A program made the translations under genes and the position numbers. A stretch of DNA of 64,000 nucleotides from contig OZ244922.1 of NCBI GenBank assembly GCA_965221905.1, positions 3,392,001-3,456,000 on the forward strand. Direction: 5' to 3'. Positions 1 to 64,000 of this stretch are shown piece by piece. Each line of letters opens with the position of its first letter. Position 1 is the first letter of the stretch. This DNA is from Chloroflexota bacterium (lineage in GTDB: Bacteria > Chloroflexota > UBA11872 > VXOZ01). Under the pieces are notes generated by a model, which saw only the letters and a program-made list of their open reading frames with translations, made no database searches and was not told where the DNA came from.

Positions 1-18
1 GAAAACTCGGACTTTCAC
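1..18 (-). CDS. 5' fragment of probable DUF4276/TOPRIM-like partner of the AAA ATPase (runs off window)
   Basis: GTG overlaps the ATPase stop (GTGA) and reads MKVRVF; such ATPases are commonly followed by DUF4276. Confidence 0.4.
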
Positions 19-1334
19 CAAAGGTTCCCTCCGAGTTGTCCCCGCGTCCAAAGTTCGCCAAGACGGTATTTCTCCAGCCAGACTTGGAGGTCGTCTGCAT
101 CAAGGCGCCGCAGTTGTGTCGCCCCATCGACCCTTTCACAAATCACCACTGCCTCAGGTGTTTCAGAAAGTGCATCCACGAGGACGTCGGAATGGGTCGT
201 GACGACAATCTGACTGCGCTCAGATGCTTCGACTAGCAGTTTCGCCAAACCAGGTATTACATCAGGGTGTAGGCCCATTTCCGGTTCTTCGATACAGACA
301 ATTGGCGGTGGCTCTGGGTGACACAGTACAGCAAGTAAGCAAAGATACCTAAGTGTACCATCGGACATTCGTGTTGCTGGCACTGTTTCGTGCAGGTCTC
401 TCTCATGAAGGGACACTTGTACTAACCCGCCTCGCACGACAGAGACAATGTCTCTTACCGTAGGACAGAAATCCTGCAAGTGCATCAGGATTGTCTCTTT
501 TGTGCGCGGACGGTCCAGTAGATCGCTCAAGACCACTGCAAGATTGGAAGCATCCTCAGCCAGGAAGTCCTGAGGTAGGTCGGCGGGCTGCGGCTGCCGT
601 GGCCGCGCATTGTGACCGAGCTGAAACTCTCGATACAAGCGTATACGCTCAAATTGCTTAGCTAAGTGCGTCAACTCGGGGTATGACCTTGGATCCCTTC
701 TCTGGGACAAGATGGACTGGTCGTGCCTTACATCTTCCACCCGCACCAGGCCTTGTTCAGCTAGGTCCTCATACCTTCCGTCTATCGTCCTTGGAAGAGA
801 TTGTCGTTCTTCCTTGGGCCGTTGTTCATTGTCGTCATTCTCGGAATCGTTATCTTCGGTATCGACGTGGACTTTTATGGCTGGATAGCCGCCCCGATAG
901 CTGTAATGGCAAGGGGTGACTTGACTCTCTGGCCACCACACCGGTGTGTGGGCCTCTTCGTCTCTTAAGTCAAACCGTGCTCTGACCTCGGAAAAGGACA
1001 GCCAGTACTTTAGTGGACTAGGCCTTGCAGGCATGACTACTGGGCCGCCGAAGGCTACTTCCGGGTATTCGACCAGAACTTCGATGGTTGCAGTTGGTGG
1101 GTATTGGGTACCCTTCCAAAGCCACTCATGGACACCTCCTGTCTCATGGAATGGAGACTGAAGATCCCGGGGTGCTGCGTGAAGTAAAGACAACGCCTCA
1201 ATGAGGTTCGACTTTCCAGAAGCGTTCGGTCCTACCAACACATTCAGTGGTTCTAGTTTGAACGAGGAGGAGTCCGGGCCGTAGGAGAGGATATTCTCCA
1301 GACGAATTGAATACAAGAACCTTCTGCCGTTCAT
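15..1334 (-). CDS. AAA_21/SMC-like ABC ATPase
   Basis: Walker A GPNASGKS, signature MSDGT, Walker B/D-loop IEEPEMGLHP, H-loop TTHS. Confidence 0.9.
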   Translation of the reverse strand: MNGRRFLYSIRLENILSYGPDSSSFKLEPLNVLVGPNASGKSNLIEALSLLHAAPRDLQSPFHETGGVHEWLWKGTQYPPTATIEVLVEYPEVAFGGPVVMPARPSPLKYWLSFSEVRARFDLRDEEAHTPVWWPESQVTPCHYSYRGGYPAIKVHVDTEDNDSENDDNEQRPKEERQSLPRTIDGRYEDLAEQGLVRVEDVRHDQSILSQRRDPRSYPELTHLAKQFERIRLYREFQLGHNARPRQPQPADLPQDFLAEDASNLAVVLSDLLDRPRTKETILMHLQDFCPTVRDIVSVVRGGLVQVSLHERDLHETVPATRMSDGTLRYLCLLAVLCHPEPPPIVCIEEPEMGLHPDVIPGLAKLLVEASERSQIVVTTHSDVLVDALSETPEAVVICERVDGATQLRRLDADDLQVWLEKYRLGELWTRGQLGGNLW

Positions 1335-1727
1335 GTGGTTAGCCTTTGCTTATTCATCGATATGAACGACCCCAAATGGAGTACTGAATTCTGGCAATAG
1401 AATTGCTATCCTATTCGCTCATCTAATGGAACAGTGCCATGTGCCCTATGTCAAGAGGAGGCGATTCACTTCAGGATGTGAATTGCAGTGAAAGTGCAAT
1501 TGAACAGCTCTTGCCGGGTAGGTAGATAGACTCGAAGCTGCATTTCCTTTGTTTTGCCATCTTTTGACTACGGGATTTCAACCTACGGACGCAAATCGAC
1601 TAAAGCGGTTCAAGCCGTTTGGTAGAATTGTACTTGTGAATACGAGATCGTGCCTCTAACTGCAATTTGGCAGTTAGTCTCAAAAAAACAAGCGTATCAA
1701 ACGAATATTTGAGGAGGATATAATCCC

Positions 1728-2735
1728 ATGGCAGTGCAACAGGATCCGATTAGGTTTGGCATTATCGGTTTAGGAGTGGGCAAGTCGCGGGTTAAGCAGG
1801 CGGCGAACACGGCAGGGGCGCAGTTGGTGGCAGTTTGCGATTTGCAGGAATCGCTCGCCACGGCGCAGGCGGCGGAATACGGCTGCGACTGGCACACCGA
1901 CCACCGCGCGTTGCTGGAGCGGCAGGACATCGACGCGGTAGGCATCTTCACGCCCAGCGGCACCCATGGCGACCTCGCTATCGAAAGCCTCCAGGCGGGC
2001 AAGCACACCTTTACGACCAAGCCCATGGACGTCACCACAGCGAAGATAGACCAAGTGCTTGCCGCCGCGGAGGAGAGCGGCCGCTTGCTGGCCGTGGACT
2101 TCCAACGCCGTTATGAGCTGACCACGCGCCTGATTAAGCAGGCAATAGACGCGGGCAGGATCGGCCGCCCGATATTTGGCGACTTCCGGCTGAAGTGGTA
2201 CCGCGCCGACAGTTACTTTGCCGGAGGGAATCCGCCCGGGTGGCGCGGCACCTGGAAATACGACGGCGGCGGCTCGGCGGCAAACCAGGGCATTCACGGC
2301 ATCGACCAGACTCTTTGGTTCATGGGGCCGGTGCAGAGCGTGCGTGCGCGCATCAATATCTTTAACCATGACATTGAGACCGAAGACGCCTTGGAGGCAC
2401 TGGTTACCTATGCGTCCGGCGCGTGGGGCATCATTCAGACAACGACAACCGTCTACGGTGGCCTAGGGCACGAGCATGAGATTCACGGCACCGACGGCAC
2501 CATCCAGATGCGGCAAGAGGGTATCACAACGTGGGAATTTCTCGACAGCCCTGACGGCGGCATGCCCGACCCCGCAGAGCTTCCGCCCGGCCCCAAGAAC
2601 ATCATCGAAGATATGATCCAAGCGTTAGTAGACGGCAAGCCGACGGCGTGCACCGGCCCGGAAGGCCGCAGATCCGTTGAGTTGCTGGAAGCCATGTACA
2701 CCTCGGCGCGCGAGGACCGCGAAGTTACGCTCTAG
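1728..2735 (+). CDS. Gfo/Idh/MocA family NAD(P) oxidoreductase
   Basis: GIIGLG Rossmann motif, GKH..TKP, GGG..NQGIH; RBS GAGGAGG. Confidence 0.9.
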   Translation: MAVQQDPIRFGIIGLGVGKSRVKQAANTAGAQLVAVCDLQESLATAQAAEYGCDWHTDHRALLERQDIDAVGIFTPSGTHGDLAIESLQAGKHTFTTKPMDVTTAKIDQVLAAAEESGRLLAVDFQRRYELTTRLIKQAIDAGRIGRPIFGDFRLKWYRADSYFAGGNPPGWRGTWKYDGGGSAANQGIHGIDQTLWFMGPVQSVRARINIFNHDIETEDALEALVTYASGAWGIIQTTTTVYGGLGHEHEIHGTDGTIQMRQEGITTWEFLDSPDGGMPDPAELPPGPKNIIEDMIQALVDGKPTACTGPEGRRSVELLEAMYTSAREDREVTL

Positions 2736-2891
2736 AGTGGCCTCGGGATTTTTCGTGGTCTGCTCGGATTCCAAGGCGCGCAATATGCGGGCGCGCCTTG
2801 CGCACCATTAGCCATAGATCTGCCGTATGGCAGGCAACGTGGTACCATTGCCGCTAAGAAATAGACTTCGGCAGTCAAGGATTTGTGATCT

Positions 2892-3728
2892 ATGGCATTC
2901 CGTTATGCGTTCTGCAATGAAGCCTTCACGGACTGGGATTTTGCGCGCATCTGCGATTACTTGGCGGAGCACGGGTATCAGGGCGTCGAGGCGGCGCCGT
3001 TTACGTTTGAACAGTCGGTCTTCGACATTTCCGCAGAGCAGCGGGCGTCTGCACGTCAGGCGGCAGCGAACGCCGGACTGGAAATCGTGGGGCTGCACTG
3101 GCTTCTCGTCGGGCCCGATGGTCTGCATCTCACGCACCCCGATTCGGCCGTGAGGCAAAGGACTGCTGACTACCTGCGGGGGCTCATTGCTTTCGGCCAC
3201 GACCTAAATTCTCCCTACCTCGTCTTCGGCTCACCCAACCAGCGCAACTTGCCGGAGGGCGTGAGCTTCGAGCAGGGCATGGGGTATGCCACGGAAGTAT
3301 TCCAGAGCGTCTGCGACGAAGCGCAACAGGCCGGTACCATCATTGCCATCGAACCGTTGGCGCCGCCGCTGTGCCAGTTCATCACCACCGCGGCGGAAGG
3401 CGCGGACCTCGTGCGCCGGGTCAACCACCCGAACTTCAAGCTGCACCTCGACGTGAAGGCGATGGAGACAGCGGAAGCTGAGCCATCTGCCGACATCATC
3501 CGGGCCCACGTGGACGAGTTCCCCCACTTTCACGCCAACGACTTCAATCTAAAAGCGCCCGGCTTCGGCGATACCGACTTTGTTCCCATCATGCGCGCCT
3601 TGCACGAAACCGGCTACGACGGCTACGTCTCTATCGAGATTTTCGAGTTCGAGCCGCACGCGGAAGTACAAGCACGCGACGGCATTCGCCATCTTCGTGA
3701 GTGCGCGGCGCAGATCGGGGGCGACTAA
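2892..3728 (+). CDS. Sugar phosphate isomerase/epimerase (TIM barrel, tagatose/psicose 3-epimerase-like)
   Basis: IEP, LDVKAM, HFHAND, SIE metal-ligand motifs. Confidence 0.85.
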   Translation: MAFRYAFCNEAFTDWDFARICDYLAEHGYQGVEAAPFTFEQSVFDISAEQRASARQAAANAGLEIVGLHWLLVGPDGLHLTHPDSAVRQRTADYLRGLIAFGHDLNSPYLVFGSPNQRNLPEGVSFEQGMGYATEVFQSVCDEAQQAGTIIAIEPLAPPLCQFITTAAEGADLVRRVNHPNFKLHLDVKAMETAEAEPSADIIRAHVDEFPHFHANDFNLKAPGFGDTDFVPIMRALHETGYDGYVSIEIFEFEPHAEVQARDGIRHLRECAAQIGGD

Positions 3729-3792
3729 CCTGCCACGCCGCTGCCTCTGGATTGCGCTGTGCTTTTCAAAGCGTTGGCTCGCTGGATCTAGA

Positions 3793-3815
3793 CGCAGGTT
3801 ACAAACCTGCGCTAC
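3793..3815. repeat. REP-like palindrome family D (GTAGCGCAGGTTTGCAACCTGCG); other copies ~36521, ~46445, ~48943, ~49119
   Basis: Recurrent intergenic hairpin with GTAG foot. Confidence 0.75.
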
Positions 3816-3896
3816 CGGATGCCAAAGTACACTTTCTAATGGGCAAGTCAACCGCCATCCATGGTTGCTCGCCAGCGCTTGGCTTATGTCCCAAAC

Positions 3897-4709
3897 CTAC
3901 GCTTCGAGAGCCCCTTCCAGATAGCAGCGAAAGGCCTCCGGCGTGAAGACCAGCGCATTGATCTCCATTGAAGGCAGGCGGTAGGGGTCGGAATCGCGTG
4001 TGATGTAGCGCGCGGCGTGAGGCGGGCCGCCGTCCGCTTCGTCCGTTCCAGGCACACCAACGAGGTCCGCGTAGCGGGTTTTCTTGCCGTCAACCTGGTA
4101 CTCCGCACCGACGATCCATAAGCGCCCAAAGCGGTAACGCGCCTTTACTTCGCGCTCGGCGCTGCTGCTCCAGCTCGTGCCGGTGAAGGCAAAGTCCTGC
4201 GGCGTGATGCCGAGATGCTCCTTGATCGTAGCGTCGCACTGCTCGAGTTCGGCACGCAGCTTCTCGCCGGTGGGGTCTTCCTGGCTGAGCTGCGAGAGGT
4301 TGGGGTGCGTGACCGTGTGCGCGCCTATCTGCCAACCGGCCGCGGCCAGTTCGCCGGCCTCTTCCCAGAGCAAGAACTGCCGCTCGGCAAAGTCCGGCAC
4401 GCCCGTACGGTACATGTCATCCATCAAGCCGGTGTTGATGAAGAGGTTCGCCGTGTACCCGTAGCGCTGGAGCACCGGCAAGACCTCGTGGCGCATGGAC
4501 TTCATGGGATGGTCGAAGTCGAACATGATCGGCCGCTCCGGCAGACTGCCGTCCTGCCACATCCATGCTGCTAAGTCGTCGTAGCTGATGGACTGGAAAC
4601 CCAGTTCGCGGGCTATCGCAACGAGTCGGGCGAAGTGTTCCTGCGTCAGCGGGTTGCGCTTACCCGGTATCTGGTCGGTGCCGTGCGACATCGTAATCGG
4701 TATCTTCAC
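3897..4709 (-). CDS. Polysaccharide deacetylase (NodB-like)
   Basis: FDFD, GAHTVTHP motifs. Confidence 0.8.
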   Translation of the reverse strand: MKIPITMSHGTDQIPGKRNPLTQEHFARLVAIARELGFQSISYDDLAAWMWQDGSLPERPIMFDFDHPMKSMRHEVLPVLQRYGYTANLFINTGLMDDMYRTGVPDFAERQFLLWEEAGELAAAGWQIGAHTVTHPNLSQLSQEDPTGEKLRAELEQCDATIKEHLGITPQDFAFTGTSWSSSAEREVKARYRFGRLWIVGAEYQVDGKKTRYADLVGVPGTDEADGGPPHAARYITRDSDPYRLPSMEINALVFTPEAFRCYLEGALEA

Positions 4710-4774
4710 GGGTCCGATCTCCTCGGCTCCTAAAGTTTACGTCTCCGTTCAGTGTACCGGAGAAGTCGGAGACA

Positions 4775-5745
4775 CCGTTCGTGCTGAGCCCGTCGAAGTA
4801 CGAGTGAAGGGGTGAGAATTGCGGAGTTCCCGTTCACCTTTCGACAAGCTCAAGGCGAACGGTGTGGTTGGCGTTTTGTGAGGCTCCAGGCGAACGGTGA
4901 GGATGGCTTTTTGTGATGCTCCGGTCGAACGGTTGAGTGAGGGGGCATTGCGACGCTGAATGCAAACTTTCGTGTGGTGAAGTGGCCGCGGCTCCGTTCG
5001 TGCTGAGCCTGTCGAAGCACGGGCGAATGGGTGCGAGTTGTGGAGTTCCCGTTCACCTTTCGACAGGCTCAAGGCGAACGGGAAGGTTGGTGTATCGTGA
5101 GGCTCAAGGCGAACGGTGAGGATGGCGCTTTTTGATGCTCCGGTCGAACGGTTGAGTGGGGGCATTGCGACGCTGAATGCGAACTTTCGTGTGGTGAAGA
5201 GGCCGTCGCTCCGTTCGTGCTGAGCCTGTCGAAGTACGAGCGAAAGGGTGCGAATTGCGGAGTTTCCGTCCACCTTTCGACAAGCTCAAGGCGAACGGAA
5301 AGGTTGGTGTATCGTGAGGCTCCAGGCGAACGGTAAGTATGGGACTTTGTGAGGCTCAAGGCGAACGGTGAGGATGGCGCTTTTTGATGCTCTGGTCGAA
5401 CGGTTGAGTGGGGGCATTGCGACGCTGAATGCTAACTTTCGTGTGGTGAAGAGGCCGCGGCTCCGTTCGTGCTGAGCCTGTCGAAGCACGGGCGAATGGG
5501 TGCGAGTTGTGGAGTTCCCGTTCACCTTTCGACAAGCTCAAGGCGAACGGTAAGGTTGGCGTTTTGTGAGGCCCCAGCGAACGGTAAGTATGGGACTTTG
5601 TGAGGCTCAAGGCGAACGGTGAGGATGCGCTTTGTGATGCTCCGGTCGAACGGTTTAGCGGGGGGCATTGCGAGGCTGAATGCGAAATTTCGTGTGGTGA
5701 AGAGGCCGTGGCTCCGTTCGTGCTGAGCCTGTCGAAGTATGAACG
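4775..5745. repeat. Tandem composite REP array (BIME-like), ~4 units of 217-252 bp
   Basis: CCGTTCGTGCTGAGCC recurs at 4775, 4994, 5211, 5463, 5714 with conserved intervening sequence. Confidence 0.9.
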
Positions 5746-5961
5746 TGATTAGTACCCGTCAGGAGTGGGACCGGCCCCTTTTCGCGGGCGGATGCCATCG
5801 TGCGCAAGGCCTCCTCGCCGATGAACCCCAGGGGTTGTGCGGCATCATGATTTCTCAGTAGCGTGCCTTCCCCTTTCCTTGCCAATGGGTCGCAGCGCCG
5901 CACAGTGTATAATCACTTCTAATTGAGCAGAAGCAGCGTTCATGAAGAGAAGGACCACGTT

Positions 5962-7122
5962 ATGCCAATAAAGAAACTCATAGTTCATGCAGGGAATCAC
6001 GACCGCAATGAGTGCCCGGTTTGGGCAGCAGCCGACGGGCTGGACGCCGGGGCAAGCTACGTTGTGCGCGACGACACCGGCGCTGAATTGCCCGCGCAGG
6101 TTGTGCCGTCCGCCTCCGGCGCGCATCTGGTGTGGGTAGTGCCTGCCCTGGCGGCGGGTGCTTCGCGCATCTACTCCGTGCAGGAAGGATCGGCGGCAGG
6201 CGGTGTGTCGGTTACCGACGGCGAGCACGGTATCGATGTCAGTTTCGGCGGCGCACTCTTCACCACCTATCGGTATGCGTCGCCGGTGGTGAAGCCGTAT
6301 CTTTACCCCGTGATCGGGCCTACCGGCGAGGGCATGACACGCAATTATCCTATGATCCCGGATGTGCCGGGCGAGAAACACGATCACCCGCACCATAAGT
6401 CCATCTACGTCTCGCACGGTGAAGTGAGCGGCGCCGACGTGTGGAGCGAAACTCCCGGCCACGGCTTCCAGCGGCACCTGGAGTTCTTGCCGGCCTACGG
6501 CAATTGCGGTGGGCACGTCAGCGGTCCGGTGCTGGGCGCCATTCGCTCAACCAACGATTGGGTCGGGTCCGATGAGCAGAAAGTGGTGGAAGACGAGCGG
6601 CGGTTCACTTTCTATCCCTTGGCTTCCGGCGCGCGGTTGATTGACGTGGAAATCACGTTCCGCGCCACGGCGGGTCCGGTGCACTTCGCCGACACGAAAG
6701 AAGGCGGCATCCTCTCGCTGCGCGTGGCAACCAGCATGGACGCCTCCGGTGACGGTCGCATGGAGAACGCTGTTGGCGGCATAGGCGAAGCGGAGTGTTG
6801 GGGCAAGCGGGCCCAGTGGCTTGACTATACCGGCCCGGTGGAGGGACAGACAGTGGGTTTCGCCGTCTACGACCACCCAACCAGCTTTCGCCACCCCACC
6901 TACTGGCACGCGCGAAACTACGGCCTCTTTACCGCCAACCCGTTCGGACTGCACGACTACTACGCCAATCCTGGTGTGGACGGCAGCCATGTGCTACCCG
7001 AGGGCGGCCTGCTGCGTTTCAAGTACCGCATCTACGTCCACGCCGGGGATACGGCCTCCGCCCAGGTCGCGCAGCGATATCATGACTACATCACCCCGCC
7101 GGAGGTTACTGAGGCGGAGTAG
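5962..7122 (+). CDS. DUF6807/PmoA-like family protein
   Basis: KPYLYPV.GP, DHPHH, DTKEGG, WHARNYGL motifs; ATG at 5962 after AAGGA. Confidence 0.75.
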   Translation: MPIKKLIVHAGNHDRNECPVWAAADGLDAGASYVVRDDTGAELPAQVVPSASGAHLVWVVPALAAGASRIYSVQEGSAAGGVSVTDGEHGIDVSFGGALFTTYRYASPVVKPYLYPVIGPTGEGMTRNYPMIPDVPGEKHDHPHHKSIYVSHGEVSGADVWSETPGHGFQRHLEFLPAYGNCGGHVSGPVLGAIRSTNDWVGSDEQKVVEDERRFTFYPLASGARLIDVEITFRATAGPVHFADTKEGGILSLRVATSMDASGDGRMENAVGGIGEAECWGKRAQWLDYTGPVEGQTVGFAVYDHPTSFRHPTYWHARNYGLFTANPFGLHDYYANPGVDGSHVLPEGGLLRFKYRIYVHAGDTASAQVAQRYHDYITPPEVTEAE

Positions 7123-7359
7123 GTCGGAAGTCGTATGGGTCTCATGCGAAAACTCTGCAGGCTTCTCACAAGTGTGGGCGCTGCCGCAACTGTCAGCCGC
7201 TTGCGCTGATAGTTGCCGCGTTGTGGTTCTTAGGTGGGTTGATTAAGAGCGAGTGGTAGGGGAGCTTCCAGGAGACTGTCCGCCGTACACGCCCTGCTAA
7301 TTGGCGCTCAATTTTCGTGGTTGGCAACCAATTGGACCGTGTGGGTCTGAAGTGGGTAG

Positions 7360-8670
7360 ATGAGAATACCAGTGCTTACACTCTTACGGCGAGCCGATAT
7401 TGTCGCTGTCTTTGCGCACCGTAGCTATCGCTACCTGGCTGCCGCATACATCATCAGTATCGTGGGCGACGCGGTTTACTTTGTTGCCGTTCCCTGGCAT
7501 GTGCTTAACGAACAGGGACTTGGCGAGTCCTTAAGTTTTGGCTCGGCCGCAAGTCTTGTGCTAACAGCGGCCACGATTCCGATCCTCATCATGCCGCCGT
7601 TGGCTGGTGTGCTGGCAGACCGCATGGACCGCAAGTTTCTCATGCTCTTTTCGCACGTGGTGCGGATGTTGATATTGGCAGTGCTCATCATACTGGGGCA
7701 CGTGGGGGAACTGAATACGCTGGTCCTTGCTGTAGCCGCGTTCTTGCTCACGGCAGCCGGACAGCTATTCTACCCGGCTCGCGCGGCTATGCTGCCGAAT
7801 CTGTTGCCGAGGAATGAACTGGTAGCAGGAAACGCGGCGATGGCGGCAGGATTTCAACCTATTGACATTGCCGAAAGAGCCGCAGTGGGATTCCTCATCG
7901 CCGCTGTGGGAGGGCTGAATGCTCTTGGTGTCGCTCTCGTCATGTACGGCCTCGCAGCGTGGTTGCTTAGCAGAATTGAAGCGCCTGAGCAAATCGGAAA
8001 CCAGAGCATGGCCGGCAAGGATGCCAAGCCGCACGCATGGCCGCTTGAGATGGTGAAAGTCGGGACTCGCGACCTGGCATACTCGGTGTACTTCTTAGTT
8101 AGACACCCTCTACTTCGTGCGATTGCCATTGCCGGGCTGACGCTCAGTGCGTTGCAAAGTACCGCAATTCTCATAGCGATTCATATGTATTTCAGGGATG
8201 TCCTAAGCGAGGGACCGGAGTCGGTGGGTACGTTTACTGCGATTAAGTCGGTCGGGATGCTTCTTGCTTTGCTTGCGGTGCCGTGGCTTGCAAGACGATT
8301 CGGCGACGGCAAGATTAGTTTACTTGCGCTATCAGCCATGGGTGTGCTTGTCGGTGGGTTGGCCGGTGTGGGGCAGCTTTGGCAAGGTTTAGCTGTTGCA
8401 GCCCTTATGGGTGTCCTGACCGCCGGGATGTTACCCCTTGGGAGTATCGTGCAAGCGGAGACTCCCGATCACCTGCGTGGGAGAGTGGTAGCAGTTCTTG
8501 CCACGATCAACATTTTGGTTGCGATCTGCTTCGCGCTATTGTTTTCGGCTCTCATTGAATTTACGGGGCCAAGGTTCATCCTCCTCGCTACTGGAACCGT
8601 GATTGTTCTTTCAGGCGTTGCGCTCCTGAAAGTGAAAGAGGTTCGGCTGGCGCGCCTCGCCACGCTCTAG
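7360..8670 (+). CDS. MFS transporter (MefA/DHA3-like)
   Basis: ~12 TM segments, GVLADRMDRK motif A, TPDHLRGRV. Confidence 0.85.
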   Translation: MRIPVLTLLRRADIVAVFAHRSYRYLAAAYIISIVGDAVYFVAVPWHVLNEQGLGESLSFGSAASLVLTAATIPILIMPPLAGVLADRMDRKFLMLFSHVVRMLILAVLIILGHVGELNTLVLAVAAFLLTAAGQLFYPARAAMLPNLLPRNELVAGNAAMAAGFQPIDIAERAAVGFLIAAVGGLNALGVALVMYGLAAWLLSRIEAPEQIGNQSMAGKDAKPHAWPLEMVKVGTRDLAYSVYFLVRHPLLRAIAIAGLTLSALQSTAILIAIHMYFRDVLSEGPESVGTFTAIKSVGMLLALLAVPWLARRFGDGKISLLALSAMGVLVGGLAGVGQLWQGLAVAALMGVLTAGMLPLGSIVQAETPDHLRGRVVAVLATINILVAICFALLFSALIEFTGPRFILLATGTVIVLSGVALLKVKEVRLARLATL

Positions 8671-8853
8671 CAAGCGCACAGCGCAACCAATCAAGGCGGA
8701 CCTCTCACTACTAGTGGCGAATGTGAAGGTTGTTTCGCTGAGCGCTATGGACTTGGCACACCACTTTGTCGCAGCAACTTCTACGCAGCGCTGTCTTGAT
8801 AACTGGCTGGGCAGTCGTGGGCATGTGTACCTCGTGGTAGCGCCCGGAAGCAA

Positions 8854-10344
8854 CTAATCTGTTGCCCAGGACCGCGCGCGTTCGACGGCGCGTTGCCAGG
8901 TGGTGTAGCGCGATTCTCGCTCGTCGGCGCTGATTTGGGGTTCGTAGCGCCGGGCAACGCGCCACTGCGCCGCTACGGCGGCAGCGTCCGGCCAAAAGCC
9001 CACGCCAAGCCCGGCCAGATACGCCGCGCCGAGCGCTGTGGTCTCCGCAACTGCGGGTACCACCACCGGGATGCCGAGCAGATCGGCTTGGGTCTGCATC
9101 AGAAGCGCATTTGCCACCGCGCCGCCGTCCGCCCGGAGTTCTTGCAGCGCAACGCCCGATTCCTGCTGCATCGTCTCTACCACGTCGCGTGCCTGCAACG
9201 CTATTGCTTCCAGGGTGGCGCGGACCACATGGGCTTTGGTCGAGCCCAGCGTCAAGCCAAGAATGGCGCCGCGTGCCTGTGGGTCCCAGTAGGGCGTGCC
9301 CAAACCGGTGAACGCGGGCACCACGACCACACCGCCCGAATCGGGGACCTGACGGGCAAGCGTTTCGCTCTCCGCTGCCGTGGCGATGACGCCTAGCTTG
9401 TCCCGCAACCACTGTACGGCGGCGCCTGCCACGAAAACCGATCCTTCCAACGCATAGGCGGGGCCTTTCGGCGACGCCGCCACCGTGGTGAGCAAACCGG
9501 CGTGTGACGCCGTAGCCTGAGCGCCGGTGTGCGAAAGCAGGAAGCAGCCGGTGCCGTAGGTGTTCTTGGCGTGACCGGGCTCCCAGCAGGTTTGGCCGAA
9601 CAGCGCCGCTTGCTGATCGCCCGCGATTCCGGCAATCGGAACGGCGGCGCCAAACACCGCCGGATCAGTGTTTTCTATAACCCCTGATGAGGGCACCACT
9701 CGCGGTAAGGCCTCCCGTGGGATGCCAAAGAGCGCGAGCAGGTCGTCGTCCCAGGCGTGCGCGTGGATGTCGTAGAGCATGGTGCGTGAGGCGTTGGTGG
9801 CGTCGGTCACATGCTGGGCGTGTCCCGTGAGCTTAGCGATGAGCCAGGCGTCTACGGTGCCCAGGCAGAGGTCGTCCTGGGCGGCAAGCTCCCTGGCGCG
9901 CGGGACGTTCCGCAAAATCCACTCGAACTTCGGGCCTGAGAAGTAGGCGTCCAGCACCAGGCCGGTTTTCTGCCTTACTGTATCGGCCAGGCCCCGCGCC
10001 TCTAGTTCTTGGCAGCGGGCCGCTGTACGGCGGCACTGCCAGACAATGGCGTTACAGAGCGGCTCGCCGGTCGAGCGTTGCCAGGCAACAGCAGTCTCCC
10101 GTTGATTGGCGATCCCAAGCGCCACAATCTGAACGGGCGCAACACCGGACTTTTCTAGCAACGCCTGGATAGAATCGCGCTGAGTATTCCAAATAGCGTT
10201 GGGGTCGTGTTCCACCCAGCCTGCTTGCGGGTATATTTGCGGTAATTCCCGGCCGGCGCTCGCGACGATCTGCCCGGCGGCGTCAAAGAGAATAGCCCGC
10301 GAGGAAGTGGTGCCCTGGTCGAGGGCGAGAATGTAATTACTCAC
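8854..10344 (-). CDS. glpK: Glycerol kinase
   Basis: LDQGTTSSRA, NQRET, DAYFSG, GDQQAALFGQ, KNTYGTG; GTG start chosen at 10344. Confidence 0.95.
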   Translation of the reverse strand: MSNYILALDQGTTSSRAILFDAAGQIVASAGRELPQIYPQAGWVEHDPNAIWNTQRDSIQALLEKSGVAPVQIVALGIANQRETAVAWQRSTGEPLCNAIVWQCRRTAARCQELEARGLADTVRQKTGLVLDAYFSGPKFEWILRNVPRARELAAQDDLCLGTVDAWLIAKLTGHAQHVTDATNASRTMLYDIHAHAWDDDLLALFGIPREALPRVVPSSGVIENTDPAVFGAAVPIAGIAGDQQAALFGQTCWEPGHAKNTYGTGCFLLSHTGAQATASHAGLLTTVAASPKGPAYALEGSVFVAGAAVQWLRDKLGVIATAAESETLARQVPDSGGVVVVPAFTGLGTPYWDPQARGAILGLTLGSTKAHVVRATLEAIALQARDVVETMQQESGVALQELRADGGAVANALLMQTQADLLGIPVVVPAVAETTALGAAYLAGLGVGFWPDAAAVAAQWRVARRYEPQISADERESRYTTWQRAVERARSWATD

Positions 10345-10387
10345 TGTATCCCCACTCCCGCTCCGGGCACCAAAGCGCTTCCTCCCA

Positions 10388-10412
10388 TCATTCCGGCGCA
10401 AGCCGGAATCCA
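10388..10412. repeat. REP-like palindrome family B (GTCATTCCCGCGAAAGCGGGAATCCA); other copies ~11745, 15664, 15828, 27524, 43262, 47293, 48984, 49160, 61795, 62458
   Basis: Recurrent intergenic hairpin; some copies have a nested CCCCGTACTTGATACGGGG hairpin in the loop. Confidence 0.85.
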
Positions 10413-10460
10413 GCAAAGCTGGAGATGTATGAGGAAACGCTTCTTAGGCAGGCGCACAGA

Positions 10461-11480
10461 TTACGCATTTTCCGCGGCGCTAACCCGTACTTCCTGCCCG
10501 TCGGCCACAGCCATAGTAAACCGTATGCGGCCTTCCGCAAGCGCTGTCACTCCGGCCACCGGCGCGCCGTCGCTGGTAACTTGCGAACGCTGCCACGCGC
10601 GCGGCGTATCCAGGGTGAAAGTGATCTCCCGGTGCCGGACTCGCTCCGGGATTCGGGGCGCTTCCATGTGAAACGTGATGGCCTCATCCGTAGTGAGGAG
10701 AGCGCGTGGATGGGCGGCGCGGCGCATCAGAATGTAGTCAATCACTTCGTCCGGCGTCGCGCGCCACACGTCGCCAACTTCCGCTACCTTCTCGAAGCGT
10801 TCGGCAAGCAGCGCGGGCGTAATGTTGCGTTCTGGGTCTGCCGGACTCTCGGAAACAACCCGGGCGCTGTCCACCAGCCAGCCGCCGGTATCCCACGCCT
10901 GATGCAGCCGCCAGTAAGGATCGTACACGCGTAGCGGCAGCACAGTGCTTTCCACGGTGTACATCGCTGCTCGCCCTAGCGCGTTCAAGTCCTCATCGAC
11001 GTGATTGTAGTTCAGGCGGTCTTCAAGCGTAAAGACACTAAGGTATCCGGCTTCCTGTATCTCCTCGGGCGTGAAGCCGTGATGATGGTCTTGCCGCGAG
11101 ACCACGAGAGCCGTAATCGGCGTTCCCACGAGTTCCTCAAGTGTTTGCGAAGTCAGCACCGTAGGGGCACCCCTCGTGGGCGCCCGATCACCATCGCGCG
11201 CTTGTTCGCGTGTCGGGCCCAGACCGGCAACACTCCAGCCGTGGCGTTGCAGCTCTCGGACCTCGTTCAGGTTGAGGTAGCGTCCGTGCTCACCTTCGTT
11301 CGCGTCTTGCCGGTGCTCTTCACCGTCTGCAATGCGTTCTGCATCCAGCGCTACCGTGCCTGGCATGGCGTGTTTTCGGTGTAGCGGCAAGGCATGCTGC
11401 AGCAGCGTGGGCACCCCTTCGTCATACGTGACGGAATATACCCAACGCCAACCGTACTTCCACGTCTCAACTCGCAGCAC
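10461..11480 (-). CDS. Polysaccharide deacetylase-like protein (degenerate metal site)
   Basis: SVTYDEG motif, ELQRHGWSV; GTG after AAGGA. Confidence 0.55.
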   Translation of the reverse strand: MLRVETWKYGWRWVYSVTYDEGVPTLLQHALPLHRKHAMPGTVALDAERIADGEEHRQDANEGEHGRYLNLNEVRELQRHGWSVAGLGPTREQARDGDRAPTRGAPTVLTSQTLEELVGTPITALVVSRQDHHHGFTPEEIQEAGYLSVFTLEDRLNYNHVDEDLNALGRAAMYTVESTVLPLRVYDPYWRLHQAWDTGGWLVDSARVVSESPADPERNITPALLAERFEKVAEVGDVWRATPDEVIDYILMRRAAHPRALLTTDEAITFHMEAPRIPERVRHREITFTLDTPRAWQRSQVTSDGAPVAGVTALAEGRIRFTMAVADGQEVRVSAAENA

Positions 11481-11934
11481 GAGGTTTTTCCTTTGTCTAA
11501 TTGCAGCGGACTTTGAGGTGATTATAGAGCCACCTCCCTTGACTATCAATTTAAGTGCTACTTTAGAGTAGCGTCCGACGCTGGGAGACGTGAAGGGGGT
11601 TCAATGGGCGGGCTAACAGGAAGAGCTGTAGTATAACCGGTAAGATAGAGCGTGAGTGCGCAGCAGATTGTGTAGGTTTCAGAAGAGAGCAGGCGGCACT
11701 CTGTGAGTGAGGCCAAGACGGTGGGAAGAGAGACACTGCCGGCCCGTCATTCCCGCGCAAACGGGAATCCATCTTCCCGGAGACACGTGGACACTCCCGC
11801 GAAAGTGGCAGTGACGACAGGGAGGCTGCGGGTTTCGCTTTGTTGACACCTGAACTCAACAGGATTCCCCTGCTCATTCTTCACCTGAAAGACTAGAGGA
11901 CTGCTGCCATCCTCAAAACTGAGGGAGGTCCCAA

Positions 11935-12741
11935 ATGACGAACCTAGAACTCACCGTGCGTTTTCTGATTCACGAGCCGCGTGCGCCGGGCCTGCCGTAC
12001 CGGGAAGAGCACTTTGGCTTCAAGCACAATCCCGTGAGCATTCCGCCAACCCAAGCCGCCATTGTGCTCGTGGACTGCTGGGACGAGCCGACCATCGAGA
12101 GTCACGGCGAGCGCTCCTCCCAGATCTGCCGTGACCTCATTCGGCCTCTGCTGGACGTGTGCCGCGCGCTGGGAATTGCGGTGATCCATGCGCCGTCGCC
12201 GCCGGTGGCGCAGAAGTTTCCCCAGTGGTTGCGTTACGCGGGTGATAGCGAGCTCTTTCCGCAGCAGAAGCCTGCGGCGGACTGGCCGCCGCCGGACTTT
12301 GCGCAGCGCCAGGGAGAATGGGCGAACCTGGAGGCGCACTACAGTGACGAGTGGCTGCCTCTCCGGCAACAGCACAATGCGGTGCGCTCGATTGACTGCT
12401 CGGTATGGCCGGCGGACGAGGACTACGTGATCGCGACCGGCGAGCAACTGCACCGTCTATGTCGAGACAGGAACCTACGCTACCTCTTCTACGCCGGCTT
12501 TGCTACCAACTACTGCGTGCCGCACCGCGACTACGGCGTCTTCGCCATGCGCGAGCGCGGCTACTGCATCATGGTGCTGCGGGACTGCACGACCAGCATC
12601 GGCGCGCCCGGCCTGCCTCACAATCTCTGCACAGAGGAAGTATTTCATCACCTTGAGTCGCGCAGTCTTGCGGGTTCGATCACCTCGGAGGAATTTACCG
12701 AGGCTTCCACCCTTGTGACGGGATCAGCCAAGGAGACTTAA
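11935..12741 (+). CDS. Isochorismatase/cysteine hydrolase family
   Basis: VLVDCW, AGFATNYC, LRDCT motifs; RBS GGAGG. Confidence 0.8.
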   Translation: MTNLELTVRFLIHEPRAPGLPYREEHFGFKHNPVSIPPTQAAIVLVDCWDEPTIESHGERSSQICRDLIRPLLDVCRALGIAVIHAPSPPVAQKFPQWLRYAGDSELFPQQKPAADWPPPDFAQRQGEWANLEAHYSDEWLPLRQQHNAVRSIDCSVWPADEDYVIATGEQLHRLCRDRNLRYLFYAGFATNYCVPHRDYGVFAMRERGYCIMVLRDCTTSIGAPGLPHNLCTEEVFHHLESRSLAGSITSEEFTEASTLVTGSAKET

Positions 12742-12862
12742 CGCGCTGGAGGGAGGCAACGCCCCCGTGCCTCCCTCCTCGATGAGTTTCTGTGCTTTTC
12801 TACGCTCACAGGCTTCGGCTGATGCTACCACAGCCCAGGTGTGTGCACAGCCAATCTGTAGC

Positions 12863-14236
12863 TTACTGGTTCTCCGCCTTCCAGTCCGCAATAGCCTGCT
12901 CGAGCGCCGCGAACGAGTTATCCACCGCCTCTTCCGACGTCAGATTGTCCTCCTCCCGGAAGTGCGGCCGCAGGTGCGTATTGAGGGCGCCAGTGAAATT
13001 TCTGTACGCCGGGTGCGGCCAGAACGGCGTAGCATAGCCCGCGCTGCGAGCGAATGACAACTGGTTGGCTGGGCGCGGATCGTCTTCCGGGGGGCCGAAG
13101 GCATGCTGCGAGGGAATATGAACCGGAATGGCGTCGCCGCGATTGCCCATCCACTGCTGAAAGTTCGGCTTCGCAAACCATACGACGAGTGTCTCGGCAT
13201 CCGGATTGGTGCTGCTCTCCAGGACGAAATGTTCCTCCTGGCCCATGAAGGCGCCCCTCGTGCGTCCGCCGCCGATTTGAAGATAGGGCGGCTCGAAGGA
13301 ATCGAACTTGAGCTCGGCCTGATCGCGTGATGGCACGATGCCCCAGGTGCCGAAGATTACCTGGCTGAGTTGCTGGTTGCCGAACGCATTGATGGCAAAG
13401 CCGCTCAGATCGATGTCGTCGTTGTTTGGCCCCGGCGCCGCCTGCCGCCTGACCCACGCATCCTTGATCATGAGCACCATTTGCAAGGCGATTTCGCGGT
13501 CGGCAGCCAGTTCACCGTCTTCGTCGAGCATGCCCGCATAGACGAACGGCAAGTATTGCGGAATATAGGAACTGGTGCTGATACCCCAAGCAGTATTCTT
13601 CTCCTGCCCCTGGTTGAGGGAAGCCGTCAGCTTCTCCGCATCGTCGAGGACCTGCTCCCAAGTTGTGTCGTCCGTGGGATAATTCAGCCCGGCCGTATCG
13701 AAGTGCTGCTTGTTGTAGAAGAGGCTCGTCGTGTTCAGACCGTACGGCACGCCGAGCAGCTTGCCCTGCCAGGTATTGCCCTTAACCACCGGCTCGACAA
13801 ACTCGCTGATATCGATGCCGTGCGCCTTCAGAATCGGGCGGTGGTCCCTGACTAAGTCGGCCACTTGATGCGGGGCTACGCCCCACCAGCAGACGTCCGG
13901 CGGGGAGCCGGCTGCCAAGAGCGGCGGCAACTCTCGCGGCGGGTAGCCCAACTTCCAGGCAACATCGACCTCCGGATGGTCCAGATCGAATTGCTCCAGC
14001 GTGGCCGCAGTCTTCGCAATCGTGCTCTCGCGCTGACTGATCAGCAGAGCCACCACCGGCGCGTGTTCCACGACCGTCGGCTGACTTGCTTCTTCCTTCG
14101 GGGCGTCTGCTGCCTGCTCCATCGGCGCTCCCGTGGTCTGTACTTGCCCGCACGCCGCCAAGACCAGCCCGGCGGAGCCGACGGCTGCCGACGAACCAAG
14201 CAGACTGCGCCGTGATAGGCGATGGACGTTTTTCAT
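12863..14236 (-). CDS. Tat-exported lipoprotein, ABC sugar-type solute-binding protein (orphan)
   Basis: SRRSLL twin-arginine, LAAC lipobox, GVPY...LFYNK motif. Confidence 0.85.
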   Translation of the reverse strand: MKNVHRLSRRSLLGSSAAVGSAGLVLAACGQVQTTGAPMEQAADAPKEEASQPTVVEHAPVVALLISQRESTIAKTAATLEQFDLDHPEVDVAWKLGYPPRELPPLLAAGSPPDVCWWGVAPHQVADLVRDHRPILKAHGIDISEFVEPVVKGNTWQGKLLGVPYGLNTTSLFYNKQHFDTAGLNYPTDDTTWEQVLDDAEKLTASLNQGQEKNTAWGISTSSYIPQYLPFVYAGMLDEDGELAADREIALQMVLMIKDAWVRRQAAPGPNNDDIDLSGFAINAFGNQQLSQVIFGTWGIVPSRDQAELKFDSFEPPYLQIGGGRTRGAFMGQEEHFVLESSTNPDAETLVVWFAKPNFQQWMGNRGDAIPVHIPSQHAFGPPEDDPRPANQLSFARSAGYATPFWPHPAYRNFTGALNTHLRPHFREEDNLTSEEAVDNSFAALEQAIADWKAENQ

Positions 14237-14501
14237 CGTTGCTCTCCTTTGTGCTATTGCTCTCTCATCGGGAACGGCTTTGGATCCTTCCCAGCCAATT
14301 TCCACTGTGGCTAAGAGTGTACTTCTCAATATTGCACACTGTCAAGGCAACGCTAGGATTCTGGGACAGCCCCATCACATTACTTTCAGGGAGTTTCCTG
14401 CAATACCTGCGGCAAGTAAATGAGAGAAGAGACATGCAAGTGAAGAGAAAAATAGACCGAGCAAACTTGGCCCTGACCCCTATTGAGAGGCTAATCCGCA
14501 T

Positions 14502-14598
14502 GTCATTTCGAGCGAAGCGAGAAATCTAGAGCCCAAGCAAAGTAGATTCTTCGTCGCGGAGTCTATCCTGAGCTTGTCGAAGTGCTCCTCAGAATGAC
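14502..14598. repeat. Palindromic repeat family E (GTCATTTCGAGCGAAGCGAGAAATCT...AGAATGAC); second copy 62543-62645
   Basis: Paired inverted elements seen twice. Confidence 0.65.
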
Positions 14599-14751
14599 GG
14601 GCCAAAGGGCGAGGCTGCGCGGCGGTTGGCAAATTGCCCAGTATCTTGAGACCGACTACGTCCAAAGCCACTAGTTGCGGTGAGAATAGCTTAGTCGGCG
14701 GGCTTCGCACAGCAGCGGAGCCGGGCGACAAGGATCGCAGAAGTTCCCTGG

Positions 14752-15525
14752 CTACGCTTTTCGCACAGCCAGGATACGTTCCATGTTGCCGCCCATGATG
14801 AGCGCGCGCTGCTCTTCTGTCAGTCCCGCTGCCCTAATCTTGCCAACACCGGCGGTAAAAGACGTATCGCAGCCGAAGAGCACGCGCTCCGCGCCGACGA
14901 CGCGCACAGCCGTCTCCACCATGCCGCTATCGAAAACGCTGCCGCTAGTATCCAGGTAGAGGTTTGGCGTAGCGCGCGCCGCTTTGACGGTCCACTCCCA
15001 GTCACCGCCGCCGCCGATGTGGGCGACTATCAGCACTGCTTCGGGGTAGCGCGCTGCCAGTGTTGCCAGGTCGCCGCTGTCTGAGATGTTGGGCTGCTTG
15101 GGTATCGGCCGGTGCGGATGTCCGGCGTGATGCAGAATAGGCACGCCGAGTTCGATAGCCAGTTCAATGATGGGAAAGAGGATGGGATCGGTGCACTTGT
15201 ATTCGTTGTAGAGCTTCACGCCGATGAATCCTTGCTCTTCCACGTAGTAACGAATCTCGCTCAGCGCTTCCCGCGTGTAGCCGGGATTCACATAGCAATA
15301 CCCTCGCACCGCGGTGGGGTAGCGCCGGGTCGCGGCGGCCAGTTGCCGGTTGCATTCTTGGAAGTCCTCGAGTGGGGCGGGCATTGCGGTGGTCAGAATT
15401 GAAGCACAGCTCATGCCGATGCCCACCCGCTCTGCCGCCTCAATCAGGGCGGCGTCGCTGGACCCCCAGATCCGCGTGATACCGGTGTGCTCACCGGTCA
15501 GGTGAGCGTGACAGTCAATTATCAT
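14752..15525 (-). CDS. Amidohydrolase_2 family metal-dependent hydrolase
   Basis: IDCHAH, AHIGGG, YLDTSGS, FGCD. Confidence 0.85.
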   Translation of the reverse strand: MIIDCHAHLTGEHTGITRIWGSSDAALIEAAERVGIGMSCASILTTAMPAPLEDFQECNRQLAAATRRYPTAVRGYCYVNPGYTREALSEIRYYVEEQGFIGVKLYNEYKCTDPILFPIIELAIELGVPILHHAGHPHRPIPKQPNISDSGDLATLAARYPEAVLIVAHIGGGGDWEWTVKAARATPNLYLDTSGSVFDSGMVETAVRVVGAERVLFGCDTSFTAGVGKIRAAGLTEEQRALIMGGNMERILAVRKA

Positions 15526-15752
15526 CGGTAGTACCTCGTACCTAGACCTTTCGTCCGCACTTTCCAATTCTCCCGCGCTGTTTGCCACCGCCCCGACAGT
15601 CACTTCCGGCCGCCCTAACCACCACTATTCTCCACGCCGACCGTCACGTTCGACCGCCCTATCCGTCACTCCCGCGAAAGCGGGAGTCCAGGGTTCTTGG
15701 AGAAGATGGATTCCCGCCCCGAATCAAGTACGGGACAAGCTATCGCGGGAAC

Positions 15753-16070
15753 TGTAAATGTTGAGTAGTTCGTTGACAGAGTTTTCAATCCAGTTAATGT
15801 CATGGAAAGTTGAGGACGTTCACCTCCGTCATTCCGGCGAAAGCCGGAATCCATCTTCACTGCACCCGCTACACTCCGGCTCCGAATCAATCTGGAGGCA
15901 GGCTATGCGCCGGAGTTGCGGTTTTTGTGCCGCCTACCATGTTCGTTCTTAATGCCTGCGTTGTCTTTGCTCGTTACAAAAAAACCCATTGGGTAAGGTA
16001 GCTGATTGGTAGCCCAAAATTCCTGCCGTATCATGCTCCCATTCTGTCAACGAGTCTCCTGACACTTACA
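15753..16070. mobile_element. Non-autonomous MITE-like element, 28-bp imperfect TIRs (TGT...ACA), inserted in a family B REP
   Basis: Ends TGTAAATGTTGAGTAGTTCGTTGACAGA / TCTGTCAACGAGTCTCCTGACACTTACA; flanks GGAAC/GGAAT; same ends at 62481-62722. Confidence 0.8.
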
Positions 16071-16194
16071 GGAATGACGGACTATAGAGCGCCTTTCTAC
16101 TCGATCCCGCCATGCCTGCAATCCAAGCGTCCCCGCGCTACGGTTCATGACAAGCGAGAGACAGTTACCCGGTGCCATGATCCGCCAAACACGT

Positions 16195-16974
16195 TTACTC
16201 TTCGCCCAGCAGACGACTCGCATTCTGCCATCGAATCCGATCTTTCACCGTTTCCGGCACGTCGAGGACCTCCAGCTTGTAGAGCGGCACTTCAGCCGAT
16301 GTGAGCGGCATGCCGCTGCCAAAGACCAGCCGCTCCGGTCCCAGGTCCGTGAGGAGCGTGGGCAGCTCTTCCTTTACGAAAACCGAGAGCCGCGAGATAT
16401 CCAGGCCGTAGTTGGCTTGCACGGCGCCACGTACGCCAAGGGGAGTTTCCGTGAAGCCCAAGCCGTAGTGAAAGACGAAGCGCCCGTCTGGATGCGCTTG
16501 CGCCAGTGCTGCCATGTCCGCTATCGGCACAATGCCGGGTTGGGCAATGAGCCACGACCGCTCGCGGTCATCCTCGACCCAATGGGGCACGGAAATCACC
16601 AAGTTTCGGGCAATGGCCGCTTCCACAAGTTCACGGCAGGCGGGATCGCGCAAGGTGTAGCGATGGTAAGGCGGGTAGAGCCGTACGCCCCGACACCCGA
16701 ATTCCTCTTGGCAGACCGTTAGGTCGTGCTCCCAATCGGCATATGTCGGGTTGATGACGGCAAAAGGTACCAGGCGATCATGGTGCTGACGCACCTCGGC
16801 GTGGAGCTCCTCGTTCCCCGCATGAGCATTGCGGTAGAGGATTGAGCTCGCAGACGATACCCACGCCTGGTCGATGCCGTGACTGTCCATGGCGCGCAAT
16901 AGGCCGCTGGCTGAGCGCCACTGCAAGGGACGAAACCCCCAGTGACCAACGTGAACATGTGTATCTATCAGCAT
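16195..16974 (-). CDS. Amidohydrolase_2 family protein
   Basis: IDTHVH, GVRLYP, LVFGSGMP. Confidence 0.8.
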   Translation of the reverse strand: MLIDTHVHVGHWGFRPLQWRSASGLLRAMDSHGIDQAWVSSASSILYRNAHAGNEELHAEVRQHHDRLVPFAVINPTYADWEHDLTVCQEEFGCRGVRLYPPYHRYTLRDPACRELVEAAIARNLVISVPHWVEDDRERSWLIAQPGIVPIADMAALAQAHPDGRFVFHYGLGFTETPLGVRGAVQANYGLDISRLSVFVKEELPTLLTDLGPERLVFGSGMPLTSAEVPLYKLEVLDVPETVKDRIRWQNASRLLGEE

Positions 16975-17147
16975 CAGCCTACCCGATCACGTTTGATGTC
17001 TACCTGCCTGTTAGCCGCACGAAAGAGGCGATCAGCAACTTGAAGAAAACTAGAGATTCCGCCATGTGCCCAACCCTCGTCACGATTCCGGCTGGATAGT
17101 GAGTGTGTACAGCGCATTATTAGTGACACTACATGTGAAATTTTAGG

Positions 17148-17219
17148 TGACCCGCCAGGGACTCGAACCCCGAACCCACTGATTAAGAGTCAGTTGCTCT
17201 GCCATTGAGCTAGCGGGCC
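17148..17219 (-). tRNA. tRNA-Lys (anticodon CTT)
   Basis: Cloverleaf GGCCCGCTAGCTCAATGGCAGAGCAACTGACTCTTAATCAGTGGGTTCGGGGTTCGAGTCCCTGGCGGGTCA; followed by CCT, so CCA is not fully encoded. Confidence 0.95.
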
Positions 17220-17533
17220 GTTACCGTGCTGTGGACTTGCATGCATTGTAGCATTCGATTATGGACACGGACAAGATAGCATACTGTTTTGCGGCCGTTC
17301 GTGCTGGGCATTTCGCCAGGCTTAGCATAGGCTTGTCGATGCATGAACGGCGTTAGCTGCACTGTGTTCGTGGTGCAATCGTTCGCCCTGAGCCTGTCGA
17401 AGGGTGAACGATTGCCAATCGCGCGAAAGAATCTTCACAGAAGGACTGCCGAGACGCCCCAGTGCCGGACCGTCCTTGCATTGCTTCTCACCATACTCCT
17501 GGAGTTTGTTCCACTGAGCCTCGTGGTTTCGGA

Positions 17534-18214
17534 TCACTGCTCTGAAGCGTCTCCCGATATTGCTATCTCACGCTCGAAGTGCGGCTCGGTGCGTTCGCCG
17601 CGATGCCAGGCGAACGCCTGGGGCACGCGGTCGCGGGCGCCGGGCGTGAGTTGCGGCAGCGCGTCTTCGGAGTAGTACCCCACGTCCAGGGCTTCACTCG
17701 TCGGGTGCGGTGTGCCTGAAACGTATGAGCACATGAAGCCGACCATATAGACCTGAAACGGCGCTCGGCCTCCGTATGCCCGGTTGTCATAGATGCCAAG
17801 CAGGCGCTCGGCGCGCACGTGCACGCCGGTCTCTTCCCAAAATTCCCGTTCCGCCGCCTGGGCCGCCGTTTCGCCAACTTCCACCATGCCGCCCGGCATT
17901 GCCCATAGACGGTTGTCCGACCGCTGCATGAGCAACACGCGACCCTGTGCGTCGAACAGCGCGCCAAAGGCCGCTACTTTCGGCGTCTGCACGCCGATGT
18001 CTCCGTTGTAAAGCGCCAGAATCTCCTCTGCTGAGCGTGTATCGGTGTGCGCAAAGAGCCGCGCCGCCAACGCCAATACCCGCTCGTAACGGGCAATTTC
18101 GTACTCATCATCCTCCCGCCGCGCGTAAAAGAGCCCGGTCTGCCCAATAGCCCGCAACTGGTCGGCAATATCCTGCAAATCTTCGCGTATCACGTTGTTT
18201 TCTTCATTAGCCAT
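17534..18214 (-). CDS. NUDIX hydrolase with Nudix_N domain
   Basis: Nudix box GGMVEVGETAAQAAEREFWEETG; N-terminal QTGLFYA...YE.ARYE. Confidence 0.9.
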   Translation of the reverse strand: MANEENNVIREDLQDIADQLRAIGQTGLFYARREDDEYEIARYERVLALAARLFAHTDTRSAEEILALYNGDIGVQTPKVAAFGALFDAQGRVLLMQRSDNRLWAMPGGMVEVGETAAQAAEREFWEETGVHVRAERLLGIYDNRAYGGRAPFQVYMVGFMCSYVSGTPHPTSEALDVGYYSEDALPQLTPGARDRVPQAFAWHRGERTEPHFEREIAISGDASEQ

Positions 18215-18221
18215 GTGGTAC

Positions 18222-18908
18222 TTACCCCAGCATTGCTTTCTTGAACTTCTCCAACGAAAACGCCGGATCGGCGAGGGCCTCGAGGAGTCCGGATTCGTCC
18301 TGGCGGACTTCATCGGCTTTAGCGGCGACTTCGCCTGCGATGGCGGCGGGAATTTGGACGACGCCATTCAGGTCGGCGTGGAGCAAGTCACCTTGGTTGA
18401 CGGTGAGGCCCGCGACGGTCACGGGCGTGGCAAAAGATTCTACCGTTACCTGGCCGTGCGAAACGATCACGCCGGAGGCAAAGTACTGCAAGCCGAGGGC
18501 GCGCACTTCGTTGACGTCGCGCACGGCGCCATCGGTGATTACGCCCACAAATTCGAGGCGCTTGAGCAACGTGCACATGATCTCGCCAAAGAGCGCCGCC
18601 GGCACATCCGGCGAGGCGTCATGGGCCACCATGATGCGCGGCGTGGGCACTTCAGCGGCGTGTTCCAAGGCGTTGACCCACTGCTGGCGCATGGGCGGAT
18701 CCTGCGGCTCACGATTCTTGAATGTAATGGTAAAGGCGTAGCCCACGATTTCACCAAGTTCAGGATAGAGGCAGCGGATAGAGCTATCCATGTATCCCGC
18801 GCGACGGTCGCGTGCGTCGAACTCTTCGATGGCATTTGCAATGGTTGGGCTGTCGATGGCGCGCAGTGCAGCCAGTTGCGCCGTAGTTAAGTGTGCCAAA
18901 TCGGACAA
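18222..18908 (-). CDS. RraA/HMG-aldolase family protein
   Basis: IDSPTIANAIE, GEIM, TDGAVRD, GDLLHAD.NG. Confidence 0.85.
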   Translation of the reverse strand: MSDLAHLTTAQLAALRAIDSPTIANAIEEFDARDRRAGYMDSSIRCLYPELGEIVGYAFTITFKNREPQDPPMRQQWVNALEHAAEVPTPRIMVAHDASPDVPAALFGEIMCTLLKRLEFVGVITDGAVRDVNEVRALGLQYFASGVIVSHGQVTVESFATPVTVAGLTVNQGDLLHADLNGVVQIPAAIAGEVAAKADEVRQDESGLLEALADPAFSLEKFKKAMLG

Positions 18909-19168
18909 GGCAAAACTCCTTAGTCGATTGATTGAAATACTTTAGTACACGTAGCGGGCGCTGGCGTGGTCCAATTCTACTTCTAAAATCCCATCGTAAT
19001 TCCACCAAGTGAGTTGGATTGGGCTGAATTGCCAATGATTCACCCTCACCCTTACCCTCTCCCTCAATGGAGAGGGGATTCTGCGCCTCCGAGCCAAGTC
19101 AAAGTAGGGTCATTCCTGGAAAGGCAAGCTTGTCCGATGGAAATGCGTCGAGCTCGCTCCTATGGTAC

Positions 19169-19951
19169 CTAAGCCAGACAACCATCGAGGAGACGCTGCA
19201 AGCTTGCTCCCGCGATCCCTGCGCGCGCTTTGGCATCTAAACCGCTGTAAGAAAGCGTTGTAATGGGAAGTGAAGGCTCAAAGGTCGGCAGGCCGGTGCC
19301 GAATATGAATCGCTCGGCGCCCCACCGCTCTACGAGTTCCAACAAGGAGCTGTGCCCGCCGAGATATGAGGTCTCGACGTAGAGGTTTGGCGAACGGTCG
19401 AGCAGCGGGAAGAGCACGCGAAAGTCAGCGTGGGACTGGCGCAAGAGGATAACCGGCAGGTCTGGAAATGCGGCCAAGAGCCAGGCAATGAAGTCCCAGT
19501 GGCGCGGCTCGCTATAGTGCGCGTTGTCGAAGTCGAGCAGCATAGGTACTCGCTTCTCGGCGAGCGCCTCCGCGAGTGGTTCGATCACCCACGGTTCCAG
19601 CACGAGAAAATGAGCTACCGGACATAGCCGCGCGGCGCGCGCGCCTGCTGCCAGCAACTGCTCCACCTGTTCCCGTTCCGGCGGTACTTCGCGCGTGGCA
19701 GCGGGCATCACGACCCAACAAGGGGCAAGGCGCGGCTCGTCGGCAATTGCTTGCAGCAACCGCTCGTTGCCGGTCGTGGGATCGTGCCACTTGGCTGCGG
19801 TATGCGTGACCAGCGCTTGCGCAATGTCGTAAGAATCCAGTAGCTCCAGCAATTCCGCGGCGTCCGCAGGCGCCCCCGGTGGGCGGTGTGGGAACGGGCC
19901 AAGCGAAACGTTCACGTCGAAGAGTTTTGGACGCCCATTTGCTTCCGCCAT
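19169..19951 (-). CDS. Amidohydrolase_2-like protein lacking the HxH motif
   Basis: DVNVSLG replaces DxHxH; YVETS, FIFGTGLP. Confidence 0.7.
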   Translation of the reverse strand: MAEANGRPKLFDVNVSLGPFPHRPPGAPADAAELLELLDSYDIAQALVTHTAAKWHDPTTGNERLLQAIADEPRLAPCWVVMPAATREVPPEREQVEQLLAAGARAARLCPVAHFLVLEPWVIEPLAEALAEKRVPMLLDFDNAHYSEPRHWDFIAWLLAAFPDLPVILLRQSHADFRVLFPLLDRSPNLYVETSYLGGHSSLLELVERWGAERFIFGTGLPTFEPSLPITTLSYSGLDAKARAGIAGASLQRLLDGCLA

Positions 19952-20205
19952 TGCCAGAATCTCCCATTTTGTGATTCAACTTTGTTGCCGGCCTACCCGG
20001 ACGCATCCGGATGAGTGCCCCGCGAACGGCCAAGACACGCTGTATTCTTTTCTCATATGCTAGACTACCCGGCTGCGTTCCGCAGACTTCGCTCGCGTGC
20101 GCAGTCTCCCTCGGTCAAGTGCCTACGCTCTCGCTCTGGTCCCACTTTGCCTTCCTTCGCGTGTAAGGAGAACCTGGTGCAAAGCTTCCGCGCAACCGGT
20201 GGCCG

Positions 20206-22788
20206 TTACATCTTACTGCCACCGGACGCTGCTTGCCTAGCAGATTGGGACTTGGGCGGCAGGCCGCGAAGGTGCAGGAGCGTGCCCGCTAGAAGTGCCA
20301 GCAATCCAAGTGCCGCAAGACGCAACCCGAGTGCAAATCCCGGCGGCGTGTAGCGAATCTCAACCCGCTGCGACTCCGCAGTGATCGGCACCGCCATGCC
20401 GAGCACATTCGCCGGGATGATTTTCGCCGGTTGGCCGTCTACGTGCGCTGTCCACCCATCTAGGGGCGCTTGGAGCCAGACCAGTAGGCCCGCGCCGTCG
20501 GTTCGCACCATAATCTCGGCGTGATGGTTACCCAAATTAGCGACACGCACCGTTGAGCCGGACGGCGTCAGGCGAGAGCCTAATGCAAGGTCTGGCTCGC
20601 GTTCAAGCACAAGCCCCTCCGCGCCGAGGATGGATAACGACTCGTCCAGACCGCCGGCAACCGCGTATTCTCCCGCGAGAAAGAGCAGTGGCGCGGCTTT
20701 TTCAAGTCTATACGTGTACACCGTGATCTGCCCGCCCGTCAGTGGAATGGTCTCCAGTGCAATCAGGGTGAGCAAGGGCGAATCGAGCACTTCCAGGGAT
20801 GTGATGAAGCGCACTCCCAGCTTTGCCAGTACCGGCAGGCGGCTGAGGAAAATCTCGCGTTTTGCGGCAGCATCGCGCGTGGAGTCGCCCACAAAACCGG
20901 GCGTATGGGCTCGTTCGCTCCCAATGAAGTTCAGTACTGCGTCCTGACTAGCCGTCATCAAGTTCTCGTATCCATCCAGGCTCGGAATACCGTACGCAAC
21001 ACTGCGGTTGGGAGCCAGCGCCGCAATGGTTGTCCGGTACTGTAACGAGAAGTAATCAGCGCCTGTGGGATCAAGGCTCTGCGAATTCTCGAGTTCATGG
21101 CGGAGTCCGCCCAGTCGCCATCCGAAGATTCGTCCCGGTGCGGCGTCTGCACGCACGGCCTCCACCGCCGCGGGCAAGGTATTCATGAAGCTGCGCGATA
21201 CGCTGGGCACGAGATTTCGATTGCCCACCAGCAGCGTGCCGGCCGCCACGACGACTACTAAGATGATCGGGAGCATGTGGTTCTGGCGGCGGCGCAGCCA
21301 CAGCAGGGCCAGACCCGCGCCCAGGAGCGAGAGAGCATAGAACGGCACTAGGGGTTCGTCGAGGCGCACCGACCGGCCGACCGCGGCGATCTCGTTCGCC
21401 ATTGTGTTGTAATAGAACGCCGGGCTCTGTAGTTTCGTTGGGTCGGTGAGTACAACGCGGTCGACATACGAACGGCCTGCCGCCGCAATCTGCGTATCGA
21501 ACAGTCTGAAAGCGAGGGTGGCAAGGAGACCGCCAAGCGCGAGAAGAGCGGATAACACAATGAACGCACGCTGGGAATAGCGGACTATGCGTCCCGCAAG
21601 CAGTGTGGTGTCAGCAAACAGCCTATCTACACCAAAGGCCGCGAGCAAGGCGATACTCGCATTCACGGTGACAACGGCGCGATGCGGATCGCGGAAGAAG
21701 CTGAATCCAGGGACCTGCTGGAGAAGGCCGTAGACCGGCGTATACGCGCCAAGTGCCATGATAGCGCTGGCGGTAAATGTGACTACGAAGGCGCGCACCG
21801 GCAAGCTGGACCGCCAGCCGGTAGCGCCGACAATTGCAAAGATAACCGGAAGTGCCCCCACGAATAGCAGCCCTTGCGCGGTGAGCAGACGCGGAATATG
21901 AAAATCGAGAAAGACAAACCCAAGGAGGAAAGACCAAGGCGCCACTGAGACTCCACTAGCAGAATCCCCACCGCTGCGGGCAGATTCCGCAAGCAGCGCG
22001 AGGGTGGGGAGCCAGCGGATTAGGCTAATCGCACCGCCAACTGCGAAAGCAGTTCCGAGCGAGAGTGCAAGGCGCAGACCGTGCAGGCGGCTAAGCCGCA
22101 TCGCCGCTGCGATTCGTGCAAGCGCGTACACTCCCGGCACAGCGAAGAGATAACCAAAGAGTTGTGGGTGACCGCCCAGGAGCGCCAGGGCAATCGTAAT
22201 GCCTAAGAGCGGCCACCCCCACCAGCGCCGGTCGCTGAGACTTTGGACACCCAGCAACGCCAACGGCATCAATGCGATTAGAGGAGAAATATTATCGAAG
22301 TGCAGGGTGCCGAGCGTGAAGGTATTCAGCGCATAGACGCTTCCTCCCAGATAGGCCGCGACCGGACGAATGCCCAACACGCGCAAAAAAGTGTATAGTC
22401 CCAATGCGCCGATGCAGAGGTGGACTATCATTGAGACTGCGTAGCCCGTGGACGAGGGCAGCAGCAGGAGAAAAGGCCAGTGCAACGGGTAAAACCACGA
22501 ATACTCGCTGAAGGCGATGGGAAAGCCCCCCAGGATGTCTGACGTCCAGAAAGGGAATTCGCCGCTGCGAATGTGCTTTGCCAGCCACTCGGCCCAAACC
22601 TGGTGCGCAAGAATCAGGTCGCCATTCAGCCAGTGCTCACCCAGCGCCAGCAGACGCCAAAACGGCCACAGACAAAGGAGCACAAGCGCCACAACGGCGT
22701 AGCGGTCCGCGTTGCCCTTGCCGCTGAGGCGCTGCAGGAGAAGCTCGATTCTTTGCGTCACGAGTGGGAGTGAAGCTGGCTGCCGCAT
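20206..22788 (-). CDS. YfhO-family multi-pass membrane (GT-C) glycosyltransferase
   Basis: Many TMs, P.W...GFP, YPL, C-terminal GWTAHVDG...RYTPPGF. Confidence 0.8.
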   Translation of the reverse strand: MRQPASLPLVTQRIELLLQRLSGKGNADRYAVVALVLLCLWPFWRLLALGEHWLNGDLILAHQVWAEWLAKHIRSGEFPFWTSDILGGFPIAFSEYSWFYPLHWPFLLLLPSSTGYAVSMIVHLCIGALGLYTFLRVLGIRPVAAYLGGSVYALNTFTLGTLHFDNISPLIALMPLALLGVQSLSDRRWWGWPLLGITIALALLGGHPQLFGYLFAVPGVYALARIAAAMRLSRLHGLRLALSLGTAFAVGGAISLIRWLPTLALLAESARSGGDSASGVSVAPWSFLLGFVFLDFHIPRLLTAQGLLFVGALPVIFAIVGATGWRSSLPVRAFVVTFTASAIMALGAYTPVYGLLQQVPGFSFFRDPHRAVVTVNASIALLAAFGVDRLFADTTLLAGRIVRYSQRAFIVLSALLALGGLLATLAFRLFDTQIAAAGRSYVDRVVLTDPTKLQSPAFYYNTMANEIAAVGRSVRLDEPLVPFYALSLLGAGLALLWLRRRQNHMLPIILVVVVAAGTLLVGNRNLVPSVSRSFMNTLPAAVEAVRADAAPGRIFGWRLGGLRHELENSQSLDPTGADYFSLQYRTTIAALAPNRSVAYGIPSLDGYENLMTASQDAVLNFIGSERAHTPGFVGDSTRDAAAKREIFLSRLPVLAKLGVRFITSLEVLDSPLLTLIALETIPLTGGQITVYTYRLEKAAPLLFLAGEYAVAGGLDESLSILGAEGLVLEREPDLALGSRLTPSGSTVRVANLGNHHAEIMVRTDGAGLLVWLQAPLDGWTAHVDGQPAKIIPANVLGMAVPITAESQRVEIRYTPPGFALGLRLAALGLLALLAGTLLHLRGLPPKSQSARQAASGGSKM

Positions 22789-23002
22789 GTCTGTAATTAT
22801 GACACGATAGATTCAGGAAGTTGAATTAGACCTACCCCTTCATGAGGTTCCGCCGCGTCCGCGCACAGCGCTAAGCGCGCTTTACGGGCAACGAAGGGGT
22901 TTCCCAATACGAGCCTGAACGTTGAGCCGCAGCATTGAGATAGCTTATAGTATTAGTCAGTACAGATGAATAATTGAGATAACGAATTAAGGACCCATTG
23001 CG

Positions 23003-23287
23003 ATGGGAGTGAGAGTATATATTCCGACGCCCTATCGTCGTTTCACCGGCAACCAATCGCGAGTGGAAATTGAAGCGACAACGGTAGAACAGCTTCTCCA
23101 GGAACTGGAGCGACAATTTCCCGGCATCGGCGCACAGATCGCAGACGAAAACGGTGACATTCCCGGCTACCTCAACGTCTACGTAAACACTGAAGAAGTG
23201 CGCACCCTCCAAGGCAAAGACACAGCCCTCGCGGACGGCGACGAAATCTCGGTGATCCCCGCCATGGCGGGGGGAGCAAGAGCGTAG
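23003..23287 (+). CDS. MoaD/ThiS/CysO-like sulfur-carrier (ubiquitin-like) protein
   Basis: IPTPYR, NVYVN.EE, DGDEISVIPAMAGG followed by ARA. Confidence 0.85.
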   Translation: MGVRVYIPTPYRRFTGNQSRVEIEATTVEQLLQELERQFPGIGAQIADENGDIPGYLNVYVNTEEVRTLQGKDTALADGDEISVIPAMAGGARA

Positions 23288-23593
23288 CATCAGCTATTTG
23301 CTTCCGTTGCGCTTGCACAGAGGCCAATGAATATCGGCTCCAAGTGGATGCTTGTGTGGAGCCATAGCATTCTCGTTCGCTAACCAGAAACGCGTGGATG
23401 TCACTGATTCCTGGTTTGGTGGGCTGCAATTGAAATTCAACTCATGCTTTCGGCCTTTTCTCGCACTGCCTTCTTGTGCAAGGGTTGGCTCCACGTAGAT
23501 CTAATCGACGGCGCTTTGCTATAAAAGACAACCGGCTTCTTGCGGCGCCGCACATCGCTGCTCACTGCTACTTAGACCCACAAGAGACCTGGA

Positions 23594-25879
23594 ATGAGTG
23601 CCAAGGGCTTTAATCCTATGCGCCGACAGTTCTATTCACTCAAGCTGGCGCACGCACTCTTCGTGTCACTGCCAAATTGGATGGCAGCTGGAATAAGTTC
23701 TCTGCGCAATGAGACCGTGAAATGGGCCTTCCTTCTGGGAGGCGCGGCATTTCTGTTGTCATCGCTCTTTGTCTTCCTCGTCGCGCAGCCAACGATCGAT
23801 GTGGTGGATGGCCCAATCTACCACACGATTGGCTACCACTTGGCGCAAGAATTTCAGTACAACGGGGGAGCGTATCCTTATCCGCTCTACCCCATCTTTC
23901 TCGCGGTCATCTATGCGCTGGGGGGAGCCTACTTCGCCGTCTATCTTGTGCAAGGACTGCTTCTTGCTCTAACTGTCGGTCTTAGCTACTGGTTGGCACG
24001 TCACCTGGCCGGCCACGGCGCCGGATTGTTTGCTGCGCTGCTTGTAACGCTCGATGCGACGTTGTTGGGAAACGTCGGACTGATTGCTACCGAGAATCTG
24101 CAAACACCGCTGCTTTTGTTGGCGGTGATTCTTTCTCTTCATTCGTTGGGTCAAGAGAGGGCACGCTACCACATAGGAGCGGGAGTTCTATGGGGTATAG
24201 TGACCCTGGTAAAACCCGCAACGCTTCTCTGGCCGCCTTTACTCTTGCCGGTTTACCTTGTCACTAGAGGTCGCCTCGGATGGCGGCCATGGCTCTTACT
24301 TGTGCTTGCTTTCATGCTGACTCTTTCGCCTTGGCTGCTGCGGAACCAGCTTGCATCGGATGCGACGGAAACGGGCCAATTCTACAATCTCAACAAAGAG
24401 GGCTATTCTACCCTGTTAATGCACATTGCTGACGAAGGTGAGGTGAAGTATGACGCGAATCAGTTGTGGCCAAAGCTACAAGCTATGGTCGAGGAGGCGC
24501 GAGCACAAAGTATTGAGCCCGGATCTACGGAGTTTGAACTCTATACACTGCGTCTACTTTGGCAACGGATTGGGCATTCACCGAGAGCGTATTTCGGGCA
24601 TCTATGGAGTAACTTTTCATACTTCTGGACAGAGCCGCCGATAGTTTGGGTAGTTTCGGTTAACAACCATCGCTTTTTGCATGGGTATCGGCAAACGCCT
24701 GGTTACGGCGAACACGCCCGATTACATATGGCTTTAGCGCTAATGGGGCTTCTCTCAATATTGCTTCTGTACCGACAAAGACCGCGTGCAGCTTTATGTA
24801 TCACAGCCTTTCTCCTCTACTATGCACTCTTTTACACCATGTACATAGTGGAGCCTCGTTTCAGTGTGCCCGTAATGCCACTGACGCTCGTTTGCGCGGC
24901 AGTGTGTCCCACATTGGCGGTCAATGCCCTCAAGGAAAGATTTGAAGGTCTTCGAGTACTTGGCAACGTGTGCTTGGCAGCGATCGCCGTGGGGCTTGTG
25001 ACCGGCGTGGCAGTCCATCAGATTCTGCAAAGACCGAACTATATTCAGGGGGACTCTTTTGAGACACCCCAAGCGGAGGAGGAATGGGTGTTTGTGGAAC
25101 AGCTTGGTGAACCCAGAGCCCCGCTGGTAGTGGATCCTTATCACGCGCGTGATGGCTTTCAGTCTGCCGTGTTGCACATTGGTCCAAATGAGCGTGGTGC
25201 CGAGACACGGTTCTTTCAAGAGGCAATCGTTTGGTTCGATACGAATTATCGGCTTAAGTTTTCCTATCTCGTTACTGAGGGTAAACCGCAGTTTTACGTC
25301 CTGGTGCTGGAATGGGACGCTTTCAAGGAGGGATGGAAGGAGGTGGGGAAGGAATTTCTACCAGTGGTATCGAACATATGGTCGGAGTATGAGTACGAAT
25401 TCGAGGTCAGCGGTTCGGCGCGGATGGTTTCGGTGTTTTTTGGACTATATATCGAGCCGGGCACGGTATTGATAGATAACGTTAGTCTGGAACTAGCCGA
25501 GCCGATCGGCGAGATAGCGCGGCGACAGTATTTATTGACTGATCCGATGACAGTCAATCGGTTTAACTACTTGCCGTTGGAGATGTGGGTAAATACGCAA
25601 CCTGAAGAGAATCGGACCTTCCTGCTCAACAATCCAAATGTCTCACAAGAGAACGGCTGGCGGGGCAGTGATGCGGGACTTGAGAGAGTGCCGTACATTG
25701 TAGGCGCGGTAGTGATGGTAGTTTGGGTCTTTGTGTCGATGCTGTTCATTCGACTGCAGGTGATTAGGTTGATTGTAAATAGGGGGCTGCTGGATTTGGC
25801 CAAGATGGGCGTCATAGTTGTGATAGTGGCAGCACAAGCTGCGACATGTTATCTGCTGCTCTTTAGTCGCCCCCAATAG
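23594..25879 (+). CDS. ArnT/PMT-like (GT-C) membrane glycosyltransferase with C-terminal carbohydrate-binding-like domain
   Basis: DG..YH, PLYP.FLA, TE.L, LVKP, PRF motifs; IDNVSL at end of soluble domain. Confidence 0.7.
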   Translation: MSAKGFNPMRRQFYSLKLAHALFVSLPNWMAAGISSLRNETVKWAFLLGGAAFLLSSLFVFLVAQPTIDVVDGPIYHTIGYHLAQEFQYNGGAYPYPLYPIFLAVIYALGGAYFAVYLVQGLLLALTVGLSYWLARHLAGHGAGLFAALLVTLDATLLGNVGLIATENLQTPLLLLAVILSLHSLGQERARYHIGAGVLWGIVTLVKPATLLWPPLLLPVYLVTRGRLGWRPWLLLVLAFMLTLSPWLLRNQLASDATETGQFYNLNKEGYSTLLMHIADEGEVKYDANQLWPKLQAMVEEARAQSIEPGSTEFELYTLRLLWQRIGHSPRAYFGHLWSNFSYFWTEPPIVWVVSVNNHRFLHGYRQTPGYGEHARLHMALALMGLLSILLLYRQRPRAALCITAFLLYYALFYTMYIVEPRFSVPVMPLTLVCAAVCPTLAVNALKERFEGLRVLGNVCLAAIAVGLVTGVAVHQILQRPNYIQGDSFETPQAEEEWVFVEQLGEPRAPLVVDPYHARDGFQSAVLHIGPNERGAETRFFQEAIVWFDTNYRLKFSYLVTEGKPQFYVLVLEWDAFKEGWKEVGKEFLPVVSNIWSEYEYEFEVSGSARMVSVFFGLYIEPGTVLIDNVSLELAEPIGEIARRQYLLTDPMTVNRFNYLPLEMWVNTQPEENRTFLLNNPNVSQENGWRGSDAGLERVPYIVGAVVMVVWVFVSMLFIRLQVIRLIVNRGLLDLAKMGVIVVIVAAQAATCYLLLFSRPQ

Positions 25880-26118
25880 GCTTCCGAACGAGGGTTGTTT
25901 GAGAAGTGTCATTCATGACAGGTGTCTGCTTCCGGAGCTTCCCCTTCAAAATTCGTCTACTCTCCTAATTGTCCTAGAGTACTGATTCATTCGCTAGCGC
26001 ATCGATTGTTTCGCCGAGACAACGTTGGACAGGCCTCGGCCCTTCTCCTAGAATGGCAAGTGGATCAGCAGATTCCCTATTGCTCGTGTGACAGTTGCAG
26101 GATTTAAGTAGCGCATCG

Positions 26119-27414
26119 ATGATTCCCCGGTATACCCGCCCCGCAATGGGCACAATTTGGTCGGAGGAGCACAAGTTTGCCACCTGGCTCCAGGTAGAGC
26201 TTGCCGTGTGTGAAGCGTGGTCGGAGCACGGTAGGGTGCCGGCAGATGACATGGCGAAGCTACGGAAGGCTCGGCCCCCGTCCATGAAACGCATTGCGGC
26301 GATCGAGCGGGAGATCGACCACGACCTGAACGCTTTTCTCATGGCGGTAGCGGAGCAATTGGGCGACGAGAGCCGGTTTCTCCACCTGGGCTTGACCTCC
26401 TACGACGTGGAAGACACGGCGACCGGTATGCGTTTGCGGGACGCCGCCGATCTGCTGCTGGAAGGTATCGCCGCGCTGACACAAGTGCTGGAAGAAGCAG
26501 CGGTTGCCTACAAAGACGTGCCGCAGATAGGGCGCACCCACGGCGTGCAGGCCGAGCCGATTACGTTTGGCTATAAGCTGCTCGTTTGGGTGGATGAGAT
26601 GCGCCGCAACCGGCGGCGGCTGGAAGTGGCGCGGGCGCAGGTGGCGGTGGGCAAGGTTTCCGGCGCGGTGGGCACCCACGCCAACGTGCCGCCGGAGATC
26701 GAGGACCGCGTGTGCGCCATGCTCGGCCTGGCGGTTGCGCCCACCTCGACGCAGATTATCCAAAGGGACCGCCATGCTGATTTCGTCACCACGCTGGCGG
26801 TGATTGCCGCCTCACTTGAGAAGTTTTCCACCGAAATTCGCAACCTGCAGCGCACCGAGATCTTGGAGGTGGAAGAACCCTTCGAGCGCGGACGCGTAGG
26901 CTCCTCCGCTATGCCGCACAAACGAAACCCCGCCCGCTGCGAGCGTATTTCCGGCCTGGCGCGCTTGATGCGGTCCTATGCGCTCACGGCGCTGGAGAAC
27001 GTGGCGCTCTGGCACGAACGGGACATTACCAACTCCGCTCCCGAGCGCGTCATCCTGCCCGATTCGTGCACTATCCTCGACTATATGCTCGATCTATTCA
27101 CCCGCGTCATGGCGGATCTCCGCGTGTACCCCGAGAATATGGCAAGGAATATCGAGCAGACTCGCGGTCTCGTCTTTAGCGAGGCGGTGCTCTTGGCGCT
27201 GATCGACCACGGACTCACGCGGCAGAATGCCTACGCCATTGTGCAGGAACACGCCACTGCGGCGTGGGAGACGGGCGCGGACTTCGCCGCCCTCCTGAAA
27301 GGCGATCCGCGGGTACGCGTGCACCTGGATGAGGCTGAGATCGACGCGCTCTTTGACGCGCGCCACCACCTGCGCCACATCGATGCGTCATTTGAGCGCA
27401 TGGGGTTGTCCTAG
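26119..27414 (+). CDS. purB: Adenylosuccinate lyase
   Basis: GRTHG, GSSAMPHKRNP, WHERDI. Confidence 0.97.
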   Translation: MIPRYTRPAMGTIWSEEHKFATWLQVELAVCEAWSEHGRVPADDMAKLRKARPPSMKRIAAIEREIDHDLNAFLMAVAEQLGDESRFLHLGLTSYDVEDTATGMRLRDAADLLLEGIAALTQVLEEAAVAYKDVPQIGRTHGVQAEPITFGYKLLVWVDEMRRNRRRLEVARAQVAVGKVSGAVGTHANVPPEIEDRVCAMLGLAVAPTSTQIIQRDRHADFVTTLAVIAASLEKFSTEIRNLQRTEILEVEEPFERGRVGSSAMPHKRNPARCERISGLARLMRSYALTALENVALWHERDITNSAPERVILPDSCTILDYMLDLFTRVMADLRVYPENMARNIEQTRGLVFSEAVLLALIDHGLTRQNAYAIVQEHATAAWETGADFAALLKGDPRVRVHLDEAEIDALFDARHHLRHIDASFERMGLS

Positions 27415-27487
27415 TAATCGCTGTCGCGCGGGGTAAAGTACTCTGAGTCCGATGCCGCTTGTCGGCCGCGATTGGCGATGGCTTCCC

Positions 27488-27604
27488 GGCGGGGGACAAG
27501 CCTCCGCGCTACGGTCTCAGATACGTCTTTCCCGCGAAAGCAGGAATCCATCTTCTCTGCGCCACCTACCACCGACCCCGGCGGGGGACAAGCCCCCGCG
27601 CTAC
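27488..27604. repeat. REP-like family G (GCGGGGGACAAGCCCCCGCGCTAC) x2; other copies ~43345, ~59465
   Basis: Recurrent hairpin downstream of purB. Confidence 0.7.
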
Positions 27605-27919
27605 AGGCTTACTTTGAGTTGAAGTAGCACATCTACCGTTCGTGCTGAGCCTGTCGAAGTACGAACGGCATGACGGGCTCAACACGAGCGGCAAAGTAGG
27701 CTTGGCACGTACGGCAAGTCAGGCTCAATACGAACGAAAAAAGAACGCGCCAAGAACGGTAAAAAGGCTTCAGCACGCACCGCAACTAGCAACCCACCAA
27801 GAACTGCATGATGGGTTTGACGCGGACTTCAGAATACGGTGTAAAGCCAACGTCAAGAAGGGAACGACCCGAATTGCAAAACGGGAATCACACCCTTAAT
27901 CGGGTCTCCATATCTCGGC

Positions 27920-28714
27920 CTATTCGTCGTGAGGCGCCGGCTCGATGATGGTGCAATAGGCCCCTTGCGGATCGCAGATGAATGCGAATTGCCCCACGCC
28001 ATCCACCGCCATGGCAGGGGAAATCTTTTGCCCGCCGAGGCTTTGCAATTTCTCTAGTGAAGCGTCCAAGTTGGCAACAGCGAGGTAGATAGACCAATTG
28101 GGGGGAATCGGTCCCCATTCCTCCCGAATCGCCATCATGCCCGCAGCCGGTCTATCGCCAAGACTAAACAGATTATACTCGCTGCCGTCGCCGCTCTGCG
28201 TCTTCTCCACCGACCAGCCGAAGAGGCTCGTGTAGAACTGCGCAGCGGCTGCGGTGTCGCGAGTATACAGTTCGTTCCACGCCAGCGCGCCCGGCTCGCC
28301 AAAGACCTCGGCGCCGATCTGGTTGAGAGGCTGCCACACCGAAAACCCGGCGCCGGTGGGGTCCTGGGCGACGAGCAGCCGTCCCGCGTCCATGACGTCA
28401 ACCGGCTCCTGCGCCACCGTGCCGCCCAGCTTCTTGACTGCGGCCGACGTTTCGTCGGCGCTCTCCACCGTGAAGTAGCTCTGCCACACCGGCCGGCCGC
28501 CGGTCATCTGCTTCATCTCTGCCGGCATCGTGTAGAGCGAAAAGACGTTCTTGCCTCGCTTCCGGAGCATGCAGAAATCCACGCCGTTGGGAAGCGGCAT
28601 GACGTTTGCTTCTAGGTCCAGAAACGCCGTATAGAATTGCTTGGAGCCTGCAAAATCGGGCGTTCCCAAATCCGCCCAACTGAACATGCCGGGTTCATGC
28701 TTCGTTACGTCCAT
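27920..28714 (-). CDS. VOC/glyoxalase family, two-domain (CFP32-like)
   Basis: PGMFSWADL, DPTGA, WNEL.T, DPQGA. Confidence 0.9.
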   Translation of the reverse strand: MDVTKHEPGMFSWADLGTPDFAGSKQFYTAFLDLEANVMPLPNGVDFCMLRKRGKNVFSLYTMPAEMKQMTGGRPVWQSYFTVESADETSAAVKKLGGTVAQEPVDVMDAGRLLVAQDPTGAGFSVWQPLNQIGAEVFGEPGALAWNELYTRDTAAAAQFYTSLFGWSVEKTQSGDGSEYNLFSLGDRPAAGMMAIREEWGPIPPNWSIYLAVANLDASLEKLQSLGGQKISPAMAVDGVGQFAFICDPQGAYCTIIEPAPHDE

Positions 28715-28826
28715 CGTCACCTCGTTTTGGTAGTGCGTGTCACTGTGTGAACTGGTTAATCCCACACAGTATATAGTAGAACCTGAAGATTGAGACGGGC
28801 AACAAGACTGGAGAATTTGGCTCAAT

Positions 28827-29708
28827 ATGGATGACGTAATTCTGGAAACGGCGCTCCCCATACCCCTGTTCGCGCGCGGGAAAGTGCGCGACATGTACGA
28901 TCTCGGCGACCGGTTGCTGATCGTCACGACCGATCGCATTTCGGCCTTTGACGTGGTGCTGCCGTTGGGGATTCCTGAGAAAGGCCGGGTGCTCAATCAA
29001 CTCTCTGCATTTTGGTTCCAGCGCATGGGACACCTCATCCCAAACCACCTCATCACCACAGACGTAGCGGCATACCCGGCTGCACTGCAGGCCGACCGTG
29101 AAATGCTGGCGGGGCGCAGCATGCTAGTGCGCAAAGCAGAGCGGATCGATGCCGAGTGCGTGGTGCGGGGCTATCTCGCGGGTACCGGCTGGCGCGACTA
29201 CGTACGCACCGGTGAAGTCTGCGGCCACAAACTGCCACCGGGTATGGTGGAGAGCCAGGAGTTTTCTGAGCCCATCTTTACGCCCGCTGCTAAGGCCGAG
29301 ACCGGCCACGACGAGAACATTTCGCGCACAGAACTGGCCTCGTGTATCGGCACGGAGCTCGCGGCACGCCTCGAAGAGGCATCGCTTGCCATCTACAACT
29401 TCGGGCGCGCAGAGGCCCGAAAGGCCGGCCTGATCGTGGCTGATACGAAATTCGAGTTCGGCCTGTGCGGAGACGAGCTAATTCTGATCGACGAGGCATT
29501 TACGCCGGATTCGTCGCGCTACTGGGATACTGACATCTACGAGCCCGGTCGTCCCCAGCCGAGCTACGACAAAGAATTCGTGCGTGAGTGGCTGCGCCAG
29601 AGCGGCTGGAACATGGAACCCCCGGCCCCCATGCTACCGGACGAAATCGTGCAGAAGACGAGCGAGAAATACCAAGAAGCCCTGCGCCGCATCACGGCGA
29701 TTCCCTAG
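28827..29708 (+). CDS. purC: SAICAR synthetase
   Basis: RGKVRD, TDRISAFD, DTKFEFG, TPDSSR. Confidence 0.97.
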   Translation: MDDVILETALPIPLFARGKVRDMYDLGDRLLIVTTDRISAFDVVLPLGIPEKGRVLNQLSAFWFQRMGHLIPNHLITTDVAAYPAALQADREMLAGRSMLVRKAERIDAECVVRGYLAGTGWRDYVRTGEVCGHKLPPGMVESQEFSEPIFTPAAKAETGHDENISRTELASCIGTELAARLEEASLAIYNFGRAEARKAGLIVADTKFEFGLCGDELILIDEAFTPDSSRYWDTDIYEPGRPQPSYDKEFVREWLRQSGWNMEPPAPMLPDEIVQKTSEKYQEALRRITAIP

Positions 29709-29738
29709 AGCAACCAGACATACAATTCTGGTCAATCG

Positions 29739-30194
29739 TTACAGAATGTGTAATCTGCGCATTGTCCACTTACAAATTGAGTGCCAGACGTATTTCCACA
29801 ATACCGGTGATGTTGCGTCTTTCACTATGCAAGTGCCCAGGCCAATGACTCCGCCAAATTCCTCTGCCTTCTTGTAGCGGTCCTGGATTCGTATTCTTGT
29901 GATCCGCTCTTCAGACATGGCTGGTGCCCACTCAACCTTATTGCGTTTGATCCAGTAGTGGGATCGACACGCAATGCTCCAGTTACCAATTGACGGCTGA
30001 AGAGAAACGGACTTGCCGTCGAAGGTCATTTGCCAGTCAGTAGGGTCTAGGGGCGTGACTACTTCGATCCCGCAACCGCAACAACACTTGTGGACTACTG
30101 TTGCGAAAGGAATTGACACGTACAGTACACCCTCGACTAGGTCTTCAGGGATGAAATGAACGAACTCGTGGAAGAGAGAGTTGATTCGAGTCAC
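29739..30194 (-). CDS. DUF6527 family protein (putative Ubl-pathway peptidase)
   Basis: HKCCCGCG, SLQPSIGNW, CRSHYWI; GTG overlaps the upstream TGA. Confidence 0.8.
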   Translation of the reverse strand: MTRINSLFHEFVHFIPEDLVEGVLYVSIPFATVVHKCCCGCGIEVVTPLDPTDWQMTFDGKSVSLQPSIGNWSIACRSHYWIKRNKVEWAPAMSEERITRIRIQDRYKKAEEFGGVIGLGTCIVKDATSPVLWKYVWHSICKWTMRRLHIL

Positions 30195-31363
30195 GTTTGG
30201 TTCTCGTTGATCAGACTGTTACCATCTATCTCGTAATAGCAAGAGTGCTCACTCTCTAGGTCTGTATAGAATCCCATGAGCTTTTTCCACTTGATCACAG
30301 CCAAAGCTGCATTCAAAGCGTTGAGATCGGCAATCTGAATGTTGCGTAAGTATTCATTCTCGCCATTTTCATCTGAGAACGGTATGGTCGAGTGAATGTG
30401 GCTGCGTTCGTCAACTGTACTTGTTGTAACTCTCAACACGCCAAGCAGTGAACCGTCTACTTCGTTCACCCCCATCCCTGCATCTATGAATGGCACGCCG
30501 AACTCACACAGCTTCTCAACCACGAGTCTCCTGCTAAATCCCCTATCGACCGCTAGAAAGACAAAATCCATATTGCGAAGCCTATCAATTGTCGATTCTT
30601 CAAGGAAGTCATGGGCGAAAATGCGGTTCCGCATCTGAGAATAAACGTTGCAAAAGTACTCGGCTTTCTGTGGCGCCTTTACCAGGGTCTCCAAAGACGG
30701 CGCTCCGGGTGAGCGAAACGCGTTATGCTGCCCAAACCTGTCACCATCGAATAGATGGATTTCTTTCACGGGCGTCTTAGCTACTAGGTCAAGAATGTAT
30801 GAGCCAGTGCCCCCCAGTCCAACAATCGCTACTGCGCCGATGGCAAGTTTATCGGTCACAGCGACGATGCCAGATCGGCTCGACGCCGTATCAATATACT
30901 TAAACACCGAGTCGTCACCTTGAGGCTCGACAATCGAGAAGGTTTGGATCTTCAAGTTAGGATTGATGGATAGAGCGGGCCCAGAAACGATATGCGCGTA
31001 GGTGGTCATCTTCTCGTAATAGTCGTGGTACCCTTCACTTGGCTTGCTTGAAAACGTATGGTCAATCACTAGACCACTAGCTAGCTCCCTGCGGGTGCTG
31101 GAGTTATGGATCTGCGTTAGTGGACGTCCCTCTTGGTCGCAAGGCATCTCTCCGGCGAACATCACAACATGAGTACTCGGTCTTGCTGTGACATTGCCTG
31201 CTAACGACAATTCTGCAACCAAAGTGCCTCGGGAAATGTTGCGCTCGCTCGTGACGTAAGGGATGCCTCTTAATAGAAGATGGCCGGATCGGATCTCAAC
31301 TTCGTGCCCTTCGCCTTGAAGCCGACTGAGGTCCGGGCTAAGACTTATCAGTGATTGTGACAT
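30191..31363 (-). CDS. E2-like (DUF6791) + ThiF/E1-like adenylyltransferase fusion
   Basis: VGLGGTGS, FDGD, HNAFRSPG, FLAVD, IDAGMG; N-terminal IPYV...HTFSSKP domain. Confidence 0.85.
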   Translation of the reverse strand: MSQSLISLSPDLSRLQGEGHEVEIRSGHLLLRGIPYVTSERNISRGTLVAELSLAGNVTARPSTHVVMFAGEMPCDQEGRPLTQIHNSSTRRELASGLVIDHTFSSKPSEGYHDYYEKMTTYAHIVSGPALSINPNLKIQTFSIVEPQGDDSVFKYIDTASSRSGIVAVTDKLAIGAVAIVGLGGTGSYILDLVAKTPVKEIHLFDGDRFGQHNAFRSPGAPSLETLVKAPQKAEYFCNVYSQMRNRIFAHDFLEESTIDRLRNMDFVFLAVDRGFSRRLVVEKLCEFGVPFIDAGMGVNEVDGSLLGVLRVTTSTVDERSHIHSTIPFSDENGENEYLRNIQIADLNALNAALAVIKWKKLMGFYTDLESEHSCYYEIDGNSLINENQT

Positions 31364-31592
31364 TAAAGATTGTTCCTTTCTGAATCTTTACCTTTTGGTC
31401 AGGAAAGAGCCGCCCATTTGGTGGTCTACCCGCGCCGTCGCGATAGGTGACAGTTATCTCGATATACGGACCCGATGGCACTGGATCGTAGGCGAGTAAG
31501 ACGACGACGTCGAAAGATATTTCATCAGAATTGACTACCTTCTTGCGGCCGTTCACGATAATCTGTACTTTTTCCTTTTCGTCAATCATCAT
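31338..31592 (-). CDS. Multiubiquitin-domain (Ubl) protein
   Basis: IIVNGRKK...ISF..VV.LAY...TVTY...GTIFNVTITDKS beta-grasp pattern; overlaps E2-E1 start. Confidence 0.8.
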   Translation of the reverse strand: MMIDEKEKVQIIVNGRKKVVNSDEISFDVVVLLAYDPVPSGPYIEITVTYRDGAGRPPNGRLFPDQKVKIQKGTIFNVTITDKS

Positions 31593-31600
31593 TAGACTCC

Positions 31601-31703
31601 TTGCAATGTTGCAAAAACAATTATCAGTACCATATGTGGTACACTTTCAATCTACACTGTGCGTACTGCCCGTGTCAACCCAAAATGGTACTTGTACCGT
31701 TTT
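31601..31703. promoter_or_regulatory. Divergent promoter region with candidate operator palindromes
   Basis: GTACCA-TATG-TGGTAC (31627-31642), AAAATGGTAC-TT-GTACCGTTTT (31682-31703), TTGCAA-TG-TTGCAA (31601-31614). Confidence 0.5.
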
Positions 31704-31719
31704 AAGTACAGGAGGTTTT

Positions 31720-32190
31720 ATGGCTGCAGGTAAGATAGAGCTTGGTGACCTAGGCCGTCTTGTCGCGGCTGAGCGGGATCGACGCGGCCTAAGTCTTCGC
31801 GAAGCGGCAAGTGCGATTGGAATTCCCTTCAACACCCTGGCGCGAGTGGAAAAGGGACACGTGCCTGACCTTCCAAAGTTCAAGAGGCTCGTGGAGTGGT
31901 GTGGTGCCGATATAAACCAGTTCTTTGAATGGCAGGAGAAAGCTGCGTCGACAACAGACATTATCGCTGAACACCTTCGATCTGATCCAAGTCTGCCTGC
32001 TGCCGCTGCTGACCAAATCTCAAGAATCGTTAACGAACTCTATCAAGCTCTAGCAGTTCCGCAAGAGTTTTCTGCAGCGCATCTACGGGCAGCAACCACT
32101 TTCAAGCCAGAAGCGGCGCGCGCGCTCGGGACACTCTTACAGGACTTGAATGAAGCGCTTCTGAAGGAAACTGAACATGGCTCTGCGTAG
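31720..32190 (+). CDS. XRE-family HTH repressor (CapH-like)
   Basis: RGLSLREAASAIGIPFNTLARVEKG; RBS AGGAGG. Confidence 0.85.
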   Translation: MAAGKIELGDLGRLVAAERDRRGLSLREAASAIGIPFNTLARVEKGHVPDLPKFKRLVEWCGADINQFFEWQEKAASTTDIIAEHLRSDPSLPAAAADQISRIVNELYQALAVPQEFSAAHLRAATTFKPEAARALGTLLQDLNEALLKETEHGSA

Positions 32191-32731
32191 AGGGTTTAAG
32201 TCTGAGGCGGAGAGAATTGCGGAGGGCATCCGAAGAGAACTCGGACTGAGTTCCGCTGAATCGGTTTCGCCCGATGCAATTGCCGAACTTCAGGGTGTAC
32301 AAATCGTGGCAGGCGACGAATTGATCCCCCGTCAACGATTTGTTGAGCTTGAAAATATACAAACAGGAGCCTTTTCAGCATGCACATTACGACCTTCTCC
32401 CGATCGCGTTGTCATTGTGTTCAACCCTCTATCAGCCGAGTCCCGCCGCAAAAGCGATCTAGCCCATGAACTTGCACACCTACTCCTCAACCACAAGTTG
32501 AGTCGGATTGAGAGGCTCGGTGAGATTTCCTTTCTAACATGCGATTCGGTTCAAGAGGCGGAGGCTTCCTGGCTATCAGGCTGCTTACTGCTACCTCGAG
32601 CGTTGCTATTGTCGGAGGTCCGCAGGGGTTTGAGTTCTGTTGAAATTGCCGAGAAATGTGGTGTGAGTGAACAGATGGTGCGTTACAGAACTAATGTTAC
32701 TGGTGTGCTAAGGCAGAGCCAGGCCCGCTGA
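32177..32731 (+). CDS. ImmA/IrrE-family Zn metallopeptidase (CapP-like)
   Basis: RRGFKSEAE N-terminus, AHELAH (HExxH), QEAEA..L.GCLLLPR. Confidence 0.9.
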   Translation: MALRRGFKSEAERIAEGIRRELGLSSAESVSPDAIAELQGVQIVAGDELIPRQRFVELENIQTGAFSACTLRPSPDRVVIVFNPLSAESRRKSDLAHELAHLLLNHKLSRIERLGEISFLTCDSVQEAEASWLSGCLLLPRALLLSEVRRGLSSVEIAEKCGVSEQMVRYRTNVTGVLRQSQAR

Positions 32732-33121
32732 AAGTTGAGGCGCGCCACGGTTTAATGTAAGTGGCTTCGGCTAAAGCATGCGTTGTACCGTGAAAGTCAA
32801 CGACTATTCTTGATCCTAGATTCTGGTTGGCTGGTCAATAAAGGGGGAGCTAATTCCTATGACAGGCTTCTGTGTACGCCGCCAGGGTGGGTTCGGCGAT
32901 GCGGAGCCATGAGAAGCCGCGGGCGAAGCGTAGGGCGTCGCCGTAAGCCCACCTATGGATTAGATGGTCACGTTACCCCATTCTTGAAATCGCATCCCGC
33001 GCTCCGTTATAGTGAAGTATGGAAGAAAACGTGATCTTCCTCAAATACATTTTCTCAATTGCGTGCCAAGCGCCGGTCATAGCAGCTTGTCCGAGTAACA
33101 CGTAGCGGACAGGGTTAGTAT

Positions 33122-33286
33122 TTGGTGACTAGCACATGCTGTTTCAGTGAATCGATATTTTCGTGAAACAGCGCCTGTGTGAAACAGCATCTGCGTTTCA
33201 GCGAGATAGCATCTTCGTTTCAAGGAAACGGCGACTTTGTTTCAGGGAAACAGCATCTTCGTGAAACGGCATCTGCTAGTCACTAA
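33122..33286 (+). promoter_or_regulatory. pnp 5' leader long stem-loop (putative RNase III site)
   Basis: TTGGTGACTAGCACATGCTGTTTCA pairs with TGAAACGGCATCTGCTAGTCACTAA. Confidence 0.6.
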
Positions 33287-33333
33287 CCACACGGCGGGCC
33301 GGGTGTGGGGCACGGGAAGGATTTTTCCGTCGT

Positions 33334-35676
33334 ATGATTCACAAGGTAGAGGCAGACCATGCCGGTCGTGCGTATAGCATCGAGACCGGGCGGTTTGCCG
33401 AGCAGGCCAGTGGTGCGGTAACGATCCGTTGCGGCGACGCGATACTTCTGGTCACGGTCACGGGCTCTAAGCCTCGCGAGGGGATCGATTTCTTTCCTCT
33501 TTCCGTTGACGTGGAAGAGAAGTACTACGCCGTAGGCAGGATTCCCGGTGGGTATTTGCGGCGCGAGGGCAGGCCGAGCGACGATTGCGTGCTGGCGGCG
33601 CGGCTTTGCGACCGCCCGTTGCGTCCGCTCTTCCCCAAGGACTATCGTAATGAAGTCCAGGTTATCATCACCATTCTCAGCGCCGACCAAGAGAATTCCA
33701 CCGACGTGATGGGCATTGTTGGGGCATCGGCGGCGCTCTGCATCTCGGATATCCCCTTTGGCGGACCGATTGGCGCGGTGCGCGTGGGGCGCATCAACGG
33801 TGAGTTCGTCATCAATCCGCTCATGTCGCAATTCGCGGAGAGCGATCTTGATTTGGTCATCGTGGGCACCCGCGACGCCGTGATGATGGTGGAAGCCGAG
33901 GCAGGCCAGCTACCCGAGACGGAGATGGTCGCCGCGCTGGAGCGCGGTCACGAGGCCTTGCAGGAGACCATCGCCATGCAGGAAGAGCTCATCAGCAAGG
34001 TGAGCAAAGCGAAGCATGAATACGTCCCCCACGGCCCGTCGGACGATCTCGTCGCGCAGGTTCACGAGCGCGTCGCAGAGCCCTTGGCCGCGGCATTTGG
34101 GGCACCGGATAAGGCCGCGCGCGAGGCGCAATTGGCCGAGATTACGGCAAAAACCGTGGAAGATCTCGGCGAACAGTTTGACGAATCGCACGTAAAAGAC
34201 GCCGTGCAGTCCGCCGTCAAAGCGCATGTGCGAAACGAAATCTTGCATGAGAACAAGCGGCCCGATGGACGCGGAAAAGCGGAAATTCGCTCGTTGTCCG
34301 CGGAAGTCGGCGTATTGCCGCGCACCCACGGCACCGGTCTCTTCCAGCGCGGACAGACCCAGGTGCTGAGCATCACCACCCTCGGCTCTGCCGGCGACGC
34401 GCAGCCGCTCTACGGACTTGAAATCGCCGACTCTAAGCCGTTTATTCACCACTACAACTTTCCGCCCTTCAGCACCGGTGAAACCGGACGGCTGGGGTCG
34501 CCCCGCAGGCGGGAGATCGGCCACGGCCGTCTCGCCGAGCGCGCCGTCGCGCAGGTGCTGCCCACCCGGGAGGAGTTTCCTTACACCATTCGGATAGTCT
34601 CCGAAGTGCTCTCTTCTAACGGCTCCACCAGCATGGCATCGGCCTGTGGGAGTTCGCTGGCGCTCATGGATGCCGGCGTACCGATCAAAGCGCCGGTGGG
34701 CGGTATTGCGATGGGTTTGGTGATGGGCGATGAAGGCGAGTACGCGATACTCACCGACATTCAGGGCATCGAGGACGCCCTGGGCGATATGGACTTCAAG
34801 GTGGCGGGCACCACGAAGGGCATCACCGCGTTGCAGATGGATATCAAGGTCAAGGGAATTACGTTCTCCATCATGGAACAGGCGCTCGCACAGGCGCGCG
34901 ACGCCCGCATGGCAGTGCTGGACGTGATGGTAGACGCGATTGCCGAGCCTCGTACCGAGCTATCCGACTTTGCGCCGCGGCTTGTTTCCGTCAAGATCAA
35001 TCCGGAAAAGATTGGCGAGGTAATCGGCCCCGGCGGCAAGATAATCCGCAAGATTCAGGAAGAAACTGAATCGAAGATTGATATCTCCGATGACGGCACC
35101 ATCGTCATAACCGGCGAGTCCAAGGATGGTGTCGAAAAGGCTGCAGAGACTATTCGCGCTATGACGACGGAACTCGAGGTCGGCGCGATCTTTACCGGCA
35201 CAGTATCCCGCATTATGAATGCCGGCGTATTCGTGAACCTGCCGGATGGACGGCGTGAGGGCCTGGTGCGCATGGGCGAACTGGCGGAAGACTACGTCGA
35301 ACGCGCCGAAGACGTTGCGGATGTGGGCGATGAGGTCATGGTCATGGTCATCGAGATCGACTACCAAGGCCGTGTGAACCTCTCTCGACGCGCGGTTTTG
35401 GAGGGATCGAGTCCTGCCGATCGAGCCGGATCGGGACGCGGCGAGCGCAGCGAGCGCGGCGGTTACAACCGCGGACGCGGTCCTTCATCGGATCGTCGCA
35501 GCGGCCCGCCTCGGGGCGGCCGGGGACCTCGGCGTGACGACCGCGACCGCGCGCCTGTGGCGTCCGACCGCGCGCCCGCGGCGACCGAAACAGACGGCGA
35601 CCGGAGCAGCCAGCCCGATTCGTCGCAAGATGATAGTCAAGGTAAGACGCCTGAAAGCTCTGGCAGAAAGTGGTAA
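33334..35676 (+). CDS. pnp: Polynucleotide phosphorylase
   Basis: RREGRP, RREIGHG, SNGSTSMAS, DALGDMDFKVAG, KH and S1 domains, RG-rich tail. Confidence 0.97.
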   Translation: MIHKVEADHAGRAYSIETGRFAEQASGAVTIRCGDAILLVTVTGSKPREGIDFFPLSVDVEEKYYAVGRIPGGYLRREGRPSDDCVLAARLCDRPLRPLFPKDYRNEVQVIITILSADQENSTDVMGIVGASAALCISDIPFGGPIGAVRVGRINGEFVINPLMSQFAESDLDLVIVGTRDAVMMVEAEAGQLPETEMVAALERGHEALQETIAMQEELISKVSKAKHEYVPHGPSDDLVAQVHERVAEPLAAAFGAPDKAAREAQLAEITAKTVEDLGEQFDESHVKDAVQSAVKAHVRNEILHENKRPDGRGKAEIRSLSAEVGVLPRTHGTGLFQRGQTQVLSITTLGSAGDAQPLYGLEIADSKPFIHHYNFPPFSTGETGRLGSPRRREIGHGRLAERAVAQVLPTREEFPYTIRIVSEVLSSNGSTSMASACGSSLALMDAGVPIKAPVGGIAMGLVMGDEGEYAILTDIQGIEDALGDMDFKVAGTTKGITALQMDIKVKGITFSIMEQALAQARDARMAVLDVMVDAIAEPRTELSDFAPRLVSVKINPEKIGEVIGPGGKIIRKIQEETESKIDISDDGTIVITGESKDGVEKAAETIRAMTTELEVGAIFTGTVSRIMNAGVFVNLPDGRREGLVRMGELAEDYVERAEDVADVGDEVMVMVIEIDYQGRVNLSRRAVLEGSSPADRAGSGRGERSERGGYNRGRGPSSDRRSGPPRGGRGPRRDDRDRAPVASDRAPAATETDGDRSSQPDSSQDDSQGKTPESSGRKW

Positions 35677-35682
35677 GGAGCC

Positions 35683-36495
35683 ATGGCAGCAACGCGGGCA
35701 GAACCCCTCCGTGTCGCAGTGTGCGGCATCTTCGGGCGCGTGGGCACGACAGTCGCAAACGCAGTAGCGCGTGAGGATGACCTCACGCTCGTCGGCGGCG
35801 CTGACATTATCGCCTCAAGCGACGGCTTTGCCGCGGCTACCGGCCAATCGGTAGTCACTGAGACCGATTTGCCGACGTTGCTGGCAGATACGAAGCCTGA
35901 GGTCCTGATTGACTTTACTCGTGCCGATGCCGCCCGGGTGAACGTGCGCACTGCACTTGAAAACGGGGTGCATGCCGTGGTTGGCACGACGGGGATGGAA
36001 TTGGCGGAGATCGAAGCGCTGGGAGCGGTTGCGGCGCGCCACGACGTCGGTCTAGTCGTGGCGCCGAACTTTGCGCTCAGCGCGGTACTCATGGTCCATG
36101 TAAGCAAAATTGTCGGTAAGTACATGGACTACTGCGATATCGTAGAGTATCACCACGAGCGCAAGATCGATGCCCCTTCCGGCACCGCGTTGCAAAGCGC
36201 CCTCGACATTCGGGAGGCGCGGGGCAGCGACTTCATCTCCGTCCCCACGGAGAAGGAGACGCTCGTCGGCACCCGCGGCGGCGTGCATGGGGGTATCAAC
36301 GTCCATGCCGTGCGGCTGCCGGGGATGGTGGCCCATCAGCAGATTGTGTTTGGTGGTTTGGGGCAAACCCTCACCATCCGCCAGGACTCCACTAGCACGG
36401 AATCCTTCATACCCGGCGTGCTCATGGCCGCGCGCGCAGTACCGGAGCTCAAAGGCCTCACCCACGGCCTGGACGCCCTGCTCGGCCTGAATTAG
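35683..36495 (+). CDS. dapB: 4-hydroxy-tetrahydrodipicolinate reductase
   Basis: EYHHERKIDAPSGTA, VGTTG, APNFA. Confidence 0.95.
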   Translation: MAATRAEPLRVAVCGIFGRVGTTVANAVAREDDLTLVGGADIIASSDGFAAATGQSVVTETDLPTLLADTKPEVLIDFTRADAARVNVRTALENGVHAVVGTTGMELAEIEALGAVAARHDVGLVVAPNFALSAVLMVHVSKIVGKYMDYCDIVEYHHERKIDAPSGTALQSALDIREARGSDFISVPTEKETLVGTRGGVHGGINVHAVRLPGMVAHQQIVFGGLGQTLTIRQDSTSTESFIPGVLMAARAVPELKGLTHGLDALLGLN

Positions 36496-36706
36496 ACGCA
36501 CAGTAAGTTTGGGCGAACTGGTAGCACAGGTTGCAAACCTGTGCTACTTTGTTATTGACAGCGTGTTCTGACATGGGGGTGCTTGGCTTCAATCGCTGCA
36601 TTCGCTGATAAGACCAACAGCGGAGGGGGCACACGGCCCTCCGAAGCGAAGTATCTTTCTGGGATAAACGCCTTGCGTACAGTAGGGATTGTAGAGGAGC
36701 ACACAC

Positions 36707-37318
36707 GTGGCGACGCTTGTAGAACCGCCCGTCGGACAAATCGCATTACGTCCCTTTAGTCTTGAAGACTACCACTGGCTGATTGAACATGGATTCTTCC
36801 ATGAAGATGAGCGCGTGGAGCTTATCCAAGGAGTCCTGCATCAAATGAGTCCTAAAGGTCTGCGCCACGCTGCCTGTCTTACGCGCGGCCTACGCATCTT
36901 CAATGCCGCCTTAAGCGATCGTGCTTGTATGAGAGCGCAGGACCCTATCACTCTGCCAGGCAGCAACTCAGAACCGGAACCCGATCTTGTTGTGGCCCAG
37001 TGGCGGGAAGATGATTATGCCACCCATCATCCGCTCCCGGAAGACGTGCTCCTTGTGATTGAAATTGCTGATTCAAGTTTGGATTATGACCGGCGCGTCA
37101 AAGTTCCTCTTTATGCGGCTTCAGGAATTTCCGAATTCTGGCTGGTAAACTTGCAAGAAGACAAGATAGAGGTGTATCGAGAGCCAACCAGTCCGGCCGT
37201 AGGTACGCCATACTATCGCCAGCACCAGATTACTTCCGTACAAGACACTGTTACTCCCACTCGTTTCCCCGATTGCGCTATTTCGGTGGAGGGCCTGCTC
37301 CCCCCGAAGCGTGACTAG
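36707..37318 (+). CDS. Uma2 family endonuclease-like protein
   Basis: ELIQG, SEPEPD, IEIADSS..YDR..K..LYA.SGI.EFWLV. Confidence 0.9.
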   Translation: MATLVEPPVGQIALRPFSLEDYHWLIEHGFFHEDERVELIQGVLHQMSPKGLRHAACLTRGLRIFNAALSDRACMRAQDPITLPGSNSEPEPDLVVAQWREDDYATHHPLPEDVLLVIEIADSSLDYDRRVKVPLYAASGISEFWLVNLQEDKIEVYREPTSPAVGTPYYRQHQITSVQDTVTPTRFPDCAISVEGLLPPKRD

Positions 37319-37558
37319 CATCGCGCCCCTACCACTTGTTCTGCACTTCGTTTGCCGCAACAGGTAGCGGTATCGGACACATGGCAGTTGCTCCGGCCGG
37401 CAAAGTGCTCCCACGCCTAACGCAGCGTTTCAAGACTGCAATACCGCCCTCCATAACCGCGCTTGATGGCCCGTAAGCCAATGGTCTTGGTATGATGGTG
37501 AGAGTACTCTCTAATTGAGCAGTCACGAGCAACGGCTAGTAAGACGTAGGACAAAGGC

Positions 37559-38626
37559 ATGGCAAATAGCGGCGGTTACAACGTAGGTGTTCTCGGCGCC
37601 ACCGGCATGGTGGGGCGTCTCCTTCTCGATATCCTTGTAGAGCGGGCATTCCCATTGAAGGACCTGCGCCTCTTCGCTTCAGCAAACTCGCAGGGAAAGA
37701 AAATACAGTTTGGCGGCCAGTCGTATACCGTTGAGGAGACGACGGAGGATTCGTTCGAGGGCTTGGACATTCTCTTTGCCTCCGCCGCCACCGGTGCCAA
37801 CCGCCACTTCTCGCCAATCGCCGCCCGCGCGGGCGCCACGGTTGTGGATGACTCTGCGGCATTCCGCATGGATCCTGACGTGCCTTTGGTCATCGCGGGC
37901 GTAAACGACGACGATTTACTTCAGCACAATGGCATCATCGCCGGGCCGAATTGCTCCACGATACAGCTCGTGCTGGCGATCAATCCCATTCATCAGGTCA
38001 ATCCCATCTGCCGCATGGTGGTTGATACCTACCAAGCGGTATCCGGCTGGGGGCGAGACGCCATGGTGGAGTTGGACGACCAGATCAAGGCCAAGGCTGC
38101 CGGCAATCATGATGAGCTCCCGCGGCAAATCTTCCGCCACGAGATTCTGGGCAATGTGCTGCCGGAAGTCGATTCGTTCCTCGAGGATGGGTACACCAAA
38201 GAGGAATGGAAAGTCATCCACGAGACTCGCAAGATCATGCACGCGCCGGAGATGATGATTACGTGCACTGCGGTGCGGGTTCCCGTGGCCGTCGGCCACT
38301 CCGAGGCCGTGCATATGGAGCTCACCCGACCCATGACCGCCGACGCTGTCCGCGAGGTGCTCGCAGGCGCGCCGGACGTGCGCGTGGTGGATGATCCCAG
38401 CCGGGGGCTCTACCCGGTTGCCACCGACGCGGCCGGCACGGACGACGTGCTGATCGGCCGCATCCGCAACGACGTCTCCCACGAGAACGGTATCGCCCTG
38501 TGGGTGGTGGCCGATAACTTGCGCTGCGGCGCGGCTACAAATGCGGTGCGTATTGCCGAGATGCTGATCGAGCGCGACCTGCTGCACGGCTCGGCTGCAA
38601 CGGCGGCAAGCAGAAGTAGCGATTGA
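37559..38626 (+). CDS. asd: Aspartate-semialdehyde dehydrogenase
   Basis: GATGMVG, PNCST, TYQAVSG, RVPV..GHSE, ADNLR. Confidence 0.95.
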   Translation: MANSGGYNVGVLGATGMVGRLLLDILVERAFPLKDLRLFASANSQGKKIQFGGQSYTVEETTEDSFEGLDILFASAATGANRHFSPIAARAGATVVDDSAAFRMDPDVPLVIAGVNDDDLLQHNGIIAGPNCSTIQLVLAINPIHQVNPICRMVVDTYQAVSGWGRDAMVELDDQIKAKAAGNHDELPRQIFRHEILGNVLPEVDSFLEDGYTKEEWKVIHETRKIMHAPEMMITCTAVRVPVAVGHSEAVHMELTRPMTADAVREVLAGAPDVRVVDDPSRGLYPVATDAAGTDDVLIGRIRNDVSHENGIALWVVADNLRCGAATNAVRIAEMLIERDLLHGSAATAASRSSD

Positions 38627-38908
38627 CCTCAAGTGCCTCAGCGACATGCCGACTGCGCCAAATGAGCATTATCCGACTTTCTGTCGAGCATGGTATCCAC
38701 TTCAAGGCCGGTCTGATTGACTTTGGTCCTGAGGTTGCAGGGCCGATCAGCCGTGCCGGTACCGTCGGACTCCAATTCTGCGTGCACGGGTAATCTACCC
38801 ACAAGTGCTTGGACACTCGCTCTGTTTGTAGCTCGGCGCGTGCCTGCAAAGGGCACAGCGACAACAGTCCTCCAATCAGGACCTCAGGTCTTAGACGACG
38901 CACACCGC

Positions 38909-39157
38909 CTACTCATATACTGCGACGAGTACGGCGTCGTGAGGGTTCTGTAAATCGTTGAAGACGACGATGCAGCGTTTGCTCACCGTGATGGCTGTGG
39001 CGTTGAGGCCGCGATTTACGGCAATGCCGTTGAGGAAGGTGGGAAACGAGCCGGTAATCTGCACGTCCGCCAGCCAATTCGGGGCGTCGAATGCCCTGAT
39101 GATGCCGCTCAAGGCATAGCCGGGCGCGATCCCGCCGGAGAACTCTGATTGTGCCAT
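38909..39157 (-). CDS. Small phage-like protein, last gene of the virion operon (possible spike/OB-fold)
   Basis: Co-oriented with the cluster, RBS AAGGA, beta-rich sequence. Confidence 0.5.
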   Translation of the reverse strand: MAQSEFSGGIAPGYALSGIIRAFDAPNWLADVQITGSFPTFLNGIAVNRGLNATAITVSKRCIVVFNDLQNPHDAVLVAVYE

Positions 39158-39311
39158 GGTTTCTTGTTCCTTCGGATAAGGGCAGTTTTCTTGCCCTATG
39201 ACAAATGTGCGTCTGCCCTACGAACAATCGACTCTATAGGGTGTGGGACTTCCGGTCAGTTTTGCATGGACAAGCCCCCGCGCTAGGATTGCTTGCAATG
39301 ACGCGAGTCTC

Positions 39312-41280
39312 TTAGGCCTCATCCAGGTCCCCACACTGCAGAACCATCGTGTAGTCCGCGTCGTGGGGTGTGTAGCGGTGGCTGATCCGCGCAATGCGCA
39401 GCTTGCCGTGGGCAAAGCCCGTGGTTTGAAAGTCGACCACGTCGCCGATTTGGAGCGTGGGATTGTAGGGCACGTCTACGGCATACGCGTTGCTATCGCG
39501 GCGGACGCCCGCCAGCACCGCTTCCGCGCGGCCCTGGCAGTCTGCGGCCTGCGTCAATTGGGTGTCGGTGACAAGGACTGTTTGCTCGCTGCCGTGCGTT
39601 CGCACTGCATCCCAATCCCAGGCCTCGCCCAACACACCCTTGCCCTGCACCAACACGTGATTTATTCCGTTGCGCTGCTGCCATGCGCCGACGAATTCCT
39701 GGCCGGTGTACGTCCACGTCGTCTCATCCGTCTGTGGAAACTCACAATGTACCGTACCGTCCGCTTCCACCCGCCACTGGAGCGCATTGAGCGCCACCAG
39801 GCGGTCTATCATCGTTTGCCACGGTTGACCGGCATGCAGGGCAAAAGCAGGCAAGGCGCGGTCAAAGCGGCTATCGCCGTCGTCGGTCATACGCAGCGCT
39901 CCGGCGCGGTACCACGCCTCGGCAAGCAACGCGCGCACAGTATACCCATTGTACGACCACGTCTGCGAGACGCGGCGGCGCGCCTGCACGCTCACGTCGG
40001 CGGCCTCCACACGCACCGTGCGATTCGGTAAGAGCGTAATGCCCTGCACAACGAGCTCGGCCATCGGCGCCGTTTCGATACCACCATCGGTTACATATCC
40101 GGCGCGCACATCAAGGGTCGCGCCCGCCCGCAATGTCTTGCCAAGCCTGCCATTGAGCGCGTCGTCCGCGTTGTCCAGGAGCAGGCGTGCTGTGCTCGTC
40201 TCGTTCGTTTGCTCTTCCCACTGGAATTCCAGCACGCGGCTGGATACGTCTTGGAACTGGTCCGGGTTTGTGGCCGCATAGCCCTCGTAGCGGTGAGCGG
40301 TCTCATGGTTTAACAGCCAGTAGTGGCGGGCATCCTGCCGCAGCCACGAGAATCCGGCGTAAGACTCATCTTCCACCGGCGTCCCCTCGGCAAAAGTGCC
40401 CCAGGCGTGGGCCGTACAGTAACGCCAGCGCCCGAAGTTGAGACCGGAGACCACGCCGTAGTCCCGTTCCAGGTATGCCACGCGAAACGCCTGCTCAAAC
40501 CCACTGTTCTACCGTGGGTTTGAGCAGGTCTCGCTGCGCCGTGCTGTCATCCACCCGTGCGACGGGCGTGAGCGGCTCCCAGATCGCGCCGTCGGTGCGG
40601 CAGCCCATAATAGAGGTACCGGTCGTGCCCGGCACGCCGCCCCATAACGACAGGGCAAGATGCCACGCCGTGCCGTCCCACGTGCCGCCAATACCGCCGC
40701 ATGCCGAAAAGGCGCCGTGGGACCATTCGTCTGCCTGCCAGCCTTGACCGGAGTCATAGAGCCGGAAGACGGTCACGCCACCGCCGGACTTATCAACCGC
40801 CAAGAAGATGCTGCCGTTGCCGCCGTAGCAGAGCGCGCGCACGATCTGACGGGCATTCCAAAGAGTCTCCGGGCTGCCCCACGTGGCTCCGCCGTCGGAG
40901 CTCGTCCGGCGATAGACTGTGGTGAACGTGACATAGACCGCCATCACGTCGCCATTGGGCAACACACCCGCGGCAACGCCCGCAGCGCCGGTGACGCGGG
41001 TTTGCAGAGTTGACCAAGCGGTCCATTGGCTTGCCTGGCTGGGGTCGGCAATGCGCTGATACGAAACGGTGGCTGAACGCACGCCCCGCTCCGGCGAGAC
41101 GTCCACGCGCCAGAGCGCGCCGCCGGTGTCTACGAAACAGGCGCTGGCGGCAGCGGAGCGCGGGTCGGTACGATAGAGTTCGTAGTGGTGCTCACCATCG
41201 CGCAATGTAAACTGCATTGCCGGTTGCCGTGCCGGTGCGTCTACGGCTGCGGCCAGGGTGTCGGATAACGTGCGTGCCAT
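39312..41280 (-). pseudogene. Large tail/baseplate-hub-like protein (Asp-box N-part + hub-like C-part), split by a +1 frameshift at ~40495
   Basis: ORFs 40495..41280 (SSDGGATW Asp-box) and 39312..40481 (LLLDNAD, LQIGDVV..RISHRY) are in adjacent frames. Confidence 0.6.
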
Positions 41281-41282
41281 TG

Positions 41283-41720
41283 CTAGACCTCCCGCAACAC
41301 TACGTGCGTTTCCCACTCCAGCAGCCATAGCCGCTCTTTACCAAAGGGAATTACCCGATCCTCGCAGGCAGCGAAACGCACCGTATAACTATCCTCCAAG
41401 GGATCGACGAACGCATGGTCCTCGTTCAACTGTCGATAGAATTCCCAGAGCCAGTCGTGCCACTGCCGCGCCTTGGTGGCGTTCGTCGTGCCGTCGAGAT
41501 TACGCACGTTACTGCGGCACATGACGACGAAACCAAACTCGCGCTTTCCTAAGCCGCTCTCGACGTACGAAATCGAGCCTGCCGCTGTCCGACGCGCCTG
41601 CGCGAGACGCGGTTGGGTCATAGTAAATGTGCCGGGCTTTACGAAGAATCCCACCGGCACGCCGCCGTTCACGTTGGCGTTGGCCAGCGTCACGTTGCAG
41701 TCCATCCCTATGGTTGCCAT
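41283..41720 (-). CDS. Phage-like tail protein, paralog of 42293..42700
   Basis: MATIGMDC..FVKPG..GKR pattern; RBS GAGGGGAG. Confidence 0.55.
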   Translation of the reverse strand: MATIGMDCNVTLANANVNGGVPVGFFVKPGTFTMTQPRLAQARRTAAGSISYVESGLGKREFGFVVMCRSNVRNLDGTTNATKARQWHDWLWEFYRQLNEDHAFVDPLEDSYTVRFAACEDRVIPFGKERLWLLEWETHVVLREV

Positions 41721-41847
41721 ATGGTCAATACTCCCCTCTCATGTCGGTATTCCAAGAGAACTTCAAAAGGATGCACAATCGGAACTCCGGCGATGCAATC
41801 CCAAAACTCGCGATGCAATCGGAAATCTCACAAGGACGCCACTCTTC

Positions 41848-42222
41848 CCGTTCGCCCTGAGCCTGTCGAAGGGCTCTTCATGGCGCGAACCTCTTTTCCG
41901 TTCGCCCTGAGCTTGTCGAAGGGTCGTTGGGTCGAAGAGCCCTCCTTGGCGCGGACCCTTTATTCCGTTCGCCCTGAGCCTGTCGAAGGGCCGATGGGCC
42001 CTCCACGGCGCGAACCCTCTTTCCGTTCGCCCTGAGCTTGTCGAAGGGTCGAAGGGCCCTCCACGGCTCCAACCCTCTTTTCCGTTCGCCCTGAGCTTGT
42101 CGAAGGGTCGATGGGCCCTCCACGGCGCGAACCCTCTTTCCGTTCGCCCTGAGCTTGTCGAAGGGCCGATGGGCCCTCCACGACGCGATCCTCTTTTCCG
42201 TTCGCCCTGAGCTTGTCGAACG
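41848..42222. repeat. 7-copy direct array of REP family A (CCGTTCGCCCTGAGCYTGTCGAAGGG)
   Basis: Copies at 41848, 41898, 41965, 42023, 42082, 42140, 42198. Confidence 0.9.
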
Positions 42223-42292
42223 GCAGGCATCCGGTACAAACACCTATTTACCCTCGCCATGACGACCCGTTTGCGCTACCGGCCCACGCCCT

Positions 42293-42700
42293 TCACGCCT
42301 CGACCAGCGATACCGCGATCTCCCACTCCGGCTGCTCCCAGAATCCCGCTGCCTCCGACACGCGTTCTTCCAGACTCAACGTGTGTACGCTGTGCTCTGT
42401 ACCCAGCCGGTCCGTAAAGCGCAGCGCCTCGGCCTTGGCGTAGGACGCCCGCAGGCGTGTACGGAAGGCAGCGGCAGCAGTAGGGTTAATTGTGCCGTTG
42501 CGGTTGAGGTGGTTGGCGAATGCGAGAACGGTGAAGTGCCAGACCTGCTTGCCCGCGCCAAGGTCAACTGCCGCGGGACCGGCCGCTGCCTCCGGCGCCG
42601 CGGCCAGAACTTTAGGAATCTCTACGCGATAGGACCCGGGCTTAACGAAATAGCCGTGTCCGTCCAGAATCACCGAGCAATCCTCACCAACGGTTGGCAT
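42293..42700 (-). CDS. Phage-like tail protein, paralog of 41283..41720
   Basis: MPTVGEDC..YFVKPG..GKQ pattern. Confidence 0.55.
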   Translation of the reverse strand: MPTVGEDCSVILDGHGYFVKPGSYRVEIPKVLAAAPEAAAGPAAVDLGAGKQVWHFTVLAFANHLNRNGTINPTAAAAFRTRLRASYAKAEALRFTDRLGTEHSVHTLSLEERVSEAAGFWEQPEWEIAVSLVEA

Positions 42701-42706
42701 GGGTCA

Positions 42707-43081
42707 TTACCTTATCTCTACGAGTTTGACGACAATGCGGTTGGGCATGCCGGTCAACCCCAAACTGAGGCGTTCCTGCACGCGGTACGTGCGGACGCTC
42801 GCGACTTGTGCGCTGTCCGGCGTATCGGCAATCGCAACCACACCGGATAGGTCTACGTCCGGAGCGAACTCTGCCGTGGCATCCGGCCCATGACTGCGCC
42901 TGCGATTGCCGGGGTTTGCCGCGCCGGAGGATTCGTTTCGCTCCTCCTTCCACGTACACTGCGCCGCCGCGTACGCGGTGGCGCCGCCGTCATTCCGGAT
43001 CAGAGTGACCGTACGCAGCCGCCCGTGGCGGATCTGCTCACGGTTTGCCAACACCTGCGCGGCCTGCTTGCTATCGAGCAT
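42707..43081 (-). CDS. Putative head-closure/neck protein
   Basis: Position after the adaptor, ~125 aa, RBS GGAG. Confidence 0.45.
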   Translation of the reverse strand: MLDSKQAAQVLANREQIRHGRLRTVTLIRNDGGATAYAAAQCTWKEERNESSGAANPGNRRRSHGPDATAEFAPDVDLSGVVAIADTPDSAQVASVRTYRVQERLSLGLTGMPNRIVVKLVEIR

Positions 43082-43422
43082 TGCAATTCTCCGTTCGTTC
43101 TTTGCACGTTGCTTTCTGCTGTTCCGCTGTGGCCTTGGACGCAGCACCAGAGTTAGTGCAGGGGAAAGTCGTCTGGCGGGCACCCGTTTCGACGCTTACT
43201 CAGAGCCTCGCCCATTCGCGATTCCGGCCAACAAAACTATGCGAATAGGCGCGATCCAATCCGTCATTCCCGCGGAAAGCTTGCCCCGTACCTGATACGG
43301 GGCGGGAATCCATCTTCTCTGCGCAACCTGCCCACTTCCCCAGGCCGGGGACAAGCCCCCGTGCTACGGTCTAGCGCGAATGCAGGGCTTGCCAGGGCGG
43401 CCATGCGGAACGACTTTCGCAA

Positions 43423-44091
43423 TCATCGCGCCATGTCCGCGCCATCTACCGTCCACGCTACGCTCCCCCGCGTTTGCTGCGCCCGTTCCTGCCGCAGCAC
43501 GTCAAGCTCCTTCTCAAACGATTCACGCGCCGTGCTGCCCTTCTCCCACCACGCTCCGCTCACCATGCTCGTATCCACGCCGGCCCCTTGTTGGCCGTCT
43601 TGGTAGCGGAAGTTATCTGACTTTGGGGTCGCGTAGGCCAAGCACGCGTGAGCGTACGCGCCGGTCGTCAGCAGACCGGTATACGGGCCAGGCAGCGTCC
43701 ACAGGCTGTCGCTGGCGACGTGCTTGGTGCCCCAGCGCACACGCACCGCATCGGCGGCGCTAGGCGCTTCCGGCACGAGCAGAAAGACGAATCCCGGCGC
43801 GCCCTCGCTCGTAGGCAGCACCATGAAGGTGCAAAGCTTCGGAGGGTAGCAACCCGTGGGCCACTCCACCTCCTCCACGCTCCACACCTCCACGAGGCTG
43901 CTCAAGTCCACCAGCCGCGAATCCGCACTGGTGCTCAACGTGGCGTCGCGCGACCAGGGCAAAGCCCGCGATAGCTCGGCCAGGGCGCGGTCGATGGCGT
44001 GATCGAGGGCCGCGTCGCTGAAACGCGGTTCGGCGTCCGCCGGATCGAACAACTCGTTGCGCAACGAGCTGCGAAATTCGCTCAGTGTCAT
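43423..44091 (-). CDS. Putative head-tail adaptor
   Basis: MTLSEFRSSLRNEL.D....FSDAALD..I..AL helical pattern directly after the capsid gene. Confidence 0.6.
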   Translation of the reverse strand: MTLSEFRSSLRNELFDPADAEPRFSDAALDHAIDRALAELSRALPWSRDATLSTSADSRLVDLSSLVEVWSVEEVEWPTGCYPPKLCTFMVLPTSEGAPGFVFLLVPEAPSAADAVRVRWGTKHVASDSLWTLPGPYTGLLTTGAYAHACLAYATPKSDNFRYQDGQQGAGVDTSMVSGAWWEKGSTARESFEKELDVLRQERAQQTRGSVAWTVDGADMAR

Positions 44092-44260
44092 AGGTAATCC
44101 TCAAGTGTCAGTTGCTACGATGATGTCCGGCGCAACGAGATGCCGCGCTCAATTGAAGCTCATTACTAGAAGGCTCCCGTGGCGCGGCGAACTCAGGCCG
44201 CGCCAAGGCTTTGTTGAACATTAATGGTCAAACGGGGAACGTGATCCCCTCTTTCAGGGC

Positions 44261-44288
44261 GTAGGGGCACGACTTGTCGTGCCCCTAC
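44261..44288. repeat. GTAG-type REP family C (GTAGGGGCACGACATGTCGTGCCCCTAC); other copies 56802, 58215, variant 52954
   Basis: Near-perfect palindromes. Confidence 0.85.
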
Positions 44289-44390
44289 AGGAACATCCCT
44301 TTTCCCACCGGGGGGAGGGCTGGGGTGGGGGTCTCCCCTCACCCCGCAACGATGCATCAAGCACCCCATTGCCCCCAGCACACACAGGAC

Positions 44391-46385
44391 CTACGCTACT
44401 TCAGCCCAGTAAGCGCCCCGGTAGTCCAGCCAGCCGCCGCCAAACTCCCAGCGCATCTTGTAGCTGATCGCGTCGTTGGTAAAGACCGATCCGGCGGTTG
44501 GGTTATCCTGCACCAGCAGTTCCGGCGTCTCCTGACCGTTGATGAAACCGACCTCCAGGCTCTCGATCTGCGCCGGGTCCGCCATCAGGTAGTAGTCCTT
44601 GGCATCGCTGAACTGCGGCACCACGATCGGCTCCAGCATGCCTTGCAGCGGATTAGCGTCGTTATTCTGGCTGCCGGGCAGCAGCGTGCTGTTGAGAATC
44701 GTCACAGCCGTCCAATACAGATCCGGCGGCAGCAAGAGTTACCGGGGCTTGATGCCCAGGCGCTTATCCGCGCTATTGGTCTGCTTCATCATCCGCGTAA
44801 TCGCAGACTGTAGCGCCGTGGCCGCCAGCGCCGCGGTGCCGCGATTCTTGTGCGAGGTCTGGGTGCCGTCGTCGAAGACCTTCGTGCTGTCGGCGAGCGC
44901 AGGATTGCTTGTAAAGAGGCCGTACACGAACTCATTGATGGTCGTGGCCGCCGCGATCGCGAGCTTGGTAGGAATGCGTCGGATAGCTTCCAGGTCGTCG
45001 TTGAGTATCGCCTCGCGGGTGACCACCACCAGGTTGCCACGCTTGGCGGGCGTGTAGGTCTCTCGCGTGTCGTCCCACGCAAGGTTCGTGTAGGCCGCGT
45101 TCTCGTTGACCGTGCCAAGTGCCCCGAAATCATGCAGCAGCACCCGGTACTGGGGCTTGTAGTCGCGAATCGAGCGGATCGCGCAGAATTTCTTCCAGTC
45201 CTGGGGCTGCGCGCCGTAGTCCTGGACGAGACGCTTCGTAATGGCGTTGGCGAGCGCGTGGTTGAGCACGCTCGTGGTGACCTCGTTGGCCTCGCGCACG
45301 GTCGAGAGCTCCAGATTCAGGGTGCCCCGGATTTCGGTATCGCCCGTGATCTGCACGTATGCCTCTCGAATGCTGGACCACGCAGGAATAGGCTCTTCAG
45401 AGGCAACGTCCCGCACGCCCAAGAGTCGCGCCAAGCCGGCCTCGGCCGCGGCTAAACCCCAGCTTGCTCCGGCGCCGCCCATGCTGATGCGCGCCTTCTC
45501 CGCGCCCACGCCCCGCACGGCGTGCGCAGAACCCGTGAGCGCGCGCACGGTCTCTACCTCTTCCTGAACGGCCTGTTCCAAGACGGCAGTGGTAAAGGTC
45601 TGCCCTTCAAAGCGGCGGCGCAGCTTGCCCTTGATCGCGGCGGGCAGAGCCACGGTATCGAGCCGCTCGTGGAGAGCGGTCATGCAGGCGAGTTTCCCTT
45701 CTGCCTCGGCGAGACGGGCATCTACCGTCATCGTGGCAGTATCTTCCATGAGTACCTCCTCGGTATGTGGTGAATCTGTTGACTCCGCCCCGGCATGGGG
45801 CTCGACGTTTGCTGTGTCGGTACGTTGGTCTCCTTGCATAGCGTTCTCCTTGTCTGTGCTGAAAATCTCTTGCGCTGCCAAGACGCGCTCGAACGCGCCG
45901 CCGGCCGCGGCCCGCGTGACCACGTCGCAGGAGCGCAACACCGGGATGCGTTCCACTACTTGGATGCTCTTGCCGTTCTGCTGCTGGGTGCGCACCGACG
46001 CCAGAGAGTCAATCGAGAGACCCAGCACGTCAGGGCGTCCCATTTCCACAGCTTCCTGCACCAAACTCCAGAGCCAGTCGGCGCTGCTAAAGATATGGAG
46101 GGTGGCCCGCACGCGGTCACCCTCCAGCCGGGGTTCGCGATAGAACCCCACCACGTCGCGGACGCTCCGTGGCTTGTGGATGCTGTCGCCGGCGGGCGAC
46201 GGATGGTCGGCAAAGGCTTTGAGGCCGTCGATCTGCTGCGCCACGTCCTGCAACGCTTGGGGCGTGAAGTAGCGGCCGTTCCGCGACATGCCTTGCCGGA
46301 GCACGGTTACGGCTACATCGCGTTGCGGCGCGTCGAGCTGCGCCTCCTGTAACGGTACGAGCAGCGCCAGGTGTTCGGGTTTCAA
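44391..46385 (-). pseudogene. Prohead protease/scaffold + Mu gpT-like major capsid fusion, interrupted by in-frame TAA at 44739-44741
   Basis: SRNGRYF, FADHP, GLSI, DVVTRAAAGG protease motifs; TREAILNDDL and LEVGFINGQETP capsid motifs; reads LGIKPR*LLLPPDL in one frame. Confidence 0.85.
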
Positions 46386-46591
46386 TGCGTCATCCTCCCT
46401 TCGATGTAATGCGATATTTCTTGTCCTGCTTCAACGACCCGTTGGGCGGGTTTGCAACCTGCGTCCACCCGCCTGCGCATGGCACAACCGGATAGATGTC
46501 TTTGTGAAATCCTCTTTCCAAACAGTGAAAGGGCCCTCCTGAATGCGCTGACGTCTCATGCCGGTGCGTGGACATTGGTACAATAGCCAGC

Positions 46592-47173
46592 ATGAACCTA
46601 CACAAACCCCCTTCCCCCACTGCGTCGCTCACCGTTGTCGTCGCGCCTTCTCAAGCCGGCGGCTACTGGGCAGACCTGCCGACTCTCCCCGGCTGCGTCG
46701 TACAGGGGGAAACCGTTGACGCCGTGATTGCCGACCTCACGATGACGGCGGAGATGCACTTGGCGCAGGAAGACCCGCCCGCCGACACCCTCGCTTTGCA
46801 CAACGTCGCCGTTGACATGGCCGATGTGACGTACCGCCTTACGGCCGTTACCTGGCACGGCGAGCGACGAGCTTGTGCGGTTGCGATACCCCTCCACGAC
46901 CGGGTGGCGCACGGAGAGACCGTGGAAGAGGCCCTGGCGCAACTCCGCCGGCTGCTCCCAACCTGGATCGTCGCCGATCTCGCCGAAGGCGAGCCCGTGC
47001 CGATAGTCGCGGTCGCGGAGACGGCAATTATTCATCCGCGTGTGGGCCAAGCCACCGGCGCGCCCCTTTCCCAATCCGAGGCCCTCAAGCCTGAAGTCGT
47101 CCTGGTTCTGCTCCGCGCGGCGGGTATGACCAAAGAGCAACTGAGCGAGATGCTGGATTACGACCCAGAGTGA
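46592..47173 (+). CDS. Tandem HicB-like domains fused to a HicA-like C-terminal fragment
   Basis: GGYWADLPTLPGCVVQGET and VAHGETVEEAL repeats; LKPEVVLVLLRAAGMTKEQL tail. Confidence 0.65.
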   Translation: MNLHKPPSPTASLTVVVAPSQAGGYWADLPTLPGCVVQGETVDAVIADLTMTAEMHLAQEDPPADTLALHNVAVDMADVTYRLTAVTWHGERRACAVAIPLHDRVAHGETVEEALAQLRRLLPTWIVADLAEGEPVPIVAVAETAIIHPRVGQATGAPLSQSEALKPEVVLVLLRAAGMTKEQLSEMLDYDPE

Positions 47174-47504
47174 CTGAATCTGCTCGGCAACCCCCTCTCC
47201 CTCGAGGGAGAGGGCCGGGGTGAGGGGGAATCTTGTCAGCCCAGCCTCGCCTTTTTGGCATGACTGCAACCCTTTGGAATGCAACTGTGATCCGTCATTC
47301 CCGCGAAAGCGGGAATCCATCTTCTCCGTTTGCACCTTGAACACCGGCCCCGTACTCGATACGGCGCATCGACGCGATACGGCGCCGGAATTCATCCGAC
47401 CAGCCCCCGTATACTCCCGCTTTCGCGGGAGTGACGGATTGAGTTCCCATTCAAGTGACCTGAGATTCGGCAGATAGCACGTGGCAGTCCAGTGGCGCAT
47501 CCCT

Positions 47505-48743
47505 TTACTCCTCTTCAGCCAAGAAGCGACGGAAGAGACGCGCGGCGTCCTCAGCTTCCAACCAGCCCTCTGTTTGAGCGAGTTGCAGCGACCGCGCGAA
47601 CGACTCGGCGTGCGGGCCCGCCACGTGGGCAACGTCCGGCTGGAGTTCCTGAAAGACCACGCGAAAGGCCGTATCAACATTCGCATCGAGCGCTCCGGCG
47701 TCTTGTTTCCCCTGAATCGCTCGTGCTACGAGACGACGCAGGTAGCGGCCGAAGAGTTCCTGGCGGCGTTGGAAGCGCCGCAGCGTCGGCAGGCCCATCT
47801 CGGCCGCCGTCGCCCGGTTGACGTGCCCGCCTTCGGCGAGGTAGTGCTCCGGCAAGCCTGCGCCCGCCGCTATCATCAGCTTGAGCGCGCGACCGTCTGC
47901 GGCGACGTCATCAGCGCCAATGGAGGGCTGCACCGGCTGCCAGTTCTCCGCTTCGTTATGGAAAACCACGGTGCCGGGCGCCGGCGGCTGGGCGTAGGCC
48001 GCCATCTTGGCCAGCAGGTCGTTCCGCGTTGCGCCCCGTACGGTCACGTCGTAGATGAAGCTGCCTTTGAGGCGGTTAATCCGCGCACGGTCCACCAGCC
48101 AATCTCGATAGCGTTTGAGCCACGGCAGCAGCGCTGCCAAGTCGCTGCGCCCGCGCAACGCGTTTGACACTCGATTGATGGTAAGGTGCTCCATTTCCGC
48201 TGCCGCTACCCAGTAGCCCGGGTCATTGCCGACTCCTCGCACGCGGTACCGGTGCACCTGCTCGATGTCTTCTGCCGCGGTCTCAATGCGTTCGATGAGC
48301 AGCGGATCGAGCTGTCGCAGCCTGATTTCGCCCGTAAGCGGATCGGTGAATACGCGCACGAACTGCTCGCCGTAGAGGGAAAGCTCCGTGTAGAGGCTAT
48401 AGATGCGCGTGTCCATGGTGTTGTCCGGGTGCCGCCAGAAGGCATCCACCACCTCCTGCACCGCCGCACTCGCGCACGCGATGCGCACGCCCCCGCCCAG
48501 CACGAAATTGGCCTGAATGTCGATCACGGCATACGCCAATGGGTTGGTGACGTAGGCTTCGTAGACCTCCCGCAGCAGTCGCTGGTGGTCCCAGAGCGCG
48601 TCGTCCCGCGTCTCCGAGGCCCCGGTCACCTGGCGGTAGCCGATGTCTTCAGCCGCCACCGCCTCCTGCACGCGCGTCTGGATGAGATCGCCAAAGAGGC
48701 GCTCGCCCAGGCGTTGCCACCACTCACTAGTCTGTATTGCCAT
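47505..48743 (-). CDS. Phage portal protein
   Basis: NPLA..VID...NFVLGGG, ELSLYGEQF, RGRSDL, GLPEHYL..G..NRATA; follows the terminase. Confidence 0.85.
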   Translation of the reverse strand: MAIQTSEWWQRLGERLFGDLIQTRVQEAVAAEDIGYRQVTGASETRDDALWDHQRLLREVYEAYVTNPLAYAVIDIQANFVLGGGVRIACASAAVQEVVDAFWRHPDNTMDTRIYSLYTELSLYGEQFVRVFTDPLTGEIRLRQLDPLLIERIETAAEDIEQVHRYRVRGVGNDPGYWVAAAEMEHLTINRVSNALRGRSDLAALLPWLKRYRDWLVDRARINRLKGSFIYDVTVRGATRNDLLAKMAAYAQPPAPGTVVFHNEAENWQPVQPSIGADDVAADGRALKLMIAAGAGLPEHYLAEGGHVNRATAAEMGLPTLRRFQRRQELFGRYLRRLVARAIQGKQDAGALDANVDTAFRVVFQELQPDVAHVAGPHAESFARSLQLAQTEGWLEAEDAARLFRRFLAEEE

Positions 48744-49296
48744 TGCGCTCGCTTTCTGTGTGTTGTCATGGCTCTTGTCGCATCGGGAAGCTTGATTGAA
48801 CGGCAAGCATCCGACTCACCGTTCGCCCTGAGCCTGCCTATCCTGAGCTTGTCGAAGGGTCAAAGGGCGCCCGTTCATGGTTCGACAGAGCCTGTGCAGA
48901 GCCTGCCGAAGTGCTCACCACGAACGGATTTGCAAACATTCGGTAGCGCAGGTTTGCAACCTGCGATCCTAGCCCATCTAGCCCGTCATTCCCGCAAGTG
49001 CGGGAATCCATCTTGGCTGTGTCAACAATCCCTCCCCTACAGGGCACAAGTCCCCGCACTGCGTCGCAATTCGTAGTCTTTCTCTTTGGCTGCGTGGAAA
49101 ACCGGTGGCCCTCTTCCGGTAGCGCAGGTTTGTAACCTGCGTTTCTAGCCCGTCTAGCCCGTCATTCCCGCGCAAGCGGGAATCCATCTTCTACGCGCAC
49201 ATCCTGGACTCCGGCTTTCGCCGGTGTGACGGATGGTAGTCCGACGGACCGATGGCAACACGGTCTGTGCGGAACCAGAAGAAAGCAGATTCATCA

Positions 49297-50875
49297 TCAG
49301 TACCCCTCCGTTTGCAATTCCTGCGGCGGAAGCGCGACCGAAACGGCTGGCGGCGCGCCGCCCTCCACGGTGCGTGTGAGCAGGGCCAGAGCCATCACAT
49401 AATCATCGTGTCCCTGACTGGCGGGCACATGGAAGGCGATCCGATTGCCCGGATGCAATGCCATTCGGCACCGCCGCACCTGCCGCCAGCACTCCCGGTA
49501 CTCCGGCGACCCGTCGTCCGCCCACAGTTGCAGGCGTCCGCCGCCGACCAAGGCGCGCACGTCGTAGCCCAGCGCGCTCTTCGACTGCGCCGTGAAGGTA
49601 AACGGTTCGATGCGGTCGTGGCCCAACCGCGCGCTCAAGAAACGCGCGAGCGCGTCGCCCATGCCGGTGGCGTCTATGCTTGCTCTTTGGACTCGCCACT
49701 CCTCGCCCAGCAGGCGCACGAGGCGCGCGTATTGCTCGGTGGTGGGCATAACCGGTCCACTGGTAGGCGTTTACGATCGCGACCGCGGGCAGGGCAAAGC
49801 CGAGCACCGGGTCGTGCCGCCAGACCCGCTCGCCGATCAAGACCACCGTGCTATCGCGCCGGGACCGACCGGCTTCCCGGTTACCGGCGGCGGTCTCTTC
49901 GCCGGCCACGTCCACGGCTGCGACGTAATGCGCATCCGAGCGGGGTTGCTGCTGCCGGACGTGTGTGCCCTGCAACGCCGCTTGCAACGGCGGCGTGAAG
50001 AAGCCGGTGGCGTCGTCCACCTCTTCCAAGCGGTACTGGGTACGGATGACCAAGTCATCCTCGCCGCGCTGGCGAATCTGCGCCTTTACCGCCGCTCCGT
50101 AGCGCTGGTTTACCTGTGCCCCCACCTGCCACGGAAAGGAGAAGTGCCGCTGCTCGCCGGTGCGTTCCGCATGCACGAGATTCAGCGCCTTGTACTTAGC
50201 AAGCAGCGTGTCTTTCGTCCACGGCGTACCGTAGAGCACGATGGTGGCGTTCTGCGCCGCCGCCATCGGCAGAAACTCTTTGGCGAACTTTTCCTCATCC
50301 ACGTCCTGGGCTTCGTCTACCTCCAGCAGCAAATCGGCGGTAGCGCCGACCACGTTGGACTGCTCGTGCGCCGAGAGGAACATCACGCGCGCGTTGCCTA
50401 CGGTCACCATGCTGCCCTGGGTACGTTTCCAATACGGCGCCAGCCAGGGATGGTCCAGCAGCGATTCGAGGCGCAGGCGGGAGATGAGGGTCTGCGGGGT
50501 CAGCGTGGGGGCGCACTTCACAATCGTGCCACCGCGCCGTTGATAGCGGTACAGGAGATAGGCTTCGAGATGCGCCGAAAGCTCATTCTTGCCCATCTGC
50601 CGCGCCATCTCCACGGTGAAAATAGCCCCTTGCCGCCGCCGCACACTCGCGAGCACCGGCCGCGCCACCGCCAACTGGTAGGACCGCAGCGGACGCCCCA
50701 CAAGCACACGCGAAAAGTGCGCAATGTCGTTGAGGGTATAGCGGAAGAAGGTGCGGGCGATTTCATTCCCGTCTTCCCCGTGCGGGACGGGCGACAAGTG
50801 AGAAGCGCCGGTCTCCGCGTCTCTCTTCTGTGTGTCTGCAACGTTCGTTTTCATTGAATGCTCGTTACTACTCAT
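49297..50875 (-). pseudogene. Terminase large subunit, +1 frameshift at ~49750
   Basis: ARQMGKNE, LEVDEAQD, YGTPW, VDVAG in the first frame; IDATGMG and GHDDYVMALAL nuclease motifs in the second frame. Confidence 0.85.
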
Positions 50876-50924
50876 TCCGGCAGGTCATCGGAGGCGCATG
50901 CGATTCTGCGCCCCGTGTTCCCAT

Positions 50925-51167
50925 CTACTGCCCCGGCACGATGCGCAGGAGGCCGTTGAGGAAAGCGGCGGCAAACGGCGAAGCGAAGATGCCGATCAGG
51001 ATGACGTTGATCTTCGCTTCCAGCCGGGCGTAGTCCTCCCGCGTGTTCTCGGCCAACTCGCGCGTCACCTGACCGAAGGCGCAACCGTGTTGCGCCAGGC
51101 GGTCCGCCAGGTCTTGGTGGCGCGCGTCGTGCTTCCTCGGCGTGTGCGTGTTTGATTCATTCAGCAT
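50925..51167 (-). CDS. Small coiled-coil + single-TM protein (holin/XhlA-like?)
   Basis: EDYARLEAKIN followed by hydrophobic VILIGIFASPFAAAFL. Confidence 0.5.
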   Translation of the reverse strand: MLNESNTHTPRKHDARHQDLADRLAQHGCAFGQVTRELAENTREDYARLEAKINVILIGIFASPFAAAFLNGLLRIVPGQ

Positions 51168-51564
51168 GGTGTTTTTCCTGAGTGCTTTCTTCCTGCTGCT
51201 CCCGCACCTCGATCTCCGCAATCACCTGGCGCATCGCCTCGGTCAGGTTGTCTTCGGCTCGGGGCGAAAGTTGAGCGCGCGCTTTCAGGGCGTTGAGAAG
51301 AATGTCCGTCAGGTCCTTTACCGCCTTGATCTTGTCCGCCGGTGCGCGCTCGTCGTCTTCGGCATTGAGCATCTGGGCTGCGATGCGGCGAATGAGCATG
51401 CGCAGCAGTCCGATCTCGTCCTGGAGCAGCGGATTATCGGCGGTCCGCTCCAACGCCGACAGCTCATGTTCGGCGAAGAGGTCGGCGTAGAGACTTCTAG
51501 GTTGCTTCTTGCGTTGGGTCACTGGGTTGTTTTCCTTTTCGTCATGGCTATGCGCTTCGTGCAT
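51157..51564 (-). CDS. Putative terminase small subunit
   Basis: SLYA..F, LQDEIGLLRMLIRR helical motif, upstream of terL. Confidence 0.55.
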   Translation of the reverse strand: MHEAHSHDEKENNPVTQRKKQPRSLYADLFAEHELSALERTADNPLLQDEIGLLRMLIRRIAAQMLNAEDDERAPADKIKAVKDLTDILLNALKARAQLSPRAEDNLTEAMRQVIAEIEVREQQEESTQEKHHAE

Positions 51565-51781
51565 GGCAGGAATAGTGTTCTGTGCAGTGCCTTTCCCGCC
51601 GTTCCTCCTGTTTTTGGTCGGCGCGCCGTAGAGTTACAGCGGGGACACCTCGCGGCATGGCGCGGCCTTTGCCAAGCGTTACAGGGAGGGCATCGATGGC
51701 ACTGTGTGGTACTCGTCCATAGTTTTGGGGCTGCATAAAGGTACATTCAAAAATAATATAAAACTTAAGGGGTAAAAGGGG

Positions 51782-51810
51782 TTGTATTTTTACTAAATAT
51801 TTACTATACT
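51782..51810 (+). promoter_or_regulatory. Sigma70-type promoter towards lexA/sigma
   Basis: TTGTAT-N17-TATACT in an AT-rich island; TAAATATTTA palindrome in the spacer. Confidence 0.65.
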
Positions 51811-52309
51811 GGGAAAAACACGGTGCAGAGTATGAGAACACAGGAGGTTTAGCAGGTGCCGTGGCTGTGCGAACAGACTGGATCGCTGCGCCAACAGACT
51901 GGATTGGCACTGACGAAGAGGGGTCTTTTGATTACTTGGCCGGCGCCAATTTTACCGTTCGCCCTGAGCCTGTCGAAGGGTGAACGGATGTGCTGAGCAC
52001 AGGTGGTGTTCCTTTACCGTTCGCCCTGAGCCTGTCGAAGGGTGAACGGATGTGGCACTGAGAGAACCGCAGTACATGCGCACACTGTCGTTCATACTTC
52101 GACCCTTCGACAGGCTCAGGGCAGGCAGGCTCAGCACGAACGGTTTTCACAGACTGCACAAACACCCAAGAAGAGAAAGAAAGCGCCGGGTTGCGGTTTA
52201 CGAATGGGTCTTCATTTAAGCAGCAAGCACGGCGACAGACCCTGCACGCAAGAAGCCCGGTGGCAGATTTACCGCTTAGTAGCGTCTAGCGACGGAGAGG
52301 AAGGCGCAC

Positions 52310-52948
52310 ATGAAAGAAACACCTATGGGTAAGAAACTTACCAGTAAGCTGCTTACCCATAAGCAACGGCAGGTGCTGACGTTTCTCACGCGCGTACAGC
52401 AAGAGGGACGCTGGCCCACCTTGGAAGAGATTGCCCGGTGCATCGGCGCGCGCTCACCGGCGGCGGCGCACCACCATCTGAAGCGCTTGGAAATCAAAGG
52501 GCACCTGCGCCGCACGGCCTGGGGCACCTACGAGCTTACGCCCCAGGTGCAGATGTTGGAGGGCTTGGGAGTAGCGCGCGTACCGGTGCGCGGCACGATT
52601 GCCGCCGGTACCGGCGTGGAGGCGGTGGAGGCAGTGGAAGACTGGCTCACCGTGGATAGCGTCTTCGCGCGTCATCCCGATGTCTACGCGCTGCGCGTGC
52701 AGGGCGACAGCATGGTGGATGCCTGCGTCTGCAACGGCGACCACGTGCTCATTCGCCCCCAGCCCGCTGCGGAGAACGGCGAGATGGTGGCGGCCTTGCG
52801 CGAAGACGGCACCGCCACGCTGAAGTACCTCCGCCGCGACGACGGGCAAGTATTCCTTGTACCCGCCAACCCGTATTACCCTACGCTCCCCGGCAACAAC
52901 ATCACCATTCTCGGCAAGGTGGTCGGCGTGATCCGCGTATTCGCATGA
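52310..52948 (+). CDS. lexA: LexA-family repressor (probable paralog)
   Basis: wHTH PTLEEIA, IAAG cleavage site, GDSM (Ser), TLK (Lys). Confidence 0.85.
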   Translation: MKETPMGKKLTSKLLTHKQRQVLTFLTRVQQEGRWPTLEEIARCIGARSPAAAHHHLKRLEIKGHLRRTAWGTYELTPQVQMLEGLGVARVPVRGTIAAGTGVEAVEAVEDWLTVDSVFARHPDVYALRVQGDSMVDACVCNGDHVLIRPQPAAENGEMVAALREDGTATLKYLRRDDGQVFLVPANPYYPTLPGNNITILGKVVGVIRVFA

Positions 52949-53060
52949 GAACTGTAGGGGCGCTTGCTGTAGGGGCGCTTCGCGAAGCGCCCCTACGTAA
53001 AAAACGACCCAACGTTACATACCAGATACCGTTCCAGCTAACGAAGGAGAGGAAAGAGCA

Positions 53061-53729
53061 ATGGCAGCAACAATGCCCTTAATGAATGCGACGCCGTTGG
53101 CGAAAGCAACGCCTGTGGCGAAAGAGCCGACGCCCGCACGGCCGCCTGACGAACTGCTCGTCACGGTGCAGGCGGCAAAGCAGGGCAATACCACCGCCCA
53201 GATGCTGCTCATGGACCGCTTGCGCCTGCCGATGGAGCGTCAGATACGGCGTCTCAGGCGGAGCTTCCGGCCTTCGGAGGCTGAAGACGCCCGCCAAGAG
53301 GTGCAGCGCCTCTTTCTGGAGCTGCTCTACGAGTATGACTATACGCGCAACGGCAACTTCGAAGCCTACATGTGCACCATGCTCAAGTGGCGCGTACACA
53401 ACTTCGGCCGCACCTCCCGGCGTACTGCGCCGCCGGACCCCGCCCATAATCAGTCGCTCAGCAATGAGATTACGGCCTATCTCGCCGAGCAGCGCTTGCG
53501 CGCAGGCACGCCCACGGCGGAACCGGCAGTCCACGTCGAGCTCGATCAAGCCCTGCGGATGCTCACGCCCAAGCAGAAGACGGTGCTCTACGCGATCTAC
53601 TGGCAAGACCGTCGTGTGGTGGACATCGCCGCGCGCATGGGCGTAAGCCCGCAAGCTGTGCGCGCTATCCGCCAACGGGCGGAAAAAATCCTCCGCCAGC
53701 GCCTGGAAGCCTCCGGCGCCGCGCCTTAG
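53061..53729 (+). CDS. Sigma-70 family (region 2 + 4) alternative sigma factor
   Basis: AKQGN..A...L, EDARQE, YDYTR.GNFEAY, IAARMGVSPQAV. Confidence 0.85.
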   Translation: MAATMPLMNATPLAKATPVAKEPTPARPPDELLVTVQAAKQGNTTAQMLLMDRLRLPMERQIRRLRRSFRPSEAEDARQEVQRLFLELLYEYDYTRNGNFEAYMCTMLKWRVHNFGRTSRRTAPPDPAHNQSLSNEITAYLAEQRLRAGTPTAEPAVHVELDQALRMLTPKQKTVLYAIYWQDRRVVDIAARMGVSPQAVRAIRQRAEKILRQRLEASGAAP

Positions 53730-54021
53730 ACCGATTCACAGTCACGGACGCCGCAACACAGCTAACAATCTGGTGAAGGAGCGTGAACGCATAGCGAACC
53801 GAGGACACAGTACCGCGCCTAAAGTGGCTGAGAGCAGGCTCGTACTGCGGACAATCTAAAACAGAAAACCAATCTGCTCGACACGACAGACAATATTGTG
53901 TAACATCCTCCCAAACCAGTATGAACTGCGACATCTACTCAAATTATGACGCCGTGTAGGATGCGCCTTCGCGCCCACCACCGACGGTAGTCGCAACGTT
54001 ACCAAGAAACGATACAATGGC

Positions 54022-54780
54022 ATGCAGGGGAAGGAGCAACGCATGACCGCAACTACCGTGCTAAATGTATCTGAAGAGCGGACACGAACCAAGAAGCCAC
54101 ATCGCATGGTGCAAAACGGTTTGCCAACCAATGAGCTTGTATTCAGCGCCCATGTTGGGGGAAATGAGGACATTTTCCCGCAGATTCTATCCCTATACGT
54201 ACCGAAGTCGAGCGTCATTGCAGATGTAACGTATGGCGAGGGCGTATTTTGGCGCAACATTCCTGAAAATCAATATAAAGTTCTCGGCACTGACATTCAG
54301 AATGGAGTCGATTGCCGCGAATTGCCCTATCCTGACGGTGAGATCGATTGCGTAGTTCTTGACCCACCGTATATGCATTCCCCAGGCGGCACTGCCCATC
54401 GCAGCCAAAGCGCGTTCGAGAAGCACTATCGAAATAACGGAACAGGCAATAGAACTACAAAGAAGTACCATGATGCAGTATTGGCACTGTATGAAGAGGC
54501 CGGTGTAGAGGCTCACAGAATTCTTCGAGATCGAGGAGTCTTTATCGTCAAGTGCCAAGATGAAGTGTGCTCCAATCGTCAACACTTCACTCATGTAGAG
54601 ATCATGCAGTCGTACATTGGACTAGGCTTCGTCGCGGAAGATATGTTCGTCGTAGTAAGAAACAACCGACCCGGTGTGAGTCGTACTGTCAGGCAAGTCC
54701 ACGCGAGAAAGAATCATTCCTATTTCCTTGTATTTTGGAAACAAGGTGCTACTGGAAAGATTTGGGAGCCCCCCAAGTGA
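54022..54780 (+). CDS. N6-A/N4-C DNA methyltransferase
   Basis: DVTYGEG (SAM-binding), VLDPPY catalytic motif. Confidence 0.85.
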   Translation: MQGKEQRMTATTVLNVSEERTRTKKPHRMVQNGLPTNELVFSAHVGGNEDIFPQILSLYVPKSSVIADVTYGEGVFWRNIPENQYKVLGTDIQNGVDCRELPYPDGEIDCVVLDPPYMHSPGGTAHRSQSAFEKHYRNNGTGNRTTKKYHDAVLALYEEAGVEAHRILRDRGVFIVKCQDEVCSNRQHFTHVEIMQSYIGLGFVAEDMFVVVRNNRPGVSRTVRQVHARKNHSYFLVFWKQGATGKIWEPPK

Positions 54781-55280
54781 ACGCCGTGGGCTTGTTGGTC
54801 ACCATCATTCGAGAACACGCGCCAAAAGACATCTGGCAAGACTCTCCGCTTATAGGCTATCGAATGCTAGGCAATACGAATAGAGGCGAAATAGGTGAGA
54901 CGTTTATTCGGCGTTACTTGGAACTGAACAATATCCCGGTTGGAAACGGAAGTCGAACATCCCAGACCGATCTCCGCATTGGAACTTTGCAATTCGAAGT
55001 CAAAACAGCATCACTTGGAGCGAACCGTACATTTCAATTCAATCATGTTCGCTTGGATCGAGGCTATGACTACCTCCTCTGCCTAGGAATCTGTCCCCAT
55101 CACGTCGTGTTCAATATGTGGCGCAAAGGCGCGGTTGCTGAAAACCGGGCGGGAACACTGGTCCGAATGGCAGAAGGCCAAGCTGTGACGTACAAACTTA
55201 CCAAGAAACTCGACGGCATGGTAGATATCGCCAAGTTACCAGGATTGGTGAGAACCAGCCTCGACGCTGAGCAAAATTGA
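54777..55280 (+). CDS. Putative PD-(D/E)XK restriction endonuclease
   Basis: GEIGE, TDL......EVKTAS; GTG overlaps the MTase stop. Confidence 0.65.
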   Translation: MNAVGLLVTIIREHAPKDIWQDSPLIGYRMLGNTNRGEIGETFIRRYLELNNIPVGNGSRTSQTDLRIGTLQFEVKTASLGANRTFQFNHVRLDRGYDYLLCLGICPHHVVFNMWRKGAVAENRAGTLVRMAEGQAVTYKLTKKLDGMVDIAKLPGLVRTSLDAEQN

Positions 55281-55483
55281 ATGATCGTGAGTCTCGCCAA
55301 GGTGATTTTGGCTGCGCTGTTACGTCACACCACCATCCGAAGTATACGGAGATGGAGCAGAGAATCAGAGGCGTAACTTGGGAATCCTCCCGTGATTCCG
55401 AATACGATTCCTTGCTTCTTCTCAAGCAAGGAATACGCCCTCGTGCTACCGATGGTTGGAGCTGACCTGACCTGTATCGCCTA

Positions 55484-56659
55484 TTAAGAGAAAATCGCCT
55501 CAGCAGCGGCTTTGCCGGAATCTGCATCCACGGTGCAGCCTTGGGCGGTCAGGATTTGCGCAAAGGCATCCAGGAACGTGTGCACGTTCTCCGGTCGCGC
55601 CGCGTAGCCCATCAGGCCGATGCGCCAGATCTGGCCCATCAACGGTCCCAGTCCGCCCGCGATTTCGATACCGTGATCAGCCAGGAGGGCTTTACGCACG
55701 TCCAGGTCGGCGGCCCCATCGGGGATTCTGACCGTCGTCAGCATCGGCAGGCGGTGACCCGCCGCCGCGACCAGCGAGAGACCCATGGCCTCGAGACCGG
55801 CCTTCAGCGCGTCGCCGCATTGTTGGTGGCGCGCAAAGCGGTTCTCTATACCTTCCTCGTCCATCAGGTCCAGCGCCGATTTCAGTCCGTAGACCAGCGT
55901 GCTGGAGCAGGTGTGGTGGTAGAAGCCCTGCGCCGACCAGTATTGATGCAAGGCCTCGACATCGTGGTACCAGGTCGGCAGCGCAGCAGCACGCTCGGCC
56001 AGGCGCTCACGTGCGCGGGCGCTGAACGTGAGCGGCGCGAGACCCGATATGGTACCGACGCACTTCTGGCTGGCGCTATAGGCGGCATCCACGCCCCAGG
56101 CATCGACCATCACCGGCAGTCCGCCCAGCGTGGTCACCGCATCCATGAGCACCAACGCGCCGTGCGCGTGCGCGGCGGCGGCAATCTCCTCGATCGGCTG
56201 GCGCACGCCGGTGGACGTTTCCCCATGCACGATGCCGACGACCTTGATCGACGGGTTGTCCTGCAGGGCGTTTTCCACGTCGGCGGCGGCAACCGGCTCA
56301 CCCCACGTCGCAGTGACCTCCACCACCTCCGCTCCAAAACGTTTGGCGAAGTCTGCCATGCGCATGCCGAAAAACCCGTTCACGCCCACGAGCATTGTGT
56401 CTCCCGGCTCAATGAGATTCGCCAGGCACGACTCCATGCCGGAGAATCCGGTGCCGGTTACGGCGAGTGTGAGTTCATTCTCTGTGCCGAAGAGGCCTCG
56501 CAACTGCCCGGCGGTCTCCACCAAGATCTCCTGAAAGACCGGGTCCAGGTGCCCCAGCACCGGCTGCTGGAGCGATTCCATGATCTGCGGATGCACATTG
56601 GCCGGCCCCGGGCCGAGGAGCAGGCGGTTGGGTAGCGTTCGTTGCGCCAAGGTTGCCAT
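55484..56659 (-). CDS. Alanine/serine-glyoxylate aminotransferase (class V PLP)
   Basis: LLGPGP, VHGETSTG, DAV, SASQKC, WRIGLMG. Confidence 0.92.
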   Translation of the reverse strand: MATLAQRTLPNRLLLGPGPANVHPQIMESLQQPVLGHLDPVFQEILVETAGQLRGLFGTENELTLAVTGTGFSGMESCLANLIEPGDTMLVGVNGFFGMRMADFAKRFGAEVVEVTATWGEPVAAADVENALQDNPSIKVVGIVHGETSTGVRQPIEEIAAAAHAHGALVLMDAVTTLGGLPVMVDAWGVDAAYSASQKCVGTISGLAPLTFSARARERLAERAAALPTWYHDVEALHQYWSAQGFYHHTCSSTLVYGLKSALDLMDEEGIENRFARHQQCGDALKAGLEAMGLSLVAAAGHRLPMLTTVRIPDGAADLDVRKALLADHGIEIAGGLGPLMGQIWRIGLMGYAARPENVHTFLDAFAQILTAQGCTVDADSGKAAAEAIFS

Positions 56660-56958
56660 TGGATTCTGTCCTTCCCTTCATTTTGGTCTGCAGTATTCTA
56701 TGCGGTTCGCACCAAAGATATAGTAGCCTAAATCCCTTTACAAGCCCTTAACTCCCAACGTGCAATTCTGCCAAACAAGCCCTAAGACTGACGGTAGAAC
56801 TGTAGGGGCACGACATGTCGTGCCCCTACTCCGTAGCCCTTGCAAGAGAGGGAGAATATCCCTCGGCCCGTATCAAATAACGGGCAGCTCTAACCCTCAA
56901 CCACTGGAGACCCTTGTGAAACTTTCGCCAGAGGCTCCGTTATTACTCCCTCTCCCTG

Positions 56959-57172
56959 GAGGCTGTCTCATAATTGCCCTTACCGAGGTATACTGCCGTG
57001 CAGAGAAGCTAAGTGAGGTCTTGAGATAGACTTGTGTTGCTTTCTGGGCGTCGCATCAAGCCTTCAAAATACCGTTTCCATCACTTTTACCACTCTGTCA
57101 ATACAATCCGCCACTTGGCTGCGTTCCTCATTTGACCTATCGTGCTCTGTAGCGGAATTATGAGACACCCTC
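56959..57172. mobile_element. MITE-like element with 17-bp TIRs, inserted in a CCCTCTCCC..GGGAGA palindrome (family F)
   Basis: GAGGCTGTCTCATAATT / AATTATGAGACACCCTC (16/17 match). Confidence 0.65.
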
Positions 57173-57510
57173 ACTGAGGGAGAAGGCCGGGGTGAGGGGT
57201 TTCTTGCTTATCCGGTTCCCACGCCCTGCGGAACCCGTGCGAAACCTCTTCCCCTTTGACGGGTGAAGGTCGGGATGGGGGTGAAAACGGCTTCGCGGCA
57301 AGTTTCCGCACACTTCCCATCCCCCTGGTTTCCGGCCCCGTATCGAGTACGGGGCCGGCTTTTCGCCGGAATAACGGACTTTCGCAAATATCTCCTCAAT
57401 GGAGGTGGGAGACTCTATCGCTTTGGCGAGGACTTCGCAAAGTTCGCCACAGGGAGAGGGGACGATTGTTTCCTCCGGAGAGTTGAGCTATCGTCCCATA
57501 AACGTGATTG

Positions 57511-58095
57511 TTACTCTTCCTCCAAGGCTCCCGCGCGTCTCAGGATAGTCCAATAGGCATGGTCTGCCAGATGCACAATCGTGTTCTCCAGGCTGCGCTC
57601 CACGTTCTCGCCCTCGGCGGAGTGCGCGCCGGCCGTATGCACAATGGCTTCCGGCAGACCCACCGTAAGCGCCACGTGCACACCATAGGCCGGATGGCGC
57701 ACCGAGGGGTAGCCCACTTTCGCGGGATCAGCGCGCCAGCGGGCCTGATTGGCCGGACTAAACTCAAACGGCTTGCCGAGATCGTGGCAGAGCGCGGCGG
57801 CGCACAACAGGTCGCGGTCGATGCCCACCGGCCCCACCACCTGCTCCAGGGCATCGGCCATCGCCAAGGCAATGCGCGCCACGCCGCGCAGGTGCTCTGC
57901 TTGGGTACCCACCTTCATGGCGGGCGTCGTCGGATTGCCGGACGCGCGCATTTGTTCAATAGCCGTGAATTCGGTCTCGGACAGAGCGAATGCCCACGCT
58001 TCTACCACCTTTTCCCGCAGGGTTTCATCGGATATGTCGGCCAACTCCGGAAAACTCTGGCGCACGCTCTCCCGCAATTCTTCCTTACTCGCCAT
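57511..58095 (-). CDS. HD-domain phosphohydrolase
   Basis: EH.RGV, CHDLGK, RHPAYG, HLAD. Confidence 0.85.
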   Translation of the reverse strand: MASKEELRESVRQSFPELADISDETLREKVVEAWAFALSETEFTAIEQMRASGNPTTPAMKVGTQAEHLRGVARIALAMADALEQVVGPVGIDRDLLCAAALCHDLGKPFEFSPANQARWRADPAKVGYPSVRHPAYGVHVALTVGLPEAIVHTAGAHSAEGENVERSLENTIVHLADHAYWTILRRAGALEEE

Positions 58096-58382
58096 GCTAT
58101 TGCTCCTTTAGTGGAAGTTTCTTGCATGAACCGGCAAAGGTTTAAGCAATGAGGACGAGATTAGTGGGTCCACCCTCATGTTTGTGTCTTTCCTTCCCAA
58201 GAGAAGATTTACCCGTAGGGGCACGACATGTCGTGCCCCTACACCCGTATGCCCTTGGAAAAGTCATCACCCTCGCCCGAACCCTTTTTCACCTGGCTAG
58301 GGAATTAACCGCAATTGACCGTGACCGTGCCAGGGACTCCAGAGTGTGACGAGAACCTGCCTGCAGCACCGAACCCACCGGC

Positions 58383-59360
58383 TTAGTTATGTACCACTGC
58401 GCCGTTCCGGTAACTTAGCCAGAGGCGCACCAGATGACGCCGCTTTTCCGGTTCCGGAAAGTCCTCGAAAGAGGTGCGGTTGTGCAGCAGCCAGTGGTTG
58501 CTGGTGAAAAGCATCTGGCCGGGCTCCAGCAGCAGCTCCACATGGAGGTCCTGGCGGCGCAGCGTGTCTTCCACCGCCTCCAGCGCCCGCGCCTGGGCCG
58601 GGCTGAACGATTCTTCCATCCGCTCTTGACCGACTTGGATGTAGTAGTACAGGTACCGAATATGCAAGCCCTGCGCGTCCCAGCGAAAGATCGGCGCTTC
58701 GAAGACCGGCTTCTCGCCCTCTTTGAACTGGCCCCGCCGGTCGAAGTAGAAGGGCTCGTAGAGGGTTGCAACTTCCTGCGGGTACCGGGTGAGCAATTCG
58801 TTATGGAGCGTATACGCGCTCAGGAACTGGCTCCTGCCGCCGGACTTCGCTCCCTGCAAGCTGAGCAACCCCAGGATATCGGGAATTGGATCGCCGAAGC
58901 AGTGGTCCATGTGGAAGCTGCTCTCCACGTTGCTCACGGAGAAGCGCGCCCCTTTCGTCGGGTCTTGGCCGGTATCGCGCACGTCATAGAGCAACGTACC
59001 TTTCACGTCCTGGGCAAAGGGCACGCCGAGGAGCTGGCCGATCACCCAGTAGACCATCTGCGCTTCGTCACGGGTGTAGCGCTCGAACGACAGCCGCTCG
59101 ACGATGGCGAAACCTCGCCCTCTTTCCAACGCGTCGAGCGCACCTTCCAGAACTGCGGCACAGGCAGGAAAGTCCGCGCTTTCCACGCGCGTCCCCGTAA
59201 TTGGCTGAGACTGGCGGCGCCATTGGGCCAGAAAGCTGTCTAGCTCCACAAAGCATTCCGGTGTCAACGCATAGCGCCACGACTCACCCGAATCGATCGT
59301 TTGCGCGGTCCACGCCCGCTGATCGGCAATAATTTCTGACAGAATCTGCGTGCCGGCCAT
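58383..59360 (-). CDS. TauD/TfdA Fe(II)/2-OG dioxygenase
   Basis: FHMD (HxD), LHNR, RHLVRLWL. Confidence 0.9.
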   Translation of the reverse strand: MAGTQILSEIIADQRAWTAQTIDSGESWRYALTPECFVELDSFLAQWRRQSQPITGTRVESADFPACAAVLEGALDALERGRGFAIVERLSFERYTRDEAQMVYWVIGQLLGVPFAQDVKGTLLYDVRDTGQDPTKGARFSVSNVESSFHMDHCFGDPIPDILGLLSLQGAKSGGRSQFLSAYTLHNELLTRYPQEVATLYEPFYFDRRGQFKEGEKPVFEAPIFRWDAQGLHIRYLYYYIQVGQERMEESFSPAQARALEAVEDTLRRQDLHVELLLEPGQMLFTSNHWLLHNRTSFEDFPEPEKRRHLVRLWLSYRNGAVVHN

Positions 59361-59855
59361 AGTGAATCTCCTCCTGCGTTTGTTGCAACGCACCGCCGAG
59401 GCGCATGATCTTGATTACGGACAATGCACTCTTGCTACTAAATATCCGGTGATCATGGTATACCGTAGCGCGGGGGCTTGTCCCCCGCCTCTTGAATCGA
59501 AAGGGAGACTTGCTCGACTCATCCCATCCGTGACCATCCGAACGATTTTTAGGGTTCCACGAACACTGATGCCATTTTACACCACTGCGCTCAGCTCATT
59601 CCTGGCTTGACCAACCCCACTCTTGCTTCCTCAGATCTTAGAATTTCACTTTCTTGAGATCGCAGGGGCGGTTTTGCGGCCCACGATACACTACTGCAAC
59701 ATTGACCACTCCTTGAATCCCCCTTCCTGCCGCGCTAGAATCGGTAAGTCCGAATAGGCGGCCAATTGACTTGTACAGCCCTTCCGCGTTTCTCCATGGT
59801 GACGGCACTGGCGTAGGTTGTGGAGCACGATGAACTGCGGCTGAGCACAGCAAAG

Positions 59856-61268
59856 ATGAGCGCATCAACTGAAAGTCGGCAGACGCAAGAACCGTCCGCT
59901 GGGGTAGCTGCCAGCGAGTACGTCCGGCGGCTGCGCGAGCGGCAGAACGCGTACCTGGCACGCATGGCGCCGCTGTGGGCGCAGGCACACCCCTACGCGC
60001 GACGGGTGTTGCGGGAGCGCGGGCTGACTCCTGAGGACATCAGGACAGTCGCTGACATCCGCAAGCTGCCGCCCATGACCAAGCAGGACTACATACGCGA
60101 CCCGGAGCGATTTCGACTAGATCCGTCCCAAGCAACCGGACTGAGCTTGGAAGAGCGGACTATTGCCGACATCATCTATACGGCGGGTTCTTCCGGCGAG
60201 CCGACGCCCTTCTACGACACGGTGCACGATCGCTACGCACGCATCGATCTGATGGCGCGCGCCACGCGCATCGCGGGCATCGGGCCTGCCGACACCGTGA
60301 TGAACCTCTTTCCCCTGAGCGCCGTGCCCCATCAGGGCTTTCTCAGCGCGACGTGGGGGCCGATGGCAGCCGGCAGCAAGCTGCTCAGCGGCCTCACCGG
60401 CCGGTCCTATGCCGGTTTTCCCGTGCACCGGCGCATGGACGAAGCCATCGATCTCATCGAAAGCCAGCGCGCCACAGTGCTGTGGGGCATCACTAGCTAC
60501 GTCCGGCGTGTCATCATGCGCGCCGAAACGCTCGGCAAAGACTTCAGCGCGGTGCGCCTGGTGATGGCAATGGGCGAGCCCTGCCCCACGGCCATGCGCG
60601 ACGACATGCGCACACGGCTCACGCGCATGGGCAGCCCGCATGTTACAGTGAACAACGGCTACGGCATGACTGAGCTGATGGGACCGTCCACCGAGTGCCG
60701 CGAAAACGGCGGCGCCCACCTGCCCGCCCCGGAACAATTCTACTTCGAGGTGGTTGACCCGCAGACGCATGCGCCCGTGCCCGACGGCGCGCGGGGCTTG
60801 TTGCTCCTCACCCACCTCAACCGCCGGGGCACAGTGCTACTGCGCTACGTGGCGGGAGACGTGGTGGCGCTGACACACGAGCAATGCCCCCACTGCAGCC
60901 GCTGGGAGCCGCGCTTCCTGGGCAGCCCTTATCGGGTTGACGGCCTGACAAAGGTCAAAGGCACGCTAATCAATCCGGCAGTGATACTGGATGGGCTATC
61001 CGGGTTGCTCAGCCGTGGGGTGCGAGAATACCAGGTCGTCATCAGCCGGGAGAATCCCCACGATCCGCTTTCCGCTGACGTGCTGCGGGTGCGCGCCGCC
61101 TGTGCTGCTGCCGACCACACGCGCCTGCGGCAAGAAATCGAGGCAACCGTCCGCGCCGAAACGGAGATCAGTCCCAAAATCGACTTTCTGCCGGCAGACG
61201 GCTTCGGCGAGATCGCAGGCGGCTACAAGTTCAAGCGCTTTATCGACGAACGGTCGGAAACAATGTAG
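59856..61268 (+). CDS. Phenylacetate-CoA ligase (PaaK)-like AMP ligase
   Basis: YTAGSSGEP, YGMTE, RYVAGD, RVD..KVKG. Confidence 0.85.
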   Translation: MSASTESRQTQEPSAGVAASEYVRRLRERQNAYLARMAPLWAQAHPYARRVLRERGLTPEDIRTVADIRKLPPMTKQDYIRDPERFRLDPSQATGLSLEERTIADIIYTAGSSGEPTPFYDTVHDRYARIDLMARATRIAGIGPADTVMNLFPLSAVPHQGFLSATWGPMAAGSKLLSGLTGRSYAGFPVHRRMDEAIDLIESQRATVLWGITSYVRRVIMRAETLGKDFSAVRLVMAMGEPCPTAMRDDMRTRLTRMGSPHVTVNNGYGMTELMGPSTECRENGGAHLPAPEQFYFEVVDPQTHAPVPDGARGLLLLTHLNRRGTVLLRYVAGDVVALTHEQCPHCSRWEPRFLGSPYRVDGLTKVKGTLINPAVILDGLSGLLSRGVREYQVVISRENPHDPLSADVLRVRAACAAADHTRLRQEIEATVRAETEISPKIDFLPADGFGEIAGGYKFKRFIDERSETM

Positions 61269-61309
61269 CGCCAAGAGATTCGGGAAACATCGTATAATCA
61301 CGTCGGTAC

Positions 61310-61762
61310 ATGAGCGAGGAAGGAAACAACTCTGTGGGGGAACCGAAACGCACCGACATGCTTGTGGCCGGTGAAGAACTGGCCCCGTTCACGTTCCAAG
61401 TGACGGAAGAATTCAATGAAAATTTCCTGCATTCAATGGAGGACTTTCACACACGCTACATGGAGGGCGTCGGCGATGCGGCCCCCATCATTCACGCCGG
61501 CCTGCTCTTCAACTTCAGCAATCTCACGCGCAGTCCCTCGTTCTCCCTGTCCGCCGGAGTCGCGGCCATTCACACCCACGAGGAAGCGACCTTCTCTGAG
61601 CCAGCGCCTGTTGGGAGCACGCTGACCGTCTCCTGGAAGATTATTGACACCTATGAAAAACGGGAACGACTCTACCAGGTCGTCGAAGCACTGATTACGA
61701 CCGAAACAGGGAGTCAGGTGCTCCGCCGCGTCTCGACGAATATCTACATGGGCGAAGGGTGA
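61310..61762 (+). CDS. MaoC-like hotdog-fold protein
   Basis: IHTHEE..F..P..VG, YEKRERLY. Confidence 0.65.
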   Translation: MSEEGNNSVGEPKRTDMLVAGEELAPFTFQVTEEFNENFLHSMEDFHTRYMEGVGDAAPIIHAGLLFNFSNLTRSPSFSLSAGVAAIHTHEEATFSEPAPVGSTLTVSWKIIDTYEKRERLYQVVEALITTETGSQVLRRVSTNIYMGEG

Positions 61763-61904
61763 TGGCGGTTGCATTAGAAGGTGACGGAGGTAGCGTCACT
61801 CCGGCGGAAGCCGGAGTCCAGGGCCGGTCCAAAGATGGATTCCGGCTTGCGCCGGAATGACGGATCAAATGCAAAATGACCTAGAAGCCGACAAGGACTC
61901 CTTG

Positions 61905-62339
61905 ATGCTACCACTGTCACCGGATACGCCCGTAGGTCACACCGTAACGGGCCGCAAGAAGAAGGTCACGTCGTATCGCACGTGGCTTTTCTCGGGCGGC
62001 TGGCCGCGCTTCAACGGCTGGCCCGCCAAGAACGTGCACACCGACCTGGCCGCCGCCCGGCAGAGCGGACTGCCCACCAGAGCGGCCTCGGGCGCCATGT
62101 GCCTCGGCTACCTGTCGGAACTCTTGGTCGACCTCTTTGGCGACCGGTGGCTGACCTACGGCGAGCTTTCGTCCAAGTTTATCGGCATAATTGACGCCGG
62201 TGACGATATTGTTTCCAAGGCACGGGTGACCGACGTAGCAGAAACAGAATCGGGCGTCCAAGTCTCGCTCGACGTGTGGTGCGAGAACCAGGACGGTACG
62301 CCGGTCGTCGTCGGTACGGCCAGCGGCCGGGTGGACTGA
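61905..62339 (+). CDS. MaoC-like dehydratase
   Basis: NVHTD..AAR..GL....ASG, VWCENQDG. Confidence 0.8.
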   Translation: MLPLSPDTPVGHTVTGRKKKVTSYRTWLFSGGWPRFNGWPAKNVHTDLAAARQSGLPTRAASGAMCLGYLSELLVDLFGDRWLTYGELSSKFIGIIDAGDDIVSKARVTDVAETESGVQVSLDVWCENQDGTPVVVGTASGRVD

Positions 62340-62480
62340 TGCTCGTTCTCTATGCGGCGGCCCGTGACCTGGGGAGCGTGGCGGCTCGCTCGTCACTCAG
62401 GCGAATAGCTTGCCCCGTACTTGATACGGGGCCGGAGACCGGAAGTCGATTGAAAAATGGATTCCGGCTTTCGCCGGAAT

Positions 62481-62722
62481 TGTAAATGTTGAGTAATTCG
62501 TTGACAGAATTCGCTTTCCACCAGGGAGTGTTGACCGATTATGTCATTCCGAGCGAAGAGAGGAATCTGGAGTCCATGTTGCAACAAGTCCAATAGGCTC
62601 AGCACTCTAGATTCCTCTCTTCGCTGCGCTCCGTTCGGAATGACATGTGTACAAGGCATGCACGACGCGTCGCTTATCTTCTCTTTATTGAAGATCTGTC
62701 AACGAATTACCTGACACTTACA
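62481..62722. mobile_element. Second copy of the 28-bp-TIR MITE, inserted in a family B REP with GGAAT duplication
   Basis: GGAAT|TGTAAATGTTGAGTAATTCGTTGACAGA...TCTGTCAACGAATTACCTGACACTTACA|GGAAT. Confidence 0.85.
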
Positions 62723-62882
62723 GGAATGACGGACGGATGCAGGTTGTTCGCACTGCAATAACGGGGCTGACGGATCAAATTCTATGCTACTGAATTCAGA
62801 AGTATCACTGAGCACATAGTGTTGCAGGTGCTGTTCGGACTTCGACAGGCTCAGTACGAACGGGAACAACACTGCCTACGCG

Positions 62883-63046
62883 AAACACAACCGTTCGCCG
62901 CCTATGCGCAACACAACCGTTCGCCGCCTATGCGCAACACAACCGTTCGCCGCCTACGCGAAACACAACCGTTCGCCGCCTATGCGAATCACAACCGTTC
63001 GCCGCCTATGCGCAACACAACCGTTCGCCCTGAGCCTGTCGAAGGG
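62883..63046. repeat. 26-bp tandem repeat x6 ending in a full family A REP
   Basis: CCGTTCGCC at 62891, 62917, 62943, 62969, 62995, 63021. Confidence 0.9.
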
Positions 63047-63114
63047 TCAAAGGGTAGATTCCCGAAGAGCAAAGTCTTGATGCGACGAATACCAGCCATT
63101 AAGGAGCACAACGG

Positions 63115-64000
63115 ATGCCCGGAATTGTAGCCTGCGTCCATCCCCGTGCCGCCGAGGAAGGCGCGAAAATTCTGGAAGCGGGCGGCAACGCGTTCGACGC
63201 CGCCCTCGCCACCGCCTTCGTGCAGATGATTGTGACCCCCTTCAGTTGCGGTATCGGGGGCATGGTTTCAGCGCACGTTCTCTCCCGCGACCATGACACC
63301 CACGCAGTCGTGGACGGCTGCCTGCGCGCCGGATCGCGCGTGACGCCGGACATGTGGGTCGCAGACTACCGCGGTGAAGGCGACTTCAGCGGCGAAAGCC
63401 TCTTCGATGACTTTCGCAGCACCATGGGCTACACCTCCATCTGCACGCCAGGCGCGGTGGAGGCTTTAGGAGAGGTGCAGCGCCGGTTCTGCACCATGCC
63501 GTGGCGCGATCTCCTGCAACCGGCTATTCGCATCGCGCGGCAGGGCTTCCCCGTGCTGCCGGGCATGACGCAAGTATCTGTCGAGCAACCGGAACCCTAC
63601 AAGCCGAGCCGTATCGAACGTTTGAACGCCACACCGGACTGCGCCGCCCTCTACCTGCGGCCCGACGGCTCGCCGTTTCTGCCGGACGACCGACTGCGGA
63701 ATCCGGCATATGCCGACACGCTGGAGCAGCTTGCCGCGCGGGGCGCGGATGACTTCTACCACGGCCAGTTGGCGGAGAGAATTAGTGCAGACCTGGCGGC
63801 GAACGGCGCTTTCGTGACCCGCGACGACCTGGCCGCCTACGAGCCGGTGACCTACGCTCCCCGCGCTGCCACCTACCGCGACTGTACGGTGTATAGCAAC
63901 GGCGCGCCGGGAGGCGGCCCTTTGCTCCTGGAAGCGCTCAACGTGCTCGCCGGATTCGATCTTGCCGGGCTGGGACATGGCAGCGCAGAGTATTTCGCCC
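63115..64000 (+). CDS. ggt: Gamma-glutamyltransferase (partial, runs off window)
   Basis: Manual translation MPGIVACVHPRAAEEGAKILEAGGNAFDAA...SCGIGG; RBS AAGGAG. Confidence 0.88.
   Translation, partial: MPGIVACVHPRAAEEGAKILEAGGNAFDAALATAFVQMIVTPFSCGIGGMVSAHVLSRDHDTHAVVDGCLRAGSRVTPDMWVADYRGEGDFSGESLFDDFRSTMGYTSICTPGAVEALGEVQRRFCTMPWRDLLQPAIRIARQGFPVLPGMTQVSVEQPEPYKPSRIERLNATPDCAALYLRPDGSPFLPDDRLRNPAYADTLEQLAARGADDFYHGQLAERISADLAANGAFVTRDDLAAYEPVTYAPRAATYRDCTVYSNGAPGGGPLLLEALNVLAGFDLAGLGHGSAEYFA

What the first reader, a model, noticed from the sequence alone, without database searches (positions are those of the whole stretch)
38909..53729. Candidate gene-transfer-agent-like domesticated virion cluster under LexA + sigma control
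Seen: one ~12.7-kb run of terS-like, small TM protein, terL, portal, protease-capsid fusion, adaptor, neck, two paralogous tail proteins, a hub-like protein and a small terminal gene. No integrase, replication, recombination, tape-measure or endolysin gene is recognisable, and I saw no att repeats. Composition looks host-like, host REP repeats fill most intergenic gaps, it abuts housekeeping asd, and it is divergent from a LexA paralog and an alternative sigma factor. Known: GTAs are similarly sized head-tail clusters without replication or integration genes and are under host control. Inference: a long-resident GTA-like or other capsid-based system that I do not recognise as characterised in this lineage.
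Basis: partly seen in the sequence, partly recalled or inferred. Interest (0 to 1): 0.88.

Follow-up and report, generated by a model that had tools for sequence, protein, structure and literature searches.

The report
Inherited phage-derived particle genes in Chloroflexota
This is a set of virus-derived head, neck and short-tail genes that Chloroflexota bacteria appear to have inherited and kept as their own for a very long time, much like a gene transfer agent, although the copy in this genome has recently been broken by three mutations.

Summary
The gene run is real: terS-like, small membrane protein, terL, portal, protease-capsid fusion, SU10-type adaptor, neck protein, two paralogous tail-tube-fold proteins, a large distal tail protein and a small end gene (window 38909-51564, minus strand).

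- In this genome terL (+1 nt), the capsid gene (TAC to TAA) and the distal tail gene (+4 nt) are broken. Contigs from public runs show the same lesions.
- The "hub-like" gene and the gene before it are one gene.
- The LexA is the genome's only LexA, not a paralog.
- Cluster GC is unusually high for this genome.

Domestication is strongly supported:
- The portal is single-copy in 15 of 16 other genomes of the genus, with the same gene order beside lexA in the 15 loci mapped.
- No integrase lies nearby.
- dN/dS is 0.07-0.27, and dS is close to that of rpoB.
- The cluster tree largely matches the rpoB tree.
- Portal divergence tracks RpoB divergence between families.
- In another family the orthologues sit in three loci up to 2.3 Mb apart, still under purifying selection.
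- Relatives fill whole families, including cultured Ktedonobacteria, and were not found in others.

Particle production, packaged DNA and LexA/sigma control remain untested.

The parts
51157..51564 (-). terS-like small helical protein (135 aa), first gene of the operon
   Evidence: No Pfam or PHROG hit. ESM Atlas gives Chloroflexota clusters at 0.95, and T5_Terminase_small 0.82 and DUF1804 0.81 as leads only. Found in all 15 genus loci, dN/dS 0.19.
50925..51167 (-). small protein (80 aa from the conserved Met) with a hydrophobic C-terminal helix, between terS-like and terL
   Evidence: Translation. Intact in 15 of 15 genus loci and present in G017. dN/dS 0.19. No family hit.
49297..50875 (-). 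large terminase, broken here by a 1-nt insertion at about 49750 (ATPase part 49751-50875, nuclease part 49297-49749)
   Evidence: PHROG terminase hits on both parts and Pfam Terminase_6C. Alignment: GGTTATG here against GGT(A/C/T)TG in 12 relatives. One 525-aa ORF in the relatives. X1 and X2 contigs are identical to the window; X4 lacks the extra base.
47505..48743 (-). portal protein (412 aa from the conserved Met)
   Evidence: PHROG_10963 8.5e-39 and weak Pfam Phage_portal. Single copy in 15 of 16 other genus genomes at 88-97% identity. dN/dS 0.07.
46568..47173 (+). hicB-like gene on the opposite strand inside the cluster
   Evidence: Pfam UPF0150 1e-8 and HicB_lk_antitox below cut-off. PHROG_497. 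Present in all 15 genus loci. dN/dS 0.19.
44391..46385 (-). head-maturation protease fused to major capsid protein, broken here by an in-frame TAA at 44739-44741
   Evidence: PHROG_4523, 133 and 15531, and Pfam Phage_capsid_4 on both pieces. The codon is Tyr (TAC or TAT) or Phe in all 20 relatives examined. X1 and X2 contigs of 4029-4030 nt are identical to the window across the stop.
43423..44091 (-). head-to-tail adaptor
   Evidence: Pfam SU10_adaptor, 29.1 bits against a cut-off of 27. dN/dS 0.14.
42707..43081 (-). small neck-position protein (122 aa from the conserved Met), function unassigned
   Evidence: No family or PDB sequence hit. Found next to the portal in Ktedonobacteria-type loci and in 64 loci overall.
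42293..42700 (-). tail-tube-fold protein 1 (135 aa)
   Evidence: AlphaFold2 model with mean pLDDT 72. Foldseek hits to baseplate, tube-initiator and hub chains of Mu, 7-7-1, phi812, phiCD508 and diffocin, to SPP1 Dit and to lambda gpV.
41283..41720 (-). tail-tube-fold protein 2 (145 aa), paralog of the former
   Evidence: 34% identical to protein 1 in alignment A2. Only one copy of the family in the other lineages examined.
39312..41280 (-). large distal tail protein (654 aa in relatives), split here by a 4-nt insertion near 40493-40496
   Evidence: One continuous ORF in 8 aligned relatives and in the tblastn check. ESM Atlas: 'phage tail protein' clusters of Chloroflexota 0.98-0.99, Sipho_Gp37 0.92. 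PHROG_1887 tail protein 1.8e-4. Contigs of X1, X2 and X3 carry the insertion; X4 lacks it. The AF2 model of the C-terminal part was poor, pLDDT 46.
38909..39157 (-). small end gene (82 aa), conserved, function unknown
   Evidence: Relatives in 37 loci, including Ktedonobacteria, where it is the N-terminal part of a 200-aa protein between capsid and adaptor. No family hit.
51735..51835 (.). roughly 100-nt AT-rich non-coding block upstream of terS-like, in the region shared with divergent lexA; candidate promoter/operator
   Evidence: Near-invariant in 15 of 15 genus genomes while the flanking non-coding DNA is not alignable. Its core motifs occur once in the genome. No Rfam match.
52310..52948 (+). 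lexA, the only LexA of the genome, divergent from the cluster
   Evidence: Pfam LexA_DNA_bind plus Peptidase_S24. Single genome-wide hit for PF01726, and the second S24 hit is a signal peptidase. Adjacent to the cluster in all 15 genus loci.
53061..53729 (+). small sigma-70-family protein downstream of lexA
   Evidence: Pfam Sigma70_r4_2 1.2e-10. Adjacent in all 15 genus loci. Not found near the cluster outside the genus.
41844..42235 (.). tandem array of 7 REP-type units between the two tube-fold genes, which gives spurious ORFs
   Evidence: the repeat finder families D1-D6. Summed contig depth is 10,000-20,000 there against about 60 beside it.

Best explanation
The cluster is the local copy of a phage-derived particle gene set: DNA-packaging motor, portal, self-processing capsid, adaptor, neck, one or two rings of tube-fold protein and a distal tail protein. 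It has no tape measure, sheath, integrase or replication genes. Chloroflexota have inherited this set vertically as host genes and kept it under purifying selection.

The most likely product is a small, short-tailed, GTA-like particle. The cell would fill it with DNA through terL and the portal and release it, so that it could not carry its own scattered genes. Within this genus the operon shares a conserved promoter region with the host's only lexA and lies next to a small sigma factor. That makes SOS- or sigma-dependent expression plausible.

In this particular genome the set was recently inactivated by three mutations, in terL, the capsid gene and the distal tail gene. This organism probably no longer makes particles.

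Shown: gene identities, the lesions, synteny, single copy, absence of integrases, dN/dS, tree congruence, dispersal in other families, and a family-wise distribution.

Inferred: particle assembly, packaging of host DNA, transfer, and regulation.
For: Identities.

Vertical inheritance in the genus:
- The portal is single-copy in 15 of 16 other genus genomes. The one miss is 69% complete.
- Gene order is the same, with lexA and sigma on one side, in the 15 loci.
- Every genus genome has just two Xer-like tyrosine recombinases (one has a third), none near the portal.
- All 11 genes assessed are intact in 8 of 15 genomes. In 2 more, 10 are intact and the end gene is not in the stretch held.
- Median dN/dS is 0.07 (portal) to 0.24 (neck), against 0.05 for rpoB. 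Median dS is 0.50-0.91, against 0.90 for rpoB.
- 7 of 12 internal splits are shared by the cluster tree and the rpoB tree. Label permutations gave a mean of 0.3 and a maximum of 4 in 2000.

Deeper descent: RpoB is 89-90% identical within the genus and 64% identical to family f5. The portal is 88-91% and 58-60%.

Dispersal in family f5:
- Portal and procapsid form one locus. Adaptor, neck and tube protein lie 34 kb away. terL stands alone 1.67-2.28 Mb away.
- Each locus lies between host genes. terL sits between guaA and an M50B peptidase gene.
- dN/dS is 0.12-0.25 for the pieces that could be measured.

Ktedonobacteria: portal-neck and capsid-to-tube modules lie on opposite strands, and terL is 15-390 kb away. 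In Thermogemmatispora all 8 genes have dN/dS 0.05-0.24, and all are intact in 2 of the 3 comparisons.

Distribution in 401 genomes at least 90% complete: 82 have the portal. Counts by family are f1 12/12 and f25 32/35, against f6 0/28, f12 0/27, f16 0/26 and f15 0/18.

Phage relatives are distant. The best of 50,697 phage records is 31% identical. IMG/VR phage-like contigs are 27-34% identical and sit on long branches outside the chromosomal clades.

The lesions are real in the population sampled.
Against: - No particle, packaged DNA or transfer has been observed.
- No lysis gene, tape measure or recognisable receptor-binding protein was identified.
- terS-like and the membrane protein were found only in the genus, plus the membrane protein in one more genome.
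- 5 of 15 genus loci carry at least one stop or frameshift (G000, G005, G006, G007, G013) and G008 is rearranged, so selection is not uniform. Only the G000 lesions were checked against reads, and frameshifts in the other MAGs could be assembly errors.
- No SOS box was found, and the conserved upstream block has no counterpart upstream of recA or uvrA.
- GC is elevated mainly at third codon positions. RcGTA clusters differ: there GC1 and GC2 are raised (PMC7360931, passages read).
- dN/dS below 1 alone would also be seen in independently acquired functional phages.
- Congruence was tested against a single host marker.
- Presence in two classes could reflect ancient transfer rather than common descent.
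Confidence: 0.6

Rival explanations
1. A domesticated particle system kept for a purpose other than gene transfer. Examples: a PBSX-like killer particle (phage-like bacteriocin), a decoy or interference device against related phages, or a DNA-release device for filamentous communities.
For: All the evidence for domestication applies equally. Adjacency to lexA and a small sigma factor recalls PBSX, which is SOS-induced and driven by the sigma-like Xpf (recalled, not from a call). No competence link was shown, apart from a comEA-like gene beside the adaptor locus in family f5, which may be chance.
Against: terL, portal and capsid are all conserved, which points to DNA packaging as the selected activity. 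There is no sheath or other killing apparatus. No defence-family signal was sought or seen.
Confidence: 0.2
2. A decaying cryptic prophage remnant without function, conserved in position only because it has not yet been deleted.
For: There are three lesions in this genome, and lesions or rearrangement in five further genus genomes. REP elements have invaded the intergenic gaps. Replication, integration and lysis genes are missing.
Against: At dS of about 0.5-0.9, neutral decay would have destroyed all the reading frames. Yet 8 of 15 genomes keep all 11 genes assessed intact, and dN/dS is 0.07-0.27. Changes specific to G000 are still 188 synonymous to 64 non-synonymous. Solitary terL in family f5 has dN/dS 0.18. 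Portal divergence equals RpoB divergence across families.
Confidence: 0.12
3. A family of active temperate phages, or of satellites such as capsid-forming PICIs, that integrates at the same site in many Chloroflexota.
For: IMG/VR lists 35 contigs with related portals. Distant phage-like contigs share the order terL, portal, protease-capsid, adaptor. dN/dS below 1 fits a functional virus.
Against: There is no integrase near the cluster in any of the 17 genus genomes, and there are no att repeats. Gene sets are scattered over up to 2.3 Mb among host genes. Each genome has a single copy. The cluster tree matches the host tree. IMG/VR relatives at 39-52% identity sit on 4.5-39 kb contigs with the chromosomal arrangements. 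Tail genes are present, unlike capsid-forming PICIs.
Confidence: 0.03

Closest known systems
RcGTA-type gene transfer agents of Alphaproteobacteria
   Same: Both are chromosomal head-tail gene sets without integration or replication genes. Both are vertically inherited, slowly evolving and under purifying selection. In both, further genes lie at separate loci, and cluster GC exceeds the genome's (PMC7360931 passages; PMC6821227 and PMC10883770 abstracts in the listing). In RcGTA, host regulators control expression (recalled).
   Different: No sequence-family link was seen. The capsid here is Phage_capsid_4 / Mu gpT-like, fused to its protease, and the adaptor is SU10-type. No tape measure or tail fibres were found. 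GC is raised at third positions, not at first and second. The host phylum is different. Function is not demonstrated.
PBSX-type defective prophage of Bacillus subtilis (recalled from general knowledge)
   Same: A host-resident, non-propagating particle that packages host DNA. It is induced by the SOS response and driven by a small sigma-like factor, the same pairing as the lexA and sigma neighbours here.
   Different: PBSX has a contractile tail and lysis genes in one contiguous prophage-like locus, and it is confined to close relatives. Here there is no sheath, no lysis gene was found, the distribution is family-wide, and in other families the genes are dispersed.
Capsid-forming phage-inducible chromosomal islands (cf-PICIs; recalled)
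   Same: A compact packaging-plus-capsid module with terS, terL, portal, protease/capsid and connector genes.
   Different: cf-PICIs carry integrase, regulatory and replication genes and lack tail genes. This cluster has tube-fold and distal tail genes, and there is no integrase within about 1 Mb.
Phages with a protease-capsid fusion and Mu-like head module, e.g. Microcystis phage Mae-JY22 and IMG/VR contigs L163-L178
   Same: Homologous portal, and the same order of terL, portal, protease-capsid fusion and adaptor.
   Different: Portal identity is only 27-34%. These sit on long branches outside the chromosomal clades. Mae-JY22 is a 41-kb genome with many other genes.

Membership tests
Gene transfer agent (functional class) | Phage-derived structural genes in the host chromosome without integration, replication or lysogeny modules | tested here: met
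Gene transfer agent (functional class) | Vertical inheritance with the host and purifying selection | tested here: met
   Only one host marker (rpoB) was used.
Gene transfer agent (functional class) | Cannot transmit its own genes (genes scattered, or the genome exceeds the head's capacity) | tested here: inconclusive
   Scattered over up to 2.3 Mb in family f5 and over 15-390 kb in Ktedonobacteria. In this genus the genes are contiguous (12.7 kb), and head capacity is unknown.
Gene transfer agent (functional class) | Particles are produced and carry random host DNA that can be delivered to recipients | not testable with these tools
   Needs culture work. This genome's copy is broken.
Gene transfer agent (functional class) | Expression under host regulatory control | tested here: inconclusive
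   A conserved 100-nt block is shared with divergent lexA in 15 of 15 genomes. No SOS box was found, and the block has no match upstream of recA or uvrA. The adjacency is limited to the genus.
RcGTA-like head-tail cluster (homologous family) | Homology to the RcGTA structural genes, including the tape measure and tail proteins | tested here: inconclusive
   No direct comparison with RcGTA proteins was made. Pfam and PHROG assign other families. The RcGTA neck chain 6toa_G ranks only 28th in the fold search, probability 0.66. No tape measure was found.
Intact temperate prophage | Integrase and att repeats at the borders | tested here: not met
Intact temperate prophage | Complete, uninterrupted structural genes | tested here: not met
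   terL, the capsid gene and the distal tail gene are broken in this genome.
Capsid-forming PICI | Integrase and replication module present, tail genes absent | tested here: not met
   No integrase. Tube-fold and tail proteins are present.
SU10-type head-to-tail adaptor (Pfam PF24175) | Score above Pfam's gathering cut-off | tested here: met
   29.1 bits against a cut-off of 27, E 1.6e-6.
LexA repressor | N-terminal LexA DNA-binding domain plus C-terminal S24 peptidase domain | tested here: met
   It is the only such gene in the genome.

The most novel reading that the evidence does not exclude
A podovirus-like DNA-packaging particle was domesticated before the classes that now hold this genus and the Ktedonobacteria separated. 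It has been inherited as a host function ever since. Its genes drifted apart on the chromosome in some lineages and were lost in others. That would make it an independent, very old gene-transfer-agent family in a phylum of filamentous and spore-forming bacteria, including cultivable strains in which it could be tested.
Probability: 0.35. Interest if true: 0.92.

Novelty: new variant of a known kind. Interest (0 to 1): 0.85.

Why it matters
Gene transfer agents are known from only a few lineages. The one well-studied, widely inherited family is in Alphaproteobacteria.

An independent phage-derived particle system, inherited throughout whole families of Chloroflexota, would show that this kind of domestication is more general. 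It would offer a second system for asking why cells keep a costly, self-sacrificing DNA-release device. It would also mean that 'prophage' and 'viral contig' calls made on these genes in Chloroflexota genomes and metagenomes are host genes. IMG/VR holds 35 related contigs.

Cultured carriers with intact sets (Thermogemmatispora, Tengunoibacter) make the question directly testable.

I found no description of such a system in the searchable literature:
- 'gene transfer agent' with 'Chloroflexi'
- 'Ktedonobacteria', 'terminase', 'portal'
- 'Chloroflexota', 'domesticated', 'capsid'
- 'GTA' with class or genus names, whose only checked 'GTA' hit was a primer

Tried and rejected
SOS box. GAACNNNNGTTC with one mismatch gave 27 matches in the window against 24.5 expected, none convincing upstream of the operon. 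The regions upstream of recA and uvrA share nothing meaningful with the conserved block. LexA control is therefore left open.

Rfam. Nothing real in 38500-54000; the only match was a chance miRNA hit at E 0.73.

Promoter and terminator scan. No more sites than in shuffled sequence.

Sequence searches of the PDB with profiles of the tube-fold family, the distal protein and the neck protein found nothing.

The AlphaFold2 model of the 389-aa part of the distal protein was too poor to search, pLDDT 46.

A conserved in-frame stop in the capsid gene and a conserved terL frameshift (programmed recoding) were considered. Both were rejected, because they are private to this genome.

Assembly error as the cause of the three lesions was considered and rejected for this genome. 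It was not checked for the other MAGs.

Relaxed selection on the G000 branch was not detectable: N/S is 0.34, against 0.38 and 0.25 in its two closest relatives.

RcGTA-like GC1/GC2 bias was not seen; the excess is at GC3.

ORF annotation upstream of the cluster in G017 was abandoned because greedy ORF calling fails at its GC content.

The dN/dS value for the f5 adaptor (0.91, 7 stops) is invalid. The reference stretch spans two frames in G429, either a frameshift or an error.

Depth figures and uncovered bins from read laying were not used as evidence.

One search includes two unpublished genomes, G084 (f18) and G294 (f25), both positive. The counts 82 of 401, f18 2/2 and f25 32/35 rest partly on them. 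Without them the counts are 80 of 399, 1/1 and 31/34.

Full report
WHAT IS IN THE WINDOW

On the minus strand between 38909 and 51564 lies one run of genes. Pfam and PHROGs identify several of them:
- a large terminase: the ATPase part matches PHROG_675, and the nuclease part matches Terminase_6C and PHROG_5909;
- a portal (PHROG_10963, 8.5e-39);
- a head-maturation protease fused to a major capsid protein (PHROG_4523, PHROG_133 and PHROG_15531; Phage_capsid_4 at 9.6e-44 on the intact orthologue);
- an SU10-type adaptor (29.1 bits against a cut-off of 27).

The two small proteins after the neck gene are paralogs, 34% identical. An AlphaFold2 model has mean pLDDT 72. It matches tube-initiator, hub and Dit chains of phage and tailocin baseplates, and the lambda tube protein, with Foldseek E from 5e-4 and TM 0.5-0.58.

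The large distal protein resembles phage tail proteins only weakly. The ESM Atlas gives Sipho_Gp37 at 0.92, and PHROG_1887 scores 1.8e-4.

Four proteins have no family: the first gene (terS-like by position), an 80-aa protein with a hydrophobic C-terminus, the 122-aa neck-position protein, and the 82-aa end gene.

No tape measure, sheath, fibre, lysis, integrase or replication gene was recognised.

The flanks are housekeeping genes: purB, purC, PNPase, dapB and asd on one side, and a class-V aminotransferase and a TauD-family dioxygenase on the other. There is no nearby tRNA and no flanking direct repeat. The genome's only two tyrosine recombinases lie at 2.39 and 2.45 Mb, about 1 Mb away.

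THIS COPY IS BROKEN

Three genes are interrupted.
- terL has one extra base: GGTTATG here, where 12 relatives have GGT(A/C/T)TG.
- The capsid gene has TAA where all 20 relatives examined have a Tyr or Phe codon.
Here a 4-nt insertion splits it.

Contigs that Logan built from two public runs (X1 and X2, one study, possibly the source sample) are identical to the window across all three sites, at depths of about 57-73. A run of another study (X3) carries the 4-nt insertion. A related strain in a third study (X4) lacks both insertions. So the lesions are real in the sampled population.

They look recent. Changes private to this genome are still 188 synonymous to 64 non-synonymous, like those of its two closest relatives.

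THE NEIGHBOURS

The LexA gene is complete (LexA_DNA_bind plus Peptidase_S24). It is the only one in the genome; the other S24-like hit is a signal peptidase. It is therefore the host's LexA, not a paralog.

A roughly 100-nt AT-rich block upstream of the first gene is nearly invariant in all 15 genus genomes, while the surrounding non-coding DNA is not alignable. In genomes with a short spacer it lies about 50 nt from the lexA start, so it is probably a shared divergent promoter/operator. Its motifs are unique in the genome. They do not recur upstream of recA or uvrA, and no GAAC-N4-GTTC box is present. Control by LexA or by the adjacent sigma-like protein is plausible but not shown.

A hicB-like gene on the opposite strand between the portal and capsid genes is conserved across the genus.

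Two REP families fill parts of 6 of 10 intergenic gaps.

The cluster is richer in GC than almost any other 12.7-kb window of the genome: 62.7% against 58.3%, the 99.9th percentile. The excess is mainly at third codon positions.

COMPARATIVE EVIDENCE WITHIN THE GENUS

The portal occurs once in each of 15 of the 16 other genomes of the genus. The one miss is 69% complete. Identity is 88-97%.

In the 15 loci fetched, the gene order is the same, and lexA and the sigma gene lie on the same side. G008 is rearranged near a contig end, and G007 has insertions.

Each of the 17 genomes has the same pair of Xer-like recombinases (one has a third), never near the portal.

With the intact G004 set as reference, the 15 loci sort as follows:
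- All 11 genes assessed are intact in 8: G001, G002, G003, G004, G009, G010, G011 and G012.
- In G015 and G016, 10 genes are intact and the small end gene was not found in the stretch held. It is also missing from the stretches held for G013 and G007.
- G000, G005, G006, G007 and G013 carry stops or frameshifts. Outside G000 these were not verified against reads.

Nei-Gojobori estimates over all pairs give median dN/dS of 0.07 for the portal, 0.14-0.19 for most genes and 0.24 for the neck protein, against 0.05 for rpoB. Median dS is 0.50-0.91, against 0.90 for rpoB.

A tree of nine concatenated cluster proteins shares 7 of 12 internal splits with the rpoB tree. These include all well-supported clades. 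Shuffled labels share 0.3 on average and at most 4 in 2000.

BEYOND THE GENUS

A portal profile finds 95 relatives among species-representative genomes. All 80 listed lie in Chloroflexota (two are labelled only 'bacterium'). They include Thermogemmatispora, Tengunoibacter, Ktedonosporobacter and a MAG labelled Thermoflexus hugenholtzii, at 41-60% identity.

In an even sample of 401 genomes of the phylum (at least 90% complete), 82 have the portal, mostly once. The pattern is by family: f1 12/12, f25 32/35, f19 4/7, f18 2/2 and f21 2/2, against 0/28, 0/27, 0/26, 0/18, 0/17 and 0/14 in six other families. Two of the positives are unpublished genomes; see Tried and rejected.

RpoB and the portal diverge in step. 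RpoB is 89-90% identical within the genus and 64% identical to family f5. The portal is 88-91% and 58-60%.

In family f5 the orthologues are no longer together.
- Portal and procapsid form one locus.
- Adaptor, neck and tube protein form another, 34 kb away.
- terL stands alone 1.67 Mb (G429) or 2.28 Mb (G430) away, between guaA and an M50B peptidase gene.
- Flanking host genes are shared between two species of that family.
- dN/dS is 0.12-0.25 for portal, procapsid, terL, tube and neck.

In Ktedonobacteria, portal and neck lie on one strand. Capsid, two extra conserved proteins, the 82-aa homologue, adaptor and tube protein lie on the other. terL is 15 kb to about 390 kb away. In Thermogemmatispora all eight genes have dN/dS 0.05-0.24. 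All eight are intact in two of the three comparisons; the third (a MAG, L096) shows one stop in the adaptor.

Known phages are far. Only 5 of 50,697 records match the portal, the best at 31% identity (Microcystis phage Mae-JY22, a Mu-like genome).

IMG/VR holds 35 related contigs.
- Those at 39-52% identity are on contigs of 4.5-39 kb with the chromosomal arrangements.
- Those at 27-34% look like phages with the order terL, portal, protease-capsid, adaptor.
- In the portal tree 14 such contigs form a long-branched clade. I rooted the tree on 13 of them (one falls on the wrong side), so the root is chosen, not inferred. The two short-branched chromosomal clades, of 36 and 62 rows, lie outside it.

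INTERPRETATION

A prophage remnant that was merely left in place would not keep intact reading frames at a synonymous divergence near saturation. An active phage would not be single-copy at one locus, congruent with the host tree, free of integrases, or scattered over megabases among host genes.

The data fit a phage-derived gene set that became a host function long ago. It has been inherited vertically, lost in some families and occasionally inactivated in single species, as here.

The parts kept are the packaging motor, portal, capsid, connector, a very short tube and a tail tip. They point to a DNA-filled, short-tailed particle. Where the genes are dispersed, the particle cannot carry its own genes. 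That is the definition of a GTA-like element.

Whether it transfers DNA, kills competitors as PBSX does, or serves another purpose cannot be decided here. Nor can its regulation, its release mechanism (no lysis gene was found) or its head capacity.

COMPARISON WITH KNOWN SYSTEMS

It works most like RcGTA-type agents. Both are chromosomal and vertically inherited, evolve slowly, have accessory loci elsewhere, and show elevated GC (PMC7360931, passages read). It differs in having no detected sequence-family link to them. It also has a different head module, no tape measure, and a GC excess at third positions rather than first and second.

Its neighbourhood recalls PBSX (SOS plus a sigma-like factor; recalled), but it has no contractile tail.

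It is not a capsid-forming PICI, because it has tail genes and no integrase.

I found no description of it in four literature searches. Supplementary files could not be read.

VERDICT

The domestication reading is strongly supported. GTA function and LexA/sigma control are untested. This particular copy is recently dead.

It is a new variant of a known kind of system and of high interest, because intact copies exist in cultivable Ktedonobacteria.

Noticed in passing
window 46568-47173 (+): A hicB-like gene (UPF0150 / HicB_lk_antitox) sits on the opposite strand between the portal and capsid genes. It is conserved in all 15 genus loci with dN/dS 0.19. No hicA partner was seen beside it, and it was not found in the clusters of other families.
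   Followed up: partly
window 30191-32731: A DUF6791-ThiF (E1-like) gene lies next to an XRE-type HTH gene and an IrrE/ImmA-type M78 peptidase gene. This may be a defence or stress-regulatory island, and it is unrelated to the cluster.
   Followed up: no
window 54022-55280 (+): An N6/N4 DNA methyltransferase overlaps a 237-aa ORF that has no Pfam hit, a possible restriction-modification pair. Both lie next to the sigma gene in 9 of the 15 genus loci as well.
   Followed up: no
L126 (G013) and L128 (G016), rpoB: The rpoB reading frame is 1544 aa in G013 and 1294 aa in G016, against about 1160 aa in the rest of the genus. This suggests an insertion such as an intein.
   Followed up: no
L138 11030-11692 and L140 12773-13384: In family f5 a comEA-like gene (SLBB plus HHH_3 domains, a DNA-binding competence protein) lies beside the adaptor-neck-tube locus in two species. 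This may be chance.
   Followed up: partly
window 41844-42235, 47290-47350, 48818-49215, 51951-52054: Two REP families fill the intergenic gaps. One contains CCGTTCGCCCTGAGCCTGTCGAAGGG and the other CCGTCATTCCCGCGAAAGCGGGAATCC. The first forms a 7-unit tandem array that creates spurious ORFs of 121-165 aa.
   Followed up: partly
L025 (G008) 11852-13137: In G008 the small end gene and tube-fold gene 2 lie inverted directly after the capsid gene. The distal tail gene, adaptor, neck and tube-fold gene 1 were not found before the contig ends. This is either a rearranged or partly deleted cluster, or an assembly artefact.
   Followed up: no
L086 17238-18203 and L100 5162-6577: Ktedonobacteria carry two further conserved genes between the capsid gene and the 82-aa homologue. 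One is 192-351 aa and the other 96 aa. Neither has a family hit, dN/dS is 0.05-0.15, and no counterpart was found in the window's cluster.
   Followed up: partly
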